A stretch of 64,000 bases of DNA from an uncultured virus (IMG/VR IMGVR_UViG_3300020557_000008) (IMGVR_UViG_3300020557_000008:1-64000), one strand, 5' to 3'; counted from the stretch's first letter, positions 1 through 64,000 are shown. Notes: generated from the sequence alone by a model not told the origin. Numbers and translations: made by a program.

Positions 1-60
1 GTACTCCATTGTCGGGCTCAGCACCACTTCGGCGCTTGCCACTGTTCCCTTGTGTCTCAT
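1..60 (-). CDS. Hypothetical protein, 5' part only (MRHKGTVASAEVVLSPTMEY...), runs off the window
   Basis: ATG at 60 preceded by AGGAGAACACA RBS, leader hairpin (82-99) and promoter. Confidence 0.6.
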   Translation of the reverse strand, partial: MRHKGTVASAEVVLSPTMEY

Positions 61-446
61 TGTGTTCTCCTATTGTGTTAGGTGGAGCGGTTGCCCCACT
101 AAGAACAGGATACCACACTTGTTAGACAGAAACAACCTCTGCGAGCAGATTTCTGAAGATTTTTTCTCGCCGCCCTGGCGCCTGCCCGGGGGAGAAATAA
201 GCCCTTAGTCAAGGCTTTGGGAAACGAACGCTCTGGGGGCTCTCGGGTGCGTCTGGTGGGTCGTCTGGTCGTGGTCGTCCGTGTGTAATACAAGCGTTTA
301 GACTGCCCTGGTGGCGAGCGTTTAGGAAACCTTGCCCTTAGTCACGGCTTTTCCCGCGCGCCGCTCTTGGGGCTCTCGGGCGCGGCTAACGCACCCCACG
401 CTGCCCCGTCGGGGTAGTACCAGCGTGGGGTGCTGAGCCGTGTGCG

Positions 447-605
447 CTATTCGGCGTGGCGTATCTGGTCTGCGGCGCAGATTTCGCAGAACGACTGTCC
501 GAACGGCGGGTTGCACTCGTGGTCGATGTGAGTCATCAGCCCTGCATCCATCAGGCTGATTATTCGCTCAACTTCTGCCCAGAACTCGGCTTCAGTGCGT
601 ACCAT
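447..605 (-). CDS. Small hypothetical protein (52 aa, MVRTEAEFWAEV...CEIC...)
   Basis: Read manually; GAAGGAG RBS; promoter at 653-681. Confidence 0.7.
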   Translation of the reverse strand: MVRTEAEFWAEVERIISLMDAGLMTHIDHECNPPFGQSFCEICAADQIRHAE

Positions 606-652
606 TGTCTTGCTCCTTCATTGTGTTGGTGGGGCTTGTTCCCCACACTCTT

Positions 653-681
653 AGTGTATCACACTTCTAGCGATTTCGCAA
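653..681 (-). promoter_or_regulatory. Sigma-A/70-type early promoter, representative of more than 25 in 1-20 kb
   Basis: TTGCGA-17bp-TACACT with extended TG. Same geometry at 1170-1198, 1964-1992 (TTGACA-17-TATACT), 2484-2512, 2723-2751, 3073-3101, 3539-3567, 6566-6594, 9408-9436, 9683-9711. Confidence 0.85.
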
Positions 682-895
682 CTTCACCGAGCGCCGCCCG
701 CCGTGTCGTAGTGCGACGCCAGAATGAAACCTTGCCCTTAGTCACGGAAACTTTTCAGCGCCGCTCTGGGGGCTTCCTATTGCGTCTGGTTGGCTGTTAG
801 ACAGCGCTCGCCGATTGCGTATGCTGGCGGATTTCTGCCTCCGCCGCTCTATCGGGGTTGGGCTTGGCGGGGGTTGCCCGCCAAGCCCTGCCCGA

Positions 896-1123
896 TTAGT
901 CCAGTTGGGGCTTGGCGCTGGTGTCGGCGTAACGCTTGCCGAGCGAGCCTTGCGGGGCGAACAGTGGGTGCTGTTGCGTACCCTTATCGGGGTCACCATA
1001 GGTAACCTTTGTGCCGAGCACGAACAGCGTCACGCCGTTGCGGGTGTAACGCATAGCACCCTTGCGGGCGTTGTCACGGAGCCAAGCCGTTGGATTGGCT
1101 GGCGTTGGGTGGAATGTAATCAC
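896..1123 (-). CDS. Hypothetical protein
   Basis: GTG start after GAAGGAAGG; promoter 1170-1198. Confidence 0.65.
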   Translation of the reverse strand: MITFHPTPANPTAWLRDNARKGAMRYTRNGVTLFVLGTKVTYGDPDKGTQQHPLFAPQGSLGKRYADTSAKPQLD

Positions 1124-1207
1124 TTCGGTAACCTTCCTTCGTGGGTACTTCGTTTTCGCCACTAATACAAGGGTACACTATTGTTAGACACTTTGCAACT
1201 TCTGAGA

Positions 1208-1230
1208 CCATTTGTCACACAATTGTCATA
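1208..1230. promoter_or_regulatory. OmpR/PhoB-family-like direct-repeat box (TGTCAC-N5-TGTCAT)
   Basis: 11-bp period; identical 23-mer at 4934-4956. Confidence 0.55.
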
Positions 1231-1295
1231 CTTCACTGAGAGTGGTCGGTAGTCACGGAGAGTGGTCGCCGTCCTTGGGGTAGGAAACTTTGCGA

Positions 1296-1313
1296 TTGTG
1301 CGCACTTTCACAA
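1296..1313. promoter_or_regulatory. Rex-type operator-like palindrome TTGTGCGCACTTTCACAA
   Basis: Fits TTGTGAA-N4-TTCACAA; related copies at 4986, 7351, 17696, 20170. Confidence 0.6.
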
Positions 1314-1339
1314 GCCCGTGTCCGCGCCCGTGCCCGGGG

Positions 1340-1353
1340 CGAACACCTGTTCG
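1340..1353. promoter_or_regulatory. LexA (SOS) box CGAAC-N4-GTTCG
   Basis: Exact core match; further copies at 3682-3695, 9978-9991, 9993-10006. Confidence 0.75.
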
Positions 1354-1374
1354 CTTCTTGCCTCCGGCCTGCCC

Positions 1375-1431
1375 AAAATATGGTGTTCCTTGATTATTGG
1401 ATTTATTTTCGTGCGGAGCGTTCCTTCGGGG
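1375..1431 (+). repeat. Dispersed ~57-bp element, copy 1
   Basis: AAAATATGGTGTTCC-N9-GGATTTATT-N~11-GCGTTCCTTCGGGG. Confidence 0.9.
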
Positions 1432-1476
1432 CAGTTGGGCTCCCGCTCGCGGCGGGTAGCCCCTCTGCCTTTTGGT

Positions 1477-1620
1477 TTAGTCCCACTCGCCCAGAGTTCG
1501 GAGGATGTCCTCAGTCCACCTTCTGAAGTCGGGATTTAGGTCAAGGTCTAGCGACCAATCGTAAATCTCTACTCGCTCGTGGTCCTCTCGGGTGATTTTG
1601 TTTTGTTCTCTCGGTGTCAT
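1477..1620 (-). CDS. Small hypothetical protein (47 aa, MTPREQNK...)
   Basis: Read manually; AAGGAGAAAACA RBS; own promoter. Confidence 0.7.
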   Translation of the reverse strand: MTPREQNKITREDHERVEIYDWSLDLDLNPDFRRWTEDILRTLGEWD

Positions 1621-1684
1621 TGTTTTCTCCTTCTGTTTTTAGTATAACATGGCTCGGGCTGTTTGTCAACCCGAGCCATGTTTT

Positions 1685-1924
1685 TTATTTTTCCGTGATT
1701 CCTGCCAGACGGCAACCCTTGCGGATTTTGCCCATTCCTTGCTTGTCGCTCATTGAGCCCCAACCGTTGCTTACTTGCGTAAGTGTTCCGTTGGCGATTT
1801 CTGCCATGAGCGTTGAATAGTGCCAGATTTGGCGGACGCCTTCAACCTCAACGGCTCTCCATGAAGAAGCCTTGACGGTCTTGCCGTTTCGCAATGGCAC
1901 TGTTGCTAGTTCCTGTATTTTCAT
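1685..1924 (-). CDS. Hypothetical protein
   Basis: ORF with AAGGAG RBS and consensus promoter 1964-1992. Confidence 0.75.
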   Translation of the reverse strand: MKIQELATVPLRNGKTVKASSWRAVEVEGVRQIWHYSTLMAEIANGTLTQVSNGWGSMSDKQGMGKIRKGCRLAGITEK

Positions 1925-2194
1925 TGTGTTGTTCTCCTTGTTTTGGTTTTGCCTTACACCTTCAGTATAGGGTACTGTTAGACATTTGTCAACCTTATCC
2001 GACAGAAACTTATTTTTCTTTTTGAGGTTGCTTTTTGTCTGCCGTTGTGTTATACTATTATTAGTGGGGGGAGGAGACGACTCGCGCCCCTCTCCGGTAA
2101 GACGCAGCCCGTGCGCCCCTCTTCGCCCTAGGTCGCCCGTGGTGGCCTCTGGCCGCCCCTTCGGGGGAGGGCTCTCACCCTCCCCCTTTCGGGA

Positions 2195-2437
2195 CTACTT
2201 CGCCTCTTGCTTGTTCAGCAGGGTTCCGCCTGCGTACCCGAGGTCGTAGGCGAGGTTGCTGCAACGCCACGAAACGCCGCTCAGTGCGCTCTCGATGAGG
2301 CTGCTCTTCTCTTCGTCGTGGGTCGTGTCGGCTGCATCTACTTCGGCTGCCTCTACTTGGTCAATCAGTCGGCGCAGAATCAACTTGACTTCATGCGCCC
2401 TCTGCTGTGCTCTCTCACTCGCGGTCATTGTATCCAT
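2195..2437 (-). CDS. Hypothetical protein
   Basis: Start moved to the ATG after AGGAGAAGAG. Confidence 0.7.
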   Translation of the reverse strand: MDTMTASERAQQRAHEVKLILRRLIDQVEAAEVDAADTTHDEEKSSLIESALSGVSWRCSNLAYDLGYAGGTLLNKQEAK

Positions 2438-2569
2438 TGCTCTTCTCCTTTGTGTTGGGTGAGGCGGTTGCCCCACTACTTCTAGTGTATCACAACTACT
2501 TCTCTTCGTCAACCTGAAACGCAAATTATTTTCATTCTTTGCCCCTGCGCACTTTTCGCCCTGGGTGGG

Positions 2570-2704
2570 TCAGTCCCACTCTCGGCGGTCGGGTGCCGGC
2601 TTGCGCTTGTGGTGGATAGTTACCGCACGGGTGCGCAGTCCGTCTGCGAACGCCTGCTTATCCGCGGGGTTCCAGCCCCTCCGCTTGCTCTTTTGGTTTT
2701 TCAT
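2570..2704 (-). CDS. Small basic protein (44 aa, MKNQKSKRRGWN...)
   Basis: Read manually; GGAGGTG RBS; promoter 2723-2751. Confidence 0.65.
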   Translation of the reverse strand: MKNQKSKRRGWNPADKQAFADGLRTRAVTIHHKRKPAPDRREWD

Positions 2705-2828
2705 CTTCACCTCCATAAGACCAGTGTATCACACTTTTAGTGGTTTCGCAACTCGTTCCGCAAGATTTTGCCCCTGCGCGAACTTCGGGCTGAGAGGGCA
2801 CTTCTCGTCCCCCTCAGCCCTTGCGCTC

Positions 2829-3026
2829 TTAGGCGTTGGCGGTTTCTGTCTTTGCCTTCACGGTTGGGTTTCCCAACTTGCGAGCGACATCTACGATGTC
2901 ACCAGTCAGGTTCAGGAACACCGTTCCGTTCTCTCCGTCTCGGAGTTCAATGCTCAACATTCCGTTGGTCATTTCTGCCGTGACATCGTCCGCGGTGAGG
3001 TGGACGAATAGGTGTGTGCTTATCAT
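2829..3026 (-). CDS. Hypothetical protein
   Basis: AAGGAAGGAAA RBS; promoter 3073-3101. Confidence 0.7.
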   Translation of the reverse strand: MISTHLFVHLTADDVTAEMTNGMLSIELRDGENGTVFLNLTGDIVDVARKLGNPTVKAKTETANA

Positions 3027-3202
3027 TTCTGTTTCCTTCCTTGTTGTGTAAGGCGGTTGCCCTACTACTATTAGTGTATCACACTTGCGAGAGTTTCGCA
3101 ACTCTTTGCGCCACCTTTTTTAGATTCTGCCCCAGCGGCCTTCGCTGGGCGAGTTTGGGGTGGCAAGGCAAGGAGGTAGAACCCTGCCACCCTCACTCGT
3201 TC

Positions 3203-3490
3203 TTATCGGGCTACGGCGAGCGAAGCCTTGTTCAGGGCATCGCTACTCTCTCGCCATGCGTCGCTATCGGCTGTCTCTCCGTAGAACGCTTGACGATAGA
3301 TACGCTTGCCTTTGTGGTACAACTCAACCATAACGGCGTTTGCCTTTATGCTGTCGTCGTATGTCACTTCGGCTTCGTAGGTGACTTTGGTAATCTCGTC
3401 GTAAGCCCACCCCGTAGGGAATAACTCACTGGATACCTCAATCCACTCGCCCGTTCGTTTTGCGCCTCTCGGCAGTCTGTAATAACTCAC
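3203..3490 (-). CDS. Hypothetical protein
   Basis: ORF, RBS, promoter 3539-3567. Confidence 0.7.
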   Translation of the reverse strand: MSYYRLPRGAKRTGEWIEVSSELFPTGWAYDEITKVTYEAEVTYDDSIKANAVMVELYHKGKRIYRQAFYGETADSDAWRESSDALNKASLAVAR

Positions 3491-3796
3491 TTCATTACCT
3501 CTCTCTCTTGTAGGTACTTCGGTTTCCCTACTAACTACACTATACCAGATTGTTAGACACTTGACAACCTTATCGGGCAGATTCCCGAAGAATCTTTTTG
3601 CCGGCTCAGGTTGACTTTTCGCTCATTGTGTGATACAATGATAATAGACGGGGGAGAGGAGAGCCCGCCGCGGCCTCCGCCCGAACGTATGTTCGCCCGC
3701 GCGCCCCTCTTCGCCCGGGGGTCGTTCTCTTCCCTCAATCTACTTTTATTTTACAGTGGGGGTGTAACACGGTTTCCCGCGCTACACCCCCATTTT

Positions 3797-4108
3797 TTAT
3801 TTTGCGAAACTCGCTACTGCTACCGCTATGTCCCAAGCATCAAACTCATCTGCTGTACCGTAGTTTTCAGTAGCGTTTTTACCGAAGTACGGCAGATTAT
3901 CTTCTAGGTGTTCACGCAACGCTTCAAGCGTTGAGGGACTATCGATAATCTCTTTCAGAACCTCACCTACTTGGCGGAGTCTGTTTCCGTTGTTGGTGTT
4001 CCGAAACTGATAAGCCTCGAACCAATAGGTTCGGCTTTCTTCTGCTTGTTTTAGTGCTTTGCGTAACTCATCAACATACTCTTGGGTAATCGGCTGTTCG
4101 GTAATCAT
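3797..4108 (-). CDS. Hypothetical protein
   Basis: AAGGAG RBS, promoter. Confidence 0.7.
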   Translation of the reverse strand: MITEQPITQEYVDELRKALKQAEESRTYWFEAYQFRNTNNGNRLRQVGEVLKEIIDSPSTLEALREHLEDNLPYFGKNATENYGTADEFDAWDIAVAVASFAK

Positions 4109-4309
4109 TGTTTTTTCTCCTTGTTGTTTTGGTTTTGCCTTACACTCTAAGTATAGCATCTGTTAGACACTTTGTCTACTCAGAATAGACATTGTGAAAT
4201 GTTTCTTTTGCCCGCCGCGGCCTCCGCCCGCGGGCAATTTTCTCCCACACCCTATTTTAGCGTGGGGGTGTTACACAGTTATTTTTTACTGTGTAACACC
4301 CCTTTGCTA

Positions 4310-4588
4310 CTAGGCGTTTGCCGTTGCGAGTTTGTCGTAACGGTGTACGGGCTTTATGTCTTCATTCACTGCTCGCCCGATGCTCTTAGCATTGAGTAGG
4401 TCAGTGAGAGTGCCAAGCATGACATCGTAGTAGACATACTCGCTACCGTTTGTGTACTCAATTACCAATTCACCGTAGGCGAGTTCGTAATTGTCCGACT
4501 CGCCATGTTGGGCGAGGTCAATCTCGCTCACCGTATAAGTGAGTTTCCTCACTGCCGTTGAGTTGAGTTGGGTTACTTCTATTTTCAT
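4310..4588 (-). CDS. KTSC-domain protein
   Basis: Pattern NSTAV...LVIEYTNGSEYVYYDV...LLNAKSIGRAVNEDIK typical of KTSC. Confidence 0.75.
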   Translation of the reverse strand: MKIEVTQLNSTAVRKLTYTVSEIDLAQHGESDNYELAYGELVIEYTNGSEYVYYDVMLGTLTDLLNAKSIGRAVNEDIKPVHRYDKLATANA

Positions 4589-4676
4589 TTTGTTTCTCCT
4601 TTGTTGTTTTGTTATTGCCTTACACTTCTACTATACCGTTGGTGGGGCAGATTTCCAACCTGCCCCACCAGATTTT

Positions 4677-4859
4677 TTAGCGTCCGAATTCTTCCTGCCA
4701 GAGTTCTTCTGCTTTGTCTAGGATTCTGTCGGCGTAGCGAGTGCTCATGTAGTCGTCGTCAATCCACGGAATGAATCCGTTTCCTGCGAGGTGCTCTATG
4801 GCTCTCTCTACGAATCGCTCTTGCTCTTCTTCGCCTAGTTCACTGAATTCGGTAATCAT
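4677..4859 (-). CDS. Small acidic hypothetical protein
   Basis: ORF with AGGAG RBS. Confidence 0.7.
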   Translation of the reverse strand: MITEFSELGEEEQERFVERAIEHLAGNGFIPWIDDDYMSTRYADRILDKAEELWQEEFGR

Positions 4860-4959
4860 TGGTTTCTCCTTTGTGTTGTTTTGCCTTACACTCTAATTGT
4901 ACAGCATGGGTGTACCATAATTGCGCATTTACGCCATTTGTCACACAATTGTCATAATC

Positions 4960-4980
4960 GGCTGTTAGGCTCACCTAACA
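4960..4980. promoter_or_regulatory. DtxR/IdeR-type iron box-like palindrome
   Basis: GGCTGTTAGGCTCACCTAA, 14/19 to TTAGGTTAGGCTAACCTAA. Confidence 0.6.
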
Positions 4981-5035
4981 AGTGATAGTGCGAATTTTCA
5001 CAAGCCTCCGACCGAAGGTCGGCTCCCGGTAGCCC

Positions 5036-5093
5036 AAAATATGGTGTTTCCTGATAATCGGATTTATTTAGTGCTGTGGCGTTTCCCTTGGGG
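5036..5093 (+). repeat. Dispersed ~57-bp element, copy 2
   Basis: AAAATATGGTGTTTC...GGATTTATT...GCGTTTCCCTTGGGG. Confidence 0.9.
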
Positions 5094-5148
5094 CTGAGCG
5101 AAGGGGGTGAGCGCCCGGCCTGGTCGCCCACCCCACATCATTTTGCTC

Positions 5149-5301
5149 TTAGAGCCACTCAGAGACGTCGCCGTCGGCGATTTCTGAGTAGTCCAATCCA
5201 TGAGCGTCGGCTACTGCTTGCCAGAAGTCTTCTTCTGTAAGCGGTGCTTGACCCTCTTGAATGTCTTCTGGGAGATGCTCCCACCACGTTGTTTTATTCA
5301 T
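5149..5301 (-). CDS. Small acidic protein (50 aa, MNKTTWWEHL...)
   Basis: Read manually; GGAAAGGA RBS; promoter. Confidence 0.7.
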   Translation of the reverse strand: MNKTTWWEHLPEDIQEGQAPLTEEDFWQAVADAHGLDYSEIADGDVSEWL

Positions 5302-5325
5302 TGTGTTTCCTTTCCTGTTGGGTAA

Positions 5326-5526
5326 TTACAGTGTATCACACTCTAGGAGTTTTAGCAACTCTTTCTGGGTCATTTCCTGAATCTGTGCCGCGTCTAGGTC
5401 TGCGGGTTTGATGACCTCAATGATTTGGCCCCTGCCTTGCGCGACTTCGCGGGCTGAGTAGAGGCTGAGGTACGGGCCGAGGTAGATATCTCCCGCGGCT
5501 GTGTTGAGTTTGATGATGTAGTTCAT
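5326..5526 (-). CDS. Hypothetical protein
   Basis: AAGGAG RBS before MNYII. Confidence 0.65.
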   Translation of the reverse strand: MNYIIKLNTAAGDIYLGPYLSLYSAREVAQGRGQIIEVIKPADLDAAQIQEMTQKELLKLLECDTL

Positions 5527-5589
5527 GTTTCTCCTTGGCCTCCGGGCGGCGGCTGGTGGGGCACTTCTCGTCCCCACCAGCCTGACCCG

Positions 5590-6054
5590 TTAGGCGTTGA
5601 TTAGTTCTTTCTGAGCCTTGACCCACTGCTCGTAGTTCCAGGCTTCGGTTGTCACGATTGCCTTGATTACCTTGAGGGGAATCTCGGCTTGGTTATTGCC
5701 GTACTTCACGGCGTTGTTTGCCCACTCAGTGATGCTGTAGGTGCTGTGGTTGGTGCTGAGTCCGACCATCTCATCTACCATCGCTGGCGTGATGTAGAGG
5801 TTGTGGCGTTCGCCATCTTCTCTCCACTCGTACATCATCGGGCTTTGGCTCATCGCCTCAACAGCCTTAGACCGACCGTAGTAGTCAGCCGCGTTGGCTT
5901 CGGTGATGCGCCCGTATCCGACTACGCCACCCCAGAAGATGAACGTCTGAATGTCGCCGCGTACGTTGTCATGACCGTACTCGTCTTTGACCCAGACTCC
6001 CTCGGGGTTCTTGGCGTAAGCCTTTGTATTTCCGATATCCCATGTCAATGGCAT
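5590..6054 (-). CDS. Hypothetical protein
   Basis: GGAAAGG RBS, leader hairpin, promoter. Confidence 0.75.
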   Translation of the reverse strand: MPLTWDIGNTKAYAKNPEGVWVKDEYGHDNVRGDIQTFIFWGGVVGYGRITEANAADYYGRSKAVEAMSQSPMMYEWREDGERHNLYITPAMVDEMVGLSTNHSTYSITEWANNAVKYGNNQAEIPLKVIKAIVTTEAWNYEQWVKAQKELINA

Positions 6055-6170
6055 TGTGTTTACCTTTCCTTTGTTTGTGTGGGGCGGTTGCCCCACTACT
6101 AATATTGTATCACCTATTCTGCTGTCTCACAACCTCGGCGGCAAGGTTTTGCCTCCGGGCGGTGCTCGCC

Positions 6171-6407
6171 CTACCTTTCGGTAGGGACGAGACCAGCGGG
6201 CTTCAGTGAGTTATTCAGCACGAGGCCGTAGAAGTGGCCTGTGACTGCATCCTTCACGAACGAGTGTCCCATTGTGCCGTTTGGCGGTGCGCCAAGGCCA
6301 CCTGAGCACTTCACCACGAGGGTTCCACGCTTTGGCTGGTGTGGGCGGGCATCAAAGATGTCCATCCCGACGGGTTCGTATCGGTATTGCCTGATTTTCT
6401 TGGTCAT
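6171..6407 (-). CDS. Hypothetical protein
   Basis: GGAGG RBS, promoter. Confidence 0.7.
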   Translation of the reverse strand: MTKKIRQYRYEPVGMDIFDARPHQPKRGTLVVKCSGGLGAPPNGTMGHSFVKDAVTGHFYGLVLNNSLKPAGLVPTER

Positions 6408-6479
6408 TGTGTTTTCCTCCATGATGTTAGTATAACAGATGTTTTGCGGTATTGCAACCTTCTTTTATTCCTTTATTGC

Positions 6480-6560
6480 CCCTGCCGGCTTTGCCGGAGG
6501 GAGGTCTTGGGCTGGTGGGGGAAGGAGGTAAGGAACCCCACCAGCCGCACTCGACCTATG
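6480..6560 (-). ncRNA. Candidate sRNA with anti-SD loop UUCCUUACCUCCUUC
   Basis: Promoter 6566-6594; no ORF or RBS downstream; perfect 11-bp stem 6510-6520/6536-6546. Confidence 0.65.
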
Positions 6561-6822
6561 CTTTCAGTGTATCACACTTTTCACGCTCTCGCAACTCTGC
6601 CAGCGTGATTTCACCCTTTATCAAGGATGCCCACTCTGATAGGTCTGCGACATTGAGACGCTCCGGCTCGGTGCCGCAAGGGTACTTGGCGGCTTGGTGC
6701 CAAGCCTTTGCGTCACATTCTCCGCAAACGGGCGTGCCGTCAAACGACCACCACGAATGCGTGAGGTAGTTAGCCTCAGCCTCTTCTTTAGTTCCCTGAA
6801 ACGGGACTGGAACATTTGCCAT
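6556..6822 (-). CDS. Hypothetical protein (CxxC)
   Basis: GAAAGG RBS. Confidence 0.7.
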   Translation of the reverse strand: MANVPVPFQGTKEEAEANYLTHSWWSFDGTPVCGECDAKAWHQAAKYPCGTEPERLNVADLSEWASLIKGEITLAELREREKCDTLKA

Positions 6823-6898
6823 TTTCTTACCTTTCTTGTGTTGGTGGTGCTTCTGCCCCACATCTACAGAATACCAGATGTGGGGCAGAATGACAACC

Positions 6899-7276
6899 TT
6901 ATTTTAGGATTTTTTCTAGTGTCTGTTGGTAGGTCTGCCATTGTGACGGGATACCGTTTTTTCCCATTGCCACAGCCTTGTCAAAGTCTGTTTCGCCAGA
7001 GCCCAGGATTTTTCGGACTGCCAGAATGCGGTCACGGACTGCTTCACGGTCTGCGCTATCACCGTCAAACGGGAATAGCGGGGACGGGTCAGTCAGATGA
7101 GCCATTGCCGCATCACAGATTTCGTCGTATGTGGCAAACGGATACAGCGAGGTTTCTTCACTGCTGAATAGATAGAACTCACAGCAGTATTCGCTGAACT
7201 GTTCGTATCGGTCTATTCTCTCTAATCTCTCTATTGCGCTTCCAGCATACGGGCTGGTACCTTGTGTGGTGGTCAT
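6899..7276 (-). CDS. Hypothetical protein, probably leaderless
   Basis: CATAAT 6 nt before ATG. Confidence 0.7.
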   Translation of the reverse strand: MTTTQGTSPYAGSAIERLERIDRYEQFSEYCCEFYLFSSEETSLYPFATYDEICDAAMAHLTDPSPLFPFDGDSADREAVRDRILAVRKILGSGETDFDKAVAMGKNGIPSQWQTYQQTLEKILK

Positions 7277-7405
7277 ACATACATTATGCCGTACTGTTAG
7301 ACAGATTACAACCTTATTCGTATTACAGAAGTATTACATTTGGCTTGTGCTTGTTCGCACTTTCACAAGCCCGGGGCCGGTGAAATCGATTTTTGCCCCT
7401 GCCCC

Positions 7406-7463
7406 GAAATATGGTGTTCCTTGATTATTGGATTTATTCTGCTTTGCGCCGTTCCCCTTGGGG
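7406..7463 (+). repeat. Dispersed ~57-bp element, copy 3
   Basis: GAAATATGGTGTTCCTTGATTATTGGATTTATT...GCCGTTCCCCTTGGGG. Confidence 0.9.
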
Positions 7464-7506
7464 CTGGGCTGGTGGGGGATTGCCCCACCAGCCTCGCTGA
7501 CCATTC

Positions 7507-7917
7507 TTAGAGGTACTTGGCTACTGCGCCGTAGGAAGAAGTACGGACATACTCTTCGTCGGACAGTTCTAGCACTCGGATTGCGTTCGCAAGTTCCTCT
7601 TGCGCTTCTTTATTGATGCGCTCGCTGAAATTGCTTTCCAAAGTGGGAAGTGAAATCTTGTGACTGAAAGTCACGGTGACTTCATTTACTTCTTCTTGGT
7701 TGTAGCGGTAAGGGTAAGCAAACGATACCTCTTTCGGCGTGAGTTTGCCAGACTTCACAAGCGCGGCGACAGACTTCTTGATGTCTGCGATTGCCTGCTT
7801 CTGAGCCTTCTCAGCCTTAGCGTGGTTGTTCGCTTCCTCAACCTTGCGGTTAAGTGCCTCGTTGAGCGCTTTGAGCAACTTGCCCTTGGCTACCCGTACA
7901 TTGATTGTCTTACTCAT
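7507..7917 (-). CDS. Hypothetical helical protein
   Basis: ORF, GGAAAGG RBS, promoter. Confidence 0.75.
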   Translation of the reverse strand: MSKTINVRVAKGKLLKALNEALNRKVEEANNHAKAEKAQKQAIADIKKSVAALVKSGKLTPKEVSFAYPYRYNQEEVNEVTVTFSHKISLPTLESNFSERINKEAQEELANAIRVLELSDEEYVRTSSYGAVAKYL

Positions 7918-7979
7918 TGTGTTTATTGCCTTTCCTGTTTTGTTGGTAGTGGGGAGGTTTCCCCACTACTATTATTGTA

Positions 7980-8378
7980 TCACAGGTTGCGCTCTTTGGC
8001 AACCCGTGACGCGATTTTCTTTCGCTGGTTGTTGGTACGCCAGCATGACGCTTGGTAGGCGATTTCGCTTACCTCGTCGCAGTAGATGCCGACAAACTCG
8101 GTCTCGATGACTGCCTGATTGCGCTTTGCGCCGCTGGTGACACGGCGAACGCAACGGACACGGTAGGTGTCGTTGAAGTCCAGCGTGATTTCCACCATGC
8201 GAGCACGCCCGACAGGGAGCCATACGCCGATTGTGTTTTGTTCAGCGTCACGGAGAGAACCCCAACGACCACCGGAGATGGCGAATAGGTTCATCATGCC
8301 GACTTGACGGATGATTTCCGCTGGGTCGCATTCACGACCTTCACGGTTGAGTATTGGGAGTGTGTATGTGTTTGTCAT
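7980..8378 (-). CDS. Hypothetical protein, leaderless
   Basis: TATAAT 6 nt before ATG at 8378. Confidence 0.7.
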   Translation of the reverse strand: MTNTYTLPILNREGRECDPAEIIRQVGMMNLFAISGGRWGSLRDAEQNTIGVWLPVGRARMVEITLDFNDTYRVRCVRRVTSGAKRNQAVIETEFVGIYCDEVSEIAYQASCWRTNNQRKKIASRVAKERNL

Positions 8379-8562
8379 ACTCTCATTATACGACCTGTTA
8401 GACAAATTAGCAACTCTTTTAGTGAACTTTCTGAGTGGCCGGCTGACCACGGAGAGTGACCTCGGCCCCTGTGGCTTATTTGCATGGCTTGCAAATAAGC
8501 AACTGTTGTGATTTGCCCCTGGGATGGGCGGGCAGGAAAGGATTGCCTGCCCACCCTCCGCG

Positions 8563-8781
8563 TCAGGAGTTTGCCTCCATTTCGCAGAATCGTTCCCATA
8601 GGTCTTCTTCGGTGTTGTAGCGGTCGCCCAAGTCATCGACGCCAATCGGTCTGCCCGTGGCACCGCACCATTCGTAGAAGCGGTCTACCTTTTTCTTCCA
8701 GTTAGCGTAAGTGCTAACAAGTTGAGGGTCGCCCATCCAGACAAATCCCCGGTACGGACGGCTCACTATTTTGCTATTCAT
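8563..8781 (-). CDS. Hypothetical protein
   Basis: GAAAGGA RBS, promoter. Confidence 0.7.
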   Translation of the reverse strand: MNSKIVSRPYRGFVWMGDPQLVSTYANWKKKVDRFYEWCGATGRPIGVDDLGDRYNTEEDLWERFCEMEANS

Positions 8782-8911
8782 TGTGTTTTCCTTTCTTGTG
8801 TTGTTACTTCTATTGTATCACACTTATTGTCAGTTTGCAACTCCGGTTGGAGATTCTGCCCCTGCGCTCGGGCGAGCCGTGGGCTGGTGGTTTCCCACCA
8901 GCCCGACAGAC

Positions 8912-9358
8912 TCAGCCGAAGATTGCTCCTACTGCGTCAGCGAGTGCGCCTTGCGCCTTGCCTTCGTCAATAGTCAGTTCGTCGTTGCCTGCCATTGAGA
9001 GTGCGCTGGCGATAGAACCGTCACGGCTCACCACGACCAGCAACTCAACACGCCGACGCTCAGGGTGCTGAGACGGGGGGGTGTTGTCACCGTCTGCGAC
9101 GGGCGAAGCCCAGCCAGCAGTAATAACGCCGTAGTAGTTTGCTGACTTGTCTGGGGTGACATTGTCCAGCAGGTCGTAGACATCTCCACCACACTGCTCC
9201 ATGTCCTTTATCCAGATTGGGTGTCCGTCATGGAACGCCACGGGTGCTACCCGAGCCTTTGACGGGGTATTGGTTGGGTTGGTGTTGAGACAGTCCACGC
9301 CGAGCAGTGCGACGATTTCCGCCACGCTCAGGTCTGTCGTATTCGTGAGTGTATTCAT
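8912..9358 (-). CDS. Hypothetical protein
   Basis: GGAAAGG RBS; TTGACA-17-TACAAT promoter. Confidence 0.75.
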   Translation of the reverse strand: MNTLTNTTDLSVAEIVALLGVDCLNTNPTNTPSKARVAPVAFHDGHPIWIKDMEQCGGDVYDLLDNVTPDKSANYYGVITAGWASPVADGDNTPPSQHPERRRVELLVVVSRDGSIASALSMAGNDELTIDEGKAQGALADAVGAIFG

Positions 9359-9452
9359 TGTGTTGCCTTTCCTTGTTTTGTTGTGGGCGGGATTGCCCAC
9401 TACTTAGATTGTACCACCGTGTTAGACATTTGTCAACTCGGCCAGCGAGAAT

Positions 9453-9678
9453 CCACTACGAAGCCACCGACAGCAAGCGTCCTTGCCCATTCCGTTGCGA
9501 CTCATCGGGTAGCAAGCCCGATTGCCGCCAATAGCAGGGACTAGCAGGGACGGCTACATCGCAGGAGAGGAACTGAGTGTGTGCCGCGGCACTTCTCTCG
9601 TACATCGCTGGTGATACAACGTGTGTCTGGTAATGCTATTCGTATGTTGTCAGTAACTTCGTAGTGGTTTCCCACTAC
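9453..9678 (-). ncRNA. Candidate structured ncRNA (~225 nt)
   Basis: Promoter 9683-9711; no RBS; 23-nt arms 9645-9667 and 9453-9475 pair with G-U wobbles on the minus strand. Confidence 0.7.
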
Positions 9679-9730
9679 TAATACTGTATCACATTCTAGT
9701 CGCTCTCGCAACCTTATTCTGAATTATTTT

Positions 9731-9786
9731 TGTGGGGTGGTGCCGACTACGACACTCTTACTCGGGTATCATTGCGAACCCCACAC
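9731..9786 (-). ncRNA. Candidate ~56-nt small RNA
   Basis: Promoter 9791-9819 (TTGGAA-17-TACAAT); 8-bp closing stem; internal hairpin GUGUCG-UAGU-CGGCAC. Confidence 0.5.
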
Positions 9787-9879
9787 TTAGATTGTACCAC
9801 ATCAGGGGCATGATTCCAACCTTGTGCAAAGATTCTTTTGCTGGTGCCGGGCCCGGCAACAAACTCTGCCCCTGCCCCG

Positions 9880-9938
9880 AAAAAATGGTGTTCCTTCATG
9901 TTCGGATTTATTCTGTTGTGCTGGCGTTTCCCTTGGGG
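9880..9938 (+). repeat. Dispersed ~57-bp element, copy 4
   Basis: AAAAAATGGTGTTCC...GGATTTATT...GCGTTTCCCTTGGGG. Confidence 0.9.
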
Positions 9939-10036
9939 CCGGGTTCTGCCCCTGCGCGCGCCGGTGCGCTCGCGGCCCGAACACCTGTTCGCCGAACGCG
10001 TGTTCGGGTGGGGCTTTCGCCCCACCCTTTACGCGG

Positions 10037-11080
10037 TCAGACTCCGAGGAGTTGGAGAACCTTTCGGTCACTCTGCTCGGTCTTGCCCATGAGCGCGTTC
10101 ATCATGTTGCGTTCTGCTCGGTTGTCCGAGTTTCCAACGACATGGTGGTTGTAAGTGTTGAACGCTTGAAGAACTCCAAGTGCTGAACCCTTCCACGGTG
10201 CGACGCGCACATCGTAGTTGTAAAGACTGACAATTTCTTCGCGCTTGTTCTCTGCGCGAGTCACTGCCGCTTTATTCTTATCGTCTGGCATGAGCGTCGG
10301 AATCGGCGCGAGTGCTTCAAGCACTTTCTGCCATTCTGCGTCGCTCACTTTGTGCTCGGACAGTTTCGTAATCTCTGCCATGATGTTGTCGGTCATCTTG
10401 TGAACGATGCCGAGCGCATCACGCGCTGACTGAATCCGCATTGCCGAGTTCTTGCTGTGGCGAGTCTTGAATTGACTCGTGTTCTCTTTCATCGCCATTG
10501 CGTGAGTGTTGTCGCACACTACGAAAGTGGAGACACTCTTGTAGGTGGTTGCCAACATTCCGTTGTGCGATGTCGTGGCGAGCAAGTGAGGACGGACGCT
10601 GAATCCTTCCAACACTTCTACCGACTCTGGCATTTCCAAAGAGACGAACGCGACTGCGCCGTTCTTCAAGATGCCTGCCGAGCCAAAGTTGATGTCATCA
10701 TCAACGATGTTCGCCAAGTTCTGAACGAGCCATTCTGGATACTGGTGCGAGCAGTAATCTTTGCCGAAGATTTCCATCAGGTCGTTAGTGTCTGAGCGCA
10801 AGATTGCCTGACGCTCTACCTCTACGAACTTGATTGGGTTTCCGTTATCGTCCACGCCTGTGGCATCGTCAAGCGTTGCTGGAACGCGAACGAACACTGG
10901 CGCGCTGACTGCCGACCACGCGAAGAGCCGACGCAAGATGTCATCGGTCGGAATTGCGCCTTCGTAGTGGTTGGGCTCGGTGCCTTGTAGGTCGGCGCGG
11001 TAGTGCCACGCGTTGCCACGCTCGGCGGTGAACCCGACGAGGATGTTGGAGTTGAGCCACTCCATGGTTTCTTTGGACAT
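10037..11080 (-). CDS. DUF932 (phage/plasmid-like TIGR03299) protein
   Basis: AWH N-terminus, AILRSDT, SAG.LKNG, TSHNG, VVCDNT, RHSKN motifs. Confidence 0.8.
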   Translation of the reverse strand: MSKETMEWLNSNILVGFTAERGNAWHYRADLQGTEPNHYEGAIPTDDILRRLFAWSAVSAPVFVRVPATLDDATGVDDNGNPIKFVEVERQAILRSDTNDLMEIFGKDYCSHQYPEWLVQNLANIVDDDINFGSAGILKNGAVAFVSLEMPESVEVLEGFSVRPHLLATTSHNGMLATTYKSVSTFVVCDNTHAMAMKENTSQFKTRHSKNSAMRIQSARDALGIVHKMTDNIMAEITKLSEHKVSDAEWQKVLEALAPIPTLMPDDKNKAAVTRAENKREEIVSLYNYDVRVAPWKGSALGVLQAFNTYNHHVVGNSDNRAERNMMNALMGKTEQSDRKVLQLLGV

Positions 11081-11247
11081 TGTGTATTACCTTTCTGTGT
11101 TTGGTTGTTTGGGTTGGTATTGCTATTACTAAGTGTATCACATTGCTGTTGCTCTCGCAACCTTATCGGAAACTATTTTTGTAGTTCCCGCTACTGATAC
11201 CACTGTATCGGCGAAACAATCAAAGCACAACCTATTTACAGAATTAT

Positions 11248-11268
11248 TTATCCACAGCCTGTGGATAA
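11248..11268. promoter_or_regulatory. Inverted pair of perfect DnaA boxes
   Basis: TTATCCACA-GCC-TGTGGATAA. Confidence 0.75.
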
Positions 11269-11327
11269 CTTTCGGCCCGGGCCCCCGTTGTTTATATACA
11301 AAGCGTTATGGGTTTTGCCCCTGCGCG

Positions 11328-11384
11328 AAAATATGGTGTTCCATGAATATTGGTTTTATTTGGGCAGCGGCCGTTCCCTTGGGG
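11328..11384 (+). repeat. Dispersed ~57-bp element, copy 5
   Basis: AAAATATGGTGTTCC...GGTTTTATT...GCCGTTCCCTTGGGG. Confidence 0.9.
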
Positions 11385-11391
11385 CCAGGGG

Positions 11392-11478
11392 GCCCGCCCA
11401 GGACAGAAAGGGAATAAGAACCTGGGCGGGCGCCACACCCGACGACTGGGACACAAGGAAGGAAAGACCCAGCCGCGT
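11392..11478 (-). ncRNA. Candidate two-hairpin antisense sRNA with anti-RBS loops
   Basis: Promoter TTGACA-16-CATACT (11484-11511); loops UCUUUCCUUCCUUGUGU and UUCUUAUUCCCUUUCUGU; no ORF. Confidence 0.7.
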
Positions 11479-11518
11479 TGTCAAGTATGACAGTTATTTT
11501 ATTTATGTCAAGCAGCCG

Positions 11519-12022
11519 CTACTCGCCACCCTCAAAGTTGAGGATTGCTTTGATGAGTTTCTCTGCTTCTTCTGGTGTGAACTCATCTGGCTGTTTGATA
11601 GCCGCGCGAGTCTGTTCGTGCTGAATGAAACTATCCACGTCCCACAGAATGTCTGCGGTACGGCGGAAGAGTTCTACGTCAACGCGACCCAACTTCTGGA
11701 CGTACGAGACGTGTTCAGCCGGAGTTCCACTGATTCCTATTTCGTGGACTTTAATCCAGCCCGTAGGAGTGAGGTATTCCAGCCGCGCGTATGACTGGTC
11801 GTCGTACGCGTTGCGGGCGATGTAGACACGCCGCGCGTTCGTATTCGTCTTGCGCATCACTTCTGTGAAGTGCCACGTTTGATGGTGGTTCCACAGACTG
11901 ATGAGTCTGTTGTCTTCTACGTACGTGACGCCACTATCTGTCGCATCGGACAGATAGACAACGTCTTCGTACTTGGTTCCGCGTTTTTCGGTGTATCCGT
12001 TTGTTTCGGTGTAGTTGTTCAT
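11519..12022 (-). CDS. Hypothetical protein
   Basis: ORF coupled (ATGA) to the upstream gene. Confidence 0.7.
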   Translation of the reverse strand: MNNYTETNGYTEKRGTKYEDVVYLSDATDSGVTYVEDNRLISLWNHHQTWHFTEVMRKTNTNARRVYIARNAYDDQSYARLEYLTPTGWIKVHEIGISGTPAEHVSYVQKLGRVDVELFRRTADILWDVDSFIQHEQTRAAIKQPDEFTPEEAEKLIKAILNFEGGE

Positions 12023-12489
12023 GACCATACCCTCTTTACGCACGTAAGGACATTGAGTGTGACTCCGTCAAACAGCCAGCGCCACTCAGCACCGTCTTCG
12101 CCGCGCCAGTCAACAACACTGTCTTTCTCAACGTATTTTGCGATTGCTGAGAAGAAGTGGTCTTCTGAACCCGTCTTGTTGTCGTAGTAAATAGCGAACA
12201 GGTCACCATCGTCGTTGTACTCGGCTTCAAATCCAAGAGCGTCAATGATTTCCTGAAAGGTCTTGTATTTATTTGGGTAATCCGCTGGCATCCACGCGAA
12301 CCACTTGGCAGGATGATGGTCCATGCCTTCTGGTCGTGGGCTGCGAGCATCAACTCCGTCGCCGCCGTACGAGCCGCCAGACTTCAAGTCGTCGCGGTCG
12401 TTGAGAGCGCACATTGCCTCGTAACACTTGACAAAGTGCTCTTTCTTGATTGTTATGTCATTGTTGGTTGTTTGAACAAAGTATCCCAT
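12019..12489 (-). CDS. Conserved-looking phage hypothetical protein (...WRGEDGAEWRW)
   Basis: ORF, RBS, leader hairpin, promoter. Confidence 0.75.
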   Translation of the reverse strand: MGYFVQTTNNDITIKKEHFVKCYEAMCALNDRDDLKSGGSYGGDGVDARSPRPEGMDHHPAKWFAWMPADYPNKYKTFQEIIDALGFEAEYNDDGDLFAIYYDNKTGSEDHFFSAIAKYVEKDSVVDWRGEDGAEWRWLFDGVTLNVLTCVKRVWS

Positions 12490-12543
12490 TGTTTTCTCTT
12501 TCTATTGAGTTGGTGAGGCGGTTGCCTCATTACTTACATTGTA

Positions 12544-12714
12544 TCACGTTGTTGGTTGGTTTGCAACTTCTGCTTCAAGGTGTAGGCGAATATCCAGCAG
12601 CAGGTCTGTCATCTCCGAGGAGGAGACAAGGTCTCTGCCGGAGATTTCCGACAGAGCCTCATCCACGAGTTTTCTTGCTGCTTCGTATTTGTCGCCAGTC
12701 ATAGGCTCAGACAT
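12544..12714 (-). CDS. Small hypothetical protein (MSEPMTGDKY...)
   Basis: Read manually; TAATG overlap with the upstream stop. Confidence 0.65.
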   Translation of the reverse strand: MSEPMTGDKYEAARKLVDEALSEISGRDLVSSSEMTDLLLDIRLHLEAEVANQPTT

Positions 12715-12932
12715 TAGTGCTTCCCGATGTCTAGAAAACCTGTTTCGTTGCCTTCTGGGTCAGACATTACGAGAGCGTCGGTCCCATCAGTGAACTCCAA
12801 AATGCATGTTGGTGTTTTTGAATAAAGCCAACCTGTTTCTTTGTTCTCTTCGTCCGTCAGTTCACGAACGTTCTTGATGGTCTTGCCGACAAGCGACTCA
12901 GCGTAATGAGTTTTGTTTATTACTGTGCTCAT
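12714..12932 (-). CDS. Hypothetical protein (...MSDPEGNETGFL)
   Basis: ATGA-coupled ORF. Confidence 0.7.
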   Translation of the reverse strand: MSTVINKTHYAESLVGKTIKNVRELTDEENKETGWLYSKTPTCILEFTDGTDALVMSDPEGNETGFLDIGKH

Positions 12933-13162
12933 ACCTTGATGCCTGTCACGAGTTCTTCTGGACGCGTATCAAGCGCGTAGCAGATACGGAAAAACGTATC
13001 CAGCGACGGAGAGAAGTGTCCATTCTCGATTCTGTTGATGGTCTTGCGGTCAATGCCTGCGCTCTTAGCCAAATCGCCCTGAGAGAGACCGATGGTCTCG
13101 CGCAGGCTCTTTACTCGGCTTGCAACTTCAAGCAGTGCCTTTTTGTTCATTGCGTTGTTCAT
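12929..13162 (-). CDS. XRE-family helix-turn-helix regulator
   Basis: LRETIGLSQGDLAKSAGIDRKTINRIENGHFSPSL. Confidence 0.9.
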   Translation of the reverse strand: MNNAMNKKALLEVASRVKSLRETIGLSQGDLAKSAGIDRKTINRIENGHFSPSLDTFFRICYALDTRPEELVTGIKV

Positions 13163-13300
13163 TGTTTGTCTTTCTTTCTGTGGGTGTTGTGCCACACTTA
13201 CATTGTACCATGACCGAGTCAGGCTTGCAACCTTCCCGAAAAAATATGTTCGCGGATATTGTTGTTGTCTGACCCGGCCAAGGATTTTGCCTCTGGCCCG

Positions 13301-13355
13301 GAAATATGGTGTTCCAGAGAAATCGGATTTATTTTCGTAGCGCCGTTCCCTTGGG
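13301..13355 (+). repeat. Dispersed ~57-bp element, copy 6
   Basis: GAAATATGGTGTTCC...GGATTTATT...GCCGTTCCCTTGGG. Confidence 0.9.
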
Positions 13356-13384
13356 CTGGTTGTACAGCCGCAAGGGACAGGTGC

Positions 13385-13555
13385 CTAGCCGCGCTTCTTG
13401 AGGTAAGCCTCAATAGCGGACTTGATGACTGCGGACTTGCTGACCTTGTCCTCTTTGGAAACGGTCGCGATTTTGCGAGCCATGTCCTCGGAAAGACGGA
13501 AGGCGATAAGTGGGTACTTAGCCTTTGGGGTAGTTGCTGTCTTGGTCTTGCTCAT
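13385..13555 (-). CDS. Ribbon-helix-helix (CopG/Arc-like) DNA-binding protein
   Basis: IAFRLSEDMARKI...SKSAVIKSAIEAYL. Confidence 0.8.
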   Translation of the reverse strand: MSKTKTATTPKAKYPLIAFRLSEDMARKIATVSKEDKVSKSAVIKSAIEAYLKKRG

Positions 13556-13660
13556 TGCTTTCTTCTTTCTATGTGTGTTGGTATTACATCTCAATTATAC
13601 ATTGTGTCTAACGCATCTACAACCTCTGTGCGCGAGTTCACTCGCGCTTTGGGGTTAAGT

Positions 13661-13905
13661 GACGGTTATATGACGGTTAAGGGACGGTTAGATAGAAATG
13701 GTACAGGCTCAAACCCTTACTGGGTAAGGGTTTCCGGGCTTTTGTACCATATTTGCGGGTGACAATCTGTCACCTTGGGGGTGACAACCTGTCACCCCGG
13801 GGGTGACAACCTGTCACCCCCTAGTGACAATCTGTCACTACTTGTGGCGGCCGTCACATACTACATGTAGTGGGGTGACAACCTGTCACCCCCTACATCT
13901 AGAGA
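13661..13905. repeat. Iteron-like array, candidate replication origin
   Basis: GACGGTTA x3 at 11-bp period (13661, 13672, 13683); palindrome AAACCCTTAC-TGG-GTAAGGGTTT (13711-13733); GTGACAA(T/C)CTGTCAC x5 (13759, 13781, 13803, 13824, 13875). Confidence 0.75.
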
Positions 13906-13907
13906 GG

Positions 13908-14588
13908 CTAGACGCCAAGAAGTTCGGCTACTGCCTCGCTTCTCTTCTCTCTGTAGACATCCGAATACTCGGTTCGCCAGTCGCTCTGCTGGTCCAAGGC
14001 TTCGTCTATGTCATCTTTGTCAAAGAGTTTCGCAAGTTTCTTTGGCATCTGTGGCTCTTCGCCCTCTTCGTATGTCATCTCGCCGTTACGGAATACGGAA
14101 CAGCCGACAAAGGCGTCTCCTTCTTCCGTGTAAACAAGTGAGAACACGAGCGTTGGGAACTGCTTGGAAATCTGTCTGATGAGACCTTCGGCAGGCGACC
14201 ACGCACTCTCAAAGTATGCGCCGATGTATTTGGCATCATCGTTTACTTTGTCGTTCTTGGTGACAAACGAGGTCCAGTCAAATTGGCAAGCACCCCACTT
14301 GGTTCCCCAATTGGCGTTACACCACGAGTACCAGTCTCTGTGACCGTACTTCTTGATGTTCTCTTGCTGTTTGTCTTCTAGTTGCTTCTGCTCTTGCTCG
14401 TCACTGAACCAGCCAGATGTCGTGTTGGTGAGTTCTTCTGGGCAAGGGAAGAGGTGGTTGAGACCGGTAGTTTCTTTGGTCTCGCCAGTCTCTTCGTCTT
14501 TGTGGGTTGTCTTGGTGGCGTCAACGAGCCTTCGCAGTTCGCTGACCTCACCGTGTACTTCTAATTCGTTATAGCACCAGTTTGGCAT
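13908..14588 (-). CDS. DUF1281/YubB-like ferredoxin-fold protein
   Basis: MPNWCYNEL...WYSWCNANWGTKW...FESAWSP. Confidence 0.8.
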   Translation of the reverse strand: MPNWCYNELEVHGEVSELRRLVDATKTTHKDEETGETKETTGLNHLFPCPEELTNTTSGWFSDEQEQKQLEDKQQENIKKYGHRDWYSWCNANWGTKWGACQFDWTSFVTKNDKVNDDAKYIGAYFESAWSPAEGLIRQISKQFPTLVFSLVYTEEGDAFVGCSVFRNGEMTYEEGEEPQMPKKLAKLFDKDDIDEALDQQSDWRTEYSDVYREKRSEAVAELLGV

Positions 14589-14645
14589 TTCTTATTCCCT
14601 TTCATTGAGTTGGTTATTGCTTACACTTACATTGTAGCACAATAA

Positions 14646-14876
14646 TCAGCCATCTCCAACCTCTCCACGACAGTATTCCCGAGGAGAAGGCATTTCTTCG
14701 ACAGTTCCGTTCATTTGTGCGTTTGTATATTGCTCTGAGTAGGCACCGCGGTCTGCGTCGGACATCACATTGTCCCACGCATTCCAGTCGGCGTCATCCC
14801 AGTTTTGTGTCTCGATGCGTACCGGCGGGGCAAGAAACCACGTCCCACTTTCAGCATCACAGTAGACAATGCTCAT
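14646..14876 (-). CDS. Hypothetical protein
   Basis: GAAAGGA RBS. Confidence 0.7.
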   Translation of the reverse strand: MSIVYCDAESGTWFLAPPVRIETQNWDDADWNAWDNVMSDADRGAYSEQYTNAQMNGTVEEMPSPREYCRGEVGDG

Positions 14877-14961
14877 TGTTTGTTCCTTTCGTTTATTTTG
14901 ATGTCAATCGCTATTACTGCCGCCACTAAAGCAAACAACATGGCCACCACGATGATGTCAA

Positions 14962-15234
14962 TCATTCGTGACCCCACGATGCTTCGCCGTGTTTTGTTTT
15001 GTTGTAGCACTCAGTGTGGTAGTTGCCGTAGTTGTAGATGTTTCCTTTTACGGACTCAACACGAACTTCGGTGTCTAGGTAAATCTGTTTTCCACACTCG
15101 TCGCACTCAAAGCCTGAGCACTCAGCGCAACCCCAGCCGTCATCGACTGGAATACGGTTCACGAACAGGCCGTTGCCGCTACCAAACGCCGTTGAGCGTT
15201 GGCAGTAGACACATGGGTCAATAGTCGTTATCAC
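14962..15234 (-). CDS. Cys-rich (CxxC x3) hypothetical protein
   Basis: GTGA-coupled ORF. Confidence 0.7.
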   Translation of the reverse strand: MITTIDPCVYCQRSTAFGSGNGLFVNRIPVDDGWGCAECSGFECDECGKQIYLDTEVRVESVKGNIYNYGNYHTECYNKTKHGEASWGHE

Positions 15235-15482
15235 AGCATCCCCAATTCCTTGAGGTCGTTGTTTACTTGCTCTTGAACCCAGACGCGGTTGGCTTCAGAC
15301 GCCGCGTAATAGGCGACTGCCTGCTTGGTTTGGGTCTGCTTGAGTTGCTCGCCGTAGCCAGCCTTCTCAAGCAGTCCCCAAACTTCGTCTAAGCACTCGC
15401 CGTCATTCGCCTCGTCTCCGTGGCGCGTAAGGGCTGTGATGATGTCGTTGATAAGGGTTGGGTAATCGGTTGTGTTGGTCAT
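15231..15482 (-). CDS. Hypothetical protein, leaderless
   Basis: TACACT just upstream of ATG. Confidence 0.7.
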   Translation of the reverse strand: MTNTTDYPTLINDIITALTRHGDEANDGECLDEVWGLLEKAGYGEQLKQTQTKQAVAYYAASEANRVWVQEQVNNDLKELGML

Positions 15483-15519
15483 ACTTAGAGTGTATCACAC
15501 CATTTGCCGTTTGACAACC

Positions 15520-15717
15520 TTATTCGGCATCAAGTGGCTGAATATTCCACTTGGTACACCAGTGGTCGTAGCAACCATCGCACAGATAAGTGTTGTCCTG
15601 GTAAATACGCTTAGTGTTGTTCTCGCCGGAGCCAACCGGTGCCAAGTTCCAGTCGTCAATCATGACAACATCGCACTCGGAACAGATTCGCTGTTTTGTT
15701 TTTGTCATCTCAATCAC
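15520..15717 (-). CDS. Zn-finger-like hypothetical protein
   Basis: CSEC...CDGC; GTGA overlap. Confidence 0.65.
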   Translation of the reverse strand: MIEMTKTKQRICSECDVVMIDDWNLAPVGSGENNTKRIYQDNTYLCDGCYDHWCTKWNIQPLDAE

Positions 15718-16184
15718 CACGAACTCTGGTAGGTAAACTCCCACTCATCAGGCATCTTGAGGATGTCTGTAAGCATGGAGATACTTCTCTTTAGTTCCTC
15801 AAAGTAATACTCGTCGTAGTCCTGAGAGCCGAAGAAACAGCCAGCAGAAGTTGGCAAGAGTTCATCCGCCTTCTTCGGGTTCTTCTTGACTTCTTTGCAC
15901 AAGCCGAGAAGTTCCTGAAGTTTTTCACGGGAGACATAAGTCGTGCGACAGTCGTCCTCTCCGTTTTGGCAGTTTTCTACAAACCATTGGTGGATTTGAT
16001 TTGCCTTACGCCAGTAGCCGACTGAGATTTCCAGATAGGCAGATGGCATAAAGGTATGTTTCATGTAACTGTCAGGAATATTGGCAAACTCCTTGAGTTC
16101 GTCAAACGCCTTCTTGCTTTCTTCACCACGCCAGTTCGCACTTGAGTAGAACTTCTTGGCATTGAGGTACATATCCAGTCCCAT
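15714..16184 (-). CDS. Conserved phage protein (MGLDMYL...YWRKANQIH family)
   Basis: Recognisable motif family of unknown function. Confidence 0.8.
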   Translation of the reverse strand: MGLDMYLNAKKFYSSANWRGEESKKAFDELKEFANIPDSYMKHTFMPSAYLEISVGYWRKANQIHQWFVENCQNGEDDCRTTYVSREKLQELLGLCKEVKKNPKKADELLPTSAGCFFGSQDYDEYYFEELKRSISMLTDILKMPDEWEFTYQSSW

Positions 16185-16426
16185 TAGAGAACTCCTGCTT
16201 CAATCCACTTGGCAAGGTCTGTTGCTGGCATCGGCGTCAGTTTTTCAACTTCGTTGATTTCAACAACATCCCAAGCCTTGTCCCAATCAAGAACTTCAAC
16301 CCAAAGGATTTTGTTTCTGTCAAAGGGCTCGTTGCTGTATTTCTCCATAGCCTCATCCGCATCGTTGGCTTCAACGATGTATTGGAGGTTTATGTCAATT
16401 GACTGCTGAATAATAAATTGTTTCAT
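16184..16426 (-). CDS. Hypothetical protein
   Basis: GAAAGG RBS, promoter. Confidence 0.7.
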   Translation of the reverse strand: MKQFIIQQSIDINLQYIVEANDADEAMEKYSNEPFDRNKILWVEVLDWDKAWDVVEINEVEKLTPMPATDLAKWIEAGVL

Positions 16427-16488
16427 TGTGTTTGCCTTTCTATTTGGTTGGTACTTACATTGTAGCACAATCTAGGTCGTTTTCCAAC

Positions 16489-16698
16489 CTAGATATCGTT
16501 GCCGTCCTCATCTTGGAAGATGAGTTCGTGGCGGGACGGGGCTGAGCGCATATCTTCGTATGCCAACCTAGCCACCATCTCCATCACATCGTCGTCGGAT
16601 ACTTCCAACTCGGGGTCGTTGTTGTTTTCCCGAATTGACTCTTTGACTGACTCCACATCGTAGGTGAAGGTACGGATGACGTTAATTGTCTCCATCAC
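16489..16698 (-). CDS. Acidic hypothetical protein
   Basis: Coupled ORF. Confidence 0.7.
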   Translation of the reverse strand: MMETINVIRTFTYDVESVKESIRENNNDPELEVSDDDVMEMVARLAYEDMRSAPSRHELIFQDEDGNDI

Positions 16699-17024
16699 GC
16701 ATACTCCTCTTCCTCTTCCTCGCGGCGCGCCTCATCTTCGGCGCACTGAGGAATGAGACTGGTGAAGCCTTCGTTGGGGTCAGCCTCGTTGGTTTCCACT
16801 GCTGAGATGAACTTGAGTGGGCATGAATCTTCGTACCACTTCTCAAGCGTTGCCAGCATTACATCTGGATACGCGGTCTGAGTGTGTTCGTAGTTTTCTC
16901 GGAACCACTGAGCCTGAGTCTCGTCAAGAGCAAGATAAATCTTGTGGCAACCGTCAAACGCGATACATTTCGCGTATTCCAGTTGTTCCTTGACTTCGTG
17001 CCAATAATCTTCCATTACAGCCAT
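16695..17024 (-). CDS. Hypothetical protein (IAFDGCHKIYL)
   Basis: ORF, promoter. Confidence 0.75.
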   Translation of the reverse strand: MAVMEDYWHEVKEQLEYAKCIAFDGCHKIYLALDETQAQWFRENYEHTQTAYPDVMLATLEKWYEDSCPLKFISAVETNEADPNEGFTSLIPQCAEDEARREEEEEEYA

Positions 17025-17099
17025 TGTGTTTTCTTCTTTCTGTTGAGTTGGTTATTACTTACAATTACAGTATAGGGGTCTGTATCACAGTTTGCAACC

Positions 17100-17420
17100 T
17101 TATTGGTCAAATATTCCCTCATCGTGCCAACGATAGGACTCGTTTTGCTGAATTACTTCTTCTGAAGGTACGCCAATTATCTGAAGTGTGTGTTGGTCAA
17201 TGATACGGAAACACCGTTCACATAGGTAGTGGGTTCCGTCCCACCCTTGCTCGTCGGGCTCGCACCTCGCGCCAATTTCGCTACAAGGGCTGAATCCGTC
17301 AAAGTGTGGCTCGTTCTTACACTTACAAATCCACCAGTCTTCACTGTCTTCAATGATGTAGTCAGGAATACTTTCTGGTGGGGCAAGGAGCATGTCCGTC
17401 CAGTCTGGTTTATTTTCCAT
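17100..17420 (-). CDS. Cys-rich hypothetical protein
   Basis: ORF overlapping the upstream gene end. Confidence 0.65.
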   Translation of the reverse strand: MENKPDWTDMLLAPPESIPDYIIEDSEDWWICKCKNEPHFDGFSPCSEIGARCEPDEQGWDGTHYLCERCFRIIDQHTLQIIGVPSEEVIQQNESYRWHDEGIFDQ

Positions 17421-17658
17421 TCTTAGCCGCCCAGTACGCCTGTACCTCGGTTTGTTCATCGTCTGTGCCGTCCGATAGGACAATCTCAAACTGGTGAAGC
17501 CCGTTGATGACGCGGAAGGTCTCGGCGTTCGCCACACTGTCCCAAGTGAGAGCATTACGAAGCGAATTGGTAGTTCCGCCTCGGTCTCCCAAGAGTTTTG
17601 CGCAGAAGCGTCGGTAGCCTTTGTCGTTGGTTTTCTGTAATAGGTATTGTGTTGTCAT
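17410..17658 (-). CDS. Hypothetical protein, leaderless
   Basis: TACAAT 6 nt before ATG. Confidence 0.7.
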   Translation of the reverse strand: MTTQYLLQKTNDKGYRRFCAKLLGDRGGTTNSLRNALTWDSVANAETFRVINGLHQFEIVLSDGTDDEQTEVQAYWAAKNGK

Positions 17659-17773
17659 GACTCTATTGTAGCACAAACAATCCGGTTTCGCAACCTTGTT
17701 CACAATTTCACAAATACTTTCAGGTATTTTATTTGAGACACTTTTCAGTTTTTGTCTTATTTGCCCCTAGCCA

Positions 17774-17831
17774 AAAATATGGTGTTCCATGGAAAATGGT
17801 TTTATTTTTAGGGACAGGCCGTTCCCTTGGG
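17774..17831 (+). repeat. Dispersed ~57-bp element, copy 7
   Basis: AAAATATGGTGTTCC...GGTTTTATT...GCCGTTCCCTTGGG. Confidence 0.9.
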
Positions 17832-17834
17832 CCC

Positions 17835-18071
17835 CTACGGGCGGTCTGCGTCCTTCACCGATGCAAGCACGCCCATGTCGTTGAATTTATTCCGAAGTTC
17901 TCGGACGGCATCTACCGACATGCAGACGTGCCCGGTGACAGTCCAACCCATGCCGCGCTTTGCTTCATGCAGCATGAGTTCTCCTGTTTCATCTAACTCG
18001 CGAAGAACTGCAATTACTTTCAGTCCCTCACTCCGAGTGTTGACAGCAGCGCTGACAGTGATTGGCTTCAT
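17835..18071 (-). CDS. Hypothetical protein (start uncertain)
   Basis: ORF in operon. Confidence 0.55.
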   Translation of the reverse strand: MKPITVSAAVNTRSEGLKVIAVLRELDETGELMLHEAKRGMGWTVTGHVCMSVDAVRELRNKFNDMGVLASVKDADRP

Positions 18072-18081
18072 GTCCGGCAAT

Positions 18082-18324
18082 CTAGCCCACCCATCTTCCA
18101 AAGACGGTGTAGCCGTCTTCTTCGCGCCGCACAATCCATTCCGTGCCCGGATATCGCTTCTTATACTGCTGGGCTTTTGAGTGACCCGTGCGTGCGATGT
18201 TTCCGGTGCAGTACACCGCCCACGCGCCTGGAGTCTCTTTGAGTTTGTCTACGAACTGCTTCACCTGATACGGGCTGCCGTTGCGCGGTCCCGGCGGCTG
18301 CCGGAACTCCGTTTTCCTTGTCAT
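18082..18324 (-). CDS. Hypothetical protein
   Basis: ORF in operon. Confidence 0.7.
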   Translation of the reverse strand: MTRKTEFRQPPGPRNGSPYQVKQFVDKLKETPGAWAVYCTGNIARTGHSKAQQYKKRYPGTEWIVRREEDGYTVFGRWVG

Positions 18325-18347
18325 GTTATGTATCTTTCTTTGTTTTA

Positions 18348-18809
18348 TTAAAAGGGAAGTCTGAACCACATGTCCTTGCCGCGCGCACAGTCATGCACGC
18401 TGCTTAGCCCAATCCGCTTGTACATCGCCCGCGTATTCGCGTTTGAGTCAATGGCGTGGTATTTACCTGTGTCGTTACCAAACTTTTTAAATACTCGATT
18501 GACCATCTGATACTCCTTGATTGCCGGAGCATCTTGTCCATCGATGTCTGTGTCGTTGAAGAGGGCGAGGTCTGGCTGCCATCCGGTACGGTCATAGATG
18601 CGCTTCAACGTGGGAATGGCCCACTTGATGTTGCGTGCCGTAATCAGGATGGTGAACTCCGGTTCAAGGAGTTCTGTCATCCACTTGCGATAGTCCTCGT
18701 GATTGCTCACGAAGTCATCAAAGGCGTGGTTACGCATCTCGCTGAAGTTGGACGACAAAGCCACGTTCAAGTCCATCAGTACGATGCGCTCGGTTGACTT
18801 CTTAGCCAT
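18348..18809 (-). CDS. HAD-superfamily-like (PNK-phosphatase-like) protein
   Basis: IVLMDLN motif I variant, ILITAR motif II, K, AIDSN motif IV variant. Confidence 0.55.
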   Translation of the reverse strand: MAKKSTERIVLMDLNVALSSNFSEMRNHAFDDFVSNHEDYRKWMTELLEPEFTILITARNIKWAIPTLKRIYDRTGWQPDLALFNDTDIDGQDAPAIKEYQMVNRVFKKFGNDTGKYHAIDSNANTRAMYKRIGLSSVHDCARGKDMWFRLPF

Positions 18810-19302
18810 TCTTCTCTCGTTCTCTATCCGCTTTCGGGTCTCTGACTTCCCACGAACCACGCTGTATTTTGCGGAAGTAAGGGGATGTTTTGAGATAGTT
18901 TAGAACCGTCGGATAGGAAAATCCCGAAAGGCCGACAATCTCTTCAGTGGTTACTTCCTTGTAAAGATTGTTCTTGCACCACTCTTCAAGGGCTTTCCAC
19001 TTGTCTGCGCGTCGCTCCGGCTTCTTTTCCTGAACGGCCTCTTTTAGCCGTTCTTTTCCAAGATATTCCGAAACCAGATACTCAATGACTGGTGTGGAGA
19101 TTGAGTAGTCGCGCATAAAGCGAACCACGTTGCCTGCGGACGGCGTCTGCTGCCAGACCTGCATGACATACAGCCCGCGGATGAGTTCGCCCATACGGGC
19201 CGACTCGTCGCGCGGAACTTTGTATATCGTGCCGTGCTTGGCTGCAGCGTCGCGCCACAGTTCTGCGTTTTTCTTATCAACTATTTCGTCTGTAATTTTC
19301 AC
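18802..19302 (-). CDS. Hypothetical protein with C-terminal winged-HTH-like segment
   Basis: VTTEEIVGLSGFSYPTVLNYL...FRKIQRGSWEV. Confidence 0.65.
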   Translation of the reverse strand: MKITDEIVDKKNAELWRDAAAKHGTIYKVPRDESARMGELIRGLYVMQVWQQTPSAGNVVRFMRDYSISTPVIEYLVSEYLGKERLKEAVQEKKPERRADKWKALEEWCKNNLYKEVTTEEIVGLSGFSYPTVLNYLKTSPYFRKIQRGSWEVRDPKADREREKNG

Positions 19303-19553
19303 CAGCCGTCTCCTGCTGCATCGTAGATTCCGTTAAAAAATGCCATATTCCAAAACGCGCTATTGCCACGTGAGAGCCCTGCGCACATCTCGCAAATCCA
19401 TGCGCCGCCTTCTTGCTCTATGAGCATTGGGCGAGGCATGCAGCACGCATCACACTCAGCATCCGGCTCATGCGCCACGGTCACGGTGTACGTGACGATG
19501 GGCGTGGTCGGTGCACTCTTGTGACGACTGGGCCTTTTCTTACGACGGGCCAT
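19299..19553 (-). CDS. Zn-finger-like hypothetical protein
   Basis: CDAC...CEMC. Confidence 0.65.
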   Translation of the reverse strand: MARRKKRPSRHKSAPTTPIVTYTVTVAHEPDAECDACCMPRPMLIEQEGGAWICEMCAGLSRGNSAFWNMAFFNGIYDAAGDGW

Positions 19554-19771
19554 AAGCGCTTGAATCCTCTCAGTAGTTGAAATGGGGTTGGGAATTGATG
19601 GAATTTGAGGAATTTAAATACTCCTCCAGTGAATTGCATACTCGGGAAAAAGATAGCCCACAGCATGGACACGGCAACCAACGTTGGCTGCGCATCCGTC
19701 ACTGGCAGTATCCCAAAGGACAGCACCAAGATGACGAACCACTGGAACCACTTGTTCTTGATTAATTGCAT
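19481..19771 (-). CDS. Membrane protein
   Basis: Two hydrophobic segments. Confidence 0.6.
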   Translation of the reverse strand: MQLIKNKWFQWFVILVLSFGILPVTDAQPTLVAVSMLWAIFFPSMQFTGGVFKFLKFHQFPTPFQLLRGFKRLWPVVRKGPVVTRVHRPRPSSRTP

Positions 19772-19775
19772 TCGG

Positions 19776-19976
19776 TTACTCCTCTGGGATTAGGTTGGTA
19801 TTGAGTGTAAGCCAGTGGCGAAGGTATGACGACATGTCTGCATACATTGCGCCTTCCAGCATCGGGTCAAAGTCGCCGCCGAATGATTCGGGGAAATGCT
19901 TGACGATGGTCGTCCAGAAAGACTCAAGGCCCTTGTCAACGGCCTCTTCTACACGTGCTTCTAGTTGGATATTCAT
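19776..19976 (-). CDS. Hypothetical protein
   Basis: GAAGGAGGTG RBS. Confidence 0.7.
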   Translation of the reverse strand: MNIQLEARVEEAVDKGLESFWTTIVKHFPESFGGDFDPMLEGAMYADMSSYLRHWLTLNTNLIPEE

Positions 19977-20217
19977 TTGGTTCACCTCCTTCATTGGGTT
20001 GGTTATCATGCTCTATCACAGTATATCATGCTCTAGCACAATCAACAACCCGGAACAACCAGATTCTTGATTGCGTAGTCACCCTATCCATGATAGAGCG
20101 TGATAGAGCATACGACAACCTCGTTCCGGAAATATTTTTGACTCTCGGTAGTTTTATTTTGAGTGACGCTCGTGAAAGTGCGCACAAGCACAATCACGTA
20201 TTTCTGCCTCTGTCCCA

Positions 20218-20270
20218 AAAAAATGGTGTTCCAGCCAGGATGGCTTTATTCTGCTCGCGCCGTTTCTTAG
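20218..20270 (+). repeat. Dispersed element, copy 8 (diverged)
   Basis: AAAAAATGGTGTTCC...GGCTTTATT...GCGCCGTTTCTT. Confidence 0.8.
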
Positions 20271-20279
20271 ACTGTTTTC

Positions 20280-20867
20280 ATGCCGCGCCCACGAGACAAT
20301 CAGCGCAGCCGCCTGTACGCAGCAGAGTGGGAGTGCTTTGGGTGGACACACATGCAGTTCAAAGACTTTCCGGCAACCGAGAAATACCTTTGGAAGGTTT
20401 TATCAAACAGATATGTCCAGCGTAAATACCAAATCGCCCGCGATATCAAGTCTGGAATCATTCCGTTGAAAATATCCAAGGGTGACGGCTCTCGTGTTGC
20501 ATGGGCCCGGATACTCCCAGAAAAAATGTGGGTGTCATTCCCGCGCAAATGGAGGAACGACTTCACCGTCATCCATCAAATCGCCCATCTGCTCACACCG
20601 CCGGACGTTCAGGAACACGGAAGAGAGTTTTGCCGGACGTACCTGCATTTAGTACTTGTCATGATGGGCCGGGAAAAGCAAAAACAACTGAAGGCCGCGA
20701 TGAAGAAACATAACTGTAAGTACTCCAAGAGACACACGCCATACAAAAGACCATTCACTCAGGAGGAAAAGGACGCAATGCTCGCTAGATTGATGAAGAA
20801 CAACTATGGCAACAAATCACAAATGGAACACGCTGAACATCATGCGCTTTTACGCGCGAATCGGTAA
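20280..20867 (+). CDS. TIGR04338/Rv0185-like metallohydrolase homologue with HQxxH instead of HExxH
   Basis: RDNQRSRLYAAE N-terminus; VIHQIAHLL...HGREF. Confidence 0.7.
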   Translation: MPRPRDNQRSRLYAAEWECFGWTHMQFKDFPATEKYLWKVLSNRYVQRKYQIARDIKSGIIPLKISKGDGSRVAWARILPEKMWVSFPRKWRNDFTVIHQIAHLLTPPDVQEHGREFCRTYLHLVLVMMGREKQKQLKAAMKKHNCKYSKRHTPYKRPFTQEEKDAMLARLMKNNYGNKSQMEHAEHHALLRANR

Positions 20868-21132
20868 GCAATTCAACGCTGATATCTACCTGGAGTTCAT
20901 TGGACCACAGGAAGCATCACACGCAAAGGTCAAAACACTCCCATCACGCTCTGAAATCCTCAATATCATCAGACGACACGTCGAAAATGGTTGGTGTATC
21001 AGAGTGGGGAACAATGTGGTGATTACCGACAAGGGGATTGCTGCACTGATGGCGTGGGAAAAACAAAAATATCTACGGGAAGCAGAAGTTTCTTCCGAAA
21101 CACTACGACGGAGAAAATTATTGCAGGACTAG
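20806..21132 (+). CDS. Hypothetical protein (winged-helix-like)
   Basis: ORF; ...VVITDKGIAAL. Confidence 0.6.
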   Translation: MATNHKWNTLNIMRFYARIGKQFNADIYLEFIGPQEASHAKVKTLPSRSEILNIIRRHVENGWCIRVGNNVVITDKGIAALMAWEKQKYLREAEVSSETLRRRKLLQD

Positions 21133-21138
21133 GTTACG

Positions 21139-21185
21139 AAAAAATGGTGTTCCAGCCGATTTGGGTTTAATTCGCGCCGTTTCTT
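21139..21185 (+). repeat. Dispersed element, copy 9 (shortened)
   Basis: AAAAAATGGTGTTCC...GGGTTTAATTCGCGCCGTTTCTT. Confidence 0.75.
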
Positions 21186-21244
21186 CAAAAAATTATCGCG
21201 CACACACGTGTCGATTTTTTAACCTTTCGCCTAACTAATTGTAC

Positions 21245-21799
21245 TTATCGCCGTTTTTTCGGCTTTAACGGTCTCTTCCTGACAGTCTTTTTACCGGACT
21301 TATTTACTTTCTTCCCATTTGACTTTCCAGATTTTTTGCTCGCTCGTGTGCGAGAGTATGCTACTGTATGCGACAGTGTGCTTGACGTACGGCGTACCGG
21401 CACTTTTGGCAGAGTCAAGTGCGGTGCAATCATCTCTGCCAGCGCATCCGTTACCCTCTCATTGACGTAATCAATTCCCTTCTTGCGTTCCGAGAACGTA
21501 CGGGGTGATAACTCTTCCAAGTGTTCTTCTGCGATTTCGTTTATTGCGTTGAGGTGGCAGTGCATAAGTTCGTGAGCAATCGTGCTTCGCATCACGCTTG
21601 GTGACCACTTACGCCAGTCCCGGCATAGCGAGAGTTGTGCGGAGTGTTGTGCGGGGGAGACCAAGATTTCTGCGAATGCTGTATCGATGCAATAGTTGTT
21701 TTCAAACTCAATGTTCCAGTGAGCCAGTTTCATTTCGTTCTGGAGCCTCTTGACATAGTTCTTCAGCCAGGTCGGGTAAGAGGTTTTCCGTCCAGTCAT
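21245..21799 (-). CDS. HExxH metallopeptidase-like protein with basic tail
   Basis: TIAHELMHCH. Confidence 0.7.
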   Translation of the reverse strand: MTGRKTSYPTWLKNYVKRLQNEMKLAHWNIEFENNYCIDTAFAEILVSPAQHSAQLSLCRDWRKWSPSVMRSTIAHELMHCHLNAINEIAEEHLEELSPRTFSERKKGIDYVNERVTDALAEMIAPHLTLPKVPVRRTSSTLSHTVAYSRTRASKKSGKSNGKKVNKSGKKTVRKRPLKPKKRR

Positions 21800-21940
21800 G
21801 TGCCTCAGTGTAGGGTCATGCCTTGTGTATCGTTGTGATAGTACCGCGAGTATAGAGTCTATGTATGAATCGAATTGTGGGGTTTGAGGATGAGTTCAAC
21901 AGCCATCGGTAACAGAACGGGCGTCAACAAAGGCACCCAC

Positions 21941-22486
21941 ATGGAGTTCATGATGTTCACGCCCGAGGAGTGCCAGCACATCGTGGACTGGGCTATCCGG
22001 CATGGCTATGCCCAACCTGGCCTTGTCCACCGATATAAGACCGGAGAAGCCGTAGGAACCGATTTAAGGCGTTGTAAAGAGTATTTGGTAGAACCGGGCG
22101 ATATTCGCTTTAAAAACGATTCTACGCTCTCTGAGAGGGTTCTGGCGGGGTTTGAGCGTGGAAATGTCTGGGGCCTGTCCTATACCGGGGTTCCTTCCAT
22201 CCGAGTACTGGAGTATCAGGCCGGAGACGGGTACGGCTGCCATACCGATTGGTCATACGGTGCAGCACGGGAGCGCAAGTTGTCCATGACCGTGCAGTTG
22301 TCTTCCCACTACCACTACAAGGGCGGGCGGGTTGTGTTGTATGCGGGGCCGCAGGATGACTCCATCTCCGTTGTTCAGGGGATGGCGACCGTGTGGCCGT
22401 CATGGACCCTTCACGAGGTCTTGCCAGTGGAGTCGGGGGTTCGATATGCCCTAACGACGTGGGCACATGGAGAGGCGTACCGATAG
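21941..22486 (+). CDS. 2OG-Fe(II) oxygenase
   Basis: HTD...RKLSMTVQLS...Y.GG...WPSWTLHEV.PV..G.RY. Confidence 0.9.
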   Translation: MEFMMFTPEECQHIVDWAIRHGYAQPGLVHRYKTGEAVGTDLRRCKEYLVEPGDIRFKNDSTLSERVLAGFERGNVWGLSYTGVPSIRVLEYQAGDGYGCHTDWSYGAARERKLSMTVQLSSHYHYKGGRVVLYAGPQDDSISVVQGMATVWPSWTLHEVLPVESGVRYALTTWAHGEAYR

Positions 22487-22511
22487 CGTTTGAGGTGAGA
22501 GAGGAAAACTT

Positions 22512-22802
22512 ATGGCAAACAAAAAACAGCATGGCACGTTAGGCAAAATCTCAATCAAAGGACAACTGACTGATTGTGTTTACGTGATTTGGCATACCAG
22601 GGACCCAAGGAAGACTTGGTTCGTGAATGCAAAATCTAAAGACGGCTTTTTTAGATGCAGACTCAAATCACTTATTGACCGGCGTCCTCATGAAGTGAAC
22701 AGCGGGTTCACTCAGGATGCGTGGTCGTACGAGATTGTCGACGAAGATACGTTTTTGCAGATTCAAAGGGGTGGCGTTCCGATACCACCCAGGGACTTGT
22801 AA
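22512..22802 (+). CDS. Hypothetical protein
   Basis: GAGG RBS. Confidence 0.65.
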   Translation: MANKKQHGTLGKISIKGQLTDCVYVIWHTRDPRKTWFVNAKSKDGFFRCRLKSLIDRRPHEVNSGFTQDAWSYEIVDEDTFLQIQRGGVPIPPRDL

Positions 22803-22803
22803 C

Positions 22804-23016
22804 TCAGTAGTCGTCGCGTTCTTCGCGGCGCTTCTTTTCTGCCCAGAGGCGCAGTCTCTTGAGGTGTGGGTTGTAGGACTCATACAAATCGCGCATTGAG
22901 GTTTTATATGCCTTGCCTGCGTAGTCAAAGCCCATTTGCTTGATTGCACTGTTGTACTCATTGAGTATCCGCATTCTCTTGGAGATTGGCGGGTGTGTGA
23001 CTGTCTCGTCGTTCAT
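22804..23016 (-). CDS. Hypothetical protein
   Basis: ORF, leaderless-type promoter. Confidence 0.6.
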   Translation of the reverse strand: MNDETVTHPPISKRMRILNEYNSAIKQMGFDYAGKAYKTSMRDLYESYNPHLKRLRLWAEKKRREERDDY

Positions 23017-23058
23017 ACCGTAATACTACCGGGGTAGCAAAATGATGTTCGGGGTTTC

Positions 23059-23274
23059 TTAGTCTTCTTGGCTTCTACGCTGACTCTTGGTCAACTTCTT
23101 CTTTTTCCCGACGGGGCCGTGAAGGTCATGAGTGCGTAGTGGGTCTCCGTAAGAAAGTCGCGTCCGGCGTTTTCCGGCTTTTGTTCCGGGAACAATCTCG
23201 GTCTTTCCGGTCAGGTAGTTGAAGCGTTCGCGCTGTTGTGCGCCGCGGGCGACCTTCTTATTCTTCTTACCCAT
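23059..23274 (-). CDS. Small basic protein
   Basis: ORF in operon. Confidence 0.65.
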   Translation of the reverse strand: MGKKNKKVARGAQQRERFNYLTGKTEIVPGTKAGKRRTRLSYGDPLRTHDLHGPVGKKKKLTKSQRRSQED

Positions 23275-23276
23275 GA

Positions 23277-23666
23277 CTACACGCGCTGGCCTGTTTTCTC
23301 AATCACGAAGCCATCTTCGCGGTTCAGTACGACATAGTGATAATCGACCAAGTCAAAGTACTTCTCGCACGCTTCAAGTACTGCGTCGGTTGGGAGTGTT
23401 GAGCATGTGTAGAGGTCAAATTGCACGCGCGCCGGAACTTCTTCATCCCACACGTGAAATGCGATGTGAGAAGTTTCAATGCACACTGCTGCAGTGATGC
23501 CGCGGTTGCCTTCTGCTTCTACGTAGTGAGCATGAGGACCTGTAACAATCTTCATGCCGATATTGCTAACTAATTCAGTCAACCAAGCCTTGACTGATTC
23601 GACGTCGCGCGGTGGCTGATAAGCCTGACCGTTCATCAAAAGGTGGTTGTGCAAGATTTTTGTCAT
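23277..23666 (-). CDS. speD: S-adenosylmethionine decarboxylase proenzyme
   Basis: GITAAVCIETSHIAFHVW...FDLYTCS. Confidence 0.85.
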   Translation of the reverse strand: MTKILHNHLLMNGQAYQPPRDVESVKAWLTELVSNIGMKIVTGPHAHYVEAEGNRGITAAVCIETSHIAFHVWDEEVPARVQFDLYTCSTLPTDAVLEACEKYFDLVDYHYVVLNREDGFVIEKTGQRV

Positions 23667-24129
23667 GGGCTACTTTCTTGATAAATGCAATATCTTCTGG
23701 ATGGACAATATAGTCGACAATGTTCCTATACCTCAAGAAGGATGCCCTGATGTTCCACGTCCTTTTGTTTTCGATTCCCCAAAAGCGTCCGACTATCGCC
23801 CTGACCTGTTCTGGGAATCCACCCCAAATCCCTTGTGGCTCAAACTCCAGGGAGTACAAAAAGCACTCTTGGCGGATAGGGCAAGAGCGGCACATCTCAA
23901 TGGCTTCTCTTCGCTTTGACACTTGGTCTTTTGTGTAGTGCCCGTTCACCTGAGAGGGGAAGAACATTGAGGTGTCTTGACCTTCGCAGGCGCCGCCGCG
24001 CGGCGCTTTCTGATTTCCTTCAACCAGATATTTGTTGTTCTGAAGAAACAGGTCTTGCGGTACCTGCATTCGAAACTTTGGGTCCGGGCTAAATGCTCCG
24101 TTTTCGCGCATTCGATTTTGTGTGGTCAT
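23575..24129 (-). CDS. whiB: WhiB-family transcription factor with C-terminal extension
   Basis: C...FFP...CRSCPIRQEC...GIWGG. Confidence 0.9.
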   Translation of the reverse strand: MTTQNRMRENGAFSPDPKFRMQVPQDLFLQNNKYLVEGNQKAPRGGACEGQDTSMFFPSQVNGHYTKDQVSKRREAIEMCRSCPIRQECFLYSLEFEPQGIWGGFPEQVRAIVGRFWGIENKRTWNIRASFLRYRNIVDYIVHPEDIAFIKKVAHDKNLAQPPFDERSGLSATARRRISQGLVD

Positions 24130-24356
24130 TATTCTTCTTCCTTATCGTTGGATTGTTGGCCATTACCATACGACCATGTATGTCGTTCTTCCAACATCAA
24201 TACGGCAATTTTGAACACGACATCTTCTTCGTCGGTAAAGATTCCGTTTGATGTGCAGAGATGATGTATTTCCTGGCTTCTCAGCATCTGGCACTCACTG
24301 GGGTCAAGTGAGTGGCGCTGGAGAGTGTGAGTTAGTACAACCGCCGAGGCGTACAT
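24129..24356 (-). CDS. Hypothetical protein (start uncertain)
   Basis: ORF in operon. Confidence 0.55.
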   Translation of the reverse strand: MYASAVVLTHTLQRHSLDPSECQMLRSQEIHHLCTSNGIFTDEEDVVFKIAVLMLEERHTWSYGNGQQSNDKEEE

Positions 24357-24610
24357 GCGCTGCCAGTATTTCGCGCTGCCGCCTTCAGAACTAAAGGGGA
24401 TACCACCCTCTTTGAATACAAATCGATGACGTTGTCCCAAGTTTCTTCTGATGGTGCGGGGAATCCTGCTTCGTTGGCAATTTTCGCACGGTACTTGATT
24501 GACATATTTTTTACATTGAATAAGTGAAGTCCGAGTTGTTCAATTCGGTCAACAATTCTTACTGCCTTGTAGAATCGGTTTTGACGCCGATATGGGTTTG
24601 GTTCAGTCAC
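24332..24610 (-). CDS. Hypothetical protein (...PSEETW)
   Basis: GAAAGGAAG RBS before GTG. Confidence 0.65.
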   Translation of the reverse strand: MTEPNPYRRQNRFYKAVRIVDRIEQLGLHLFNVKNMSIKYRAKIANEAGFPAPSEETWDNVIDLYSKRVVSPLVLKAAARNTGSACTPRRLY

Positions 24611-24800
24611 TGAATGGGACTTCCTTTCGTAACGCCCATACGCTAGTGCTTGACTTTGGCTTCTCAAAATCCTTTGTCTTGTTTTTCAATTCCTCGTGCT
24701 CAGCCAAGAGAGCGCCGAAAGATAGAGAAACTACCGCAAGCATTGACATCAATAAAATTGCGCCGAACCATCCAAGGATGGCAGCAACCATCCAAAACAT
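24603..24800 (-). CDS. Small membrane protein
   Basis: Hydrophobic N-terminus. Confidence 0.65.
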   Translation of the reverse strand: MFWMVAAILGWFGAILLMSMLAVVSLSFGALLAEHEELKNKTKDFEKPKSSTSVWALRKEVPFSD

Positions 24801-24802
24801 AT

Positions 24803-25087
24803 TTACTCCAGAGGTGCGCGACCACCAGCAACGATTTTGCGGGCAAGCGCAACCATCTGCTGGATGAGTGGCTTTGATACGGTGAGTTCGCCAGCCATTT
24901 CAGAGTAAGAAAGTCCTTCTGCGTCTGCTCCGCCAAATTCGCATGACTCTTTGATTGCAAGAGCGCGCTGCTCGATGATGTTGCGACGGATTTCTGCAAC
25001 TGCAGGGAGAAGTTCAAAATGAAGAACGCGAGCGCGCTCGACTGGGTCAGAAATCTTTGTGACCTCTTTTAGTTTGTTCTCAATCAT
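24803..25087 (-). CDS. HTH DNA-binding protein
   Basis: GLSYSEMAGELTVSKPLIQQMV. Confidence 0.7.
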   Translation of the reverse strand: MIENKLKEVTKISDPVERARVLHFELLPAVAEIRRNIIEQRALAIKESCEFGGADAEGLSYSEMAGELTVSKPLIQQMVALARKIVAGGRAPLE

Positions 25088-25090
25088 GTC

Positions 25091-25465
25091 CTACTCCAAC
25101 TCGATAATTTCTATAGTCGCCTTACTCTCGCCAGAGATGACCGGCGCCTCGAATATCAGTCTACGCACAGTATCCGGTCCATCGCCAGTAAGGATGCCGG
25201 CATCTACGAGCCCGTCAATCATGGCTTTTGCTACTGGGAAGTGCCCACCAGTGTCTGCTAGGCCCCGTTTGTTCACACGGTGGGGGGTGAAGCGGACCTC
25301 GATTGCCGTCATCTTGGGAATCTTGCGGGCAATGGCAGACACGCAGGCGGCCTCACGCCATTCCTTGACCTTCTTGGCGCGGGTGAAGTGATGAAGCGTG
25401 CGTTCTTTGTTGAGGGTCCACATTTCACCCCAAACCTCAAGCGTGTAGGTCTTTGGCTTCTTCAT
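25091..25465 (-). CDS. RusA-like Holliday junction resolvase
   Basis: D...KAMIDGLVDAGILTGD. Confidence 0.65.
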   Translation of the reverse strand: MKKPKTYTLEVWGEMWTLNKERTLHHFTRAKKVKEWREAACVSAIARKIPKMTAIEVRFTPHRVNKRGLADTGGHFPVAKAMIDGLVDAGILTGDGPDTVRRLIFEAPVISGESKATIEIIELE

Positions 25466-26181
25466 TTGAATGCCACCCAACCAGCAAAGTTCAGGCACTG
25501 CCAGAAACGCTGCACATTGGTGAACCCAGCGTCTTTGAGCATCTGCTCGTTTTCTGAACCACGCAACGGGACGAGCACACCCTGAAGTGCCTTTCTCTTT
25601 TCCTCTATCTGTTCTTGTGTATAACCTTTATCGGCTTTGAATGTGTGATAAATGTCAACCAACAAATCCTGACAAAGCGGTGTCTCGCCAAGTATCTTCT
25701 CCACGAGAATAAACGCACCATTTAAGGACAAACCATTATGCACTTGCTGATAGAAGTTTTGGCGAATATCAAGGTGAATGAATTGCGCGGTGAGTACCGA
25801 CGTGATAAGCGAGTATTCGAGGGGCCGTATCTCGATATCGCTGACATCCGCACAAACAAAACGAACGTTGTTAAAGTTCCCAAAAAGTTTAGTAGCAGCG
25901 TCAATCATGGGCTGACTGGAGTCGACACCAACAGCGGTAGCCGGAACGTCGGCAGGAAGAGCGTCAAGGATTTGGTAGATAGTTTCACCACGGCTGCAAC
26001 CAATATCCAAAAAATTTGACACGTTCGCTGAGCAGAGAATCGGCGCAGCAACTCGCACAACAGAATCGCGCATGGTCTGATACCCAGGGATTGACCTAGA
26101 AATCATGTCGTCAAATACTTTTGTTACGCCTTCATCAAAGGCCCACTTGCCAGTTGGCTTGTAGTTATCGCGCTCGCTCAT
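25462..26181 (-). CDS. cmoA: CmoA-like carboxy-SAM synthase / SAM-dependent transferase
   Basis: WAFDEGVTKVFDDMISRSIPGY, LDIGCSRG, LTAQF, EKR.AL, FWQCLNF all match CmoA signatures. Confidence 0.8.
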   Translation of the reverse strand: MSERDNYKPTGKWAFDEGVTKVFDDMISRSIPGYQTMRDSVVRVAAPILCSANVSNFLDIGCSRGETIYQILDALPADVPATAVGVDSSQPMIDAATKLFGNFNNVRFVCADVSDIEIRPLEYSLITSVLTAQFIHLDIRQNFYQQVHNGLSLNGAFILVEKILGETPLCQDLLVDIYHTFKADKGYTQEQIEEKRKALQGVLVPLRGSENEQMLKDAGFTNVQRFWQCLNFAGWVAFK

Positions 26182-27725
26182 AACTTCATTCCCAAGCGCT
26201 TGGAAAATGCTGCCTTTGCCTCTTCTGCCATTCCGAGTCGGCGTCCTTCTGGATGCGGGACATTGAACTCAAACTCAATAGCGGCGCGCAATTCGTCTTC
26301 CCCAATTTGCCTAGCGTTAAACCCGACTGCCTGCACCAGTCCGTTCTTTGCGGTCAAGAACGTAAGAACCTGTTTATAGCCGTGAGAGATAAGAGCACCA
26401 AACTCTGTTTCGGTGTGGTACTTCTGGACCTTTGGCTTTAGCGCTATATCGGAGATGATGATGCGTGGCTCATAATCAAGGGCAAATCCGTTGCTTGATG
26501 TGTCGTGACCCTTCTTTAAATCACCACGAGTGTGATTGAACCAGCGGTCTGACTCCGTGCAGATTGCGGCTGTATGGAGTTTTGTATGCGGCGAAGATAG
26601 GGCGGCAACGATTGCGATGACGTGTTTACGGTCCTGGAGAAACGGAATGCTATTGAATACCGAGGCAATGAAGATGCTGTCCCATTCCGTACCGTCAGCC
26701 ACGCGTTCTAGGAATTTTGCTGTTAGTTCGCGCGCTGCGTCGGTATCAATAGTTTCGTTATCTTTTGCAAGGAAGAATGGCTCAAATGCAACCGCATCCA
26801 CTCCCATGTTCTTGAGAATCTCTGTTTTATCGCAAAGGCCTGCACCGAAGTCGATGACATGATTGCCGTAGTAGTCCTTCCACAACTCAACGTGACGTGG
26901 ATTGTTTAGGTCAAATGCGCCGTTGCGATTGCCGGAGTTGATGAAGTGGCGGAGAAAGTCCTCCAAGAACGTCGGGGTGAGAATCTGGACTCGCTGATTC
27001 TTGCGCCGGAAAGAGTTGTAGCGCAGAAGGTCTTCGTAGCGCTCTTGAATGTTGTAGTCCATTGTGAGAAGGTTCAGCATCGCACGAACTTCTTCGGCAA
27101 TTTCTGGCGCCACCTGAACCGTCTGTACGGTGTCTTCGTTTACCGATATCGCGTAGGTCAATCGAGCGAGGCCATTGAGAACCTTGTAATCAGTTGTGCA
27201 GATAACGGGCATTTGCGGGAGGCCGTTTGTCTTCAACTGGGCTGCCATTGCAACTGCGTGTTGTTCTGGCCATTTGCCGTTTAGTTGGATGAGCCTGAGC
27301 GTAGAGACTGGCTTGGTCTTCAGTACTGGATACCATTCCGGAGAATCAACAGGGATGTCCGGGAGCATCTTGATTTTCTCAAGGTCTCCAAGTTTTGTCA
27401 TCAGGTCATCTTTGAGTTCTGTGGTCGAACGGGTTTTGTACATGTCGTTCGTGGCGCGGTTGTATAAAACGTTGATTCCCATGCGTCGCTCAATCTTGAA
27501 CGTGGGCACCCGCACAACGGGAACCATCGTGGCTCCCATGTTCGTAGCAACCATGTGGCGCTGGTGACCACTGAGAATCTCGCCATCTTTGTCTGCGTAG
27601 ATGGGCAGCAGCCAGCCAAACTTACGCAGCGATAATTCGACAAGTTCCAGCCTCTCTGCATCCGCTTTGCGCGGGTTGTATGCAGATGGCCTTAAGTCTG
27701 TTACTGGCGTAAGAACTGGCTTCAT
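26178..27725 (-). CDS. ParB/Srx-like domains fused to a Rossmann methyltransferase-like domain
   Basis: YNPRK...LSGHQR; second VLNGLAR; VIDFGAG motif I; IFIASVFNSIP motif-IV-like. Confidence 0.75.
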   Translation of the reverse strand: MKPVLTPVTDLRPSAYNPRKADAERLELVELSLRKFGWLLPIYADKDGEILSGHQRHMVATNMGATMVPVVRVPTFKIERRMGINVLYNRATNDMYKTRSTTELKDDLMTKLGDLEKIKMLPDIPVDSPEWYPVLKTKPVSTLRLIQLNGKWPEQHAVAMAAQLKTNGLPQMPVICTTDYKVLNGLARLTYAISVNEDTVQTVQVAPEIAEEVRAMLNLLTMDYNIQERYEDLLRYNSFRRKNQRVQILTPTFLEDFLRHFINSGNRNGAFDLNNPRHVELWKDYYGNHVIDFGAGLCDKTEILKNMGVDAVAFEPFFLAKDNETIDTDAARELTAKFLERVADGTEWDSIFIASVFNSIPFLQDRKHVIAIVAALSSPHTKLHTAAICTESDRWFNHTRGDLKKGHDTSSNGFALDYEPRIIISDIALKPKVQKYHTETEFGALISHGYKQVLTFLTAKNGLVQAVGFNARQIGEDELRAAIEFEFNVPHPEGRRLGMAEEAKAAFSKRLGMKL

Positions 27726-29044
27726 TATTCTCCGTTTGCTCTACGCGGGCTGACTTTCTTTGAGCGTCGCTGTCGTGTAGAAACCCATGCATCGTTCTGA
27801 ATATCAAGAAGAGAGACGATTCCTGCGCATACTTCGTCGTATGAGTATCCAAACTCAACGAACATTGCCTCTTCCCAATCCTCGTAAAAGTTCGGCGCCA
27901 TCTTGAATTCCCACTTACCGATAATCGCAGTCACGTTTCTTGGCTTGTCGTTCTTTTCCTTAACCGGCTTTTCTTTGATGCCCCAACCGGCGACCTCATG
28001 CATCAGTTCATCTAGGTCATCTCCTGTGTATCCAGTTCCGTCAAACACCGGGAGGGACTGAAGAATCTCTGCAAGTTCTACGTGGTCGTACGAGCCAAGG
28101 TCGGCAGTTTTGTTATCAACCAGGACAATCTTTGCCGCAGATTCTTCATCACAGTCAACAAATGTTGTGGCGATTTGCTTCCAGCCAAGCATCTTGGCGG
28201 CTTTCCATGTGTGATTGCCAACGAGAATCGAGTTATCTCGCTTGTTCACCACAATTGGCCTGAACTGACCGTTCTTGCTCAGAGACTCTGCAATAAGGCC
28301 GATATCGCCCTGTCGTGCATTCATCGGGTATGGGAAAACACTGTTGATATCCACGTTCTCAGTGGACAGCATGACTGAGTGCATTTGCTGCCTGTCGATG
28401 TTGCGCTTTTGACGCTTGGGCTTTGATTTTTCCGGCGGCAAATGATTCACATCCGAAAGACGCAAACGCTTCTTGAGTTCCACAAGAACCTTGTCCTCAT
28501 CTCCAACCTTTCCAATAAGGTCATCTGCCCAATCGGAATAAACATCGTCATCCACAAGAATTCTGTAACTGCCCACGCAAACGCGAATCTCTTTGCCGAC
28601 AGCGCCTGTTCTATCCCGATTCGGCGCTTCGAATTCTCCGTCACCACTAATCAGCGCCTCAAGTTGGTCGAGGTCAACTTGCTGGAATCCAGTTCCCTCC
28701 AAGGTTGAAAGCGACTGAAGAAGGTCAAGCAATTTTGAATCGTCGTATGACGACATGTCGGATGTTCTGTTGTCTGCAAGGACAATCTTCTGTGCACCGT
28801 AGTCGTCCACGTCCACAAACGAAGCAGAGATGTGAGTCCACCCAAGGCTTCTAGCGGCTCTCCATGTGTGGTTTCCGGCAAGAATCGTGTTATCGCGCTT
28901 GTTGACGACAATCGGCTTGTATTGTCCGTTGACCTGCAGCGATTGAGCAATAGCCTCAACATCTCCACGCCGTGGATTCTTTGGGTATGGCTTTACGCTG
29001 GTGATTTCAACAACTTCAGTATTTACCTTGATATTGTCCGACAT
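27725..29044 (-). CDS. Tandem ParB/Srx-like domain protein
   Basis: Two repeats of YP.N.R.GD...GQ..PIVVN...GNHTW.AA...VL.DN. Confidence 0.85.
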   Translation of the reverse strand: MSDNIKVNTEVVEITSVKPYPKNPRRGDVEAIAQSLQVNGQYKPIVVNKRDNTILAGNHTWRAARSLGWTHISASFVDVDDYGAQKIVLADNRTSDMSSYDDSKLLDLLQSLSTLEGTGFQQVDLDQLEALISGDGEFEAPNRDRTGAVGKEIRVCVGSYRILVDDDVYSDWADDLIGKVGDEDKVLVELKKRLRLSDVNHLPPEKSKPKRQKRNIDRQQMHSVMLSTENVDINSVFPYPMNARQGDIGLIAESLSKNGQFRPIVVNKRDNSILVGNHTWKAAKMLGWKQIATTFVDCDEESAAKIVLVDNKTADLGSYDHVELAEILQSLPVFDGTGYTGDDLDELMHEVAGWGIKEKPVKEKNDKPRNVTAIIGKWEFKMAPNFYEDWEEAMFVEFGYSYDEVCAGIVSLLDIQNDAWVSTRQRRSKKVSPRRANGE

Positions 29045-29067
29045 GCGGACAAGTATAGTTCAGGTAT

Positions 29068-29436
29068 TTACTTGGGAGCGGACAGCCCTGCTCGTATCTC
29101 AGCGATGATTGCAGAGATTCTTTGCCTGTCCTCTTCGGTTTCGGGCTTCTCAAGCGCCTTACGCTCTGAGTCACGACGCTCTTTTTCGAGCCAAATTCGA
29201 TGTTCATGAAGGGGCGCGATTGCTTCCCTAAATTCAGCCCAAGATGGGAAGAATTTGCTGTGGTCTTCAATCTTCTTTACTGCGCGTCGCGCATCCTCAA
29301 AATGGAATATTTCCAGATTTTGTTCCCAACGACGAACCTCTTCTACTACAAGATTCTTTGAAGGAAAACAAATGTTGAGTTCCGCGATAATTGCGTCTGC
29401 TTGGTCAGGTGTCATTTTGTGTAACTGTTTCTCCAT
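29068..29436 (-). CDS. Hypothetical protein (helicase loader/inhibitor-like)
   Basis: W...L......A..AV......FFPSWAEF pattern; lies downstream of the initiator gene. Confidence 0.55.
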   Translation of the reverse strand: MEKQLHKMTPDQADAIIAELNICFPSKNLVVEEVRRWEQNLEIFHFEDARRAVKKIEDHSKFFPSWAEFREAIAPLHEHRIWLEKERRDSERKALEKPETEEDRQRISAIIAEIRAGLSAPK

Positions 29437-29705
29437 TGGCTTGGCGAATGAGCATCCTCAACCGCCTTTTTGTGGGTGTCATCTTGGTAGAGGCGAATCA
29501 TATGCATGCATGGGTCATTGGATTCAAACTCCTCAATTTCGTCTTCCGACATTGGCAGTCCATCGTGGGTATAGCAGACCGGAGGACCGCACCAACCGCG
29601 GCTGATACCAAAGGCCATCCAATCGTCAAACGATGTTTCGCCAGGGATTGGATTTCTACCAACTCCTAGGTAATTCTTTTCGGGGTCATAAAATGACTCA
29701 GACAT
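29412..29705 (-). CDS. Hypothetical protein (GWCGPPVCYTHDG)
   Basis: ORF in operon. Confidence 0.7.
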   Translation of the reverse strand: MSESFYDPEKNYLGVGRNPIPGETSFDDWMAFGISRGWCGPPVCYTHDGLPMSEDEIEEFESNDPCMHMIRLYQDDTHKKAVEDAHSPSQWRNSYTK

Positions 29706-30366
29706 TCAACTCACCTTTCACTGTTACTGTTTCGGACAGGCGTTGCTCGCGCGCAGCCTTGATTGCGTTCCAGCCTTTAGGTACGACTCCATTGAGGCCG
29801 TTCATTGGCTGATTTGCTGGGTCACACTCTGACCAGCGATTCACAAGCGCAGACGGTGTCATCGTTGCGTTTGGAAACTTTTGTCTATAAATAGCGGCTC
29901 TTGCCTGAATGTCTTCAGGCGTAGCCTCGCACTCATTGAGCACTCGTACCATTCGCCCATAGCGAGATGCCTCAGAAGAGTTCACTTTGTCTGGGTTTAC
30001 GTTGCAGACAACCAAGAGCGTGTCCCAAATTGGGTTTCTTTCGCGCTTGGAAACTGCCTTTTTCTTCTGTGGGGCAACAACCTCAACTTCCGTAGAGATG
30101 GAAGCCTTTTTGTGAGTCACAATTTTGTAGAGGCTTGAGGTTCCATGACGCTTTACTACTTCAAGTTCGCCAAGGGCCACCAAGTCCTGCAAACGGCGCT
30201 TCACCGTTCGCTCAGACACATTTGCGCGCCTAGCAATAACGCTGATGCGCGGAAAAGCATCCTCACCTTCGCTATTGCAATGGTCTGCAATAACCAAAAG
30301 GATTAGGCGCTCAATGCCTTGAGCCTTTGAGTTCTCAAAGACCCAGTCCATGATTTTAATTGACAT
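29698..30366 (-). CDS. HTH replication initiator-like protein
   Basis: RLILLVIADHCN...FPRISVIARRANVSERTVKRRLQDL. Confidence 0.8.
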   Translation of the reverse strand: MSIKIMDWVFENSKAQGIERLILLVIADHCNSEGEDAFPRISVIARRANVSERTVKRRLQDLVALGELEVVKRHGTSSLYKIVTHKKASISTEVEVVAPQKKKAVSKRERNPIWDTLLVVCNVNPDKVNSSEASRYGRMVRVLNECEATPEDIQARAAIYRQKFPNATMTPSALVNRWSECDPANQPMNGLNGVVPKGWNAIKAAREQRLSETVTVKGELNV

Positions 30367-30531
30367 TCTTCCTCGCTGATTCTGTTGCTATCCGAACTAA
30401 TGACTGCGCAATGACCTCTCGACTGTACCGGAGTGCGGAAGCAATACCGTGTATTGAGGGCGTCTTTTTTGCTTTGCGCAAGTACTGAAAAACCGTTATA
30501 TCCACAATATCTGGATTGTCGCGTGTAGGAA

Positions 30532-31074
30532 TCATTGTTTCTTCCTAATCGAAACCCGCTCACTCTTTTCTACTTCACAAAAATCGTCTGGGTTGAGGCC
30601 CGGAATCATTGCCCGCAAGGCAGTGACACGCCAGTCGGCGACTCGCGCCGCCTTCGTTACGTGGTCAACGACAGTGTCAATAAGTGGCTTTGCCACCGTT
30701 GATAGGTCGATTACTTCGCCAGTGGCTGGGTCAACGACAATTGATGATTCCTCAGCAAGAGCCTTGTTTACTACAGCCTCAAGAAGAACCTGATGGTCCC
30801 AATTCTTTCTGGTTGAAGCAATTTTTCGCTCAGCGGTGTAACTGCCACGCTCAAGGAACTTATCGCCGTTCATCCTCATGTGCTCGGTAAGAAGAGCATT
30901 AAGTTTGCCTTCCACATCACGAACAATGTGCTTTAGTTCGCCAATGTGGACGAGCGTGTCAAACACCTCGTCCTGATTGATTTCTTCTGCTCCACGCTCA
31001 ATTCTGGCAATTGTCTTGCCAAGCGAGTCAGAAAGTGTTTCTGATACTGAATCAATTACTTCGTGCATTTGCAT
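30532..31074 (-). CDS. Hypothetical protein
   Basis: ORF in recombination operon. Confidence 0.75.
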   Translation of the reverse strand: MQMHEVIDSVSETLSDSLGKTIARIERGAEEINQDEVFDTLVHIGELKHIVRDVEGKLNALLTEHMRMNGDKFLERGSYTAERKIASTRKNWDHQVLLEAVVNKALAEESSIVVDPATGEVIDLSTVAKPLIDTVVDHVTKAARVADWRVTALRAMIPGLNPDDFCEVEKSERVSIRKKQ

Positions 31075-31075
31075 T

Positions 31076-31423
31076 TCACTCTCTCCAAACGTTGATTTTT
31101 AAACCTGGTTGATTGACATTTGTGCTTGATACGACAATGGAATGGACGGATGCATTCCATTTTTCTCCAGCATCAAGTTTTGGCGCCATGATTAACGCAA
31201 TAAGTCGTGGCAAATGGCCAATCGTGCCATTTGCTGTGTCCACGCGAATTGAGTTTTCGTCGTGCTCGTTGTCGGGCTCACGCACCAAGGAGCACGGAGC
31301 ATTCATGACTGCCGTATCTTTGGCAAGTGCATAAATGTTTTCCGGATAGTCCTTGGAGAACGATACCCCTACAACTTTGGTGACGAATTGTTCTGGCATT
31401 GTTCCGTCGATGTACGACGTCAT
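31076..31423 (-). CDS. HIRAN-domain protein
   Basis: KVVGVSF...LVREPDNEHDENSIRV...IGHLPR. Confidence 0.85.
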   Translation of the reverse strand: MTSYIDGTMPEQFVTKVVGVSFSKDYPENIYALAKDTAVMNAPCSLVREPDNEHDENSIRVDTANGTIGHLPRLIALIMAPKLDAGEKWNASVHSIVVSSTNVNQPGLKINVWRE

Positions 31424-32268
31424 TCAGTTTCCGAAGCAGCCTCGAATACCTGAACCATCTTGTCGTACTCTTGCTCGCTCAACTCAGCAGGCCAAGTTGT
31501 TGGGTCACCAAGTTGCTCGCGAACAATTTCCTGAATCCGAGGCGAGGAAAAATCAAACATTGACTTAACAGCCATGACGTCAATCTTTCCGTCATCATCT
31601 TTCTTGTTTGCACGGATGCCTTCAAGTGTGATGATGAGGGTGTTCAATTCGGCTTTCTGCATGGGCCAAGCGCGATTGTTGAGTTTTTCATGCGCGTCAC
31701 GCAGTGTCTCAAGGTCATCTGGGGAAAGGTCTGAGCAAGACTGCTTGAACAATCGGTGCGCCTCTTCGCGCTCAGTGTCTGAGCGCCAATCCATAAGCGG
31801 CTTTACTGGCTGTTCTTTTGACTCAATCGGGAGTTGTGGCTGTGTCAGCGCAACGCCAGCGACAACGGATTTGGTCTCAGTCTGTGGCGCTTGCTTTGGC
31901 GGTGTGGGAGTTGCACTTCCAGTTGCTTCGCGAAAACGCATCCACACCTTGAGGTCGTTCATGTTGTCTGGGTAGCCAGCCTTCTTTAGTGCTCGCCCCA
32001 TTGCCTTTGAGCAAAGGACGTTCCACGAATCGGTATCGCGACCTTTAGCGTCAGAAAGGGTCTTGTAGCCAATCATTTGGCGCTCGTCACCAGAGAAGCG
32101 AGTGATGGTCGCAATACATACCTTCTCGTCTTTCTTGGAAAACGATGAGGGGATTCCGGCTTCGCCAGCGGTCCCTTCCGAGAATTCGACAGTGGCATCA
32201 GGCCAATCTGCCTTGAACATTGCCCACCTCAGTGAAGTGGAGATGTAATCGTCAAAGTTTATGGGCAT
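31420..32268 (-). CDS. Putative ssDNA-annealing/recombination protein
   Basis: FDDY...R...F..DWP N-terminus and SKAMGRAL...GY; position in operon. Confidence 0.5.
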   Translation of the reverse strand: MPINFDDYISTSLRWAMFKADWPDATVEFSEGTAGEAGIPSSFSKKDEKVCIATITRFSGDERQMIGYKTLSDAKGRDTDSWNVLCSKAMGRALKKAGYPDNMNDLKVWMRFREATGSATPTPPKQAPQTETKSVVAGVALTQPQLPIESKEQPVKPLMDWRSDTEREEAHRLFKQSCSDLSPDDLETLRDAHEKLNNRAWPMQKAELNTLIITLEGIRANKKDDDGKIDVMAVKSMFDFSSPRIQEIVREQLGDPTTWPAELSEQEYDKMVQVFEAASETE

Positions 32269-32325
32269 ACGCCCTCCTAACTTGTTTGTGGTTTATTCGG
32301 TTGCGAACACTATACAGGGGGTGTT

Positions 32326-32496
32326 CTAGTTTTGCAACTCTCCGCCATCGGTAATCGAATTTTGCTGATTTTGCTCCTGAAATGCAGCAATTGTGGCCTT
32401 GAGGATTGCATTTTCCCGAACCAAGTTTGCTATCTGCATGGTGAGTTCGCCGATAACACGATTCACATCTGGGGCAATCTGACTTGAAGGGCTCAT
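32326..32496 (-). CDS. Small coiled-coil protein (56 aa)
   Basis: Read manually: MSPSSQIAPDVNRVIGELTMQIANLVRENAILKA... Confidence 0.65.
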   Translation of the reverse strand: MSPSSQIAPDVNRVIGELTMQIANLVRENAILKATIAAFQEQNQQNSITDGGELQN

Positions 32497-32499
32497 GAT

Positions 32500-33855
32500 T
32501 TATTCTCCGTAGGCTTTCTTGTTTTTATAACTGTACCAAGTAACCGCAGTATGCCTATTCCCAAACAAAACTGGATTGACCCTGTGGACAAAAGGAAACG
32601 ATGATGAAAAAAGGACTATTTTTCCTGCTTTTGGTTCGACAACCAAATTGTGATTTTCAAATACCAGTTCCCCACCAGAAAAATCATCGTTCAGGAACAT
32701 AATAACTGATATCACTCTTGGAAATTCAGCACAATCATCTGTGTGGTTATGAAACTTATCGCTTCGTTCATACCTCAAAAGAGACCAGGTATGAGACTCT
32801 AAATCCAAGATATTATACATTTTTGCAAAGTCTTTTACTATCGGCTCCACTCCTGCCTGAAGGCTTGAATATAAGCGGTTTGCCGGGTCGTGAGGATGGC
32901 ACTCTTCCGCAGAACTGTTTAAGAAATTTACATAGCAGCGCCTTGCGTTATAGTCGACAGTCGGTTTCCTGTCCGGACTCAAAACCTCAGCGCGCTTCCA
33001 AAATCTAAAACAAACATTTCTAGTGAGTCCGTCAAGAGTGAGCGATGCTTCTCGTGGAACCATGTACTCGACAATTCCTGGAGCAAGAACCTTTTTTGAC
33101 AATATTGGCAATTCGGTTATCTCCACCTCGTCATCAGTAAACTTGCTAAACATTTCCGTGTATGTTCCCAAAACATTTGAGTAGTCGTGGCACGGGCAAA
33201 CTGGCTGTTCAACTGGACAATCTGGAAGTGGTATGTATCTGTTTTTATTAAAATATCGAATGTCTCCATCTCTTCCATATTTTTGCACGCCGTTTTTTTC
33301 AGTTTGAATCCAGTGGCTTGGCTGAGTGAAATGCATGAACAAAACAACAGTGCTCAATGAGTCATCCGTGGTTGGATACGGTGGCCGTGCGTGCATGTGC
33401 TGTTGACCAGCGAAAATGATTGCGCTGTTCGCTTCTTGCTTGTAGTCAACCCTCTCAACACGAAGGTCCCAATTAGCAGTGTTTTCAATTGTTAAATCTA
33501 TTGTTGTCTGGGTGCCATTCTGGTCATAGTGTTCCCAAAGAGATGGTGTGCAGCCATTTTGAATTTGATATCTAGAAACAAAGAAATATGCCTTCTCTAA
33601 TGTGTCGTCATTAAAGATTTCTCTTGCCATTTTTAGACAGTATTCCTCAATGTCTGGGTCTAGGGATATTGACGATTCCCATCTACCTATCATCGTGTGA
33701 TATTGCTTGTTGCCACTTGGGCCAAGTTTTAAATCATCTACAGATTTTTTTACTCTTTTAAATAATTCTTCTGGCAGAAAATTATTGATTAATTGTGGCT
33801 CATCAACCAGCGGCGTTGGCAAATCAAACTTAATTACGCCGTCACGCCTTGGCAT
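32500..33855 (-). CDS. Tandem 2OG-Fe(II) oxygenase (prolyl-4-hydroxylase-like)
   Basis: HYD...H.R domain and HTD...FLNDDFSGG...H.V..V..G.R domain. Confidence 0.85.
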   Translation of the reverse strand: MPRRDGVIKFDLPTPLVDEPQLINNFLPEELFKRVKKSVDDLKLGPSGNKQYHTMIGRWESSISLDPDIEEYCLKMAREIFNDDTLEKAYFFVSRYQIQNGCTPSLWEHYDQNGTQTTIDLTIENTANWDLRVERVDYKQEANSAIIFAGQQHMHARPPYPTTDDSLSTVVLFMHFTQPSHWIQTEKNGVQKYGRDGDIRYFNKNRYIPLPDCPVEQPVCPCHDYSNVLGTYTEMFSKFTDDEVEITELPILSKKVLAPGIVEYMVPREASLTLDGLTRNVCFRFWKRAEVLSPDRKPTVDYNARRCYVNFLNSSAEECHPHDPANRLYSSLQAGVEPIVKDFAKMYNILDLESHTWSLLRYERSDKFHNHTDDCAEFPRVISVIMFLNDDFSGGELVFENHNLVVEPKAGKIVLFSSSFPFVHRVNPVLFGNRHTAVTWYSYKNKKAYGE

Positions 33856-33858
33856 AAA

Positions 33859-34116
33859 TCACCACTTATTGAGTGGACAAACAGCATGGCCAAGCCTTGC
33901 CTTAAGCGGCATTATGCATCCACACTCGCGACATTGGCTTGTTTTGCTAATAAATGAATCGCAACCCTTGCAAATTTCAAGCCTTGCAGCAACTACATCG
34001 TCTGGGACGTGCATTCCAGGATTCAATAGATGCCATGGCCGCGCCTGACCTTGAGCAGCAAGTTTTTTCTTAAACTTATCCCAGTTTGTTTCAGGTTGGT
34101 TCTGTGAAGTTTCCAT
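33859..34116 (-). CDS. Small Cys-rich protein (DUF6171-like)
   Basis: RLEICKGC...CRECGC..K....CPLNKW. Confidence 0.7.
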   Translation of the reverse strand: METSQNQPETNWDKFKKKLAAQGQARPWHLLNPGMHVPDDVVAARLEICKGCDSFISKTSQCRECGCIMPLKARLGHAVCPLNKW

Positions 34117-34501
34117 TTGAGTATCCCCATCCAGCCATAACCGCGTAGTTGTCAGCCTCTATCCTTGCAAGTGTAGCCCCACTTGTTAGCGCGGCAGCAA
34201 GAAGTTCACTTGAGATATGTAATACGTATTGAGTATTGCCTTCTTTTTGAATTTCTATTACTGCGTGTCCTTCTTGAACATTGTGATTGCCAGATTCAGT
34301 TACGTCAACAATGTTGCCACCGTTTAGGGCTTCCCAAATTGGCGGGTAGGTTGGGAATGTTGCCACTACCTGATTGCCCATTATCACCGCAACTGCGACA
34401 CCCAAAGAAGAGCCCTTTTCCAAGCCGCGTTGCTCGGAGGGAATCCACCTATACCCACACTCGACCCCATCGTAAAAAAGCCCAGATGTTTCTGTAATCA
34501 T
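34091..34501 (-). CDS. Hypothetical tail-associated protein
   Basis: ORF after the tail gene. Confidence 0.65.
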   Translation of the reverse strand: MITETSGLFYDGVECGYRWIPSEQRGLEKGSSLGVAVAVIMGNQVVATFPTYPPIWEALNGGNIVDVTESGNHNVQEGHAVIEIQKEGNTQYVLHISSELLAAALTSGATLARIEADNYAVMAGWGYSNGNFTEPT

Positions 34502-34530
34502 TTCATCCTCACAATTTCGTTAGTAAATGC

Positions 34531-34731
34531 TTATTCTTCTGGAGCGTGAAAAGAAGTCCCATCGTATGTCCACCCAGGCAAAACCTCTGGTGAATCAGTA
34601 ACTTCGACAACTGTTGGATTACTAGAAAGTCCAGCGGCCCACATAGGCGCTTTTGAATCATAATCATCCTGCATTACAAGTTGCATAAATACATCGCCTT
34701 GAGCGATAAATACGAAACGACGGCGTGCCAT
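34531..34731 (-). CDS. Small tail-associated protein (...PGWTYDG.SF.AP)
   Basis: Motif common after tail fibre genes. Confidence 0.7.
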   Translation of the reverse strand: MARRRFVFIAQGDVFMQLVMQDDYDSKAPMWAAGLSSNPTVVEVTDSPEVLPGWTYDGTSFHAPEE

Positions 34732-34743
34732 AGTTGTTAAATC

Positions 34744-37700
34744 TTATCCTATGCAGGTATTGGTCGCTACACACGTAAATCCTGGTTCGCATGGCGGGTC
34801 ACAGACAGGAGGAGGGCTTACTGGCGGAGTAACAGGAGGTGTCACCGGCGGAGTAACTGGCGGAGTAACTGGCGGCGTGACCGGCGGAGTAACAGGCGGC
34901 GTGACCGGCGGAGTAACAGGCGGCGTGACCGGCGGAGTTACCGGCGGCGTTACCGGGGGAGTGTAGATGCCGTTACAGTCATTCGGCGCGTTCTGGAATG
35001 GCGCAAGGCATTGATTTTCATAACCACAAATTTCGTTAATGTAAAGGAACGTCGTGCATAGTTGACCCTCATAGGAAGGTTCCACTGGAGATACTGGGTC
35101 AACCGGGGCAACTGGACCAACTGGGTCGACCGGGGATACTGGGTCAACTGGGCTTGGCGAACCAGCGCACTCTTCAAGACAATAAATTGTTTCCGTGTTG
35201 TCATCATGAACAATGCGGGCAAATAACGTAAGGGTATCTGCGTCCCAAAAGAATCCGATTCTGTCCGTGTAATCATTTGCTTGATATTGAATTCCTTCTT
35301 TCCATACTGCAAGTTTTTCTGTTGTTGCCGGGTTGCCATCAGATGCCCACAACTCAAGTTTTTCCCATGTCAAAATTGATTTTGAACCAAATGAGTCAAT
35401 GCTTTCTGGACCATTCAATTTCATTCCTGCCGCGTCATACCCTTGACTGTCCGCCCATCCTTCAGCAGAATCAAGGTTTCCAATAAACATATTCCCCAAG
35501 AATGTGCCGCCAAGTTGTAGATATCCAGGTTGTATTTCCAGGTCTCCGATTTTTCCTGTTGCTGCAGTCATGTAACCAGCATTTGTTACCGAAAATGGAG
35601 CATTGCTTATGCTGGCGGAACCGGACCACATGTCTCCATTTGCACCAACGTGGAAAGATGTGGCGTCAAAACCACCAATATCAATTGTTGAACCAATAAT
35701 TTGACCAGCAAAATATCCGTCAACTGTGTAAAGGTCACCAGTCACGGAACTAATTTGAGTTACCAAATCTCCGGCGTTATTGAATGCTCGGAGTCCTGAA
35801 GAATCTATGATAATTCGAGGATTAGATGTAGATGTTTGGAGCGTTGGTGCGGTAAGTGTTCCTTGAACCCATGTGCCATTTCGTACTGTTACTGAGTTGA
35901 GTTCTGCATCTCCAGATGCTTCAATTGTCCATCCGCTTGTGTCTGCAACATAGTTGTTTGAGCGGATTGCTCCGTTGAACAAGACCTGAGCGCTTGCCGA
36001 AGCGGTGAAGGAAAACGGAGGAGATGGCACGCCGGACTGACCGTTTGTCGTATATGGAAGAATTGTAAATTGGTATTCTCGCCCAGGAGCAGCAAGATTC
36101 TCAAACACTGCAGAGTTTTTGTCTGCGGCAACCGTGGCCGAGTGACGCTCAACAATTCGAGTTACGTCTCCGACAGATGCTGTTCCTGTTGGGATGTCTG
36201 GGCCTACGTCGTCAAATGTAAAAAAAGTTGCTGACGCACTTGTCAAAAACACAAGAGTTCTGTCAAAGTATCCGTCTGTAGTGCCAGTGATATTGATTAA
36301 GTCGCCAACATTAAAGCCATGCTGGTCATCGACTTCTGCATAAGCAATATTTCCGTCACGGTAGATGTCGACAATTGGATAACTAATTGCTATTCCAACA
36401 CTGTTTTGCTCTTCTCGGTAAACAATCGCTTCGTAATGAGTAGCGCTTGTGTTGTCTGGGGATTCCCAAGAGGCAACAACTCTGTTGCTCATCCCAACAA
36501 CTTCAGCGCCAACAGAAGTTCCTGTTGGCGCCAACGGCTTTGATGATGTGCCGCGAAGCGTAAATGTTGGTATTTCAGCAGCACCGAGACGCCCGTAGTT
36601 TGCTGCGTACTTTAGGTTGCTTGCAATATCCTGAAAGATGTCTCCGAAAGTGACTTCAATTGTTTCGTTGCCGTTTTCGTCGATAGAAGCACTTATCGCA
36701 CTGATAATTCGTTCGCTGAATACTCCTGTATCAATTTCCACGAGTACTTTGTCGCCAATGTCAAAGTCTTCCCACGCGGTCATGCCGTCTCGCTCAGCAA
36801 ATGATGTGGTTATTTGCAACTTGCCATCGCGAACCTGGCGAACCGCAGAGGCAGTGATATTTGCAACGGCCGGAGCATCTTCCGACGTATTCTCAATAAA
36901 CATTTCACGGAAACCGTAAGTTCCTGTGCGGTCAGAGATTTGCCTATCCAGATTGAACCCGTCCGAGCCATAAACAACTGTTCGTAGTTCAGAAACTGAC
37001 GTTCGTGTTTCTACGGTCTCCAGCATTGGAAGACTAAAAATGAGTGCTGCAGAACCACTGGTCATGTCATCGCCAAATGGTTCGTCAAACACAATTGTGT
37101 CAGTGGTAAACGGCCTTACTGCAACACTGATAACGCCGCTTGGCGAGACATGCCAATCCACGCCAGTATTTGCGGAAACTTCGTTTATTACATCAAGAAG
37201 AGTTCGGCCAACTGCAATGTTGAAGTTTCCTCCATCTCGAACGACTCGCCCTTTCGAGTCTGTTTTACCCAAAGATGATGTGAGGGTTGCATCAAGAGAA
37301 AGTGGCCAGTCAACCGCGTATCCGATTCCTCCACGGCCGTTAAGAGTTTTGATTGCGCCAAAGTCTTCCTTCTTTGTCGAATACTCATAGCCAGTATCTG
37401 CTTCTGTAAAGAGGATGTAAAAGGCAGATATTCCAGTGAACGCACCAAGCGAAACTTCGGTCCAGACAATGCTTACTGAGCCAACTTGATTTGATGATGT
37501 CAGACCACCATTTGATGTAATAGCAAAAGATTTATACCCATTAGTTGTTCCTTCATTTACGAAGGCTGCGTTGCCGACTTCAAGGTCTGAGATTGGACTT
37601 CCGTCTGCCCTTGCAGTGCGCTGAATAACCCAAGGATTTGAAGAGCCACCAATAGAAACAATCCAATAGACACCGTTATGGGCTTGTGTTGTTTGGTTTT

Positions 37701-38304
37701 TTACAAGGATGGTGTCGCCGACGACCAGGTCTGTAACGCCATCAATTCCGGAGTTGTTTATAGAACCATTGGCAGTTGCTGTAAGGCGTGCTCCAGCACC
37801 AGCCACATCTGTCTGTGGACCAGATTCATAGGTGGCAGAGAGATTGCCAGTCGTTGCAACTCTTACGTTATATGCGTAACCGGGGAACAGTCGGTCAAAA
37901 AACTTCGGTCGCTGTGTTGTGCCTGCAGTTGCTCGTGCCTGATTGCTGAAATCCTCTGGAAGGACAATTCCCCACCCAAGAGCAGAAGCAATGCCGCGCC
38001 CACCAATAACAAGCGGCTGACTTACTCCGGCGCGGTCAACTTGCACATCCTCAATAAAAAACGTAAATACCGGGTCTCCATCTCTGCGAACTTGCAGAGC
38101 GTATGGACCGTCAAGCAAAGAATCTCCACGCTCTGCTTGAAAAGCATCAAAGAATGGGTCTGAAAAATCGTGCTCCAAAGTTGCTGAGCCAACGTCGTTT
38201 AATTGGTCGGATAACTGAATTGACTTCCAGCGCGGCAAATACGCAATTGTTTGGTTTGGGTCGTTTGCTAGAACAACCCAAACATCCCAGGTTGTTTTAG
38301 CCAT
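34744..38304 (-). CDS. Minor tail / central fibre protein with FN3-like segments and a Pro-rich C-terminus
   Basis: Follows Dit; VRVATT...DGV.....ILVKNQ...NGVY domain; (TPPV)12 tract. Confidence 0.8.
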   Translation of the reverse strand: MAKTTWDVWVVLANDPNQTIAYLPRWKSIQLSDQLNDVGSATLEHDFSDPFFDAFQAERGDSLLDGPYALQVRRDGDPVFTFFIEDVQVDRAGVSQPLVIGGRGIASALGWGIVLPEDFSNQARATAGTTQRPKFFDRLFPGYAYNVRVATTGNLSATYESGPQTDVAGAGARLTATANGSINNSGIDGVTDLVVGDTILVKNQTTQAHNGVYWIVSIGGSSNPWVIQRTARADGSPISDLEVGNAAFVNEGTTNGYKSFAITSNGGLTSSNQVGSVSIVWTEVSLGAFTGISAFYILFTEADTGYEYSTKKEDFGAIKTLNGRGGIGYAVDWPLSLDATLTSSLGKTDSKGRVVRDGGNFNIAVGRTLLDVINEVSANTGVDWHVSPSGVISVAVRPFTTDTIVFDEPFGDDMTSGSAALIFSLPMLETVETRTSVSELRTVVYGSDGFNLDRQISDRTGTYGFREMFIENTSEDAPAVANITASAVRQVRDGKLQITTSFAERDGMTAWEDFDIGDKVLVEIDTGVFSERIISAISASIDENGNETIEVTFGDIFQDIASNLKYAANYGRLGAAEIPTFTLRGTSSKPLAPTGTSVGAEVVGMSNRVVASWESPDNTSATHYEAIVYREEQNSVGIAISYPIVDIYRDGNIAYAEVDDQHGFNVGDLINITGTTDGYFDRTLVFLTSASATFFTFDDVGPDIPTGTASVGDVTRIVERHSATVAADKNSAVFENLAAPGREYQFTILPYTTNGQSGVPSPPFSFTASASAQVLFNGAIRSNNYVADTSGWTIEASGDAELNSVTVRNGTWVQGTLTAPTLQTSTSNPRIIIDSSGLRAFNNAGDLVTQISSVTGDLYTVDGYFAGQIIGSTIDIGGFDATSFHVGANGDMWSGSASISNAPFSVTNAGYMTAATGKIGDLEIQPGYLQLGGTFLGNMFIGNLDSAEGWADSQGYDAAGMKLNGPESIDSFGSKSILTWEKLELWASDGNPATTEKLAVWKEGIQYQANDYTDRIGFFWDADTLTLFARIVHDDNTETIYCLEECAGSPSPVDPVSPVDPVGPVAPVDPVSPVEPSYEGQLCTTFLYINEICGYENQCLAPFQNAPNDCNGIYTPPVTPPVTPPVTPPVTPPVTPPVTPPVTPPVTPPVTPPVTPPVTPPVSPPPVCDPPCEPGFTCVATNTCIG
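34820..34963 (-). repeat. 12 x 12-bp coding tandem repeat (Thr-Pro-Pro-Val)
   Basis: Units vary only at synonymous positions. Confidence 0.95.
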
Positions 38305-39176
38305 TAGTAATAGGCCTTCCGATAGGAAATTGTCACTGTTCCGGACCCGGATGTGCGGCTACATGAAATCGTGTTGCTTAATGGGAATATCTCAAACCAT
38401 GATTGACGAGCGCCAGCACGATACAAATTGGCAATATCATTAACGTTATTTTTCTTTAGCGTCAAAGCGTCAGTATCAATAACAACAGATTGTCCAGTTG
38501 GTATTGTGCCGTTGTAACCAATTGCTGTTTGACTCGAAGCGTAGGTTTCGTTAACAAGGCGAGGATTGGTCAGATTGTTAGTGGAAGTAAAAGTAATTGT
38601 CATATAGGTAATCGGCGCAGTGCCTACTGCGCTCGCGGACATCGGAACCGCAACCGGAGTGGTGGAGAAGTTTGCAGATGCTGAAGTGCTTGTAAGGGCA
38701 AACCATCTTGGGTCAGGAAACTGAACATCAACTGTAAATTCAGTTACGTTCAAGTCACGATGGTCCGAAACAGTTACTGCGCCAACAACTTCACCGTAAG
38801 CAACTCGCGAAGAATAATTCAAAGGGTTGTCTGGATTGATGCGAACATGGGTGACCGTAAGAAGTTCAGGCATTTCGTTAAGCAGATTAAAAACCGTGTC
38901 GTAGTTTTCGTTGAACTGTGAGCGTCGTCCAGCCTCAGTCGCTGCGACCGAGCCGCTTACTGGGTCATTGTCACTAACCCAAATGGTCCATGTTTCTGTA
39001 CGTGTGTCAAGCCGTTTTTCACGCCATTGTGTTCCGTGAATAATGGCCGAGCCAACATTTTCTCCCTTTTTAGCGGGAATGCCGCGCTCAACACTTGAAA
39101 GCATGTAGCCGTGAGTGGCAAGTTCTACCCCATTGACGTCGTACCACTCAAGAACATTTGGAAGCGCTGTAGACAC
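38304..39176 (-). CDS. Distal tail (Dit-like) protein
   Basis: Directly after tape measure; F...DPRW and terminal YR.AY motifs. Confidence 0.75.
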   Translation of the reverse strand: MSTALPNVLEWYDVNGVELATHGYMLSSVERGIPAKKGENVGSAIIHGTQWREKRLDTRTETWTIWVSDNDPVSGSVAATEAGRRSQFNENYDTVFNLLNEMPELLTVTHVRINPDNPLNYSSRVAYGEVVGAVTVSDHRDLNVTEFTVDVQFPDPRWFALTSTSASANFSTTPVAVPMSASAVGTAPITYMTITFTSTNNLTNPRLVNETYASSQTAIGYNGTIPTGQSVVIDTDALTLKKNNVNDIANLYRAGARQSWFEIFPLSNTISCSRTSGSGTVTISYRKAYY

Positions 39177-39181
39177 CTATA

Positions 39182-42100
39182 TCACCCGAACAATCCACTG
39201 TTTGCCAGAACCTTCATGCGGCGGGTGATTGAATCTTCCGCTGCTGCAGGTACTGGGTTATTGACCGTGACAATAATAGGCTGGCCAGACGACGTCTGTG
39301 GTGTCGCTGTTTGACGTTGTGTGTTTCTGGTGTATCGCTCAAGAGCGGAATTCGTGACGATTGTTCCGGAAACCTTTGGAATAAACATTTCCGGGCCACG
39401 CTCCCCAACAACATATGGCATTTCACCGGAAACAGGCCCACCAACAGCCCTAAAGCCCGCAAGATACTTATTCCATTCACTATTCAAAATGCTCTTGTAT
39501 CGAGTATCGAACGCCCCAGAGGCAACCAACTGGTTCCGGAACTCTTGGCCGCCTCCTGCATACTGGCCGCCAAAACTTGCCAATGTGGCGTTCTCGACCG
39601 ACTTCTTATTTGCACTCAGCCATTGCGAATATGTCATCGGCTTTGTGCCAAGTCCGCTTTGTGATGAGTCTGGGTTTATCCCGCCACCGCCGCCGCCATC
39701 AACGATTGCAGTAACTGGAATTCGCAAAACAAGTGGCGACTTGGCAAATGATTCGTTCGCCGAAAACTGGATTGCCTTAAAAATTGCTGGACCCAATGAG
39801 TTAAGGTCCTTCCACATTTGACTGTCTTTATTGAGGAGCCCGGCAGCAAGATTTTTAAATTCAGCCCCAATGCCGGCGGTCAGTGTATTGAGATTTCCAC
39901 CAGCCTTTACAATCTTTGCAAATACTCCGTCTGGACCGTCAAGAGTTGTGTTGAATGCTTGACCAGTTACTTCAATATTGTTACCAAGAGTAGAAACATA
40001 ACCGCCAACAGTTGACACATAGCCACCGTATGTGCCAACTTGGGTTCCAAGGGTGGTTAGGTTGGTTGTGCCAACTTGCAACTTGCCACTAGCAATTCCA
40101 GTCGCTGTTGCCAAATTGTTATAAACAGTCTCAAGTTCTTTATGATTTGCGTAAAGTTCTGCTGCTGCTTCTTGTACTCCTTGGTAAGCGGAAAGGACGT
40201 TTACCGTTGCATCAGCAAGATTAAGTTGTTTGTTTTCAACATCAACAGATGCATCGATGAACTTGTTTTGCGAATCAATAACTGTGTCGTTTACCTCGGA
40301 TGCTGCTGCACGCGCTTCAAATAGGGCGATTTCTGCATCTACAAGTTGGACATATGATGCGCGCCCCATTGCATAGTCGCGTGAGACACGTTCAAATTCC
40401 AATTGCAATTCATCAAGTTGTGCTTGTTCGTACCCTGTTACTTGTGCGCCTCCACCAACGCCAAAGCGCGTTTCCGCATACTGCTGTTCACGAGCGGCTC
40501 GTTTTCTGCGGTCATCAAGCGCTCGCTGCATGTTGATGAGTTTTGCCAAGTCGGCTTGAGCCTTGCGGAAGTTTAACTGCGACTTGATATAACCAGAAAG
40601 TGAGCCAATAATGTCCTTCATTCGACCCATTACTGCTTTTACGTAATCTGTGGCGGGTGTTTCGACATTGTCTTTTTGCTCAAGGAACTTTTTGAAGAAA
40701 GCGCCAGCACCCCTATAGCCACCCTTCTTGTATGCGTTCATAATGGCATTTTGCATTGACTTCTCAATTACACGACCAGAACGACCAGCCATTTCTGCCT
40801 GGAATCCAACAGCGACACCTTCTGCGGACGGTGTACCAACTTCTTTTGCCATTACCGTTGACGGGCTCTTGATGCCGAGGCGGCGCTTCAGACGAGCAAT
40901 TACATCATCGCCAACAGCGTCAATCGCTTGCGAAACATATGGTCGACCATTTTCAATACCCATGGCAAATCCAGCCATGAGGTCATTGCCGACTTGTTGC
41001 ATTTCCTTGCCTTGTGCATCTTTTGCGCCAAAAAGAGTTTTAATTATGTCCGGCATGATTCCATCACTGCTCGTACCAAATTGATGCATTTCCAAGAACT
41101 TAGTAATGTCCACTTCGCTCAATCCGGCTGCCATTCCGTCCCCAACGATTCGAGCAATTCCTTCGCCTAGCGCACGTGTTGCTCCAGCCTCGTCTCCAGC
41201 AAGTGCAAATTGATTTACGACCTCAAGAACACTGTCCATTGCATCAAGAAGGCCTTCTTGGGCCTTGTCGGCGTTAACACTTCCGGAGAACAGGTCGCCA
41301 CCGGCTTTCGATGCATCCTCCCTGAAGTTACGCATAGAATCACGGAAGTCAATTTGTGCTTCTGTCATTCCTCTCGTGACACCCATAAGGGCTTCTTGGC
41401 CTCGTTGGAAATTCTTAAGTGCTGCTTGCGCTGCATCAAAATCATCAACCAGACCCTGTATTTCAGGATGCAAGCCTTCAGAGAAACGGTCGCCAAGAGC
41501 AGTTACCGCAGTATCAAGGCTGTAAACGCTGCGCACAACCTCCTCTGATTTAACGCTCATTTCCCCAAGGGCATCAACTAAAACTTTTGCCGATGCGGCA
41601 GCACCTTTTGCGCCAGATGGGATAGCCCTCATTCGGTCTCGAAGAACCTCTAATATTTCAAGTGCGCGCTGTCCCTCAACACCAAATGTATTTTCAATAA
41701 ACTTAATGGCAGCAGTTTCATTTGCAGTCTTTAGAAAAACATCCCTAAAGTTTCCGGCCGATTCGCCAACAAGTTCAAAATCTCCAGTCAGACCCTTAAG
41801 TGCTGGACCAACGATTTGAGAAATAACTTCTGCTTGAGTATTTGAGGATGTTCCAGCAGATTCAAAATATGCTTGCCACTTTCTAATATTTGCAACAAGC
41901 GGGTTGAGTTGTCCAGTATTTTGAATTGTGTCAGTAAATGCTTGACCGTACGCACCAAGCGCTTCTTTGCTTCGGTACGCATGTTCTTCCATTTCTGTGT
42001 CGGTAACTTTTTTAATAAATGTTTCGAGTCCATCGCCAGCCTTAATTGATTCGCTGGAAATTACATCTGCCCCACTTGCCACAGCAGATGCAAGAGCCTG

Positions 42101-44098
42101 AAATGTCTCCGCATTGGTAAGTGGGTCACCAAATGCTTCGTTGTAGTCAACACTTGCGCCAAGTTCTCTAAAGGCTTTTGCAACATCTGGTCGCACCGAA
42201 AGCATCAGGGCAACAAAAGTGTCTTTAAATTCTTTTGTATTTCCGGCAAATGCGGTATCAAGCATTGACTGGATATATAGCGCTCCTGCTTGTGCGCCCT
42301 GCTTTGTGACCATGCTCTTAAAATCAGGAATGAGGTCTGGCGACTGTTCTTCAATTTCTTCCCTCATTCGCTTAACAGCCGCCATTGCATCGGCGTTATC
42401 CGTATTAATTGTTACGTCAAATACAAGATTTGACCTTCCGTATTTAACGGCTTCGTCTAGCAACGTGTTTAGTTTTCCAACACTTCCCGCAAGAGAGTCA
42501 GCGCCTTCCTTACCACTATTGAACATTCCAGCAATAAACTTGAAACCCTCAAACAACAACAAGCCAATTGTTAGAACTGGGATGATATAAGCCATTGATT
42601 TAGTCAAGAAATTCATGGAGAGGGCAACCATTCTGATTGAGCCTGCCAAAAATCCGTTTGCCGCAGTCCATGCACCGATTGACTTTGTTACTGTTCCTGT
42701 AGCCGTACTAGCAGTCATTGTTGCTGTTGTGTATTTTGTAATCGCGCCAGTTGTTGCGTTGTATCTAAATTGAGTTCCGAACAATGTAATATTTAAGTTT
42801 GAGCCCAAGCGAATGAGTGCCGACATTGTTTTCATAACTGTTGCAAGTGCAGCAACAGCGATTACCGCACCAGCGGCAACACGAGCAAATCCCCTACCAA
42901 ATCCAGTTCCCAAAAATGCGCCAAAAGTTTTGGTTATCGCGGTTCCAAGTTTTAACAACGATGTTATGACTGGCTTTAAGCCTTCGCCAAGTTTAATTAA
43001 CATTGTCTGTTGTTCCGCCATCGCCTTATTAAATTGCGCATCTGTTGTATTCGCGTAAGCAGAAAATGCATAATCCAAGTCTCCAGTGGCAGATTGCATG
43101 CGCTCGAAGATTTGTGCATTTTCTTCTGCGGCAGGACCAACCAAAGAAAGCACTGCCGTAAGGGCTCGTACGTTTCCGAATACTTTTGTAAAGTCCGCAG
43201 CGTTTTCAATGCCGCCAAGTTGGTCTCGCAATTCAATCAGGGCCGGAAATAAACCTTTTTCTTGGATATTCTTGCGAATTTCGTCTGCGTTAGTTCCAAC
43301 ACCAGCAAGAACTTCTTGCGCTTGCTTTGATGGCTTTAGCAACTGAGACAATGTTTGACGAACATAAATAGCAGCAGTTCCAGCGGACAAACCACCTCGC
43401 GAAAGAGCGGCGATTGCAGCAGATACGTCTTCAAATGATGCGCCGTATGCCGCGGCAACTGGCAAAACCTTACCGAGTGCCGGAGCAAACGTATCTGCTT
43501 CCGCCTTACCTTCACGTACAGTTGCAACAAGAATGTCAGTGGCTTTTGCCGCTGAGTAATTTTCTTGTCCGTATGCATTCAATGTAGAAGTGACGGCGTC
43601 GGCAACAGTGTTAGTTGTTCCCAGACCAGCAGCGGCCGCCTTTGCTGAAGCCTCAAGTACTTCAAGCGCAGTGCTTGCCTCTTTAATACCGGCAGAAGTG
43701 ATGTAGTAAAGAGCGTCAGCGAGTTCCAATGGTGCTCTGGTTGTTTCTCCGGCAAGAGAAAGAACCTTTTCTCGCATCGTGTCAATGCTGTCACCACCAA
43801 CGACGACCAAGCCCCTAATGCGGGAAAATGCCAACTCAAACTGTCTCTGCATTTGAATTGCCTGTTTGCCGGCATTCATAAATGCACCAACAACCGTGTA
43901 CTTCATCAGGGTCGCTGTCATTCGCATTGCATCGCCAAGAGTTCTGGTGGATATTGAACTGGCAGCAAGCGACTTGCTCATTGAGCCGCCAGCGCGCGTG
44001 ACGGCGCTCATTCCGCGCGCAGCAGCATTTACACCAGTGGTGGTGATGCGCACCTGTACGTTAAGTGGGCTTACCCCACCAGTTCCTGCCGCGGCCAT
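39182..44098 (-). CDS. Tape measure protein (TP901-like core)
   Basis: 1638 aa, Ala-rich helical; ELADALY...SAG; C-terminal RAVGGPV....YVVGERGPEMF. Confidence 0.9.
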   Translation of the reverse strand: MAAAGTGGVSPLNVQVRITTTGVNAAARGMSAVTRAGGSMSKSLAASSISTRTLGDAMRMTATLMKYTVVGAFMNAGKQAIQMQRQFELAFSRIRGLVVVGGDSIDTMREKVLSLAGETTRAPLELADALYYITSAGIKEASTALEVLEASAKAAAAGLGTTNTVADAVTSTLNAYGQENYSAAKATDILVATVREGKAEADTFAPALGKVLPVAAAYGASFEDVSAAIAALSRGGLSAGTAAIYVRQTLSQLLKPSKQAQEVLAGVGTNADEIRKNIQEKGLFPALIELRDQLGGIENAADFTKVFGNVRALTAVLSLVGPAAEENAQIFERMQSATGDLDYAFSAYANTTDAQFNKAMAEQQTMLIKLGEGLKPVITSLLKLGTAITKTFGAFLGTGFGRGFARVAAGAVIAVAALATVMKTMSALIRLGSNLNITLFGTQFRYNATTGAITKYTTATMTASTATGTVTKSIGAWTAANGFLAGSIRMVALSMNFLTKSMAYIIPVLTIGLLLFEGFKFIAGMFNSGKEGADSLAGSVGKLNTLLDEAVKYGRSNLVFDVTINTDNADAMAAVKRMREEIEEQSPDLIPDFKSMVTKQGAQAGALYIQSMLDTAFAGNTKEFKDTFVALMLSVRPDVAKAFRELGASVDYNEAFGDPLTNAETFQALASAVASGADVISSESIKAGDGLETFIKKVTDTEMEEHAYRSKEALGAYGQAFTDTIQNTGQLNPLVANIRKWQAYFESAGTSSNTQAEVISQIVGPALKGLTGDFELVGESAGNFRDVFLKTANETAAIKFIENTFGVEGQRALEILEVLRDRMRAIPSGAKGAAASAKVLVDALGEMSVKSEEVVRSVYSLDTAVTALGDRFSEGLHPEIQGLVDDFDAAQAALKNFQRGQEALMGVTRGMTEAQIDFRDSMRNFREDASKAGGDLFSGSVNADKAQEGLLDAMDSVLEVVNQFALAGDEAGATRALGEGIARIVGDGMAAGLSEVDITKFLEMHQFGTSSDGIMPDIIKTLFGAKDAQGKEMQQVGNDLMAGFAMGIENGRPYVSQAIDAVGDDVIARLKRRLGIKSPSTVMAKEVGTPSAEGVAVGFQAEMAGRSGRVIEKSMQNAIMNAYKKGGYRGAGAFFKKFLEQKDNVETPATDYVKAVMGRMKDIIGSLSGYIKSQLNFRKAQADLAKLINMQRALDDRRKRAAREQQYAETRFGVGGGAQVTGYEQAQLDELQLEFERVSRDYAMGRASYVQLVDAEIALFEARAAASEVNDTVIDSQNKFIDASVDVENKQLNLADATVNVLSAYQGVQEAAAELYANHKELETVYNNLATATGIASGKLQVGTTNLTTLGTQVGTYGGYVSTVGGYVSTLGNNIEVTGQAFNTTLDGPDGVFAKIVKAGGNLNTLTAGIGAEFKNLAAGLLNKDSQMWKDLNSLGPAIFKAIQFSANESFAKSPLVLRIPVTAIVDGGGGGGINPDSSQSGLGTKPMTYSQWLSANKKSVENATLASFGGQYAGGGQEFRNQLVASGAFDTRYKSILNSEWNKYLAGFRAVGGPVSGEMPYVVGERGPEMFIPKVSGTIVTNSALERYTRNTQRQTATPQTSSGQPIIVTVNNPVPAAAEDSITRRMKVLANSGLFG

Positions 44099-44146
44099 AT
44101 AAATATTTTCGCACAGGCTGTGGAAATGTCAAATTTGCGAAAAGCC

Positions 44147-44350
44147 TTACTTTTCTATCTTTAGCCCCATCTGAGCAGCAAAGGACATAAGTTGTTCTTG
44201 TCCTGCTCGCTGCTTCATCCAGCCACGCGCTTCAAAAACTACGCCCAACTGGGCCGGACTTAGTTCCCAGAATTCTTCGAGCGGCTGGCCCGTTTGGGCC
44301 CAGAGTCCGAGCCACTGTTTCCAGTCTGCAAATCCGGTAGTGCTTGGGCC
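44147..44350 (-). CDS. Tail assembly chaperone, -1 frameshift extension (gpT-like)
   Basis: Open -1 frame overlapping the chaperone end, no own RBS. Confidence 0.65.
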   Translation of the reverse strand, partial: GPSTTGFADWKQWLGLWAQTGQPLEEFWELSPAQLGVVFEARGWMKQRAGQEQLMSFAAQMGLKIEK

Positions 44351-44790
44351 AGACTTTCTGCCAGACGCTTTTTGTTTTCTTCGGCGAGTGCGATTGTCTG
44401 AGTGAGCATTCGACTCGCCACGATAGGGTCCACGCCATTGGCAATTGACCACGCCGTTCCAATCACGTTTGAGTAGCCGACAATTTCTCCATCAAGCATT
44501 GCTTCGCCAACATCGTAAATTGAGCGCTTCAGAACGAATGCAAGTGTCTGCCTGAGTGTTGTGTATGGCTTTTGCTCAAGTGTTTCTTGCCATTTTTCAA
44601 GATTGCCGAAAAATTCTTCAATGTCAGAAATTGAATTGTTTGTGAATCTGACGTGAATCGTTTCGGTGATTGGCTCACCTTCTTCTGTCGTCAGGCGACC
44701 CCAATCTTCTTCGGAAGGTCCGGTTTTTGTTGTTTTTACAAAAAGGCAAGGGACGCCTTTGTTCTTGAGTACTAGCGGTGTATAGTCCAT
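44260..44790 (-). CDS. Tail assembly chaperone (gpG-like)
   Basis: Lies between tail tube and tape measure genes. Confidence 0.75.
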   Translation of the reverse strand: MDYTPLVLKNKGVPCLFVKTTKTGPSEEDWGRLTTEEGEPITETIHVRFTNNSISDIEEFFGNLEKWQETLEQKPYTTLRQTLAFVLKRSIYDVGEAMLDGEIVGYSNVIGTAWSIANGVDPIVASRMLTQTIALAEENKKRLAESLAQALPDLQTGNSGSDSGPKRASRSKNSGN

Positions 44791-44825
44791 GCACACAGCA
44801 TACATACATAGTCATAAACGCGCAA

Positions 44826-44865
44826 ACGCCAGTCTTGGGGCCACACAAATCCCCAAGACTGGCGT
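44826..44865 (-). terminator. Intrinsic terminator after the tail tube gene
   Basis: 15-bp perfect stem ACGCCAGTCTTGGGG/CCCCAAGACTGGCGT. Confidence 0.8.
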
Positions 44866-44890
44866 GAACGCCAGCAGAACTATTCAGTTA

Positions 44891-45448
44891 TTAAGCGGAA
44901 AGACCCGATGCAGCCTCGCGGAGCGTGACTGTTCCGAAGCCGATACCTGTTGCAATCGGGAGGATTGCTTCGGCGTCGAACGACGGTGTCGAGAAGTTGT
45001 CTGTCGAGCCGGACATAATCGTGCCACCAGTAATCTGGCACTTGTTCAGCGTGAAGACCATTTCTGCAAGGTCGGACTCAAGGTCGTTGACCAAGACTTC
45101 AATCTTGAAGTACGGAAGGGTGTCGCCATCGAACTCGTAAGCCGCTGCTTCAGCCGAACCGCTGCCCGATGTCGTTGTCGAACCACCGAAGATGGTTGCG
45201 AGAACATCGAGGCTCAATTCGCTGTATGTTGCGGAGAAGTTGAGACGGTCGACCTTACCCTTCTTGGCAAGAACCTTTCCGTCACCCTTCAACTCAACCG
45301 AGATGAAGTTTGGCTCAACCGAGACTTCCTGGATACCAGGAACGTCAACGGCAGCGCCGTAGGTGATGCCACCAGTGGCATCTGATGCGACGGGGTAGAC
45401 CTTGCAGTCATGAACGTCAAATGAAATTGTTGATGTGGATGCAGCCAT
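44891..45448 (-). CDS. Major tail (tube) protein
   Basis: Size, position, YG..VDVPGI....V.P.....EL.GD pattern. Confidence 0.8.
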   Translation of the reverse strand: MAASTSTISFDVHDCKVYPVASDATGGITYGAAVDVPGIQEVSVEPNFISVELKGDGKVLAKKGKVDRLNFSATYSELSLDVLATIFGGSTTTSGSGSAEAAAYEFDGDTLPYFKIEVLVNDLESDLAEMVFTLNKCQITGGTIMSGSTDNFSTPSFDAEAILPIATGIGFGTVTLREAASGLSA

Positions 45449-45533
45449 TGTTATGACTCCTTTGTTCTGCTAGTTATTCACTTTCGTGAACGGGTAAAGT
45501 CTCACAGGTTTATATGTATAGATGAAGTATTCT

Positions 45534-46400
45534 CTACGGATTTACTTTCGCCCAAGTCTTGTGATTGACAATGCCCGTTTCTTCCAGACCAACTTTCTTC
45601 TGGAACTCCTTCACGGCCTGTTCAGTCTTTGGACCGAAGTCGCCGTCTGTTGCGCACTTCACTCCTGCTTTGTTCAGGAGTTGCTGAAGAGTTCTTACTG
45701 CGGCGCCGCTTGAGCCGACCTGCAAAATCGGATTTGACGCCGCGTTTGCTTTTCCCCTCTTGACAGCCTCTCCACCGCTCTGCGGAGCAACGGCTGGTGT
45801 TGTGATGGGGCGAGGGGCTGCAGCAGGTTCTGCTGCTGGTGCTGCAACTTCACCTGGCTTGCACACTTCGGCAGGATTTGCGTCCATCCATGCCTTTACG
45901 GCTTCTGGAACATCATCGCCTTTGGTATAACGAATATGCCATGGCTCTTCTGGCACCACTTCCCAACTCCAGCCAAACTTGCGACAGTTTGCAATCATCC
46001 ACTTGAGGCGCTCACCACTTGCCGTATGAACGTCAACAGCCAAACCGCTATTGTGCTGAGATGTGCCTGGGGCCGCAAGGCTGGCAAGTTTTTCAGACTT
46101 CTTGTACCACTTCACGCCTTCAAATGTGCGTGTGCTATTGCCGTTCGGCTCTTTTGTATAGCGCTCAAGAAACACCTTGAGTTGTGCATCGTACGAACGA
46201 TACAGGTCGCCGGCAGATGTTGGCTTAAGTTCAACGCCTTCCGCAGCAGCAGCGGCTTTGAGTGCCTTCCAAGCATTTGCGGCGAGCCAGTGCAGGCGTC
46301 CACCATCGACTTTGGAAAGAAGTCCATCTGGCAATCTTCCTGGCTTGTGTCCGGCAACATCCTTTGGTGGTGTCAGTTTGTCAATGTACAGTTCGGACAT
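45534..46400 (-). CDS. Endolysin: M15-type peptidase plus peptidoglycan-binding domain
   Basis: YRSY..Q, PGTSQHNSGLAVD, EPWH; L..GSSG..V..LQ..L...DG.FGPKT..AVKEFQ. Confidence 0.9.
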   Translation of the reverse strand: MSELYIDKLTPPKDVAGHKPGRLPDGLLSKVDGGRLHWLAANAWKALKAAAAAEGVELKPTSAGDLYRSYDAQLKVFLERYTKEPNGNSTRTFEGVKWYKKSEKLASLAAPGTSQHNSGLAVDVHTASGERLKWMIANCRKFGWSWEVVPEEPWHIRYTKGDDVPEAVKAWMDANPAEVCKPGEVAAPAAEPAAAPRPITTPAVAPQSGGEAVKRGKANAASNPILQVGSSGAAVRTLQQLLNKAGVKCATDGDFGPKTEQAVKEFQKKVGLEETGIVNHKTWAKVNP

Positions 46401-46410
46401 CTTCTATCTC

Positions 46411-46659
46411 CTATTGGTGTGCTGGATTTTCTTGTTCAACTTTTGCAAACACCTGGTTCACTTCATCTTCAGACAGTTTTCCGTCAGTAAGGAAAGCACG
46501 AGCCAAGCCTTCAAGAACATTCGCCACGCCGCCGATTCCTGCCATAAATACGGCCTTCTCCATTGATACGCCAGCAATGGTGCCTGCGCCAATGACTCCG
46601 AGACCGGTCACAACGAAAGTTGCGAAGATTCGCAGAATTACATTTTTGATGAGTTCCAT
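46411..46659 (-). CDS. Holin-like membrane protein
   Basis: Two TM segments next to the endolysin. Confidence 0.65.
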   Translation of the reverse strand: MELIKNVILRIFATFVVTGLGVIGAGTIAGVSMEKAVFMAGIGGVANVLEGLARAFLTDGKLSEDEVNQVFAKVEQENPAHQ

Positions 46660-46729
46660 AATTATTCAGCCAGAGTGTGCGCCCAGCGGAGTGTTTACGC
46701 ACTGAGCGCACACACCGAGGTAGCGATAC

Positions 46730-46939
46730 CTATTTCTTGGCTTCCTCCTTTTTCGCAAGGAACGAGGCAACCGACGGGTCGCCGACCTTTGTGCTCGCCC
46801 ATGCAAAAACGGCGGCAGCAAGCGGCATCAAAAGAGCCGTGAGTGTTGGGTCGACGTTGTACTTGTCGCAAAGGTAAACAACGACGCCGAGTGCGCCACC
46901 CTTAACGACTTGGTCGATTGTCTGGTTCTTCTTGTCCAT
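46730..46939 (-). CDS. Small membrane protein (holin-like)
   Basis: Two hydrophobic segments; AAGGAG RBS. Confidence 0.6.
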   Translation of the reverse strand: MDKKNQTIDQVVKGGALGVVVYLCDKYNVDPTLTALLMPLAAAVFAWASTKVGDPSVASFLAKKEEAKK

Positions 46940-47014
46940 GATGACTCCTTTGTTAGGGCATAACGCCACTAACAGTCTCAACTAAGGAGTCGTATAGCCG
47001 GACTATGGTCCGAT

Positions 47015-49207
47015 TTATTCTGCTTTAGCCAAAAGCCTCTTCATCAAATCTTTGACAACAGATTGCTGCTCAACTTCATCACCTTCTGTAACTGCATCAA
47101 CGATTTTTCTCTTTGCATCAACGAGGTCATAGATATCTTCGTCAATCGTGTCTGCGGCAAGTAGATACCACGCTTGCACATTGTTCTTTTGACCGATTCG
47201 GTGACAGCGGTCTTCTGCTTGGTCATGCTCGCCTGGCGTCCAGCCCATTTGAACAAATACAACATCTGAACCAGCAGTAAGTGTGATACCAACTCCACCA
47301 GCCTGCAAGTTGAGAACAATCACTCGTGCTTCCTTGTCATTTTGAAAAGCGTCAACTGCGCGCTGTCGCTCTTCGAGCGTGTCGCGACCAGAAACCCTAA
47401 AGCCTCCGTATTTGTTTGAAAGGTGGTCAACTACATCAACGTTGTGGGCGAACACAACAAGTTTGCGGTCGCATGACTCCAAGAAAGAATCAATCCACTC
47501 TTCTACCGCGTCCATCTTTGCCCACGCCGCAAGTTTTTTTAGAACCTGCGTTCTTGCCAGATGTTCAGATGAGTCTTTTGCTTTGTAGCCGTTTGCGCTT
47601 AGGAATGAGACAAGGTCATTTTCTGCATTTCTGTAGTCCTTGAATCCAGCACCGGATACATCAAGGTGAACGACATTTCGCACCTTGTCTGGAAGTTCTT
47701 GTAGCACCTCGTCTTTTGTTCTGCGGATGTAGCAGTTCTGACGGAGTTTTGTATTCAGTTCAACAAGGTTGCTGGCACCACCGGTATCCCAGCCAAATCC
47801 ATTGTGATGAGCATTTGCATACCGTTTCAGGAATGACCACTTACCACCAAAGCGACTCAGCATTCCCATAATCTCCAACTGAGATACAAGTTCTGCTGGT
47901 CGGTTCATAACTGGAGTTCCGGACAAAAGAAGAACTGCGCCAGACCTGCTTACCGAAGCGGCAATATCTTTTGCTGCCTTGGCACGTTTTGATGTCGCAT
48001 TTTTTACATAGTGCGACTCATCAAGTATCAGTCCATTTGGTTCTAGGTGCTTGATTGGCTCAACAAACTTATACAGAATGTCGTAGTTCACCACGTTCAC
48101 ATCACATGAAACAATATCAGTTTTCCCAGATACAACATTGACCGTTCTGTGGGGCAGCCATTTTGCAAACTCTCTGCGCCAGTTTTCCTTCAGGGATGCA
48201 GGGCACACGATGATTGCCGGGAATGCATCCTTTGATTCCAGCGTTGCAATCGCCTCAACCGTCTTGCCAAGACCCATCTGGTCAGCGATAAGACACCTTC
48301 CAACTGTTGATGCATATGCAACTCCGGCCTTTTGATAAGGCATAAGAGTTCCAGAAAGAGTGGGGATTACCACATCTGCATCGGTAGATGTGGACGCCTC
48401 AAGCAATTCAGTTTCGCGCTTTGCTGCCTTTAGCAGCGTGTCGCGCAGGGACTTGGAAATCGAAAACCCGTATTTGTCTGCAATCTCAACTGCGCTCAGC
48501 GAGGGCGGGGCTGTCCATACCCGCTTCTTTACATCCCACAAGCGACCTTGAAGTTGCTTGATTTCAGCAACAATATCTTGGTCGTAGGGAAACTCAAAGA
48601 CAAGACGGCCGCTCTTTGAGACCGTTATTGTTCTGGTCGTATCTACGGTTTGTTCTTCTGCAACTATTTTCATATCATCGAATTCTTTCGTTGTGTTGAA
48701 CTTGTACTGCTTTATCAAAGACGCTACCTGCTCTTTGCTTGAGAGCGGAGCCAGCCACATGCTTGCTTCTTGGTTCCATAGGGCGCCAGGTATTTTTTGT
48801 AGTTCGCCTATCAGTTGCTCATCGTACTCGCACTCAATAGCAAACACTTCGCCATTTGTTGAGACCCTATTGACTCCCTTTTGGCGAAGTTCTGACATTA
48901 TTGATGTTGCATCTGCACCTAAATAATTCTTGGGTCTTGGGGGCGGAACTATTTGGTCATAGTCAATTCCATGACTTTTGAGTTGGCCAACATAACGTCC
49001 AAGAACCGTCCAGGCTATGTACGAAATTGCTGGCGACCACTTTGTGTCCGGAAGCAACGAAGCGAGCGCCCCGAAACGAGAATCTGCCTTACTGAAACCA
49101 ACACCATCCTGCTGCTCTGCGCCATCGCACAGACCTGCAATTTTTCTAAATGCCGTTGCTAGTGGCTTTACATCGTAGGCATTTGTTATGCCTGGACTGT
49201 CGACCAT
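47015..49207 (-). CDS. SNF2-family helicase with HARP-like N-terminal repeats
   Basis: ADQMGLGKT, DESH, SGTP, QAEDRCHRIGQ; two F/C.Y......K...G.LW.....W..P repeats. Confidence 0.9.
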   Translation of the reverse strand: MVDSPGITNAYDVKPLATAFRKIAGLCDGAEQQDGVGFSKADSRFGALASLLPDTKWSPAISYIAWTVLGRYVGQLKSHGIDYDQIVPPPRPKNYLGADATSIMSELRQKGVNRVSTNGEVFAIECEYDEQLIGELQKIPGALWNQEASMWLAPLSSKEQVASLIKQYKFNTTKEFDDMKIVAEEQTVDTTRTITVSKSGRLVFEFPYDQDIVAEIKQLQGRLWDVKKRVWTAPPSLSAVEIADKYGFSISKSLRDTLLKAAKRETELLEASTSTDADVVIPTLSGTLMPYQKAGVAYASTVGRCLIADQMGLGKTVEAIATLESKDAFPAIIVCPASLKENWRREFAKWLPHRTVNVVSGKTDIVSCDVNVVNYDILYKFVEPIKHLEPNGLILDESHYVKNATSKRAKAAKDIAASVSRSGAVLLLSGTPVMNRPAELVSQLEIMGMLSRFGGKWSFLKRYANAHHNGFGWDTGGASNLVELNTKLRQNCYIRRTKDEVLQELPDKVRNVVHLDVSGAGFKDYRNAENDLVSFLSANGYKAKDSSEHLARTQVLKKLAAWAKMDAVEEWIDSFLESCDRKLVVFAHNVDVVDHLSNKYGGFRVSGRDTLEERQRAVDAFQNDKEARVIVLNLQAGGVGITLTAGSDVVFVQMGWTPGEHDQAEDRCHRIGQKNNVQAWYLLAADTIDEDIYDLVDAKRKIVDAVTEGDEVEQQSVVKDLMKRLLAKAE

Positions 49208-49653
49208 AGCCTGATGTCGTGCGGTTCTGCTGTGTACTCGCCCTCAAACGACGCGCGCTTGTGTTCAATAATCGCCTTGTAAAGTTTGGCGTTTTCTTCC
49301 ACGAGGTCTAGCGAAGTTGTGTCGGCAAGTATCGTTTTTACTTCGGAGAGGCGCTTACTAATCCCGTTCCGGTACCGCTGGGATTTGCGGACCCACTCGT
49401 CAAACTTTTGCTTTTCTTCGTAGTAGTCATTTGCGTCTTTGATGCCGAGTTCCACATCTTTTGCCATCATGTCAATCCGGCTCTTGTGGAACACAACCTG
49501 AGACTCGCTATCTGACAAGGCTGTAATTAGCGCATGGCACCATGCCAGCCGATTTTCTTCGGCGTGAAGCCATTCAATTTCATGGTCTGTTGCCAAGCCT
49601 TTGCACTCGCGCTTGGCCATATCGAGAACATCTAGTTCTGGTTGCATTTGCAC
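49186..49653 (-). CDS. Hypothetical protein
   Basis: ORF coupled to the helicase. Confidence 0.7.
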   Translation of the reverse strand: MQMQPELDVLDMAKRECKGLATDHEIEWLHAEENRLAWCHALITALSDSESQVVFHKSRIDMMAKDVELGIKDANDYYEEKQKFDEWVRKSQRYRNGISKRLSEVKTILADTTSLDLVEENAKLYKAIIEHKRASFEGEYTAEPHDIRLWSTVQA

Positions 49654-49696
49654 CTCTTTGGGTTGGGGGTATTCGGTGCGCTTAGTCTAGCGTCAA

Positions 49697-52390
49697 TCAG
49701 CCTTCTTCAGGCTCTTTCATGTGCAAATACATGGCGGCGGCGATTGCCAGAACTGTTGATACTCCAGCAATTCTCTGAATAGGCCCAGACAAAGTTAAAT
49801 ACACAACAAGTGAGCCAGCAATCGTAAAGCCCATGTTGAGCAAGCCGTAGACGAACTTCTTGATAAATGCTTTCCAGTTCATAACCTTCACCCCATTTAC
49901 ATATCTGTAAATACTTATACTCTTAATCCAATCCAGACCGTCGCCGGCAATTTCGCCAGCAGCCTCAGATTCTTCCTCTTCATTCCGTCTAGTGGCTGTG
50001 TCTTGCTTTGTAGTCGGAGAAGAACCGCTAGGGCCACCGGAACCACCGGAACTTGGCCCGATTGGACCACTGGCGCTCAGCGCGGCTGCGGATGCCGTGA
50101 GCAGGCTTGCGGCAACGACGGTACGACGCTGTCCAACATCGATGGTTTGGCCCAGCATCGTGTAATTATCAAATGCACCCTGGAATAGGTCCACAACCTC
50201 TTCAAACACCCCTCTAATGGCTTCTGGAGCGCTCTGGACGGCCTCTACGACTGCCTCTGCCTGCTCATCGCTAAGGCTTTCTGCGGATACCTGCTCAAAG
50301 ACCGCCTCTGCTTGGGAGGAATCTATGGACTCAAGTACGGCTGCGCTAGAGGCCAACTCTGCAGCCACCGAGGAATCAACACCAGCGCTTAAGACCGCCT
50401 CAACCACAGCGACAATCTTCTCCTTTTCTTCCTCTGTGAGTTCTTCAACTGGCTTGTCTTCTGAAATTGAGTCAAGAATGGCCCCTACGACGGCGACCAA
50501 TTCCTCTTCGTCAGTGATTGATTCTAGAACTTCCCCAACAGCCTCAATGATTTCTTCCGCCGAAGCATCATCATTAAGAACTGCATCTAGTTCCTCAACT
50601 ATTTCTGTTACAGTTTCATCTTGTGGGGATTCTGATTCTGTTTGGCTTTCTTGGTTTTCTGGTTCTGTCGTCTGTGGCTCTTCTTGCTGTCCTGCTTCTT
50701 CATCAAGTGGAAGAGTTTGCTCCTCATCAGGCTGAGTCTCAATCGGAGTAGTCGTTGCTGTTTCGTCTTCTTCTTGAGGCGGTAAAGTCGTGGGTGTCGT
50801 TACTGAAGGCTCTTCGTCTTCATCGGGAAGAGTCGTATCAGTCTCATCAGGCACAGTCGTTCCAGGCTCGGTCTCTTCTGGCTCAGGAACAGTGGTTGTC
50901 GGGGGAGGCGTTGTCTCCACGGGAGGAACAGTCGTCGTGGTCTGAGGGGCGACATAAACAGTCGTAGTTGTCGTAGTTGTGGTTGTAGTAGTTGTAGTTG
51001 AATTCGGGTCAATAACAGTTGCATCAACAGTTACTTCGGGTCCGTATACACACGGACCTACGCCTTCGCCAGAGAAGCAACTTTGATTTCCCGCTTTAAT
51101 GCCAAAGCGCACAGGTCCAAATCCAGTAGTTACGGGGTTGCTTCCAGAAAACATTCCAGTACTTAGCGAGTAGTTGGTGCCTTGGTTAGTCCACACACCC
51201 CAGCCACCTGACGTTGTTCCGCCAATTTCATCAAGGTCGTAAAAACTAACTGAGTAGCCGTAGACATTTAAGTTGCTTGATGCTGGAGCATCCCAGTCAA
51301 GGTCTATGCTTCCATCTGCGTTTGCTACAGCAGTGAGATTTGTGACTGCGTTGTAATATGGCGCAACCGTCGTTGTTGTAGTCGGCGGAACAGTAGTAGT
51401 TGTGGAAGTAGTCGTAGTTGTAGTCGTTTCAATTGCAGGGGCAGTTTCATTATTTGGCTGCACGCCACCAAATGTTGTGCAATTGCTTCCATCTGTGGCG
51501 CAACGATTTGTTACGCCAGCCGTATCATCAATCATTAACACTGGAGACAATGCGGTGTCGCCAAGGTTGAAAGATGCAAATCCAAGTTTGTATGTTCCGG
51601 TTACGGAAACTTCATAAGTGGAGGTTTGCCAGCCAGTTGAACCGTATGAATTAACCGAGTAGTCGCCAGTTCCTGGATTTGTAAATCCCAAAAGTGCATA
51701 CTGTGCTGTGTAGTTGTTAACTTTTATTACTGGAGTTGACCCAACCGTCACCGGAACAAGGGAAGTTATCGAGCCGTCGTTAAATGGAACATAGTCAGTA
51801 CCGACATAGTTCCAGGACATCGTGTATGTAACATCTGCCGTCAACTCGACTTCTTTGGTAATCCAAGCAGCATTGGTTGGATTTGGGCTTCCGTTGCCGG
51901 ATGCCTGTGCATCTGCTATCAATTCATTTTGTATTGCTGTTTGCGGTGAGCCGGACAAGCCGAGTGCTGACATTGCGGCCGAAAAGGTTGCCTCGTTATT
52001 CTTTGGCTGCAGTAAAGCAGCGTATGAATTGTTGTTTGGAGAAAATGTCCAACTTCCTGCTGCAACAGCAGGCGCATAATACTTATTTGGCTGACCGTTT
52101 ACCGTTGGACTGCCCATCGCGCCGTGGGGGCCATGCGTAAATGTTCTGGAACCGTTAAAAACAGAAACACCTGTTCCATTTCCGTTAATGGATGCACCAA
52201 GAGTCCCAGTCTGTGAGCCTTTGTCCCACCCAGTTAGGTTGCCAGCCTCAAATCCAGCACCTTGTATCGATTGTGATGGTATTCCAGTTGAATCTGCTAC
52301 GGCCGGATACACGCCTATCAGCGCAATAAGAAGGGACACCGGGCCAAGAATGCGGGCAAGTGCTTTTCGGTGGCGGTTCAGCGTAGACAT
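49697..52390 (-). CDS. Large secreted, membrane-anchored protein (beta domain, FN3-like, Thr-rich linkers, acidic helical region, C-terminal TMs)
   Basis: Signal-peptide-like N-terminus; poly-Thr tracts; hydrophobic C-terminal segments. Confidence 0.75.
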   Translation of the reverse strand: MSTLNRHRKALARILGPVSLLIALIGVYPAVADSTGIPSQSIQGAGFEAGNLTGWDKGSQTGTLGASINGNGTGVSVFNGSRTFTHGPHGAMGSPTVNGQPNKYYAPAVAAGSWTFSPNNNSYAALLQPKNNEATFSAAMSALGLSGSPQTAIQNELIADAQASGNGSPNPTNAAWITKEVELTADVTYTMSWNYVGTDYVPFNDGSITSLVPVTVGSTPVIKVNNYTAQYALLGFTNPGTGDYSVNSYGSTGWQTSTYEVSVTGTYKLGFASFNLGDTALSPVLMIDDTAGVTNRCATDGSNCTTFGGVQPNNETAPAIETTTTTTTSTTTTVPPTTTTTVAPYYNAVTNLTAVANADGSIDLDWDAPASSNLNVYGYSVSFYDLDEIGGTTSGGWGVWTNQGTNYSLSTGMFSGSNPVTTGFGPVRFGIKAGNQSCFSGEGVGPCVYGPEVTVDATVIDPNSTTTTTTTTTTTTTVYVAPQTTTTVPPVETTPPPTTTVPEPEETEPGTTVPDETDTTLPDEDEEPSVTTPTTLPPQEEDETATTTPIETQPDEEQTLPLDEEAGQQEEPQTTEPENQESQTESESPQDETVTEIVEELDAVLNDDASAEEIIEAVGEVLESITDEEELVAVVGAILDSISEDKPVEELTEEEKEKIVAVVEAVLSAGVDSSVAAELASSAAVLESIDSSQAEAVFEQVSAESLSDEQAEAVVEAVQSAPEAIRGVFEEVVDLFQGAFDNYTMLGQTIDVGQRRTVVAASLLTASAAALSASGPIGPSSGGSGGPSGSSPTTKQDTATRRNEEEESEAAGEIAGDGLDWIKSISIYRYVNGVKVMNWKAFIKKFVYGLLNMGFTIAGSLVVYLTLSGPIQRIAGVSTVLAIAAAMYLHMKEPEEG

Positions 52391-52455
52391 TTTGCAACAA
52401 AGTTATGTTGCAAAAACAAATAGTCTTCATAAGACCCAGTACCTGTATAGGCAAA

Positions 52456-53550
52456 CTACAAACTACTTATTTCCTTAAACACAGACACCCATTCCGGTCC
52501 AGTCTTTGACATAGTAAATTCTTTTTCAATAATCTTGTTTATCTTTTTTGACTCTTCTTCGCGTACCTTGAACTTCATAAGTTCATCAAAATGACCTATC
52601 CAATCGGCATCGCATTTTGCAATTCTTCCAACTCCCATCGATGAGAGATACTCATATTCCGGCAAAGCAGAAGCAACAAAAGGTATTCCAGAGGCGGCAT
52701 ACTCAACGCCTTTGATAAAGGATTTTGCCCTATTAAACGGAATATCATTTAGCGGTACTACACCGATGTCAAATTTTGCGTGGGCGTCCTGCATTTCAAA
52801 CAGTGGAACCATTCCGCTAACTGTGCAGTTCTTGGGATTTATGCCAAGCCTCAAGTATGCCGCTGGAGCCCATATCAGGTGGCCTGCGTGATGAAATTTT
52901 ATTTTATTTTTTTCCAAGTACGAATCCAAGAAAGGTTGCATTACCTCAAGGTCCATTGACCGCCACGGTGTAGCGCCAAGCCAGCCGATTACTGGCGCTC
53001 TGTTAACCGCTTTTAAGCGCTTAAATGAATTGTTCTGTATGGCGTTGCGAACCATAAATATTGGCTTTGACGGATACTTCTTTGAAAAGTAATCGCGTAT
53101 AAATGGGGTTGAGCAAATTAGCGCATCAGAGACTTTGATTATCTCTGCGTATATTTCTCTATTGTTATCTTTGTTGGAATTTGGCGAACTGGATTGATAT
53201 GCCAAATTGGTTGAATGCAGTTCGTCATAAAGGTCATCTATGTCAACAACTATCTTTTGACCACGTGACTGTGCCTTTGGAATTCGCTCAAGAACTTCCT
53301 TTGACATAATAACTTTCAACACAATAATATTGTTGTTGTTAGAAAAACTTTTATTCAATCTTTTGATTGCAAACTCTCCATTTGGTTTTACTGACAAAAA
53401 TCCAAAAGCAGATGCAGCGCCAGCAAGATTTAACTGCTGCGACGGAAGTATGGACCGATACCAAGTGCACCCATTTGGAACATGCTGGCCGTCAACGACT
53501 GACCAGTCAAGAGATGCAAATCCAACATTCATTTTGGATAATTTGTTCAT
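52456..53550 (-). CDS. Glycosyltransferase (GT-B, GT4-like)
   Basis: WYR...P, VVDIDD, IGW.G, DIG.VPL....FN.AKS..K..EY.A.G.P. Confidence 0.85.
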   Translation of the reverse strand: MNKLSKMNVGFASLDWSVVDGQHVPNGCTWYRSILPSQQLNLAGAASAFGFLSVKPNGEFAIKRLNKSFSNNNNIIVLKVIMSKEVLERIPKAQSRGQKIVVDIDDLYDELHSTNLAYQSSSPNSNKDNNREIYAEIIKVSDALICSTPFIRDYFSKKYPSKPIFMVRNAIQNNSFKRLKAVNRAPVIGWLGATPWRSMDLEVMQPFLDSYLEKNKIKFHHAGHLIWAPAAYLRLGINPKNCTVSGMVPLFEMQDAHAKFDIGVVPLNDIPFNRAKSFIKGVEYAASGIPFVASALPEYEYLSSMGVGRIAKCDADWIGHFDELMKFKVREEESKKINKIIEKEFTMSKTGPEWVSVFKEISSL

Positions 53551-54660
53551 TTACTTGATGTCCATAATATTCATGAATACGTTTTCCCATTCTTTTGCAA
53601 TGACGTCCATAGAGAATTGTTCTTTAAGTATTTCTTGAGAAACTTCTGCTTCATCATTTCGCATATTGTGATTCAGTAACTCATCAAAATGGTAAAGCCA
53701 ATCCGACTCTGAATAGGCTACTCTCCCAATACCGCTTTGGGCAAGGACTTCGTATTCCGGCGAATAAGAAGCAACAAAAGGTATTCCTGCCGCCGCATAC
53801 TCAAGGCCCTTCAGGTAGGACTTGGCATGATTGAACGGAATATTGTTCAGGGGAACAATGCCGATATCTATTTTCTTAAAAAGTTCTGGCAAGTTGAGTA
53901 TTGGAATCATTCCTTGTGTCGTTGACTTATCACTTGGAGCCCCAATAAGTTCAGATGCTTTTTGCGCGCCGTCTATGTGGCCCGAATGGTGAAAGGTCAA
54001 CTTATTTCGCAAGAGATAATCTCCAAAAAAGCCACTTAGTTGCTCCAGGTCATTGCCCCTCCATGGAGTTGCCCCGACCCATCCAATAACCGGTTTTTTG
54101 TAAAAGTGCTTTTTCTTCTTCCATCTACCCAGGTCAATTCCATTTCTAACCATAAATATCGGCTTCGATGGGTATTTGAGTTTGTATTGCTCATATAGAA
54201 ATGGAGTTGAACAAATGAGGGCGTGGGCTCTATTAATTACTGAAAAGTAGATATCTCTGTTGTTCTCTTTATTTGTTTCTGGATTTGTAGTTTCAAATGC
54301 CCTATTTGATTCCGGCAAGCCGTCAAACCAGTCATCGATATCTACAACAATCTTTTGCCCGCTTGACTCTGCTTTTTCAATTGCGGTCAAGTTGGATATG
54401 TGCATGGCAAGTTTGAACACGATTATGTTGAGTCCACTTGCCGTTCCTTCTTGTGAATAAAGTGGCTTTCGTATACCTATGCCTATTTCTCCGCTAGAAG
54501 ATGATGCAACAGTTCCGACAACAGCACCATGTCCAAACTTTTGAAGTTCTTTTAGCGGGAGCACACACCTATACCAAGTGCATCCATTTGGGATTAGCAG
54601 TTCTCCAACTTTGGACCAGTCCTGAGAAGCAAACCCGACAGAAAACTTAGACACATTCAC
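53551..54660 (-). CDS. Glycosyltransferase (GT-B, GT4-like), paralogue of neighbour
   Basis: Same motif set. Confidence 0.85.
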   Translation of the reverse strand: MNVSKFSVGFASQDWSKVGELLIPNGCTWYRCVLPLKELQKFGHGAVVGTVASSSSGEIGIGIRKPLYSQEGTASGLNIIVFKLAMHISNLTAIEKAESSGQKIVVDIDDWFDGLPESNRAFETTNPETNKENNRDIYFSVINRAHALICSTPFLYEQYKLKYPSKPIFMVRNGIDLGRWKKKKHFYKKPVIGWVGATPWRGNDLEQLSGFFGDYLLRNKLTFHHSGHIDGAQKASELIGAPSDKSTTQGMIPILNLPELFKKIDIGIVPLNNIPFNHAKSYLKGLEYAAAGIPFVASYSPEYEVLAQSGIGRVAYSESDWLYHFDELLNHNMRNDEAEVSQEILKEQFSMDVIAKEWENVFMNIMDIK

Positions 54661-54667
54661 AATGTAA

Positions 54668-55537
54668 CTATTTTGTATCTAAACCAATGACAAAGTAATG
54701 TCCACCACCTAAATGGTCCGGCACATTTACTGGCGAAGCAAACACGTTACCGACTGGAATATGTCGATTCTCAAGGTTGCCATGCGTAAGTTTGGATGCA
54801 TCTTCCCTGAGATTTTTTACCCACTTGATTGAATCGAGTTCCGATGTTTTTTGACTTGGGGATGGTGTTGATTCGTTCCTGCCTTGGGCAAACCAAGACA
54901 GATACGCATAACGAACACCTTGGATAACTGGCTTTATGCTGTGGCAGCCAGCATAAGAAGATGGGTACATGAGAATGTCTCCCACCTTTGGCTTGAATTC
55001 AATACCCCAAGGTGCATAAGAGACCTCTCCTCCAACATAATCATCATTGAGGATGACCGCTGCGGTGACAGTATTACAGATAGGGAAGGACGAAAGCGGA
55101 GTTGCGTTGTCTTCACCGTATGGCAAATCGCAGTCCGAGTGAGGTCCTATTCCTTGACCCTCTTCATATCTGATGAAATAACCTCTTGTTCTCCATCGAA
55201 TTGAATTAATCACTACCGGGAATAGCGCAGCATACTGAACCATGCTTTGATAAAGGGCATTTTCCAACGAAAGAATGAAATCAACATGCTCTTTCGGCAT
55301 GTCCTGATAAAGATAATTGTTGTACCTTATTGGAGCAGATTGGATGTCTTCATCTGAATATTCGTATAAACCGTTGTTTAGTTTTACATCTTTCGATATT
55401 GGCGATTCCGTGTACCCTTGAGGCAGTGTATTTTTTTCAATACCACTCATTACCTCTTTAAATAAATCTTGATTTATCAAAGACAAGTTTCCAAATTGGA
55501 CAATTCCTGAGCCGTGATGATGGATGTTCATTACCAA
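54668..55537 (-). CDS. 2OG-Fe(II) oxygenase (P4H-like)
   Basis: HSD...LNDDY.GG...H.I..V..G.RY. Confidence 0.85.
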   Translation of the reverse strand: MVMNIHHHGSGIVQFGNLSLINQDLFKEVMSGIEKNTLPQGYTESPISKDVKLNNGLYEYSDEDIQSAPIRYNNYLYQDMPKEHVDFILSLENALYQSMVQYAALFPVVINSIRWRTRGYFIRYEEGQGIGPHSDCDLPYGEDNATPLSSFPICNTVTAAVILNDDYVGGEVSYAPWGIEFKPKVGDILMYPSSYAGCHSIKPVIQGVRYAYLSWFAQGRNESTPSPSQKTSELDSIKWVKNLREDASKLTHGNLENRHIPVGNVFASPVNVPDHLGGGHYFVIGLDTK

Positions 55538-56406
55538 ATCCTTGATACGAGTGTGTGTAGGTGAGAACTGCCAGATGGGTCTTTTTTGTTGGCAAAAGCC
55601 AAAACATCCTCACGGAGTGAAGGCATGTACACATTAGTGGCCGATGAGTTAACCGAAGGGTCCACTACATATTCTCCAACTGCCTGATTTGGCGTTCCGT
55701 GCGCATACCAGCCCAAGTACGAGTACCTGTGCCCTCCAGTGACGGTTCTCACTTCGTGTCCTGCAACATAGTTGGAAGGAAACATCAGCACGTCACCCTT
55801 TTGTGGCTTGTATGTTATGTTCAAATAATTAAAGTGATGGTGGCCGCCAGTAAAGTTTTTTCCGTCTAATTCTTCTTCTGTATCAACGCAATCGTTGAGA
55901 TAAATCAAACATGAAACACTGTTTCTTGTGGCCAACTGTTGCTTTGGGTGGTCAAAACCATATGCATAGTCGGCACTCGTATCGCTATGAATCCCCAAGT
56001 AAAGTCCGCCCTTTGTTGGCGAATAAGAAACGAAATGCCCCTTAACTTTCCACCACACAACCTTGTAGGCCAACGGATATTCCCAAAAATAATGAAGCAG
56101 GCATTCATCTCTTGTTGATTCAAGCGCGTTAAGCAAGTTGACAACATCGGCATCATTTGATTGGTGCGCCACCGAGCATCTGCGGGGCATGTCGCCTGCT
56201 GCGTCTTCGGAATAGATATAGTCGCTTTTGTTTGAAAGAATCTTTTCGCCAGTTTCTGGGTCTATTGCCGGCTTGTACATTGATGGCGAATCAAGGTCTA
56301 CCAGTTCCTCGGCAATATCAAATACCGAGTCCCAATCCAGGGAGATTGCGTTCTTGAACAAAACTACGCCACCGCCCAAGTTCTCTATCAAGCAATTGCT
56401 ATTCAT
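55531..56406 (-). CDS. 2OG-Fe(II) oxygenase (P4H-like)
   Basis: HSD...YLND...GG...HEV..V.GG.RY. Confidence 0.85.
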   Translation of the reverse strand: MNSNCLIENLGGGVVLFKNAISLDWDSVFDIAEELVDLDSPSMYKPAIDPETGEKILSNKSDYIYSEDAAGDMPRRCSVAHQSNDADVVNLLNALESTRDECLLHYFWEYPLAYKVVWWKVKGHFVSYSPTKGGLYLGIHSDTSADYAYGFDHPKQQLATRNSVSCLIYLNDCVDTEEELDGKNFTGGHHHFNYLNITYKPQKGDVLMFPSNYVAGHEVRTVTGGHRYSYLGWYAHGTPNQAVGEYVVDPSVNSSATNVYMPSLREDVLAFANKKDPSGSSHLHTLVSRIW

Positions 56407-57316
56407 TTACAATGTTCCTGCTTTGCGGTAAATATTTTTTAGTGCTTGAACTATGAGTTCTTGTTGGAACCCCAGTCATCAATGGCTTTAGTTTACTTGA
56501 TGAATGCTTTTCACTAATGTACGAAACATAATCGTCAACAATAGTTGGCAGCCAAACCTGGCTTTGCTTGCCAACCGGGACACTTGGTCCTGGCTGTATG
56601 CCTCGTTCGATATGGGCTGAGCCATGCGAAAAATAAGAAATGTAAACGTATCTCTCCCCACTCAGGCATGGCCTCACTTCATGTGTGCCAAGGTAGTTTG
56701 ATGGGAATATGAGCAAATCGCCAGATTTTGGTTGATGTACAGAATTGGCATATACGAATTCAATTTCTCCACCGCTGTATTCATATTTGCCTAGTTCTTT
56801 TTGACTCCCAACGGACGAATTTAAATACAGCAACACACTCAATACATGCCTTGTAGCAAGTTGTAAATCCGGCTCAAAACCAACTTGATAATTCACTTCG
56901 TTGTCGTTGTGAGTCCCCATGCTGCTGCCTGCGCCATAAGCGGCCACATGGCCAGTTTCCGTCCACCATATATTTGGGAGAACATGCGGGTACATTTCTA
57001 TGTACATCAAAAGATGTTCATAGATGGTTTTTTCACATTCATTAAAAAATTCAACCAACTCTTTCGGACTATCTTCGTTGATGAAGTCCATGATGTGACT
57101 TGCGCTCTTTTTTATGTCTTCAATTTCGTATCTGTGGCCGCTTCTGTTTATCGCATAAGGCTCTTGTCCATCCTCATGAACAATGGTGTAATCGTCTTTA
57201 ATTGCCTTCTCTTTGAGCGATGAAAAATATGGAATAACCAGGTCTTGGTCAACTTCTATAGAATTTGGGAAACAGACAATGCCCATGCCGTAATTTATTG
57301 AAGTTTCCATACACAA
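56399..57316 (-). CDS. 2OG-Fe(II) oxygenase (P4H-like)
   Basis: HND...YLN...Y.GG...HEV....G.RY. Confidence 0.85.
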   Translation of the reverse strand: MCMETSINYGMGIVCFPNSIEVDQDLVIPYFSSLKEKAIKDDYTIVHEDGQEPYAINRSGHRYEIEDIKKSASHIMDFINEDSPKELVEFFNECEKTIYEHLLMYIEMYPHVLPNIWWTETGHVAAYGAGSSMGTHNDNEVNYQVGFEPDLQLATRHVLSVLLYLNSSVGSQKELGKYEYSGGEIEFVYANSVHQPKSGDLLIFPSNYLGTHEVRPCLSGERYVYISYFSHGSAHIERGIQPGPSVPVGKQSQVWLPTIVDDYVSYISEKHSSSKLKPLMTGVPTRTHSSSTKKYLPQSRNIVNE

Positions 57317-57349
57317 ATACTATATGGGCACAAACCCACAAGCAAGAAT

Positions 57350-58096
57350 CTAATTCTTTACAAAAACCGTAACCCCGTAAAATTGCGGAAAATGATACGA
57401 GGTTCCCGACAAGCCTTTGAGATTTTCATGGAACTGGTAATACGGGTGCCAAGTGTATGAGGACGAGTACATATTTGATGCATCGTTTGTTGCGGAAATA
57501 ACAAGCGTCCCGCCCGGAGCCAAAGCGTTGACCAACGAATCGAGATACTCCATATCAAACGCCACATCCCAGGATTGAACTGCAATCATTTCAAATTGTT
57601 CATCGATTCCAGAAATAAGTTCTGACTTGTCGTACACCGAGTACCCAAAGGAGGTGTGCTCGTAAACGTTTTTTAGATTTTTCTCATACATGAAAAGGCC
57701 GACATCGTTCACAAAATTTATATTTGCATTTTTGAAACCGTCAAAAACATTTTCTGGCGCCAAAAGAAAACGAGACACCGAACTGCTAAGTCCCCCAACA
57801 AACAGTATTGATGTTGGTTGCTTGGTGCGAATTAAAAAATCCTCTATTGCCATTTGGGGAATTATCGCGCCAACCCAAAATTCATCAGTCATGTCTTTTG
57901 AAACTCGCCACTGCATTGACACGGTGGACAAACCCACAGCGTTATGGCTCAAGTCAACACTTGCCTCGGCCATCGTGTTCCAGCACTTGGTTGACCAGTC
58001 TTCCATGTTTGTTTTAAATTCATTGGAGACCAGCGACGTGCCAGACGAAGAAAGTTGTGTACTTACCATTCCGGCGAAAAGGACTTCTGGTTTCAT
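57350..58096 (-). CDS. Divergent Rossmann methyltransferase-like protein
   Basis: P.SILFVGG; FEMIAV; ALAPGGTLV. Confidence 0.5.
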   Translation of the reverse strand: MKPEVLFAGMVSTQLSSSGTSLVSNEFKTNMEDWSTKCWNTMAEASVDLSHNAVGLSTVSMQWRVSKDMTDEFWVGAIIPQMAIEDFLIRTKQPTSILFVGGLSSSVSRFLLAPENVFDGFKNANINFVNDVGLFMYEKNLKNVYEHTSFGYSVYDKSELISGIDEQFEMIAVQSWDVAFDMEYLDSLVNALAPGGTLVISATNDASNMYSSSYTWHPYYQFHENLKGLSGTSYHFPQFYGVTVFVKN

Positions 58097-58395
58097 AGTT
58101 CTTTCCCGTATTTAGATACTTGCAAATAGAAAAAAGCATTTCTAAGTTTCGGTATAAAGAAACTGTAATTGCGATAAATAAATGGATACGCTGGGTCTCT
58201 TCCAAATCCAGAATCTTTTGTGGAAAAAGTTTCTCTTAGGGCAGTGATAATTTGACCAATTTCGTAACTTTCAAAGTTGGCAGGGTCGAGACCGGTAACA
58301 AAAAGAATTTCAGCGATGTCTTGCCACAAATCCACAATATGCTTATCTGCGTCAAAAAGTTTTTCTGCTGAATTGGCAGCACACGACCTTGGCAT
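58093..58395 (-). CDS. Hypothetical protein
   Basis: ORF in operon. Confidence 0.65.
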   Translation of the reverse strand: MPRSCAANSAEKLFDADKHIVDLWQDIAEILFVTGLDPANFESYEIGQIITALRETFSTKDSGFGRDPAYPFIYRNYSFFIPKLRNAFFYLQVSKYGKEL

Positions 58396-58399
58396 ATCT

Positions 58400-58588
58400 T
58401 TACTGCTCTTTCGCTAAAAATCGGTCAGTGATATCGCAATTCATCATTTGACCGTTTTTAAATTCCCACTGCCTTGTGTCTGGGTTCCATTGAGCAACAT
58501 TGTTCTCATAATCCTTATACCTCAGCATGCGCGGCTTTTCTTCCTTTGCCTCATCTAGGTGAAGTGGAACAACTGGCTTTGGAATCAT
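58400..58588 (-). CDS. Hypothetical protein
   Basis: ORF in operon. Confidence 0.65.
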   Translation of the reverse strand: MIPKPVVPLHLDEAKEEKPRMLRYKDYENNVAQWNPDTRQWEFKNGQMMNCDITDRFLAKEQ

Positions 58589-58590
58589 GT

Positions 58591-58806
58591 CTAAGAGTCA
58601 GAAATCAAAACGTAATTGGCTACTTGACGCTTCAGCGATTCATGAGCAGCATATTCCGAATGCCCCTCTGGCAAATCGTGGTCGTATGAATCATCAATTG
58701 TCGATACGTCGACGCCAAGCGACATGCACAAGACGCCGATTGAGTGCTCAAGAAGTTTTTTTGCTTCTTGTTTTGCCTTGGCAAGTTGCGCTTCTGAGAG
58801 GTTCAT
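58591..58806 (-). CDS. Hypothetical protein
   Basis: ORF in operon; resembles neighbour (LGVDV/YGVDV). Confidence 0.65.
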   Translation of the reverse strand: MNLSEAQLAKAKQEAKKLLEHSIGVLCMSLGVDVSTIDDSYDHDLPEGHSEYAAHESLKRQVANYVLISDS

Positions 58807-58809
58807 TGA

Positions 58810-59058
58810 TTACCCAAGTTTTTCTAGACGTGATTTGAGGGACGCAATCGTTTCAAGTTTTTTCTTTACGTCCAGTTTCCATTGCTGAACATCTGTCTGG
58901 TTCTCGGCGAAAGACTCAGAAAAAGTGGCTTCGTCAAAGGTGTCAACGTCTACCCCGTAGCGAAGCAGTACGCCAAATACTTCTGTTTCCTGCGCTGCAA
59001 TTGCCTCTTCCACAAGGCGCTTTTGTGTCGCTACGTCAATATTTGTGTTGAGTTTCAT
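58810..59058 (-). CDS. Hypothetical protein
   Basis: AAGGAG RBS. Confidence 0.7.
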   Translation of the reverse strand: MKLNTNIDVATQKRLVEEAIAAQETEVFGVLLRYGVDVDTFDEATFSESFAENQTDVQQWKLDVKKKLETIASLKSRLEKLG

Positions 59059-59139
59059 TGGTCTCCTTTTAGCCGCGTCTTGACCGTTGTTGATTCAATA
59101 ATAGCACTGCTACTCAAAAAAAGGCAAAGGTGGCGACGC

Positions 59140-60171
59140 CTATAGCGACTGAACCTTGCCTCGTTTATTGTTGGCATCAAATACGTCTGAGTGCCTGTAC
59201 GCCTGCTTCAGGCCATCCTCCCCTTCTAGCGACCTATTTTGGAAAAGGGGATTTGGCTTACCGCTTAACTCCTCCTCGGATTTACCAAACTCCTCAATGC
59301 CACAGTACTTTTTATAATCTTCGTATAATGGCTCTAACCAATGCGGCTCGCACCACGCCTTTACCGTATCAACGTCGAATACTTCCACGAGCACATTGGG
59401 GTCACTGCTTCCTTGAGCGTAAAAAGTTAAATATCCGTACCGATTTCCTTCGGTGACAGTGCGAACGCCATGAGTCGCAATGAAATTACATGGAAACACA
59501 ACTATGTCTCCTGCTTTGGCCTGATACTCAACCCCCAAATAAGGAAAGAATAATTCGCCGCCTGAATACTGGTTCTCGCCAACCGTTCCCTCATCGACGC
59601 AATCGTTGAAATAAGCCATGATTGCAATTGTCTGACGTGCACCCAATTGTCCCTTCGGTATGTACTTCTTACCTTTTTCGGCTCTAAAATTTGTGTCGTT
59701 GTCATTGTGAACTCCCAAGTAGTTGCCCTTGGAGTATCTCAAAGCATGCCCTCTAGTCCTCCACCAAAGAGTTGGCAAAACCATTGGAAATTCGTGTATG
59801 TATTTCAGTACACATTTATAAATTGAATCTTCCAGATATCGAAAGAAATCAATCATATTTTGTTCGGTGTTCTCGTTGACAACCTGAAGCACTCTCACCG
59901 GCACTTCGTTCATCTGCTCTATGGAGAATTTATTGCCGTCTTCGTTTACGGCATATTTATTTCCTTCTAGGTCGTAGTCAAATTTCCATCTTTGCTCATG
60001 CGCATGCTTCCCTTCTTTGTCAATCCATGGAAGTAATTGTTCTTGATTTACCTTGAAGGCATTTGGAAATGCGATTACACCGCCACCAAGTTTGACCATG
60101 TCCATAGCCATGATTTCCTTGACTGCTTGGTCATCAATTGTTGGATAATAACCAAAGTATCTATCGTCCAT
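59140..60171 (-). CDS. 2OG-Fe(II) oxygenase (P4H-like)
   Basis: HND...YFND...Y.GG...HGV..V..G.RY. Confidence 0.85.
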   Translation of the reverse strand: MDDRYFGYYPTIDDQAVKEIMAMDMVKLGGGVIAFPNAFKVNQEQLLPWIDKEGKHAHEQRWKFDYDLEGNKYAVNEDGNKFSIEQMNEVPVRVLQVVNENTEQNMIDFFRYLEDSIYKCVLKYIHEFPMVLPTLWWRTRGHALRYSKGNYLGVHNDNDTNFRAEKGKKYIPKGQLGARQTIAIMAYFNDCVDEGTVGENQYSGGELFFPYLGVEYQAKAGDIVVFPCNFIATHGVRTVTEGNRYGYLTFYAQGSSDPNVLVEVFDVDTVKAWCEPHWLEPLYEDYKKYCGIEEFGKSEEELSGKPNPLFQNRSLEGEDGLKQAYRHSDVFDANNKRGKVQSL

Positions 60172-60187
60172 AAGGCAAATTATAACA

Positions 60188-60895
60188 TTATTGATTTGGA
60201 ACAGAAATTACAGGAAGTCCTGTGAATGTTGGCCCAATAGTATTGCCATCAGCGTCAAGACCTGTCTTTATGCCTTTTGTCCATGTCCATGGACGTTCAT
60301 TATTGTTGTCGCTCTTTAGTTGTCCATATTTCATTCTTTGTTCCATAAGTTCTTTGTCATCCCATAAATTTGATACCGAAACGGTCGCATCCGTCATAAC
60401 CCTGTTGTCGTATATGTTAAAGAAGCAAATTGGCTCACCGGCCTTGAATGTGACAGGCGCGCCAATGACATTAATTTTCCAGTTCATTTGAACCTCGTCT
60501 GGCCACCAAAATGTAGGAACAGTTGCTGAAAGTGCCTGTGCGTCACTTCTCAAATAGTTTGGCGAACCAGAAAACCAAGTACTGTAATTTTTTTCTGTTC
60601 TCACGACCCAGCCCATTGCAAAAGAAACCATTCCAATTATTGAGCAGTGGACTTGTGTAAAACCGCTTGATGTTTTTTCGCCAGACAATATTTTGGGGAC
60701 TGAGTTGCCGCCATCCCACTGGACAACAACATCCTCACTCAGCACCAGTTCCCAACCTAAAACATTCGCGACAGACATTGGCATGCATTGATAAGCATGC
60801 TTTTTGTAGGTCTCATCCATCCAGTCTCGCTTGATTCGCGACTGTCTAATTTCTGGCGGGTTTTGTGTCGTTTTTACAAACTGAACATTTGTCAC
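60188..60895 (-). CDS. DUF6065-like protein
   Basis: RDWMD....HAY.C.P...AN..GWE; G.PN; F..GEP.C. Confidence 0.75.
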   Translation of the reverse strand: MTNVQFVKTTQNPPEIRQSRIKRDWMDETYKKHAYQCMPMSVANVLGWELVLSEDVVVQWDGGNSVPKILSGEKTSSGFTQVHCSIIGMVSFAMGWVVRTEKNYSTWFSGSPNYLRSDAQALSATVPTFWWPDEVQMNWKINVIGAPVTFKAGEPICFFNIYDNRVMTDATVSVSNLWDDKELMEQRMKYGQLKSDNNNERPWTWTKGIKTGLDADGNTIGPTFTGLPVISVPNQ

Positions 60896-61581
60896 TGTGA
60901 TGTGCTCACCCCACGTGTTGCCGCAACTGGAGAATAAGACTGAACCTGCTTGTGGTTCTTGTCGTTGTAGTCAAACATTGTGACGGCAGAATATTTCACT
61001 CCGCTCTGAACTGGAAGTGCTGCGTGAGCGAAAATGTATGTCGATGGGAAGAAAACAATGTCTCCTGCTTCTGGCTTGAACTTCAAGTCAAAATATGGGA
61101 AGAACAGTTCTCCACCTTCATAATCATCGTTTAGATACATGATGGACGATATCGTGCATGTGTAAGAAAATCCGTGGTCGGTGTGAGTTTGAAAGTGTTG
61201 TTTTGGTCCGTACTTGACGTAATTAATTGCTTCCATCCATTCCATTTTTACGTTGTACATTGACTCATAATGACGCAAGCACGGCGTGAGTCTTTCGATT
61301 GTGTCTGACCAAATGGCCTTTATTTCCAAGAACTCGCCTGGCGCCTGGTTCGCAAGTTGTTCGCTAATTTTGCAGTCAAAACAGTCCCTGTAGTCGGGCA
61401 TCTTTTCCTGGTGTCCGACAAGGGCCTCCATCCACATGTACGGGGGTGTTGTGCTCGTCCCTATCGTCTCCTCCAAGCGCTCTATCAAACGCAGTTCTTT
61501 GGGGAGCATATTTCTGTAGACCATAATCGCGAAGCGAGGGTCTCCAAGATATTCGCACGAAACATTTATGGCTGAGTTCAT
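60892..61581 (-). CDS. 2OG-Fe(II) oxygenase (P4H-like)
   Basis: HTD...YLNDDYEGG...FPS...H....V..G.KY. Confidence 0.9.
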   Translation of the reverse strand: MNSAINVSCEYLGDPRFAIMVYRNMLPKELRLIERLEETIGTSTTPPYMWMEALVGHQEKMPDYRDCFDCKISEQLANQAPGEFLEIKAIWSDTIERLTPCLRHYESMYNVKMEWMEAINYVKYGPKQHFQTHTDHGFSYTCTISSIMYLNDDYEGGELFFPYFDLKFKPEAGDIVFFPSTYIFAHAALPVQSGVKYSAVTMFDYNDKNHKQVQSYSPVAATRGVSTSQ

Positions 61582-61630
61582 TGTATTGGACCTTTCTTGA
61601 CCTGGGATGTCGTGATAGTAGAATGTTCTT

Positions 61631-62494
61631 ATGAGTATAGCGCCTATTTCGGGGGCAATCGAAACCCTGCCATTGTCTATTTACGACATAAAAATCAAGT
61701 CAGCCGACGGGAAAAACAGTGACGTTTTGGGTGACGCAAGGGGTAAGGTAACCCTGCTTTTCAATGTCGCCGCAGGCTGCGGGAATATTCCTCAACACGG
61801 CGTAATTGAGCAACTTCATCAAATGTATAAGGGAAACCCAGATTTTAAAATTTTGGCTGTGGTTGTTGACGACTTTGTGTGTCACGGATACGAACAGTTC
61901 CAGGGCGGACTCGCTTCTTATGCTGAAAAAAATGCGCTGAGCATGACCCCAGGTCAAATAGCACAGGATTATGCCAAGACCCATTTCGGCTCAACATACG
62001 AATTCACTGAGTTGACAAACGGTAGATACGACAAGCACTCGTACAGCGAAGACTATGTTCCAAATGCTCAAAAGATTCAGGACATTCATGAATTGTGGTT
62101 TTATTTGACTGGTTGTCATTCGGCAGATTTTCAAGAAAACGGAACCCCCTATACTGACGAATTTATTCCTTGGGCAAAAGTAAAGGCGTCAAAGCCAGAT
62201 GACAAAAGGGGAATGTCCAATTTGACTGGTAATTTTACAAAGTTTTTGATTGATAGGACAGGAACGCAATATTTGCGCTATCACAATGGATTTCTTCTCG
62301 GTGAACGAACACCGCATGGCGAGCCATTCCCTTGGTGGCAGGGTGAGGGTTTGGAAAAACTCAAACAAGAATTGGGAGAAAAAGAATTTTTTGAGTGGAC
62401 AAACGCCCCGTATCCAACAAAGTTGCAACAAAAGGGAATTAACGAATCCCTGAGAATAATCAAAAACGATATCGATTACATGCTCGGGATGTAA
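61631..62494 (+). CDS. Glutathione peroxidase-like protein with insertions
   Basis: GKVTLLFNVAAGCG; GNFTKFLIDR.G. Confidence 0.75.
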   Translation: MSIAPISGAIETLPLSIYDIKIKSADGKNSDVLGDARGKVTLLFNVAAGCGNIPQHGVIEQLHQMYKGNPDFKILAVVVDDFVCHGYEQFQGGLASYAEKNALSMTPGQIAQDYAKTHFGSTYEFTELTNGRYDKHSYSEDYVPNAQKIQDIHELWFYLTGCHSADFQENGTPYTDEFIPWAKVKASKPDDKRGMSNLTGNFTKFLIDRTGTQYLRYHNGFLLGERTPHGEPFPWWQGEGLEKLKQELGEKEFFEWTNAPYPTKLQQKGINESLRIIKNDIDYMLGM

Positions 62495-63514
62495 TCACTT
62501 AATCAGAAACAACTTATTCCTATTTGGGATGGGTAGCAAAGAGTCTTTATTGTCCTCAATATTGACTTTTTCAAATATGCCAAACAGCGCGTTTCTCGTT
62601 AGTGATTTTTCGTTGTTTGGTATCGCATCGCAATACAATGACTTCCCTTGCCATGCGATTGCGTCGCCTTCCATGGGCATGTGTTGATATATTTTCCCAA
62701 CATCTGCATTTGCCAACCTGTGACAGTAGTGAATATATTCGTTGTATTTTTCATTGGAGGTTAGGTCCCCAATGATGTTTTGGTCAAGGTCCAGCGCATG
62801 CGAACCTGCCGCTATTTGTAATACTCCAGAAATTGGATGATGGTCTTCTATGGCAACCATTTCTATAACTGTGCCCGGCGAAGTGATTGGCTCATTGCAC
62901 CATGGCGCCTCCATCTTCCAATGGTGCTGCGACGACCATGTAAAAGCATGAACAAATCTAAGTCCATATGCCGTGTTCATTGAATCTGCCAATGACTCCA
63001 TGAAGTCGTTGCACAGAATAGAGACAATTGACTCCGATACAAGATATTCTTTTGTTGAAAACAAATAAGACTTTTTTTTGGTGCCCGTCTTTAAAAGCAT
63101 TTCTTTTGCATATTTTGATTTGTAGTCGCTAATCGCATCTTTTGGTGCTCCGCCTAAACAAACGGAATAACCCTTATCTACAAAATCACCATGATTTTCG
63201 CTAGAGGTGTACTGCTCAAGTAATCGATAGTCAATATATGATTTACGTCCGCCATTTGTTTTATGCCCATATCCGTTGATATGAATGTTTTTCCCAAAAG
63301 TATTTAAAGCATGAAGGAAGCCAACGGACTCAACAAAACCCACATCCAAACCAAGTTCGTCTATTTTTCCTTCTGCTATTTGTGCCCATGCATTGGCTAC
63401 GGCTTGATATCCAGTTGTTTCCCCAACCCAGAAGTGTCTAGCAATAATTTCGGTAACTGTGTAGTCGTGCCACGCAGTTGATGTATCAAAATCTTTTGGT
63501 TTATTTACACTCAC
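62495..63514 (-). CDS. Protein with a divergent PhyH-like dioxygenase C-terminal domain
   Basis: VAIED....G.LQ...GSH; GDA..W. Confidence 0.5.
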   Translation of the reverse strand: MSVNKPKDFDTSTAWHDYTVTEIIARHFWVGETTGYQAVANAWAQIAEGKIDELGLDVGFVESVGFLHALNTFGKNIHINGYGHKTNGGRKSYIDYRLLEQYTSSENHGDFVDKGYSVCLGGAPKDAISDYKSKYAKEMLLKTGTKKKSYLFSTKEYLVSESIVSILCNDFMESLADSMNTAYGLRFVHAFTWSSQHHWKMEAPWCNEPITSPGTVIEMVAIEDHHPISGVLQIAAGSHALDLDQNIIGDLTSNEKYNEYIHYCHRLANADVGKIYQHMPMEGDAIAWQGKSLYCDAIPNNEKSLTRNALFGIFEKVNIEDNKDSLLPIPNRNKLFLIK

Positions 63515-63536
63515 AAATTCAGACTATCATAACTAT

Positions 63537-64000
63537 ATGGGAATAAACCGTGTCGTCGGCCTTGTTTCTCTTGGAGTAATGGGGTCATCGCTTGCGTCAT
63601 CATTGCTTTCGTCTGGGCATTCGGTTATATGGGCCTCCCATGGTCGTTCACAAAAAACAATTGACAGGGCTCGCTCTGTGGGCGCCATTGATGTTGGGAC
63701 AATCAAAGAACTTTCAGACCGTTCTGATGTAATTATGTCTGTTGGGTTTGGCAATAGCGGGCCAGAAACCGCAGAACGTTTGATACATGTGGGCTTTGAC
63801 AAAATTCTTGTTGACTTCAATTCATTGTGGGGAGAGTCATCAGAGCATTCTTTTTATGAGACTGTGGCGCAAGGTAAGTATGATTACGTTGACGGAGCAA
63901 TCCATGGATACCCGCTCAACAGTTCTTTTGATAAAGATGGGTTGACTCGCTTGATGCTCCTGCATGGCGAGCATGCTCAATTTATTGGGTCTCTGTTTAC
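63537..64000 (+). CDS. NAD(P)-dependent oxidoreductase (6PGD/3HIBDH-like), truncated by the window end
   Basis: Read manually: MGINRVVGLVSLGVMGSSLASSLLSSGHSVIWASHGRSQKT; open to the end. Confidence 0.75.
   Translation, partial: MGINRVVGLVSLGVMGSSLASSLLSSGHSVIWASHGRSQKTIDRARSVGAIDVGTIKELSDRSDVIMSVGFGNSGPETAERLIHVGFDKILVDFNSLWGESSEHSFYETVAQGKYDYVDGAIHGYPLNSSFDKDGLTRLMLLHGEHAQFIGSLF

Follow-up and report, generated by a model that had tools for sequence, protein, structure and literature searches.

A conserved pair of pyrimidine-loop hairpins in the early region of a freshwater phage as a candidate RNA for masking Shine-Dalgarno regions

Two adjacent GC-clamped hairpins, here called A and B, are found upstream of a DUF932 gene in an uncultured phage, and the comparison of homologous sequences indicates that they are a real, conserved RNA structure of the minus strand. 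By position and loop content, they are also members of a lineage-wide family of GC-clamped hairpins located behind the stop codons of early genes. Our tentative reading, held with somewhat less than even confidence, is that a stable hairpin RNA masks Shine-Dalgarno (SD) regions broadly, its loops imitating the docking sequence of the ribosome.

All positions refer to the window, i.e. the whole stretch of 64,000 nt that was analyzed, which is taken from a virus record of 76.6 kb recovered from lake-water metagenomes. Among the 24 runs listed, the sequence was found in 20 DNA runs from lake or freshwater metagenomes and in no RNA run. Genes lie largely on the minus strand and include those for a tape-measure protein, Dit, minor tail proteins, an SNF2 helicase, ParB-like proteins and an O-like replication initiator. 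The host is probably a freshwater actinobacterium, as indicated by the presence of a WhiB-family gene and by helicase matches, the nearest of which belong to Arthrobacter phages (30-35% identity); to our knowledge, WhiB is confined to actinobacteria and their phages. The first 22 kb of the window contain numerous small genes and are enriched in promoter-like sites (35, against 13.6 ± 3.5 in shuffles), most of which are minus-strand sites following the pattern TTGCAA-17-TACAAT plus a TG. The early region also carries DUF932, DUF1281_C (Api92-like) and ParB-like genes, at 10037-11080, 13908-14588 and 26178-29044, respectively, families which also occur in the leading regions of conjugative plasmids; a PDB sequence search with the DUF932 protein gave no match. 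An ORF of 897 aa (49697-52390, minus strand), located between the SNF2 helicase gene and a glycosyltransferase gene, matched no Pfam, PHROG or PDB sequence. Eight ORFs within 21941-22486, 32500-33855 and 52456-61581 match a 2OG-Fe(II) oxygenase PHROG, and the same regions hold two glycosyltransferases and a methyltransferase, possibly forming a DNA or RNA hypermodification cluster. The features discussed below are listed in Table 1.

Table 1. Location of hairpins, promoter-like sites, neighbouring elements and predicted target leaders within the window.
Feature	Position	Strand	Basis or remark
Promoter P1, TTGACA-16-CATACT, TG extended -10	11484..11511	-	10/12 hexamer matches
Hairpin A, 8-9 bp stem including one G-U	11442..11476	-	-13.1 kcal/mol (8-bp stem, 11475-11443)
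Loop A, 17 nt, UCUUUCCUUCCUUGUGU	11451-11467	-	read from fold
Hairpin B, 11-bp GC stem	11392..11431	-	-24.4 kcal/mol
Loop B, 18 nt, UUCUUAUUCCCUUUCUGU	11403-11420	-	read from fold
Intergenic repeat copy CCCAAGGGAACGGC..AAATAAATCC..GGAACACCATATTTT..CAGGGGCAAAA, next after hairpin B	11313..11384	-	9 copies in all on this strand
Perfect inverted pair of DnaA-box-like 9-mers, TTATCCACAGGCTGTGGATAA (TTATCCACA boxes)	11248..11268	.	invariant in all homologues
DUF932 promoter-like sites P2, P3	11230-11202, 11160-11132	-	motif; downstream of the hairpins
DUF932 RBS leader ACAGAAAGGUAAUACACA	11081..11098	-	complement to loop B: 9 contiguous, 13/14
Leader GAAAGGGAAUAAGAA abutting the DUF1281_C ATG (gene 13908-14588), best predicted target of loop B	14589..14603	-	15/15 complement
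Best predicted loop A target, leader ACAAGGAAGGAAA (small gene 2829-3026)	3032..3044	-	13/13 complement
Leader of gene 8563-8781, further complement to loop A	8787..8801	-	14/15
Sibling hairpin C, 11-bp stem, loop UUCCUUACCUCCUUC containing ACCUCCUU	6510..6546	-	stable-hairpin/pyrimidine-loop scan
Hairpin C promoter, TTGCGA-17-TACACT	6594-6566	-	promoter-like motif
Sibling hairpin D, 12-bp stem, loop UCUACCUCCUU, 10 nt after stop codon	3158..3192	-	stable-hairpin/pyrimidine-loop scan
Weaker sibling hairpin	3647-3669	gene strand	stable-hairpin/pyrimidine-loop scan
WhiB-family regulator gene	23575-24129	-	Pfam 49.4 bits vs cut-off 23.6

Homologues of the hairpin pair were gathered from IMG/VR and from metagenome contigs, for a total of 10 distinct sequences. 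Covariation was scored over 92 nt, where 9 rows stay distinct, by imposing the structure on a plain MAFFT alignment. In this alignment 93.7% of the cells are paired, against 34-52% when the partners are slid, and 8 of the 19 pairs show changes on both sides; the covariation score is 0.363, compared with 0.186 ± 0.026 in shuffles, none of which, out of 500, reached the real value. The model-fitted alignment A4, biased towards structure and containing one weak extra row, gave 98.3% paired cells and both-side changes in 12 of 19 pairs. Within hairpin B, both sides changed in 5 of 11 pairs in alignment A3 and in 7 of 11 in A4. Six versions of stem A were observed, all of them able to pair, and in one homologue (L260) both arms are shortened together.

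As to the strand, 10 G-U cells are found across the homologues, which would be A-C mismatches if read on the other strand, and the minus-strand RNA is more stable than its complement in all 10 homologues; in the window, hairpin A reaches only -6.7 kcal/mol when folded on the plus strand, as compared with the minus-strand value in Table 1. Stem covariation, G-U cells and folding energies thus point to a structured RNA on the minus strand. This agrees with the first-pass annotation, which had seen support for the orientation in a G-U pair and had described two GC-clamped hairpins, and no ORF, behind a promoter; both hairpins were recovered by folding. A coding reading of the region was ruled out by loop indels of 1 and 3 nt among homologues, and a plus-strand reading as GGA loops (CsrA sponge) was rejected on the grounds of G-U pairs and folding energies, both of which speak for the minus strand, and of a probably actinobacterial host.

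The loops are the best conserved part of the pair. Loop A differs among homologues only in the length of its C-runs, the core CCUUUCUG of loop B is invariant, and both loops are predicted to be about 90% unpaired in each of four transcript contexts. A search with the model R1 identified one copy per genome and no others in 97 sources, missing the distant L224 described below. A loose pattern scan returned 122 stretches but no true homologue, the one locus with two hits being a collagen-like repeat. A pseudoknot or kissing interaction between the loops and the AAGGGAA block in the neighbouring repeat, for which 5-8 nt could be paired by eye in each genome, was also considered and dropped, both partners being invariant.

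The pair lies within a spacer of 438 bp, between a 174-aa gene (stop at 11519), for which no Pfam family above threshold was found, and the DUF932 gene (ATG at 11080). No match to the spacer was obtained by blastn against phage and plasmid collections. The minus-strand promoter proposed by the first-pass annotation was found again: P1 is the sole promoter-like site in the 10900-11700 interval, where shuffles give 0.6, and its expected start falls about 3 nt ahead of hairpin A. It is present in 5 of the 10 homologues (the window, L165/L196, L207, L227 and L007), with both hexamers intact while spacer and flanks vary. The other five (L003, L004, L260, L002 and L150) have no P1-like promoter and show, straight after the stop codon and upstream of the hairpin pair, a third small hairpin. 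A self-standing gene would therefore be limited to one sub-lineage. An A-run precedes this 'hairpin 0' (L003 2584-2607, L002 2595-2615), which on the opposite strand reads as a canonical terminator for antisense transcription. As regards a stand-alone sRNA gene, a sigma-70-type promoter lies directly upstream of the pair, and no U-tract follows hairpin B: CCCCUGGCCCC comes next, and a scan for minus-strand terminators gave nothing convincing. No conserved ORF comes next, and DUF932, the first gene downstream, is 400 nt away. Single-stranded promoters of the Frpo/ssi type, known from plasmid leading regions, consist of a long imperfect hairpin which rebuilds the -35 and -10 boxes within its stem. 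This type was discarded here, as no long promoter-rebuilding hairpin is found and P1 is unpaired and located 5' of the hairpins.

Behind hairpin B follow, in this order, an intergenic repeat, a GC palindrome, the DnaA-box pair, two promoter-like sites and the DUF932 leader. The repeat (CCCAAGGGAACGGC..AAATAAATCC..GGAACACCATATTTT..CAGGGGCA, about 72-85 nt) occurs in 9 copies in the window, with cores at 21153, 20232, 17788, 13315, 11342, 9894, 7420, 5050 and 1389 (minus strand), and in 7-11 copies in each of four relatives. All 49 copies from the five genomes lie on the gene strand and none is antisense. Each copy is placed between a post-stop hairpin and a promoter, its conserved blocks being about 20 nt apart. 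No co-varying pairs were seen by eye in the 49 aligned copies, when the repeat was considered as an RNA structure; it may be a protein-binding or promoter-like module. The DnaA-box-like pair accounts for 2 of only 3 such 9-mers in the 76.6 kb, and a weak promoter-like site of the DUF932 gene comes about 20 nt after it. The palindrome formed by this pair is common in unrelated metagenome contigs (at least 113 matches).

Similar hairpins were found elsewhere in the window by scanning for stable hairpins with pyrimidine loops (Table 1), as well as in the four relatives, where loops such as UUCACCUCCUUC and CUUACCUCCUUUCC occur. Over the five genomes, 23 pyrimidine-loop hairpins lie on the gene strand and 6 are antisense. 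When stable large-loop hairpins were counted with no filter on the loop, 44 were obtained, of which 17 have loops with 80% or more pyrimidines and 4 have loops with 20% or less. Many of the family loops carry ACCUCCUU or CACCUCCUU around the anti-SD core CCUCC, which, together with its flanks, we take to match the conserved 3' tail of 16S rRNA. Each of the five genomes has an orthologue of hairpin C; the stem shows a single compensatory change, in G005, and the loops drift around CCUCC. Hairpins of the family are found 9-13 nt behind the stop codons of early genes. Dedicated promoters stand directly before hairpins A and C in G000 and G002, whereas none of the 16 hairpins in G003-G005 has its own promoter, all of them being located directly behind stop codons.

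The stem GGCTGGTGGGG / CCCCACCAGCC is used both at 7391-7464 and at 6510-6546, enclosing a short CAAT-type loop at one site and a 15-nt anti-SD loop at the other, which suggests that stems travel with their cassettes while loops differ. A distant version of the module was observed in L224, a metagenome contig of 1148 nt, and in L242. There, a WhiB-like gene is followed by a small ORF, two hairpins, the DnaA palindrome with a third box, a TTGCAA-17-TATAAT promoter and a gene other than DUF932. The two loops are CU-rich (UCCUCUCUCUU and UAUGUUCCUUUC), and the RBS of the downstream gene, GAGAGGAACA, is complementary to each of them over 7 nt.

The first-pass annotation had interpreted the pair as a trans-acting silencer of specific phage genes, on the basis of loop complements of 15/15, 13/13 and 14/15 at three leaders. 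All three complements are present (Table 1), and the duplex of loop B with the DUF1281_C leader has a predicted energy of -22.3 kcal/mol. In order to evaluate the significance of these matches, loops were shuffled preserving their composition. Against 134 leaders, a 15-nt match was reached by 2 of 3000 loop B shuffles; genome-wide, on both strands, 15 nt were reached by 7 of 5000 loop B shuffles, while the 13 nt of loop A were found more commonly, by 205 of 5000. The duplex energy of the best target was matched by 0.4% (B) and 0.8% (A) of 1000 shuffles and, using another gene set, by 1 (B) and 7 (A) out of 300. The loop complements are unusual in the window genome, the 13-mer only mildly so.

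The picture is different in the relatives. Of the complement, the DUF1281 leaders of G002-G005 retain no more than 6-8 nt in a row, and L007, in whose loop a T has become A, shows no compensating change in its DUF1281 leader; co-variation between loop and DUF1281 leader was not seen in these relatives. An orthologue of gene 2829-3026 is found in G002 (59% amino acid identity), where 12 nt of the complement are kept, and none in G003-G005. For the best targets of either loop in G002-G005, equally good energies were obtained by 29, 76, 46, 201, 145, 107, 234 and 202 of 300 shuffles, i.e. best targets, which beat shuffles in the window genome, are ordinary in four of five genomes.

Early leaders (window 1-22000, minus strand) are A/C-rich and contain GAAAGG or AAGGA, followed by ACACAATG; GAAAGG is found in 8 of 26 early and in 3 of 45 late leaders, and the leader of gene 8563-8781 is an ordinary member of this class. 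As early leaders are stereotyped, they pair with any CU-rich loop. Averaged over these leaders, the energy of the real loops was equalled by 11% and 16% of 1000 shuffles of the same composition; compared with random genomic 17-mers, the loops are only moderately good (22/300 and 44/300), and early starts are weakly preferred to late ones (p 0.05-0.065). Start regions as a whole are clearly favoured over windows inside genes (p 1e-11 to 1e-15): with 69 start regions and 300 such windows, the difference is seen for loops A and B (p 5e-14 and 3e-15) and for all four loops of the window (p 5e-14 to 4e-11). Since targets in the relatives are ordinary and leaders generic, the conserved property would not be a chosen target. 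Of the earlier interpretation, the structured RNA and the preference of its loops for start regions hold, whereas specific targets are not supported and a free-standing sRNA is uncertain.

In the proposed mechanism, the hairpin pair would be a stable domain of a minus-strand RNA that does not code for protein. The large loops of the family would offer pyrimidine tracts that look like the 16S rRNA 3' tail around CCUCC, while those of A and B would match the complement of the stereotyped early leaders of the phage (A/C-rich, GAAAGG). In the window phage and its closest relatives P1 probably yields a separate RNA of about 90-100 nt, with a stem-loop at its 5' end and a 3' end set by hairpin B, acting either as a U-less terminator or as a block to exonucleases; in the other relatives the pair may be released from, or kept on, the 3' end of the upstream mRNA. 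We infer that such an RNA accumulates and that its exposed loops pair with purine-rich SD regions, competing with 30S binding and so blocking translation. The effect would be a broad dampening, mainly of early messages, rather than the silencing of chosen genes, and the DUF1281 and 2829-3026 leaders would be the strongest-hit sites in the window phage.

Some observations are at odds with broad masking. P1 is missing in half of the homologues, there is no canonical terminator, and mean pairing is no better than that of shuffles. Loop A is more invariant than generic pairing needs, which hints at one fixed partner, and no fixed, conserved RNA partner for it was found in the phage. Competition with ribosomes in trans would also need a very abundant RNA. 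If SD masking is true, actinobacterial phages would have a translational brake of their own, an RNA that needs no chaperone and is made out of the docking word of the ribosome. The mimics of the 16S tail might, with a distinctly low probability, work as an RNA clock, being made from strong promoters and replicating genomes and gradually covering the early leaders until early synthesis is off, or as decoys absorbing host nucleases directed against anti-SD-like RNA. If the clock is true, the mimic family would be an RNA partner of the sort for which work on stereotyped actinophage start regions has left room.

The main rival of SD masking is a fold-back in cis, in which the loops pair with an SD on the same molecule and make translation and stability self-limiting; the RBS in question would belong to the upstream gene, whose 3' UTR the hairpins make up, or, on long P1 or read-through transcripts, to DUF932. 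We consider it unlikely, though it deserves the most attention among the alternatives. It would suit the 16 promoterless hairpins of G003-G005, placed directly after stop codons, and loop B is predicted to pair with the DUF932 RBS, 9 bases being contiguous, at -14.0 kcal/mol, which gives this RBS a rank of 0.06 out of 53 start regions. Pairing between the 3'-UTR and 5'-UTR of icaR is said to offer a precedent, and long-range pairing is made plausible by the aSD-like elements of B. subtilis (PMC12697547). Tuning of the loops to the RBS of an adjacent gene was not seen, however: with gene calls that are crude, neighbouring genes rank on average 0.53 among start regions when downstream (22 hairpins) and 0.47 when upstream (21 hairpins). 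DUF932 is moreover served by two promoters of its own, P2 and P3, which follow the hairpins, and dedicated promoters ahead of an inhibitor of the next gene seem odd. The dedicated promoters right before hairpins A and C do not fit pure terminators either, i.e. the view that the hairpins, although U-less, terminate the upstream early gene intrinsically or stabilise its 3' end, with a loop sequence that is incidental or otherwise used. Terminators lacking U-tracts are said to be common in actinobacteria, to which the host probably belongs; in other early modules the corresponding place, between stop codon and repeat, is taken by GC hairpins with tetraloops, and a canonical terminator occupies the position of the pair in L005/L006, whose DUF932 is 51% identical. 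Loops of 17-18 nt, on the other hand, weaken terminators and are here the best conserved part, and the strand-biased pyrimidine and anti-SD content of the loops is left unexplained; we regard this view as rather improbable.

An antisense RNA acting in trans on specific early genes (DUF1281, 2829-3026 and 8563-8781) draws its appeal from the 15/15 and 13/13 complements falling exactly on RBS positions, from best-target energies rarely equalled in the window genome, and from the 12 nt retained in the G002 orthologue of 2829-3026. Conservation runs the other way, the loops being conserved and the proposed targets not: with no co-variation between loop and DUF1281 leader in four relatives, and best targets no better than ordinary there, gene-specific action is very unlikely. 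About as improbable is a role as protein decoy or platform, in which a mimic of the 16S tail would bind a ribosome-associated factor, Rho, S1 or a host RNase toxin cutting anti-SD-like sequences. It would explain why several loops copy 8-10 nt around the anti-SD core, beyond what a short SD needs, why loop A is near-invariant and why no conserved RNA partner was found in the phage. It is wholly inferential, with no candidate protein, and the drift of C-type loops around CCUCC fits pairing equally well.

Few base-pairing phage RNAs are known to us, and a limited literature search combining anti-Shine-Dalgarno, phage-encoded and sRNA returned nothing on phages. Stem-loops associated with promoters are reportedly repeated between small early ORFs of T4-type phages, as the PeSL cassettes, formed by an intergenic stem-loop and an early promoter. 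The modules described here are likewise stem-loop and promoter units repeated between genes, but they are unrelated in sequence and belong to a siphovirus of a different host group. Stereotyped start regions, such as those of the early genes of the window phage, recall the Start-Associated Sequences (SAS) of Cluster K mycobacteriophages, a stereotyped RBS sequence of non-structural genes; its authors do not decide whether the binding partner is an RNA or a protein, nor whether it comes from host or phage (PMC3203893). The motif is GGGATAGGAGCCC in Cluster K, as opposed to the A/C-rich GAAAGG leaders found here, and the window phage offers a candidate partner RNA, none being known to us for SAS. 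The element is a concrete candidate for the control of stereotyped early-gene leaders.

Pairing between 3'-UTR and 5'-UTR at the SD region of icaR reportedly lowers both translation and stability. The phage loops resemble this case, and that of the aSD-like elements, in being pyrimidine-rich, anti-SD-like sequences located far from the RBS or in a 3' UTR. In B. subtilis, as reported by Gill et al., pyrimidine 8-mers of this kind pair with an RBS several hundred nt away, promote decay and block initiation (PMC12697547). Unlike both, the phage sequence is displayed in the large loops of stable hairpins, is repeated at several genes, partly with its own promoter, and has an effect which is predicted.

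The closest resemblance in design is to RNAs with anti-SD-like loops. The cuckoo/CcsR sRNAs of Alphaproteobacteria (RSs0680, alpha-r14) are described as having 2-4 hairpins with anti-SD-like loops, behind a small gene with which they are co-transcribed, the pyrimidine loop motif being conserved and the stems highly variable (PMC4615179). Similarly, two adjacent hairpins of 35 and 40 nt, with a third in five relatives, sit here right behind a stop codon, and stems vary while loops are conserved. Unlike cuckoo/CcsR, the phage pair lacks the motif CCUCCUCCC, the loops being UCUUUCCUUCCUUGUGU and UUCUUAUUCCCUUUCUGU and those of the siblings holding ACCUCCUU; it belongs to a phage of a probable actinobacterial host, its upstream gene has no Pfam family, a promoter is found in one sub-lineage and no hairpin with a U-tract follows. 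Rfam returned no family over the whole window at the gathering score, and nothing relevant, neither cuckoo/CcsR nor 6C, between 11000 and 11600 at E up to 10. Judging from the absence of the cuckoo motif and of Rfam matches, the hairpin pair is in neither of these two families. The 6C (B11) sRNA of Actinobacteria binds many mRNAs by means of C-rich loops, requiring neither Hfq nor ProQ (PMC6486639). The phage pair shares with it the hairpin architecture, the pyrimidine loops and the likely host phylum; it differs in being phage-encoded and in its mixed U/C loops (5 C each), which complement A/G-rich SD leaders and not G-rich sites. The hairpin pair would then be a variation, carried by a phage and with a predicted function, on the anti-SD-loop RNA design exemplified by cuckoo and 6C, a design which it would extend to viruses.
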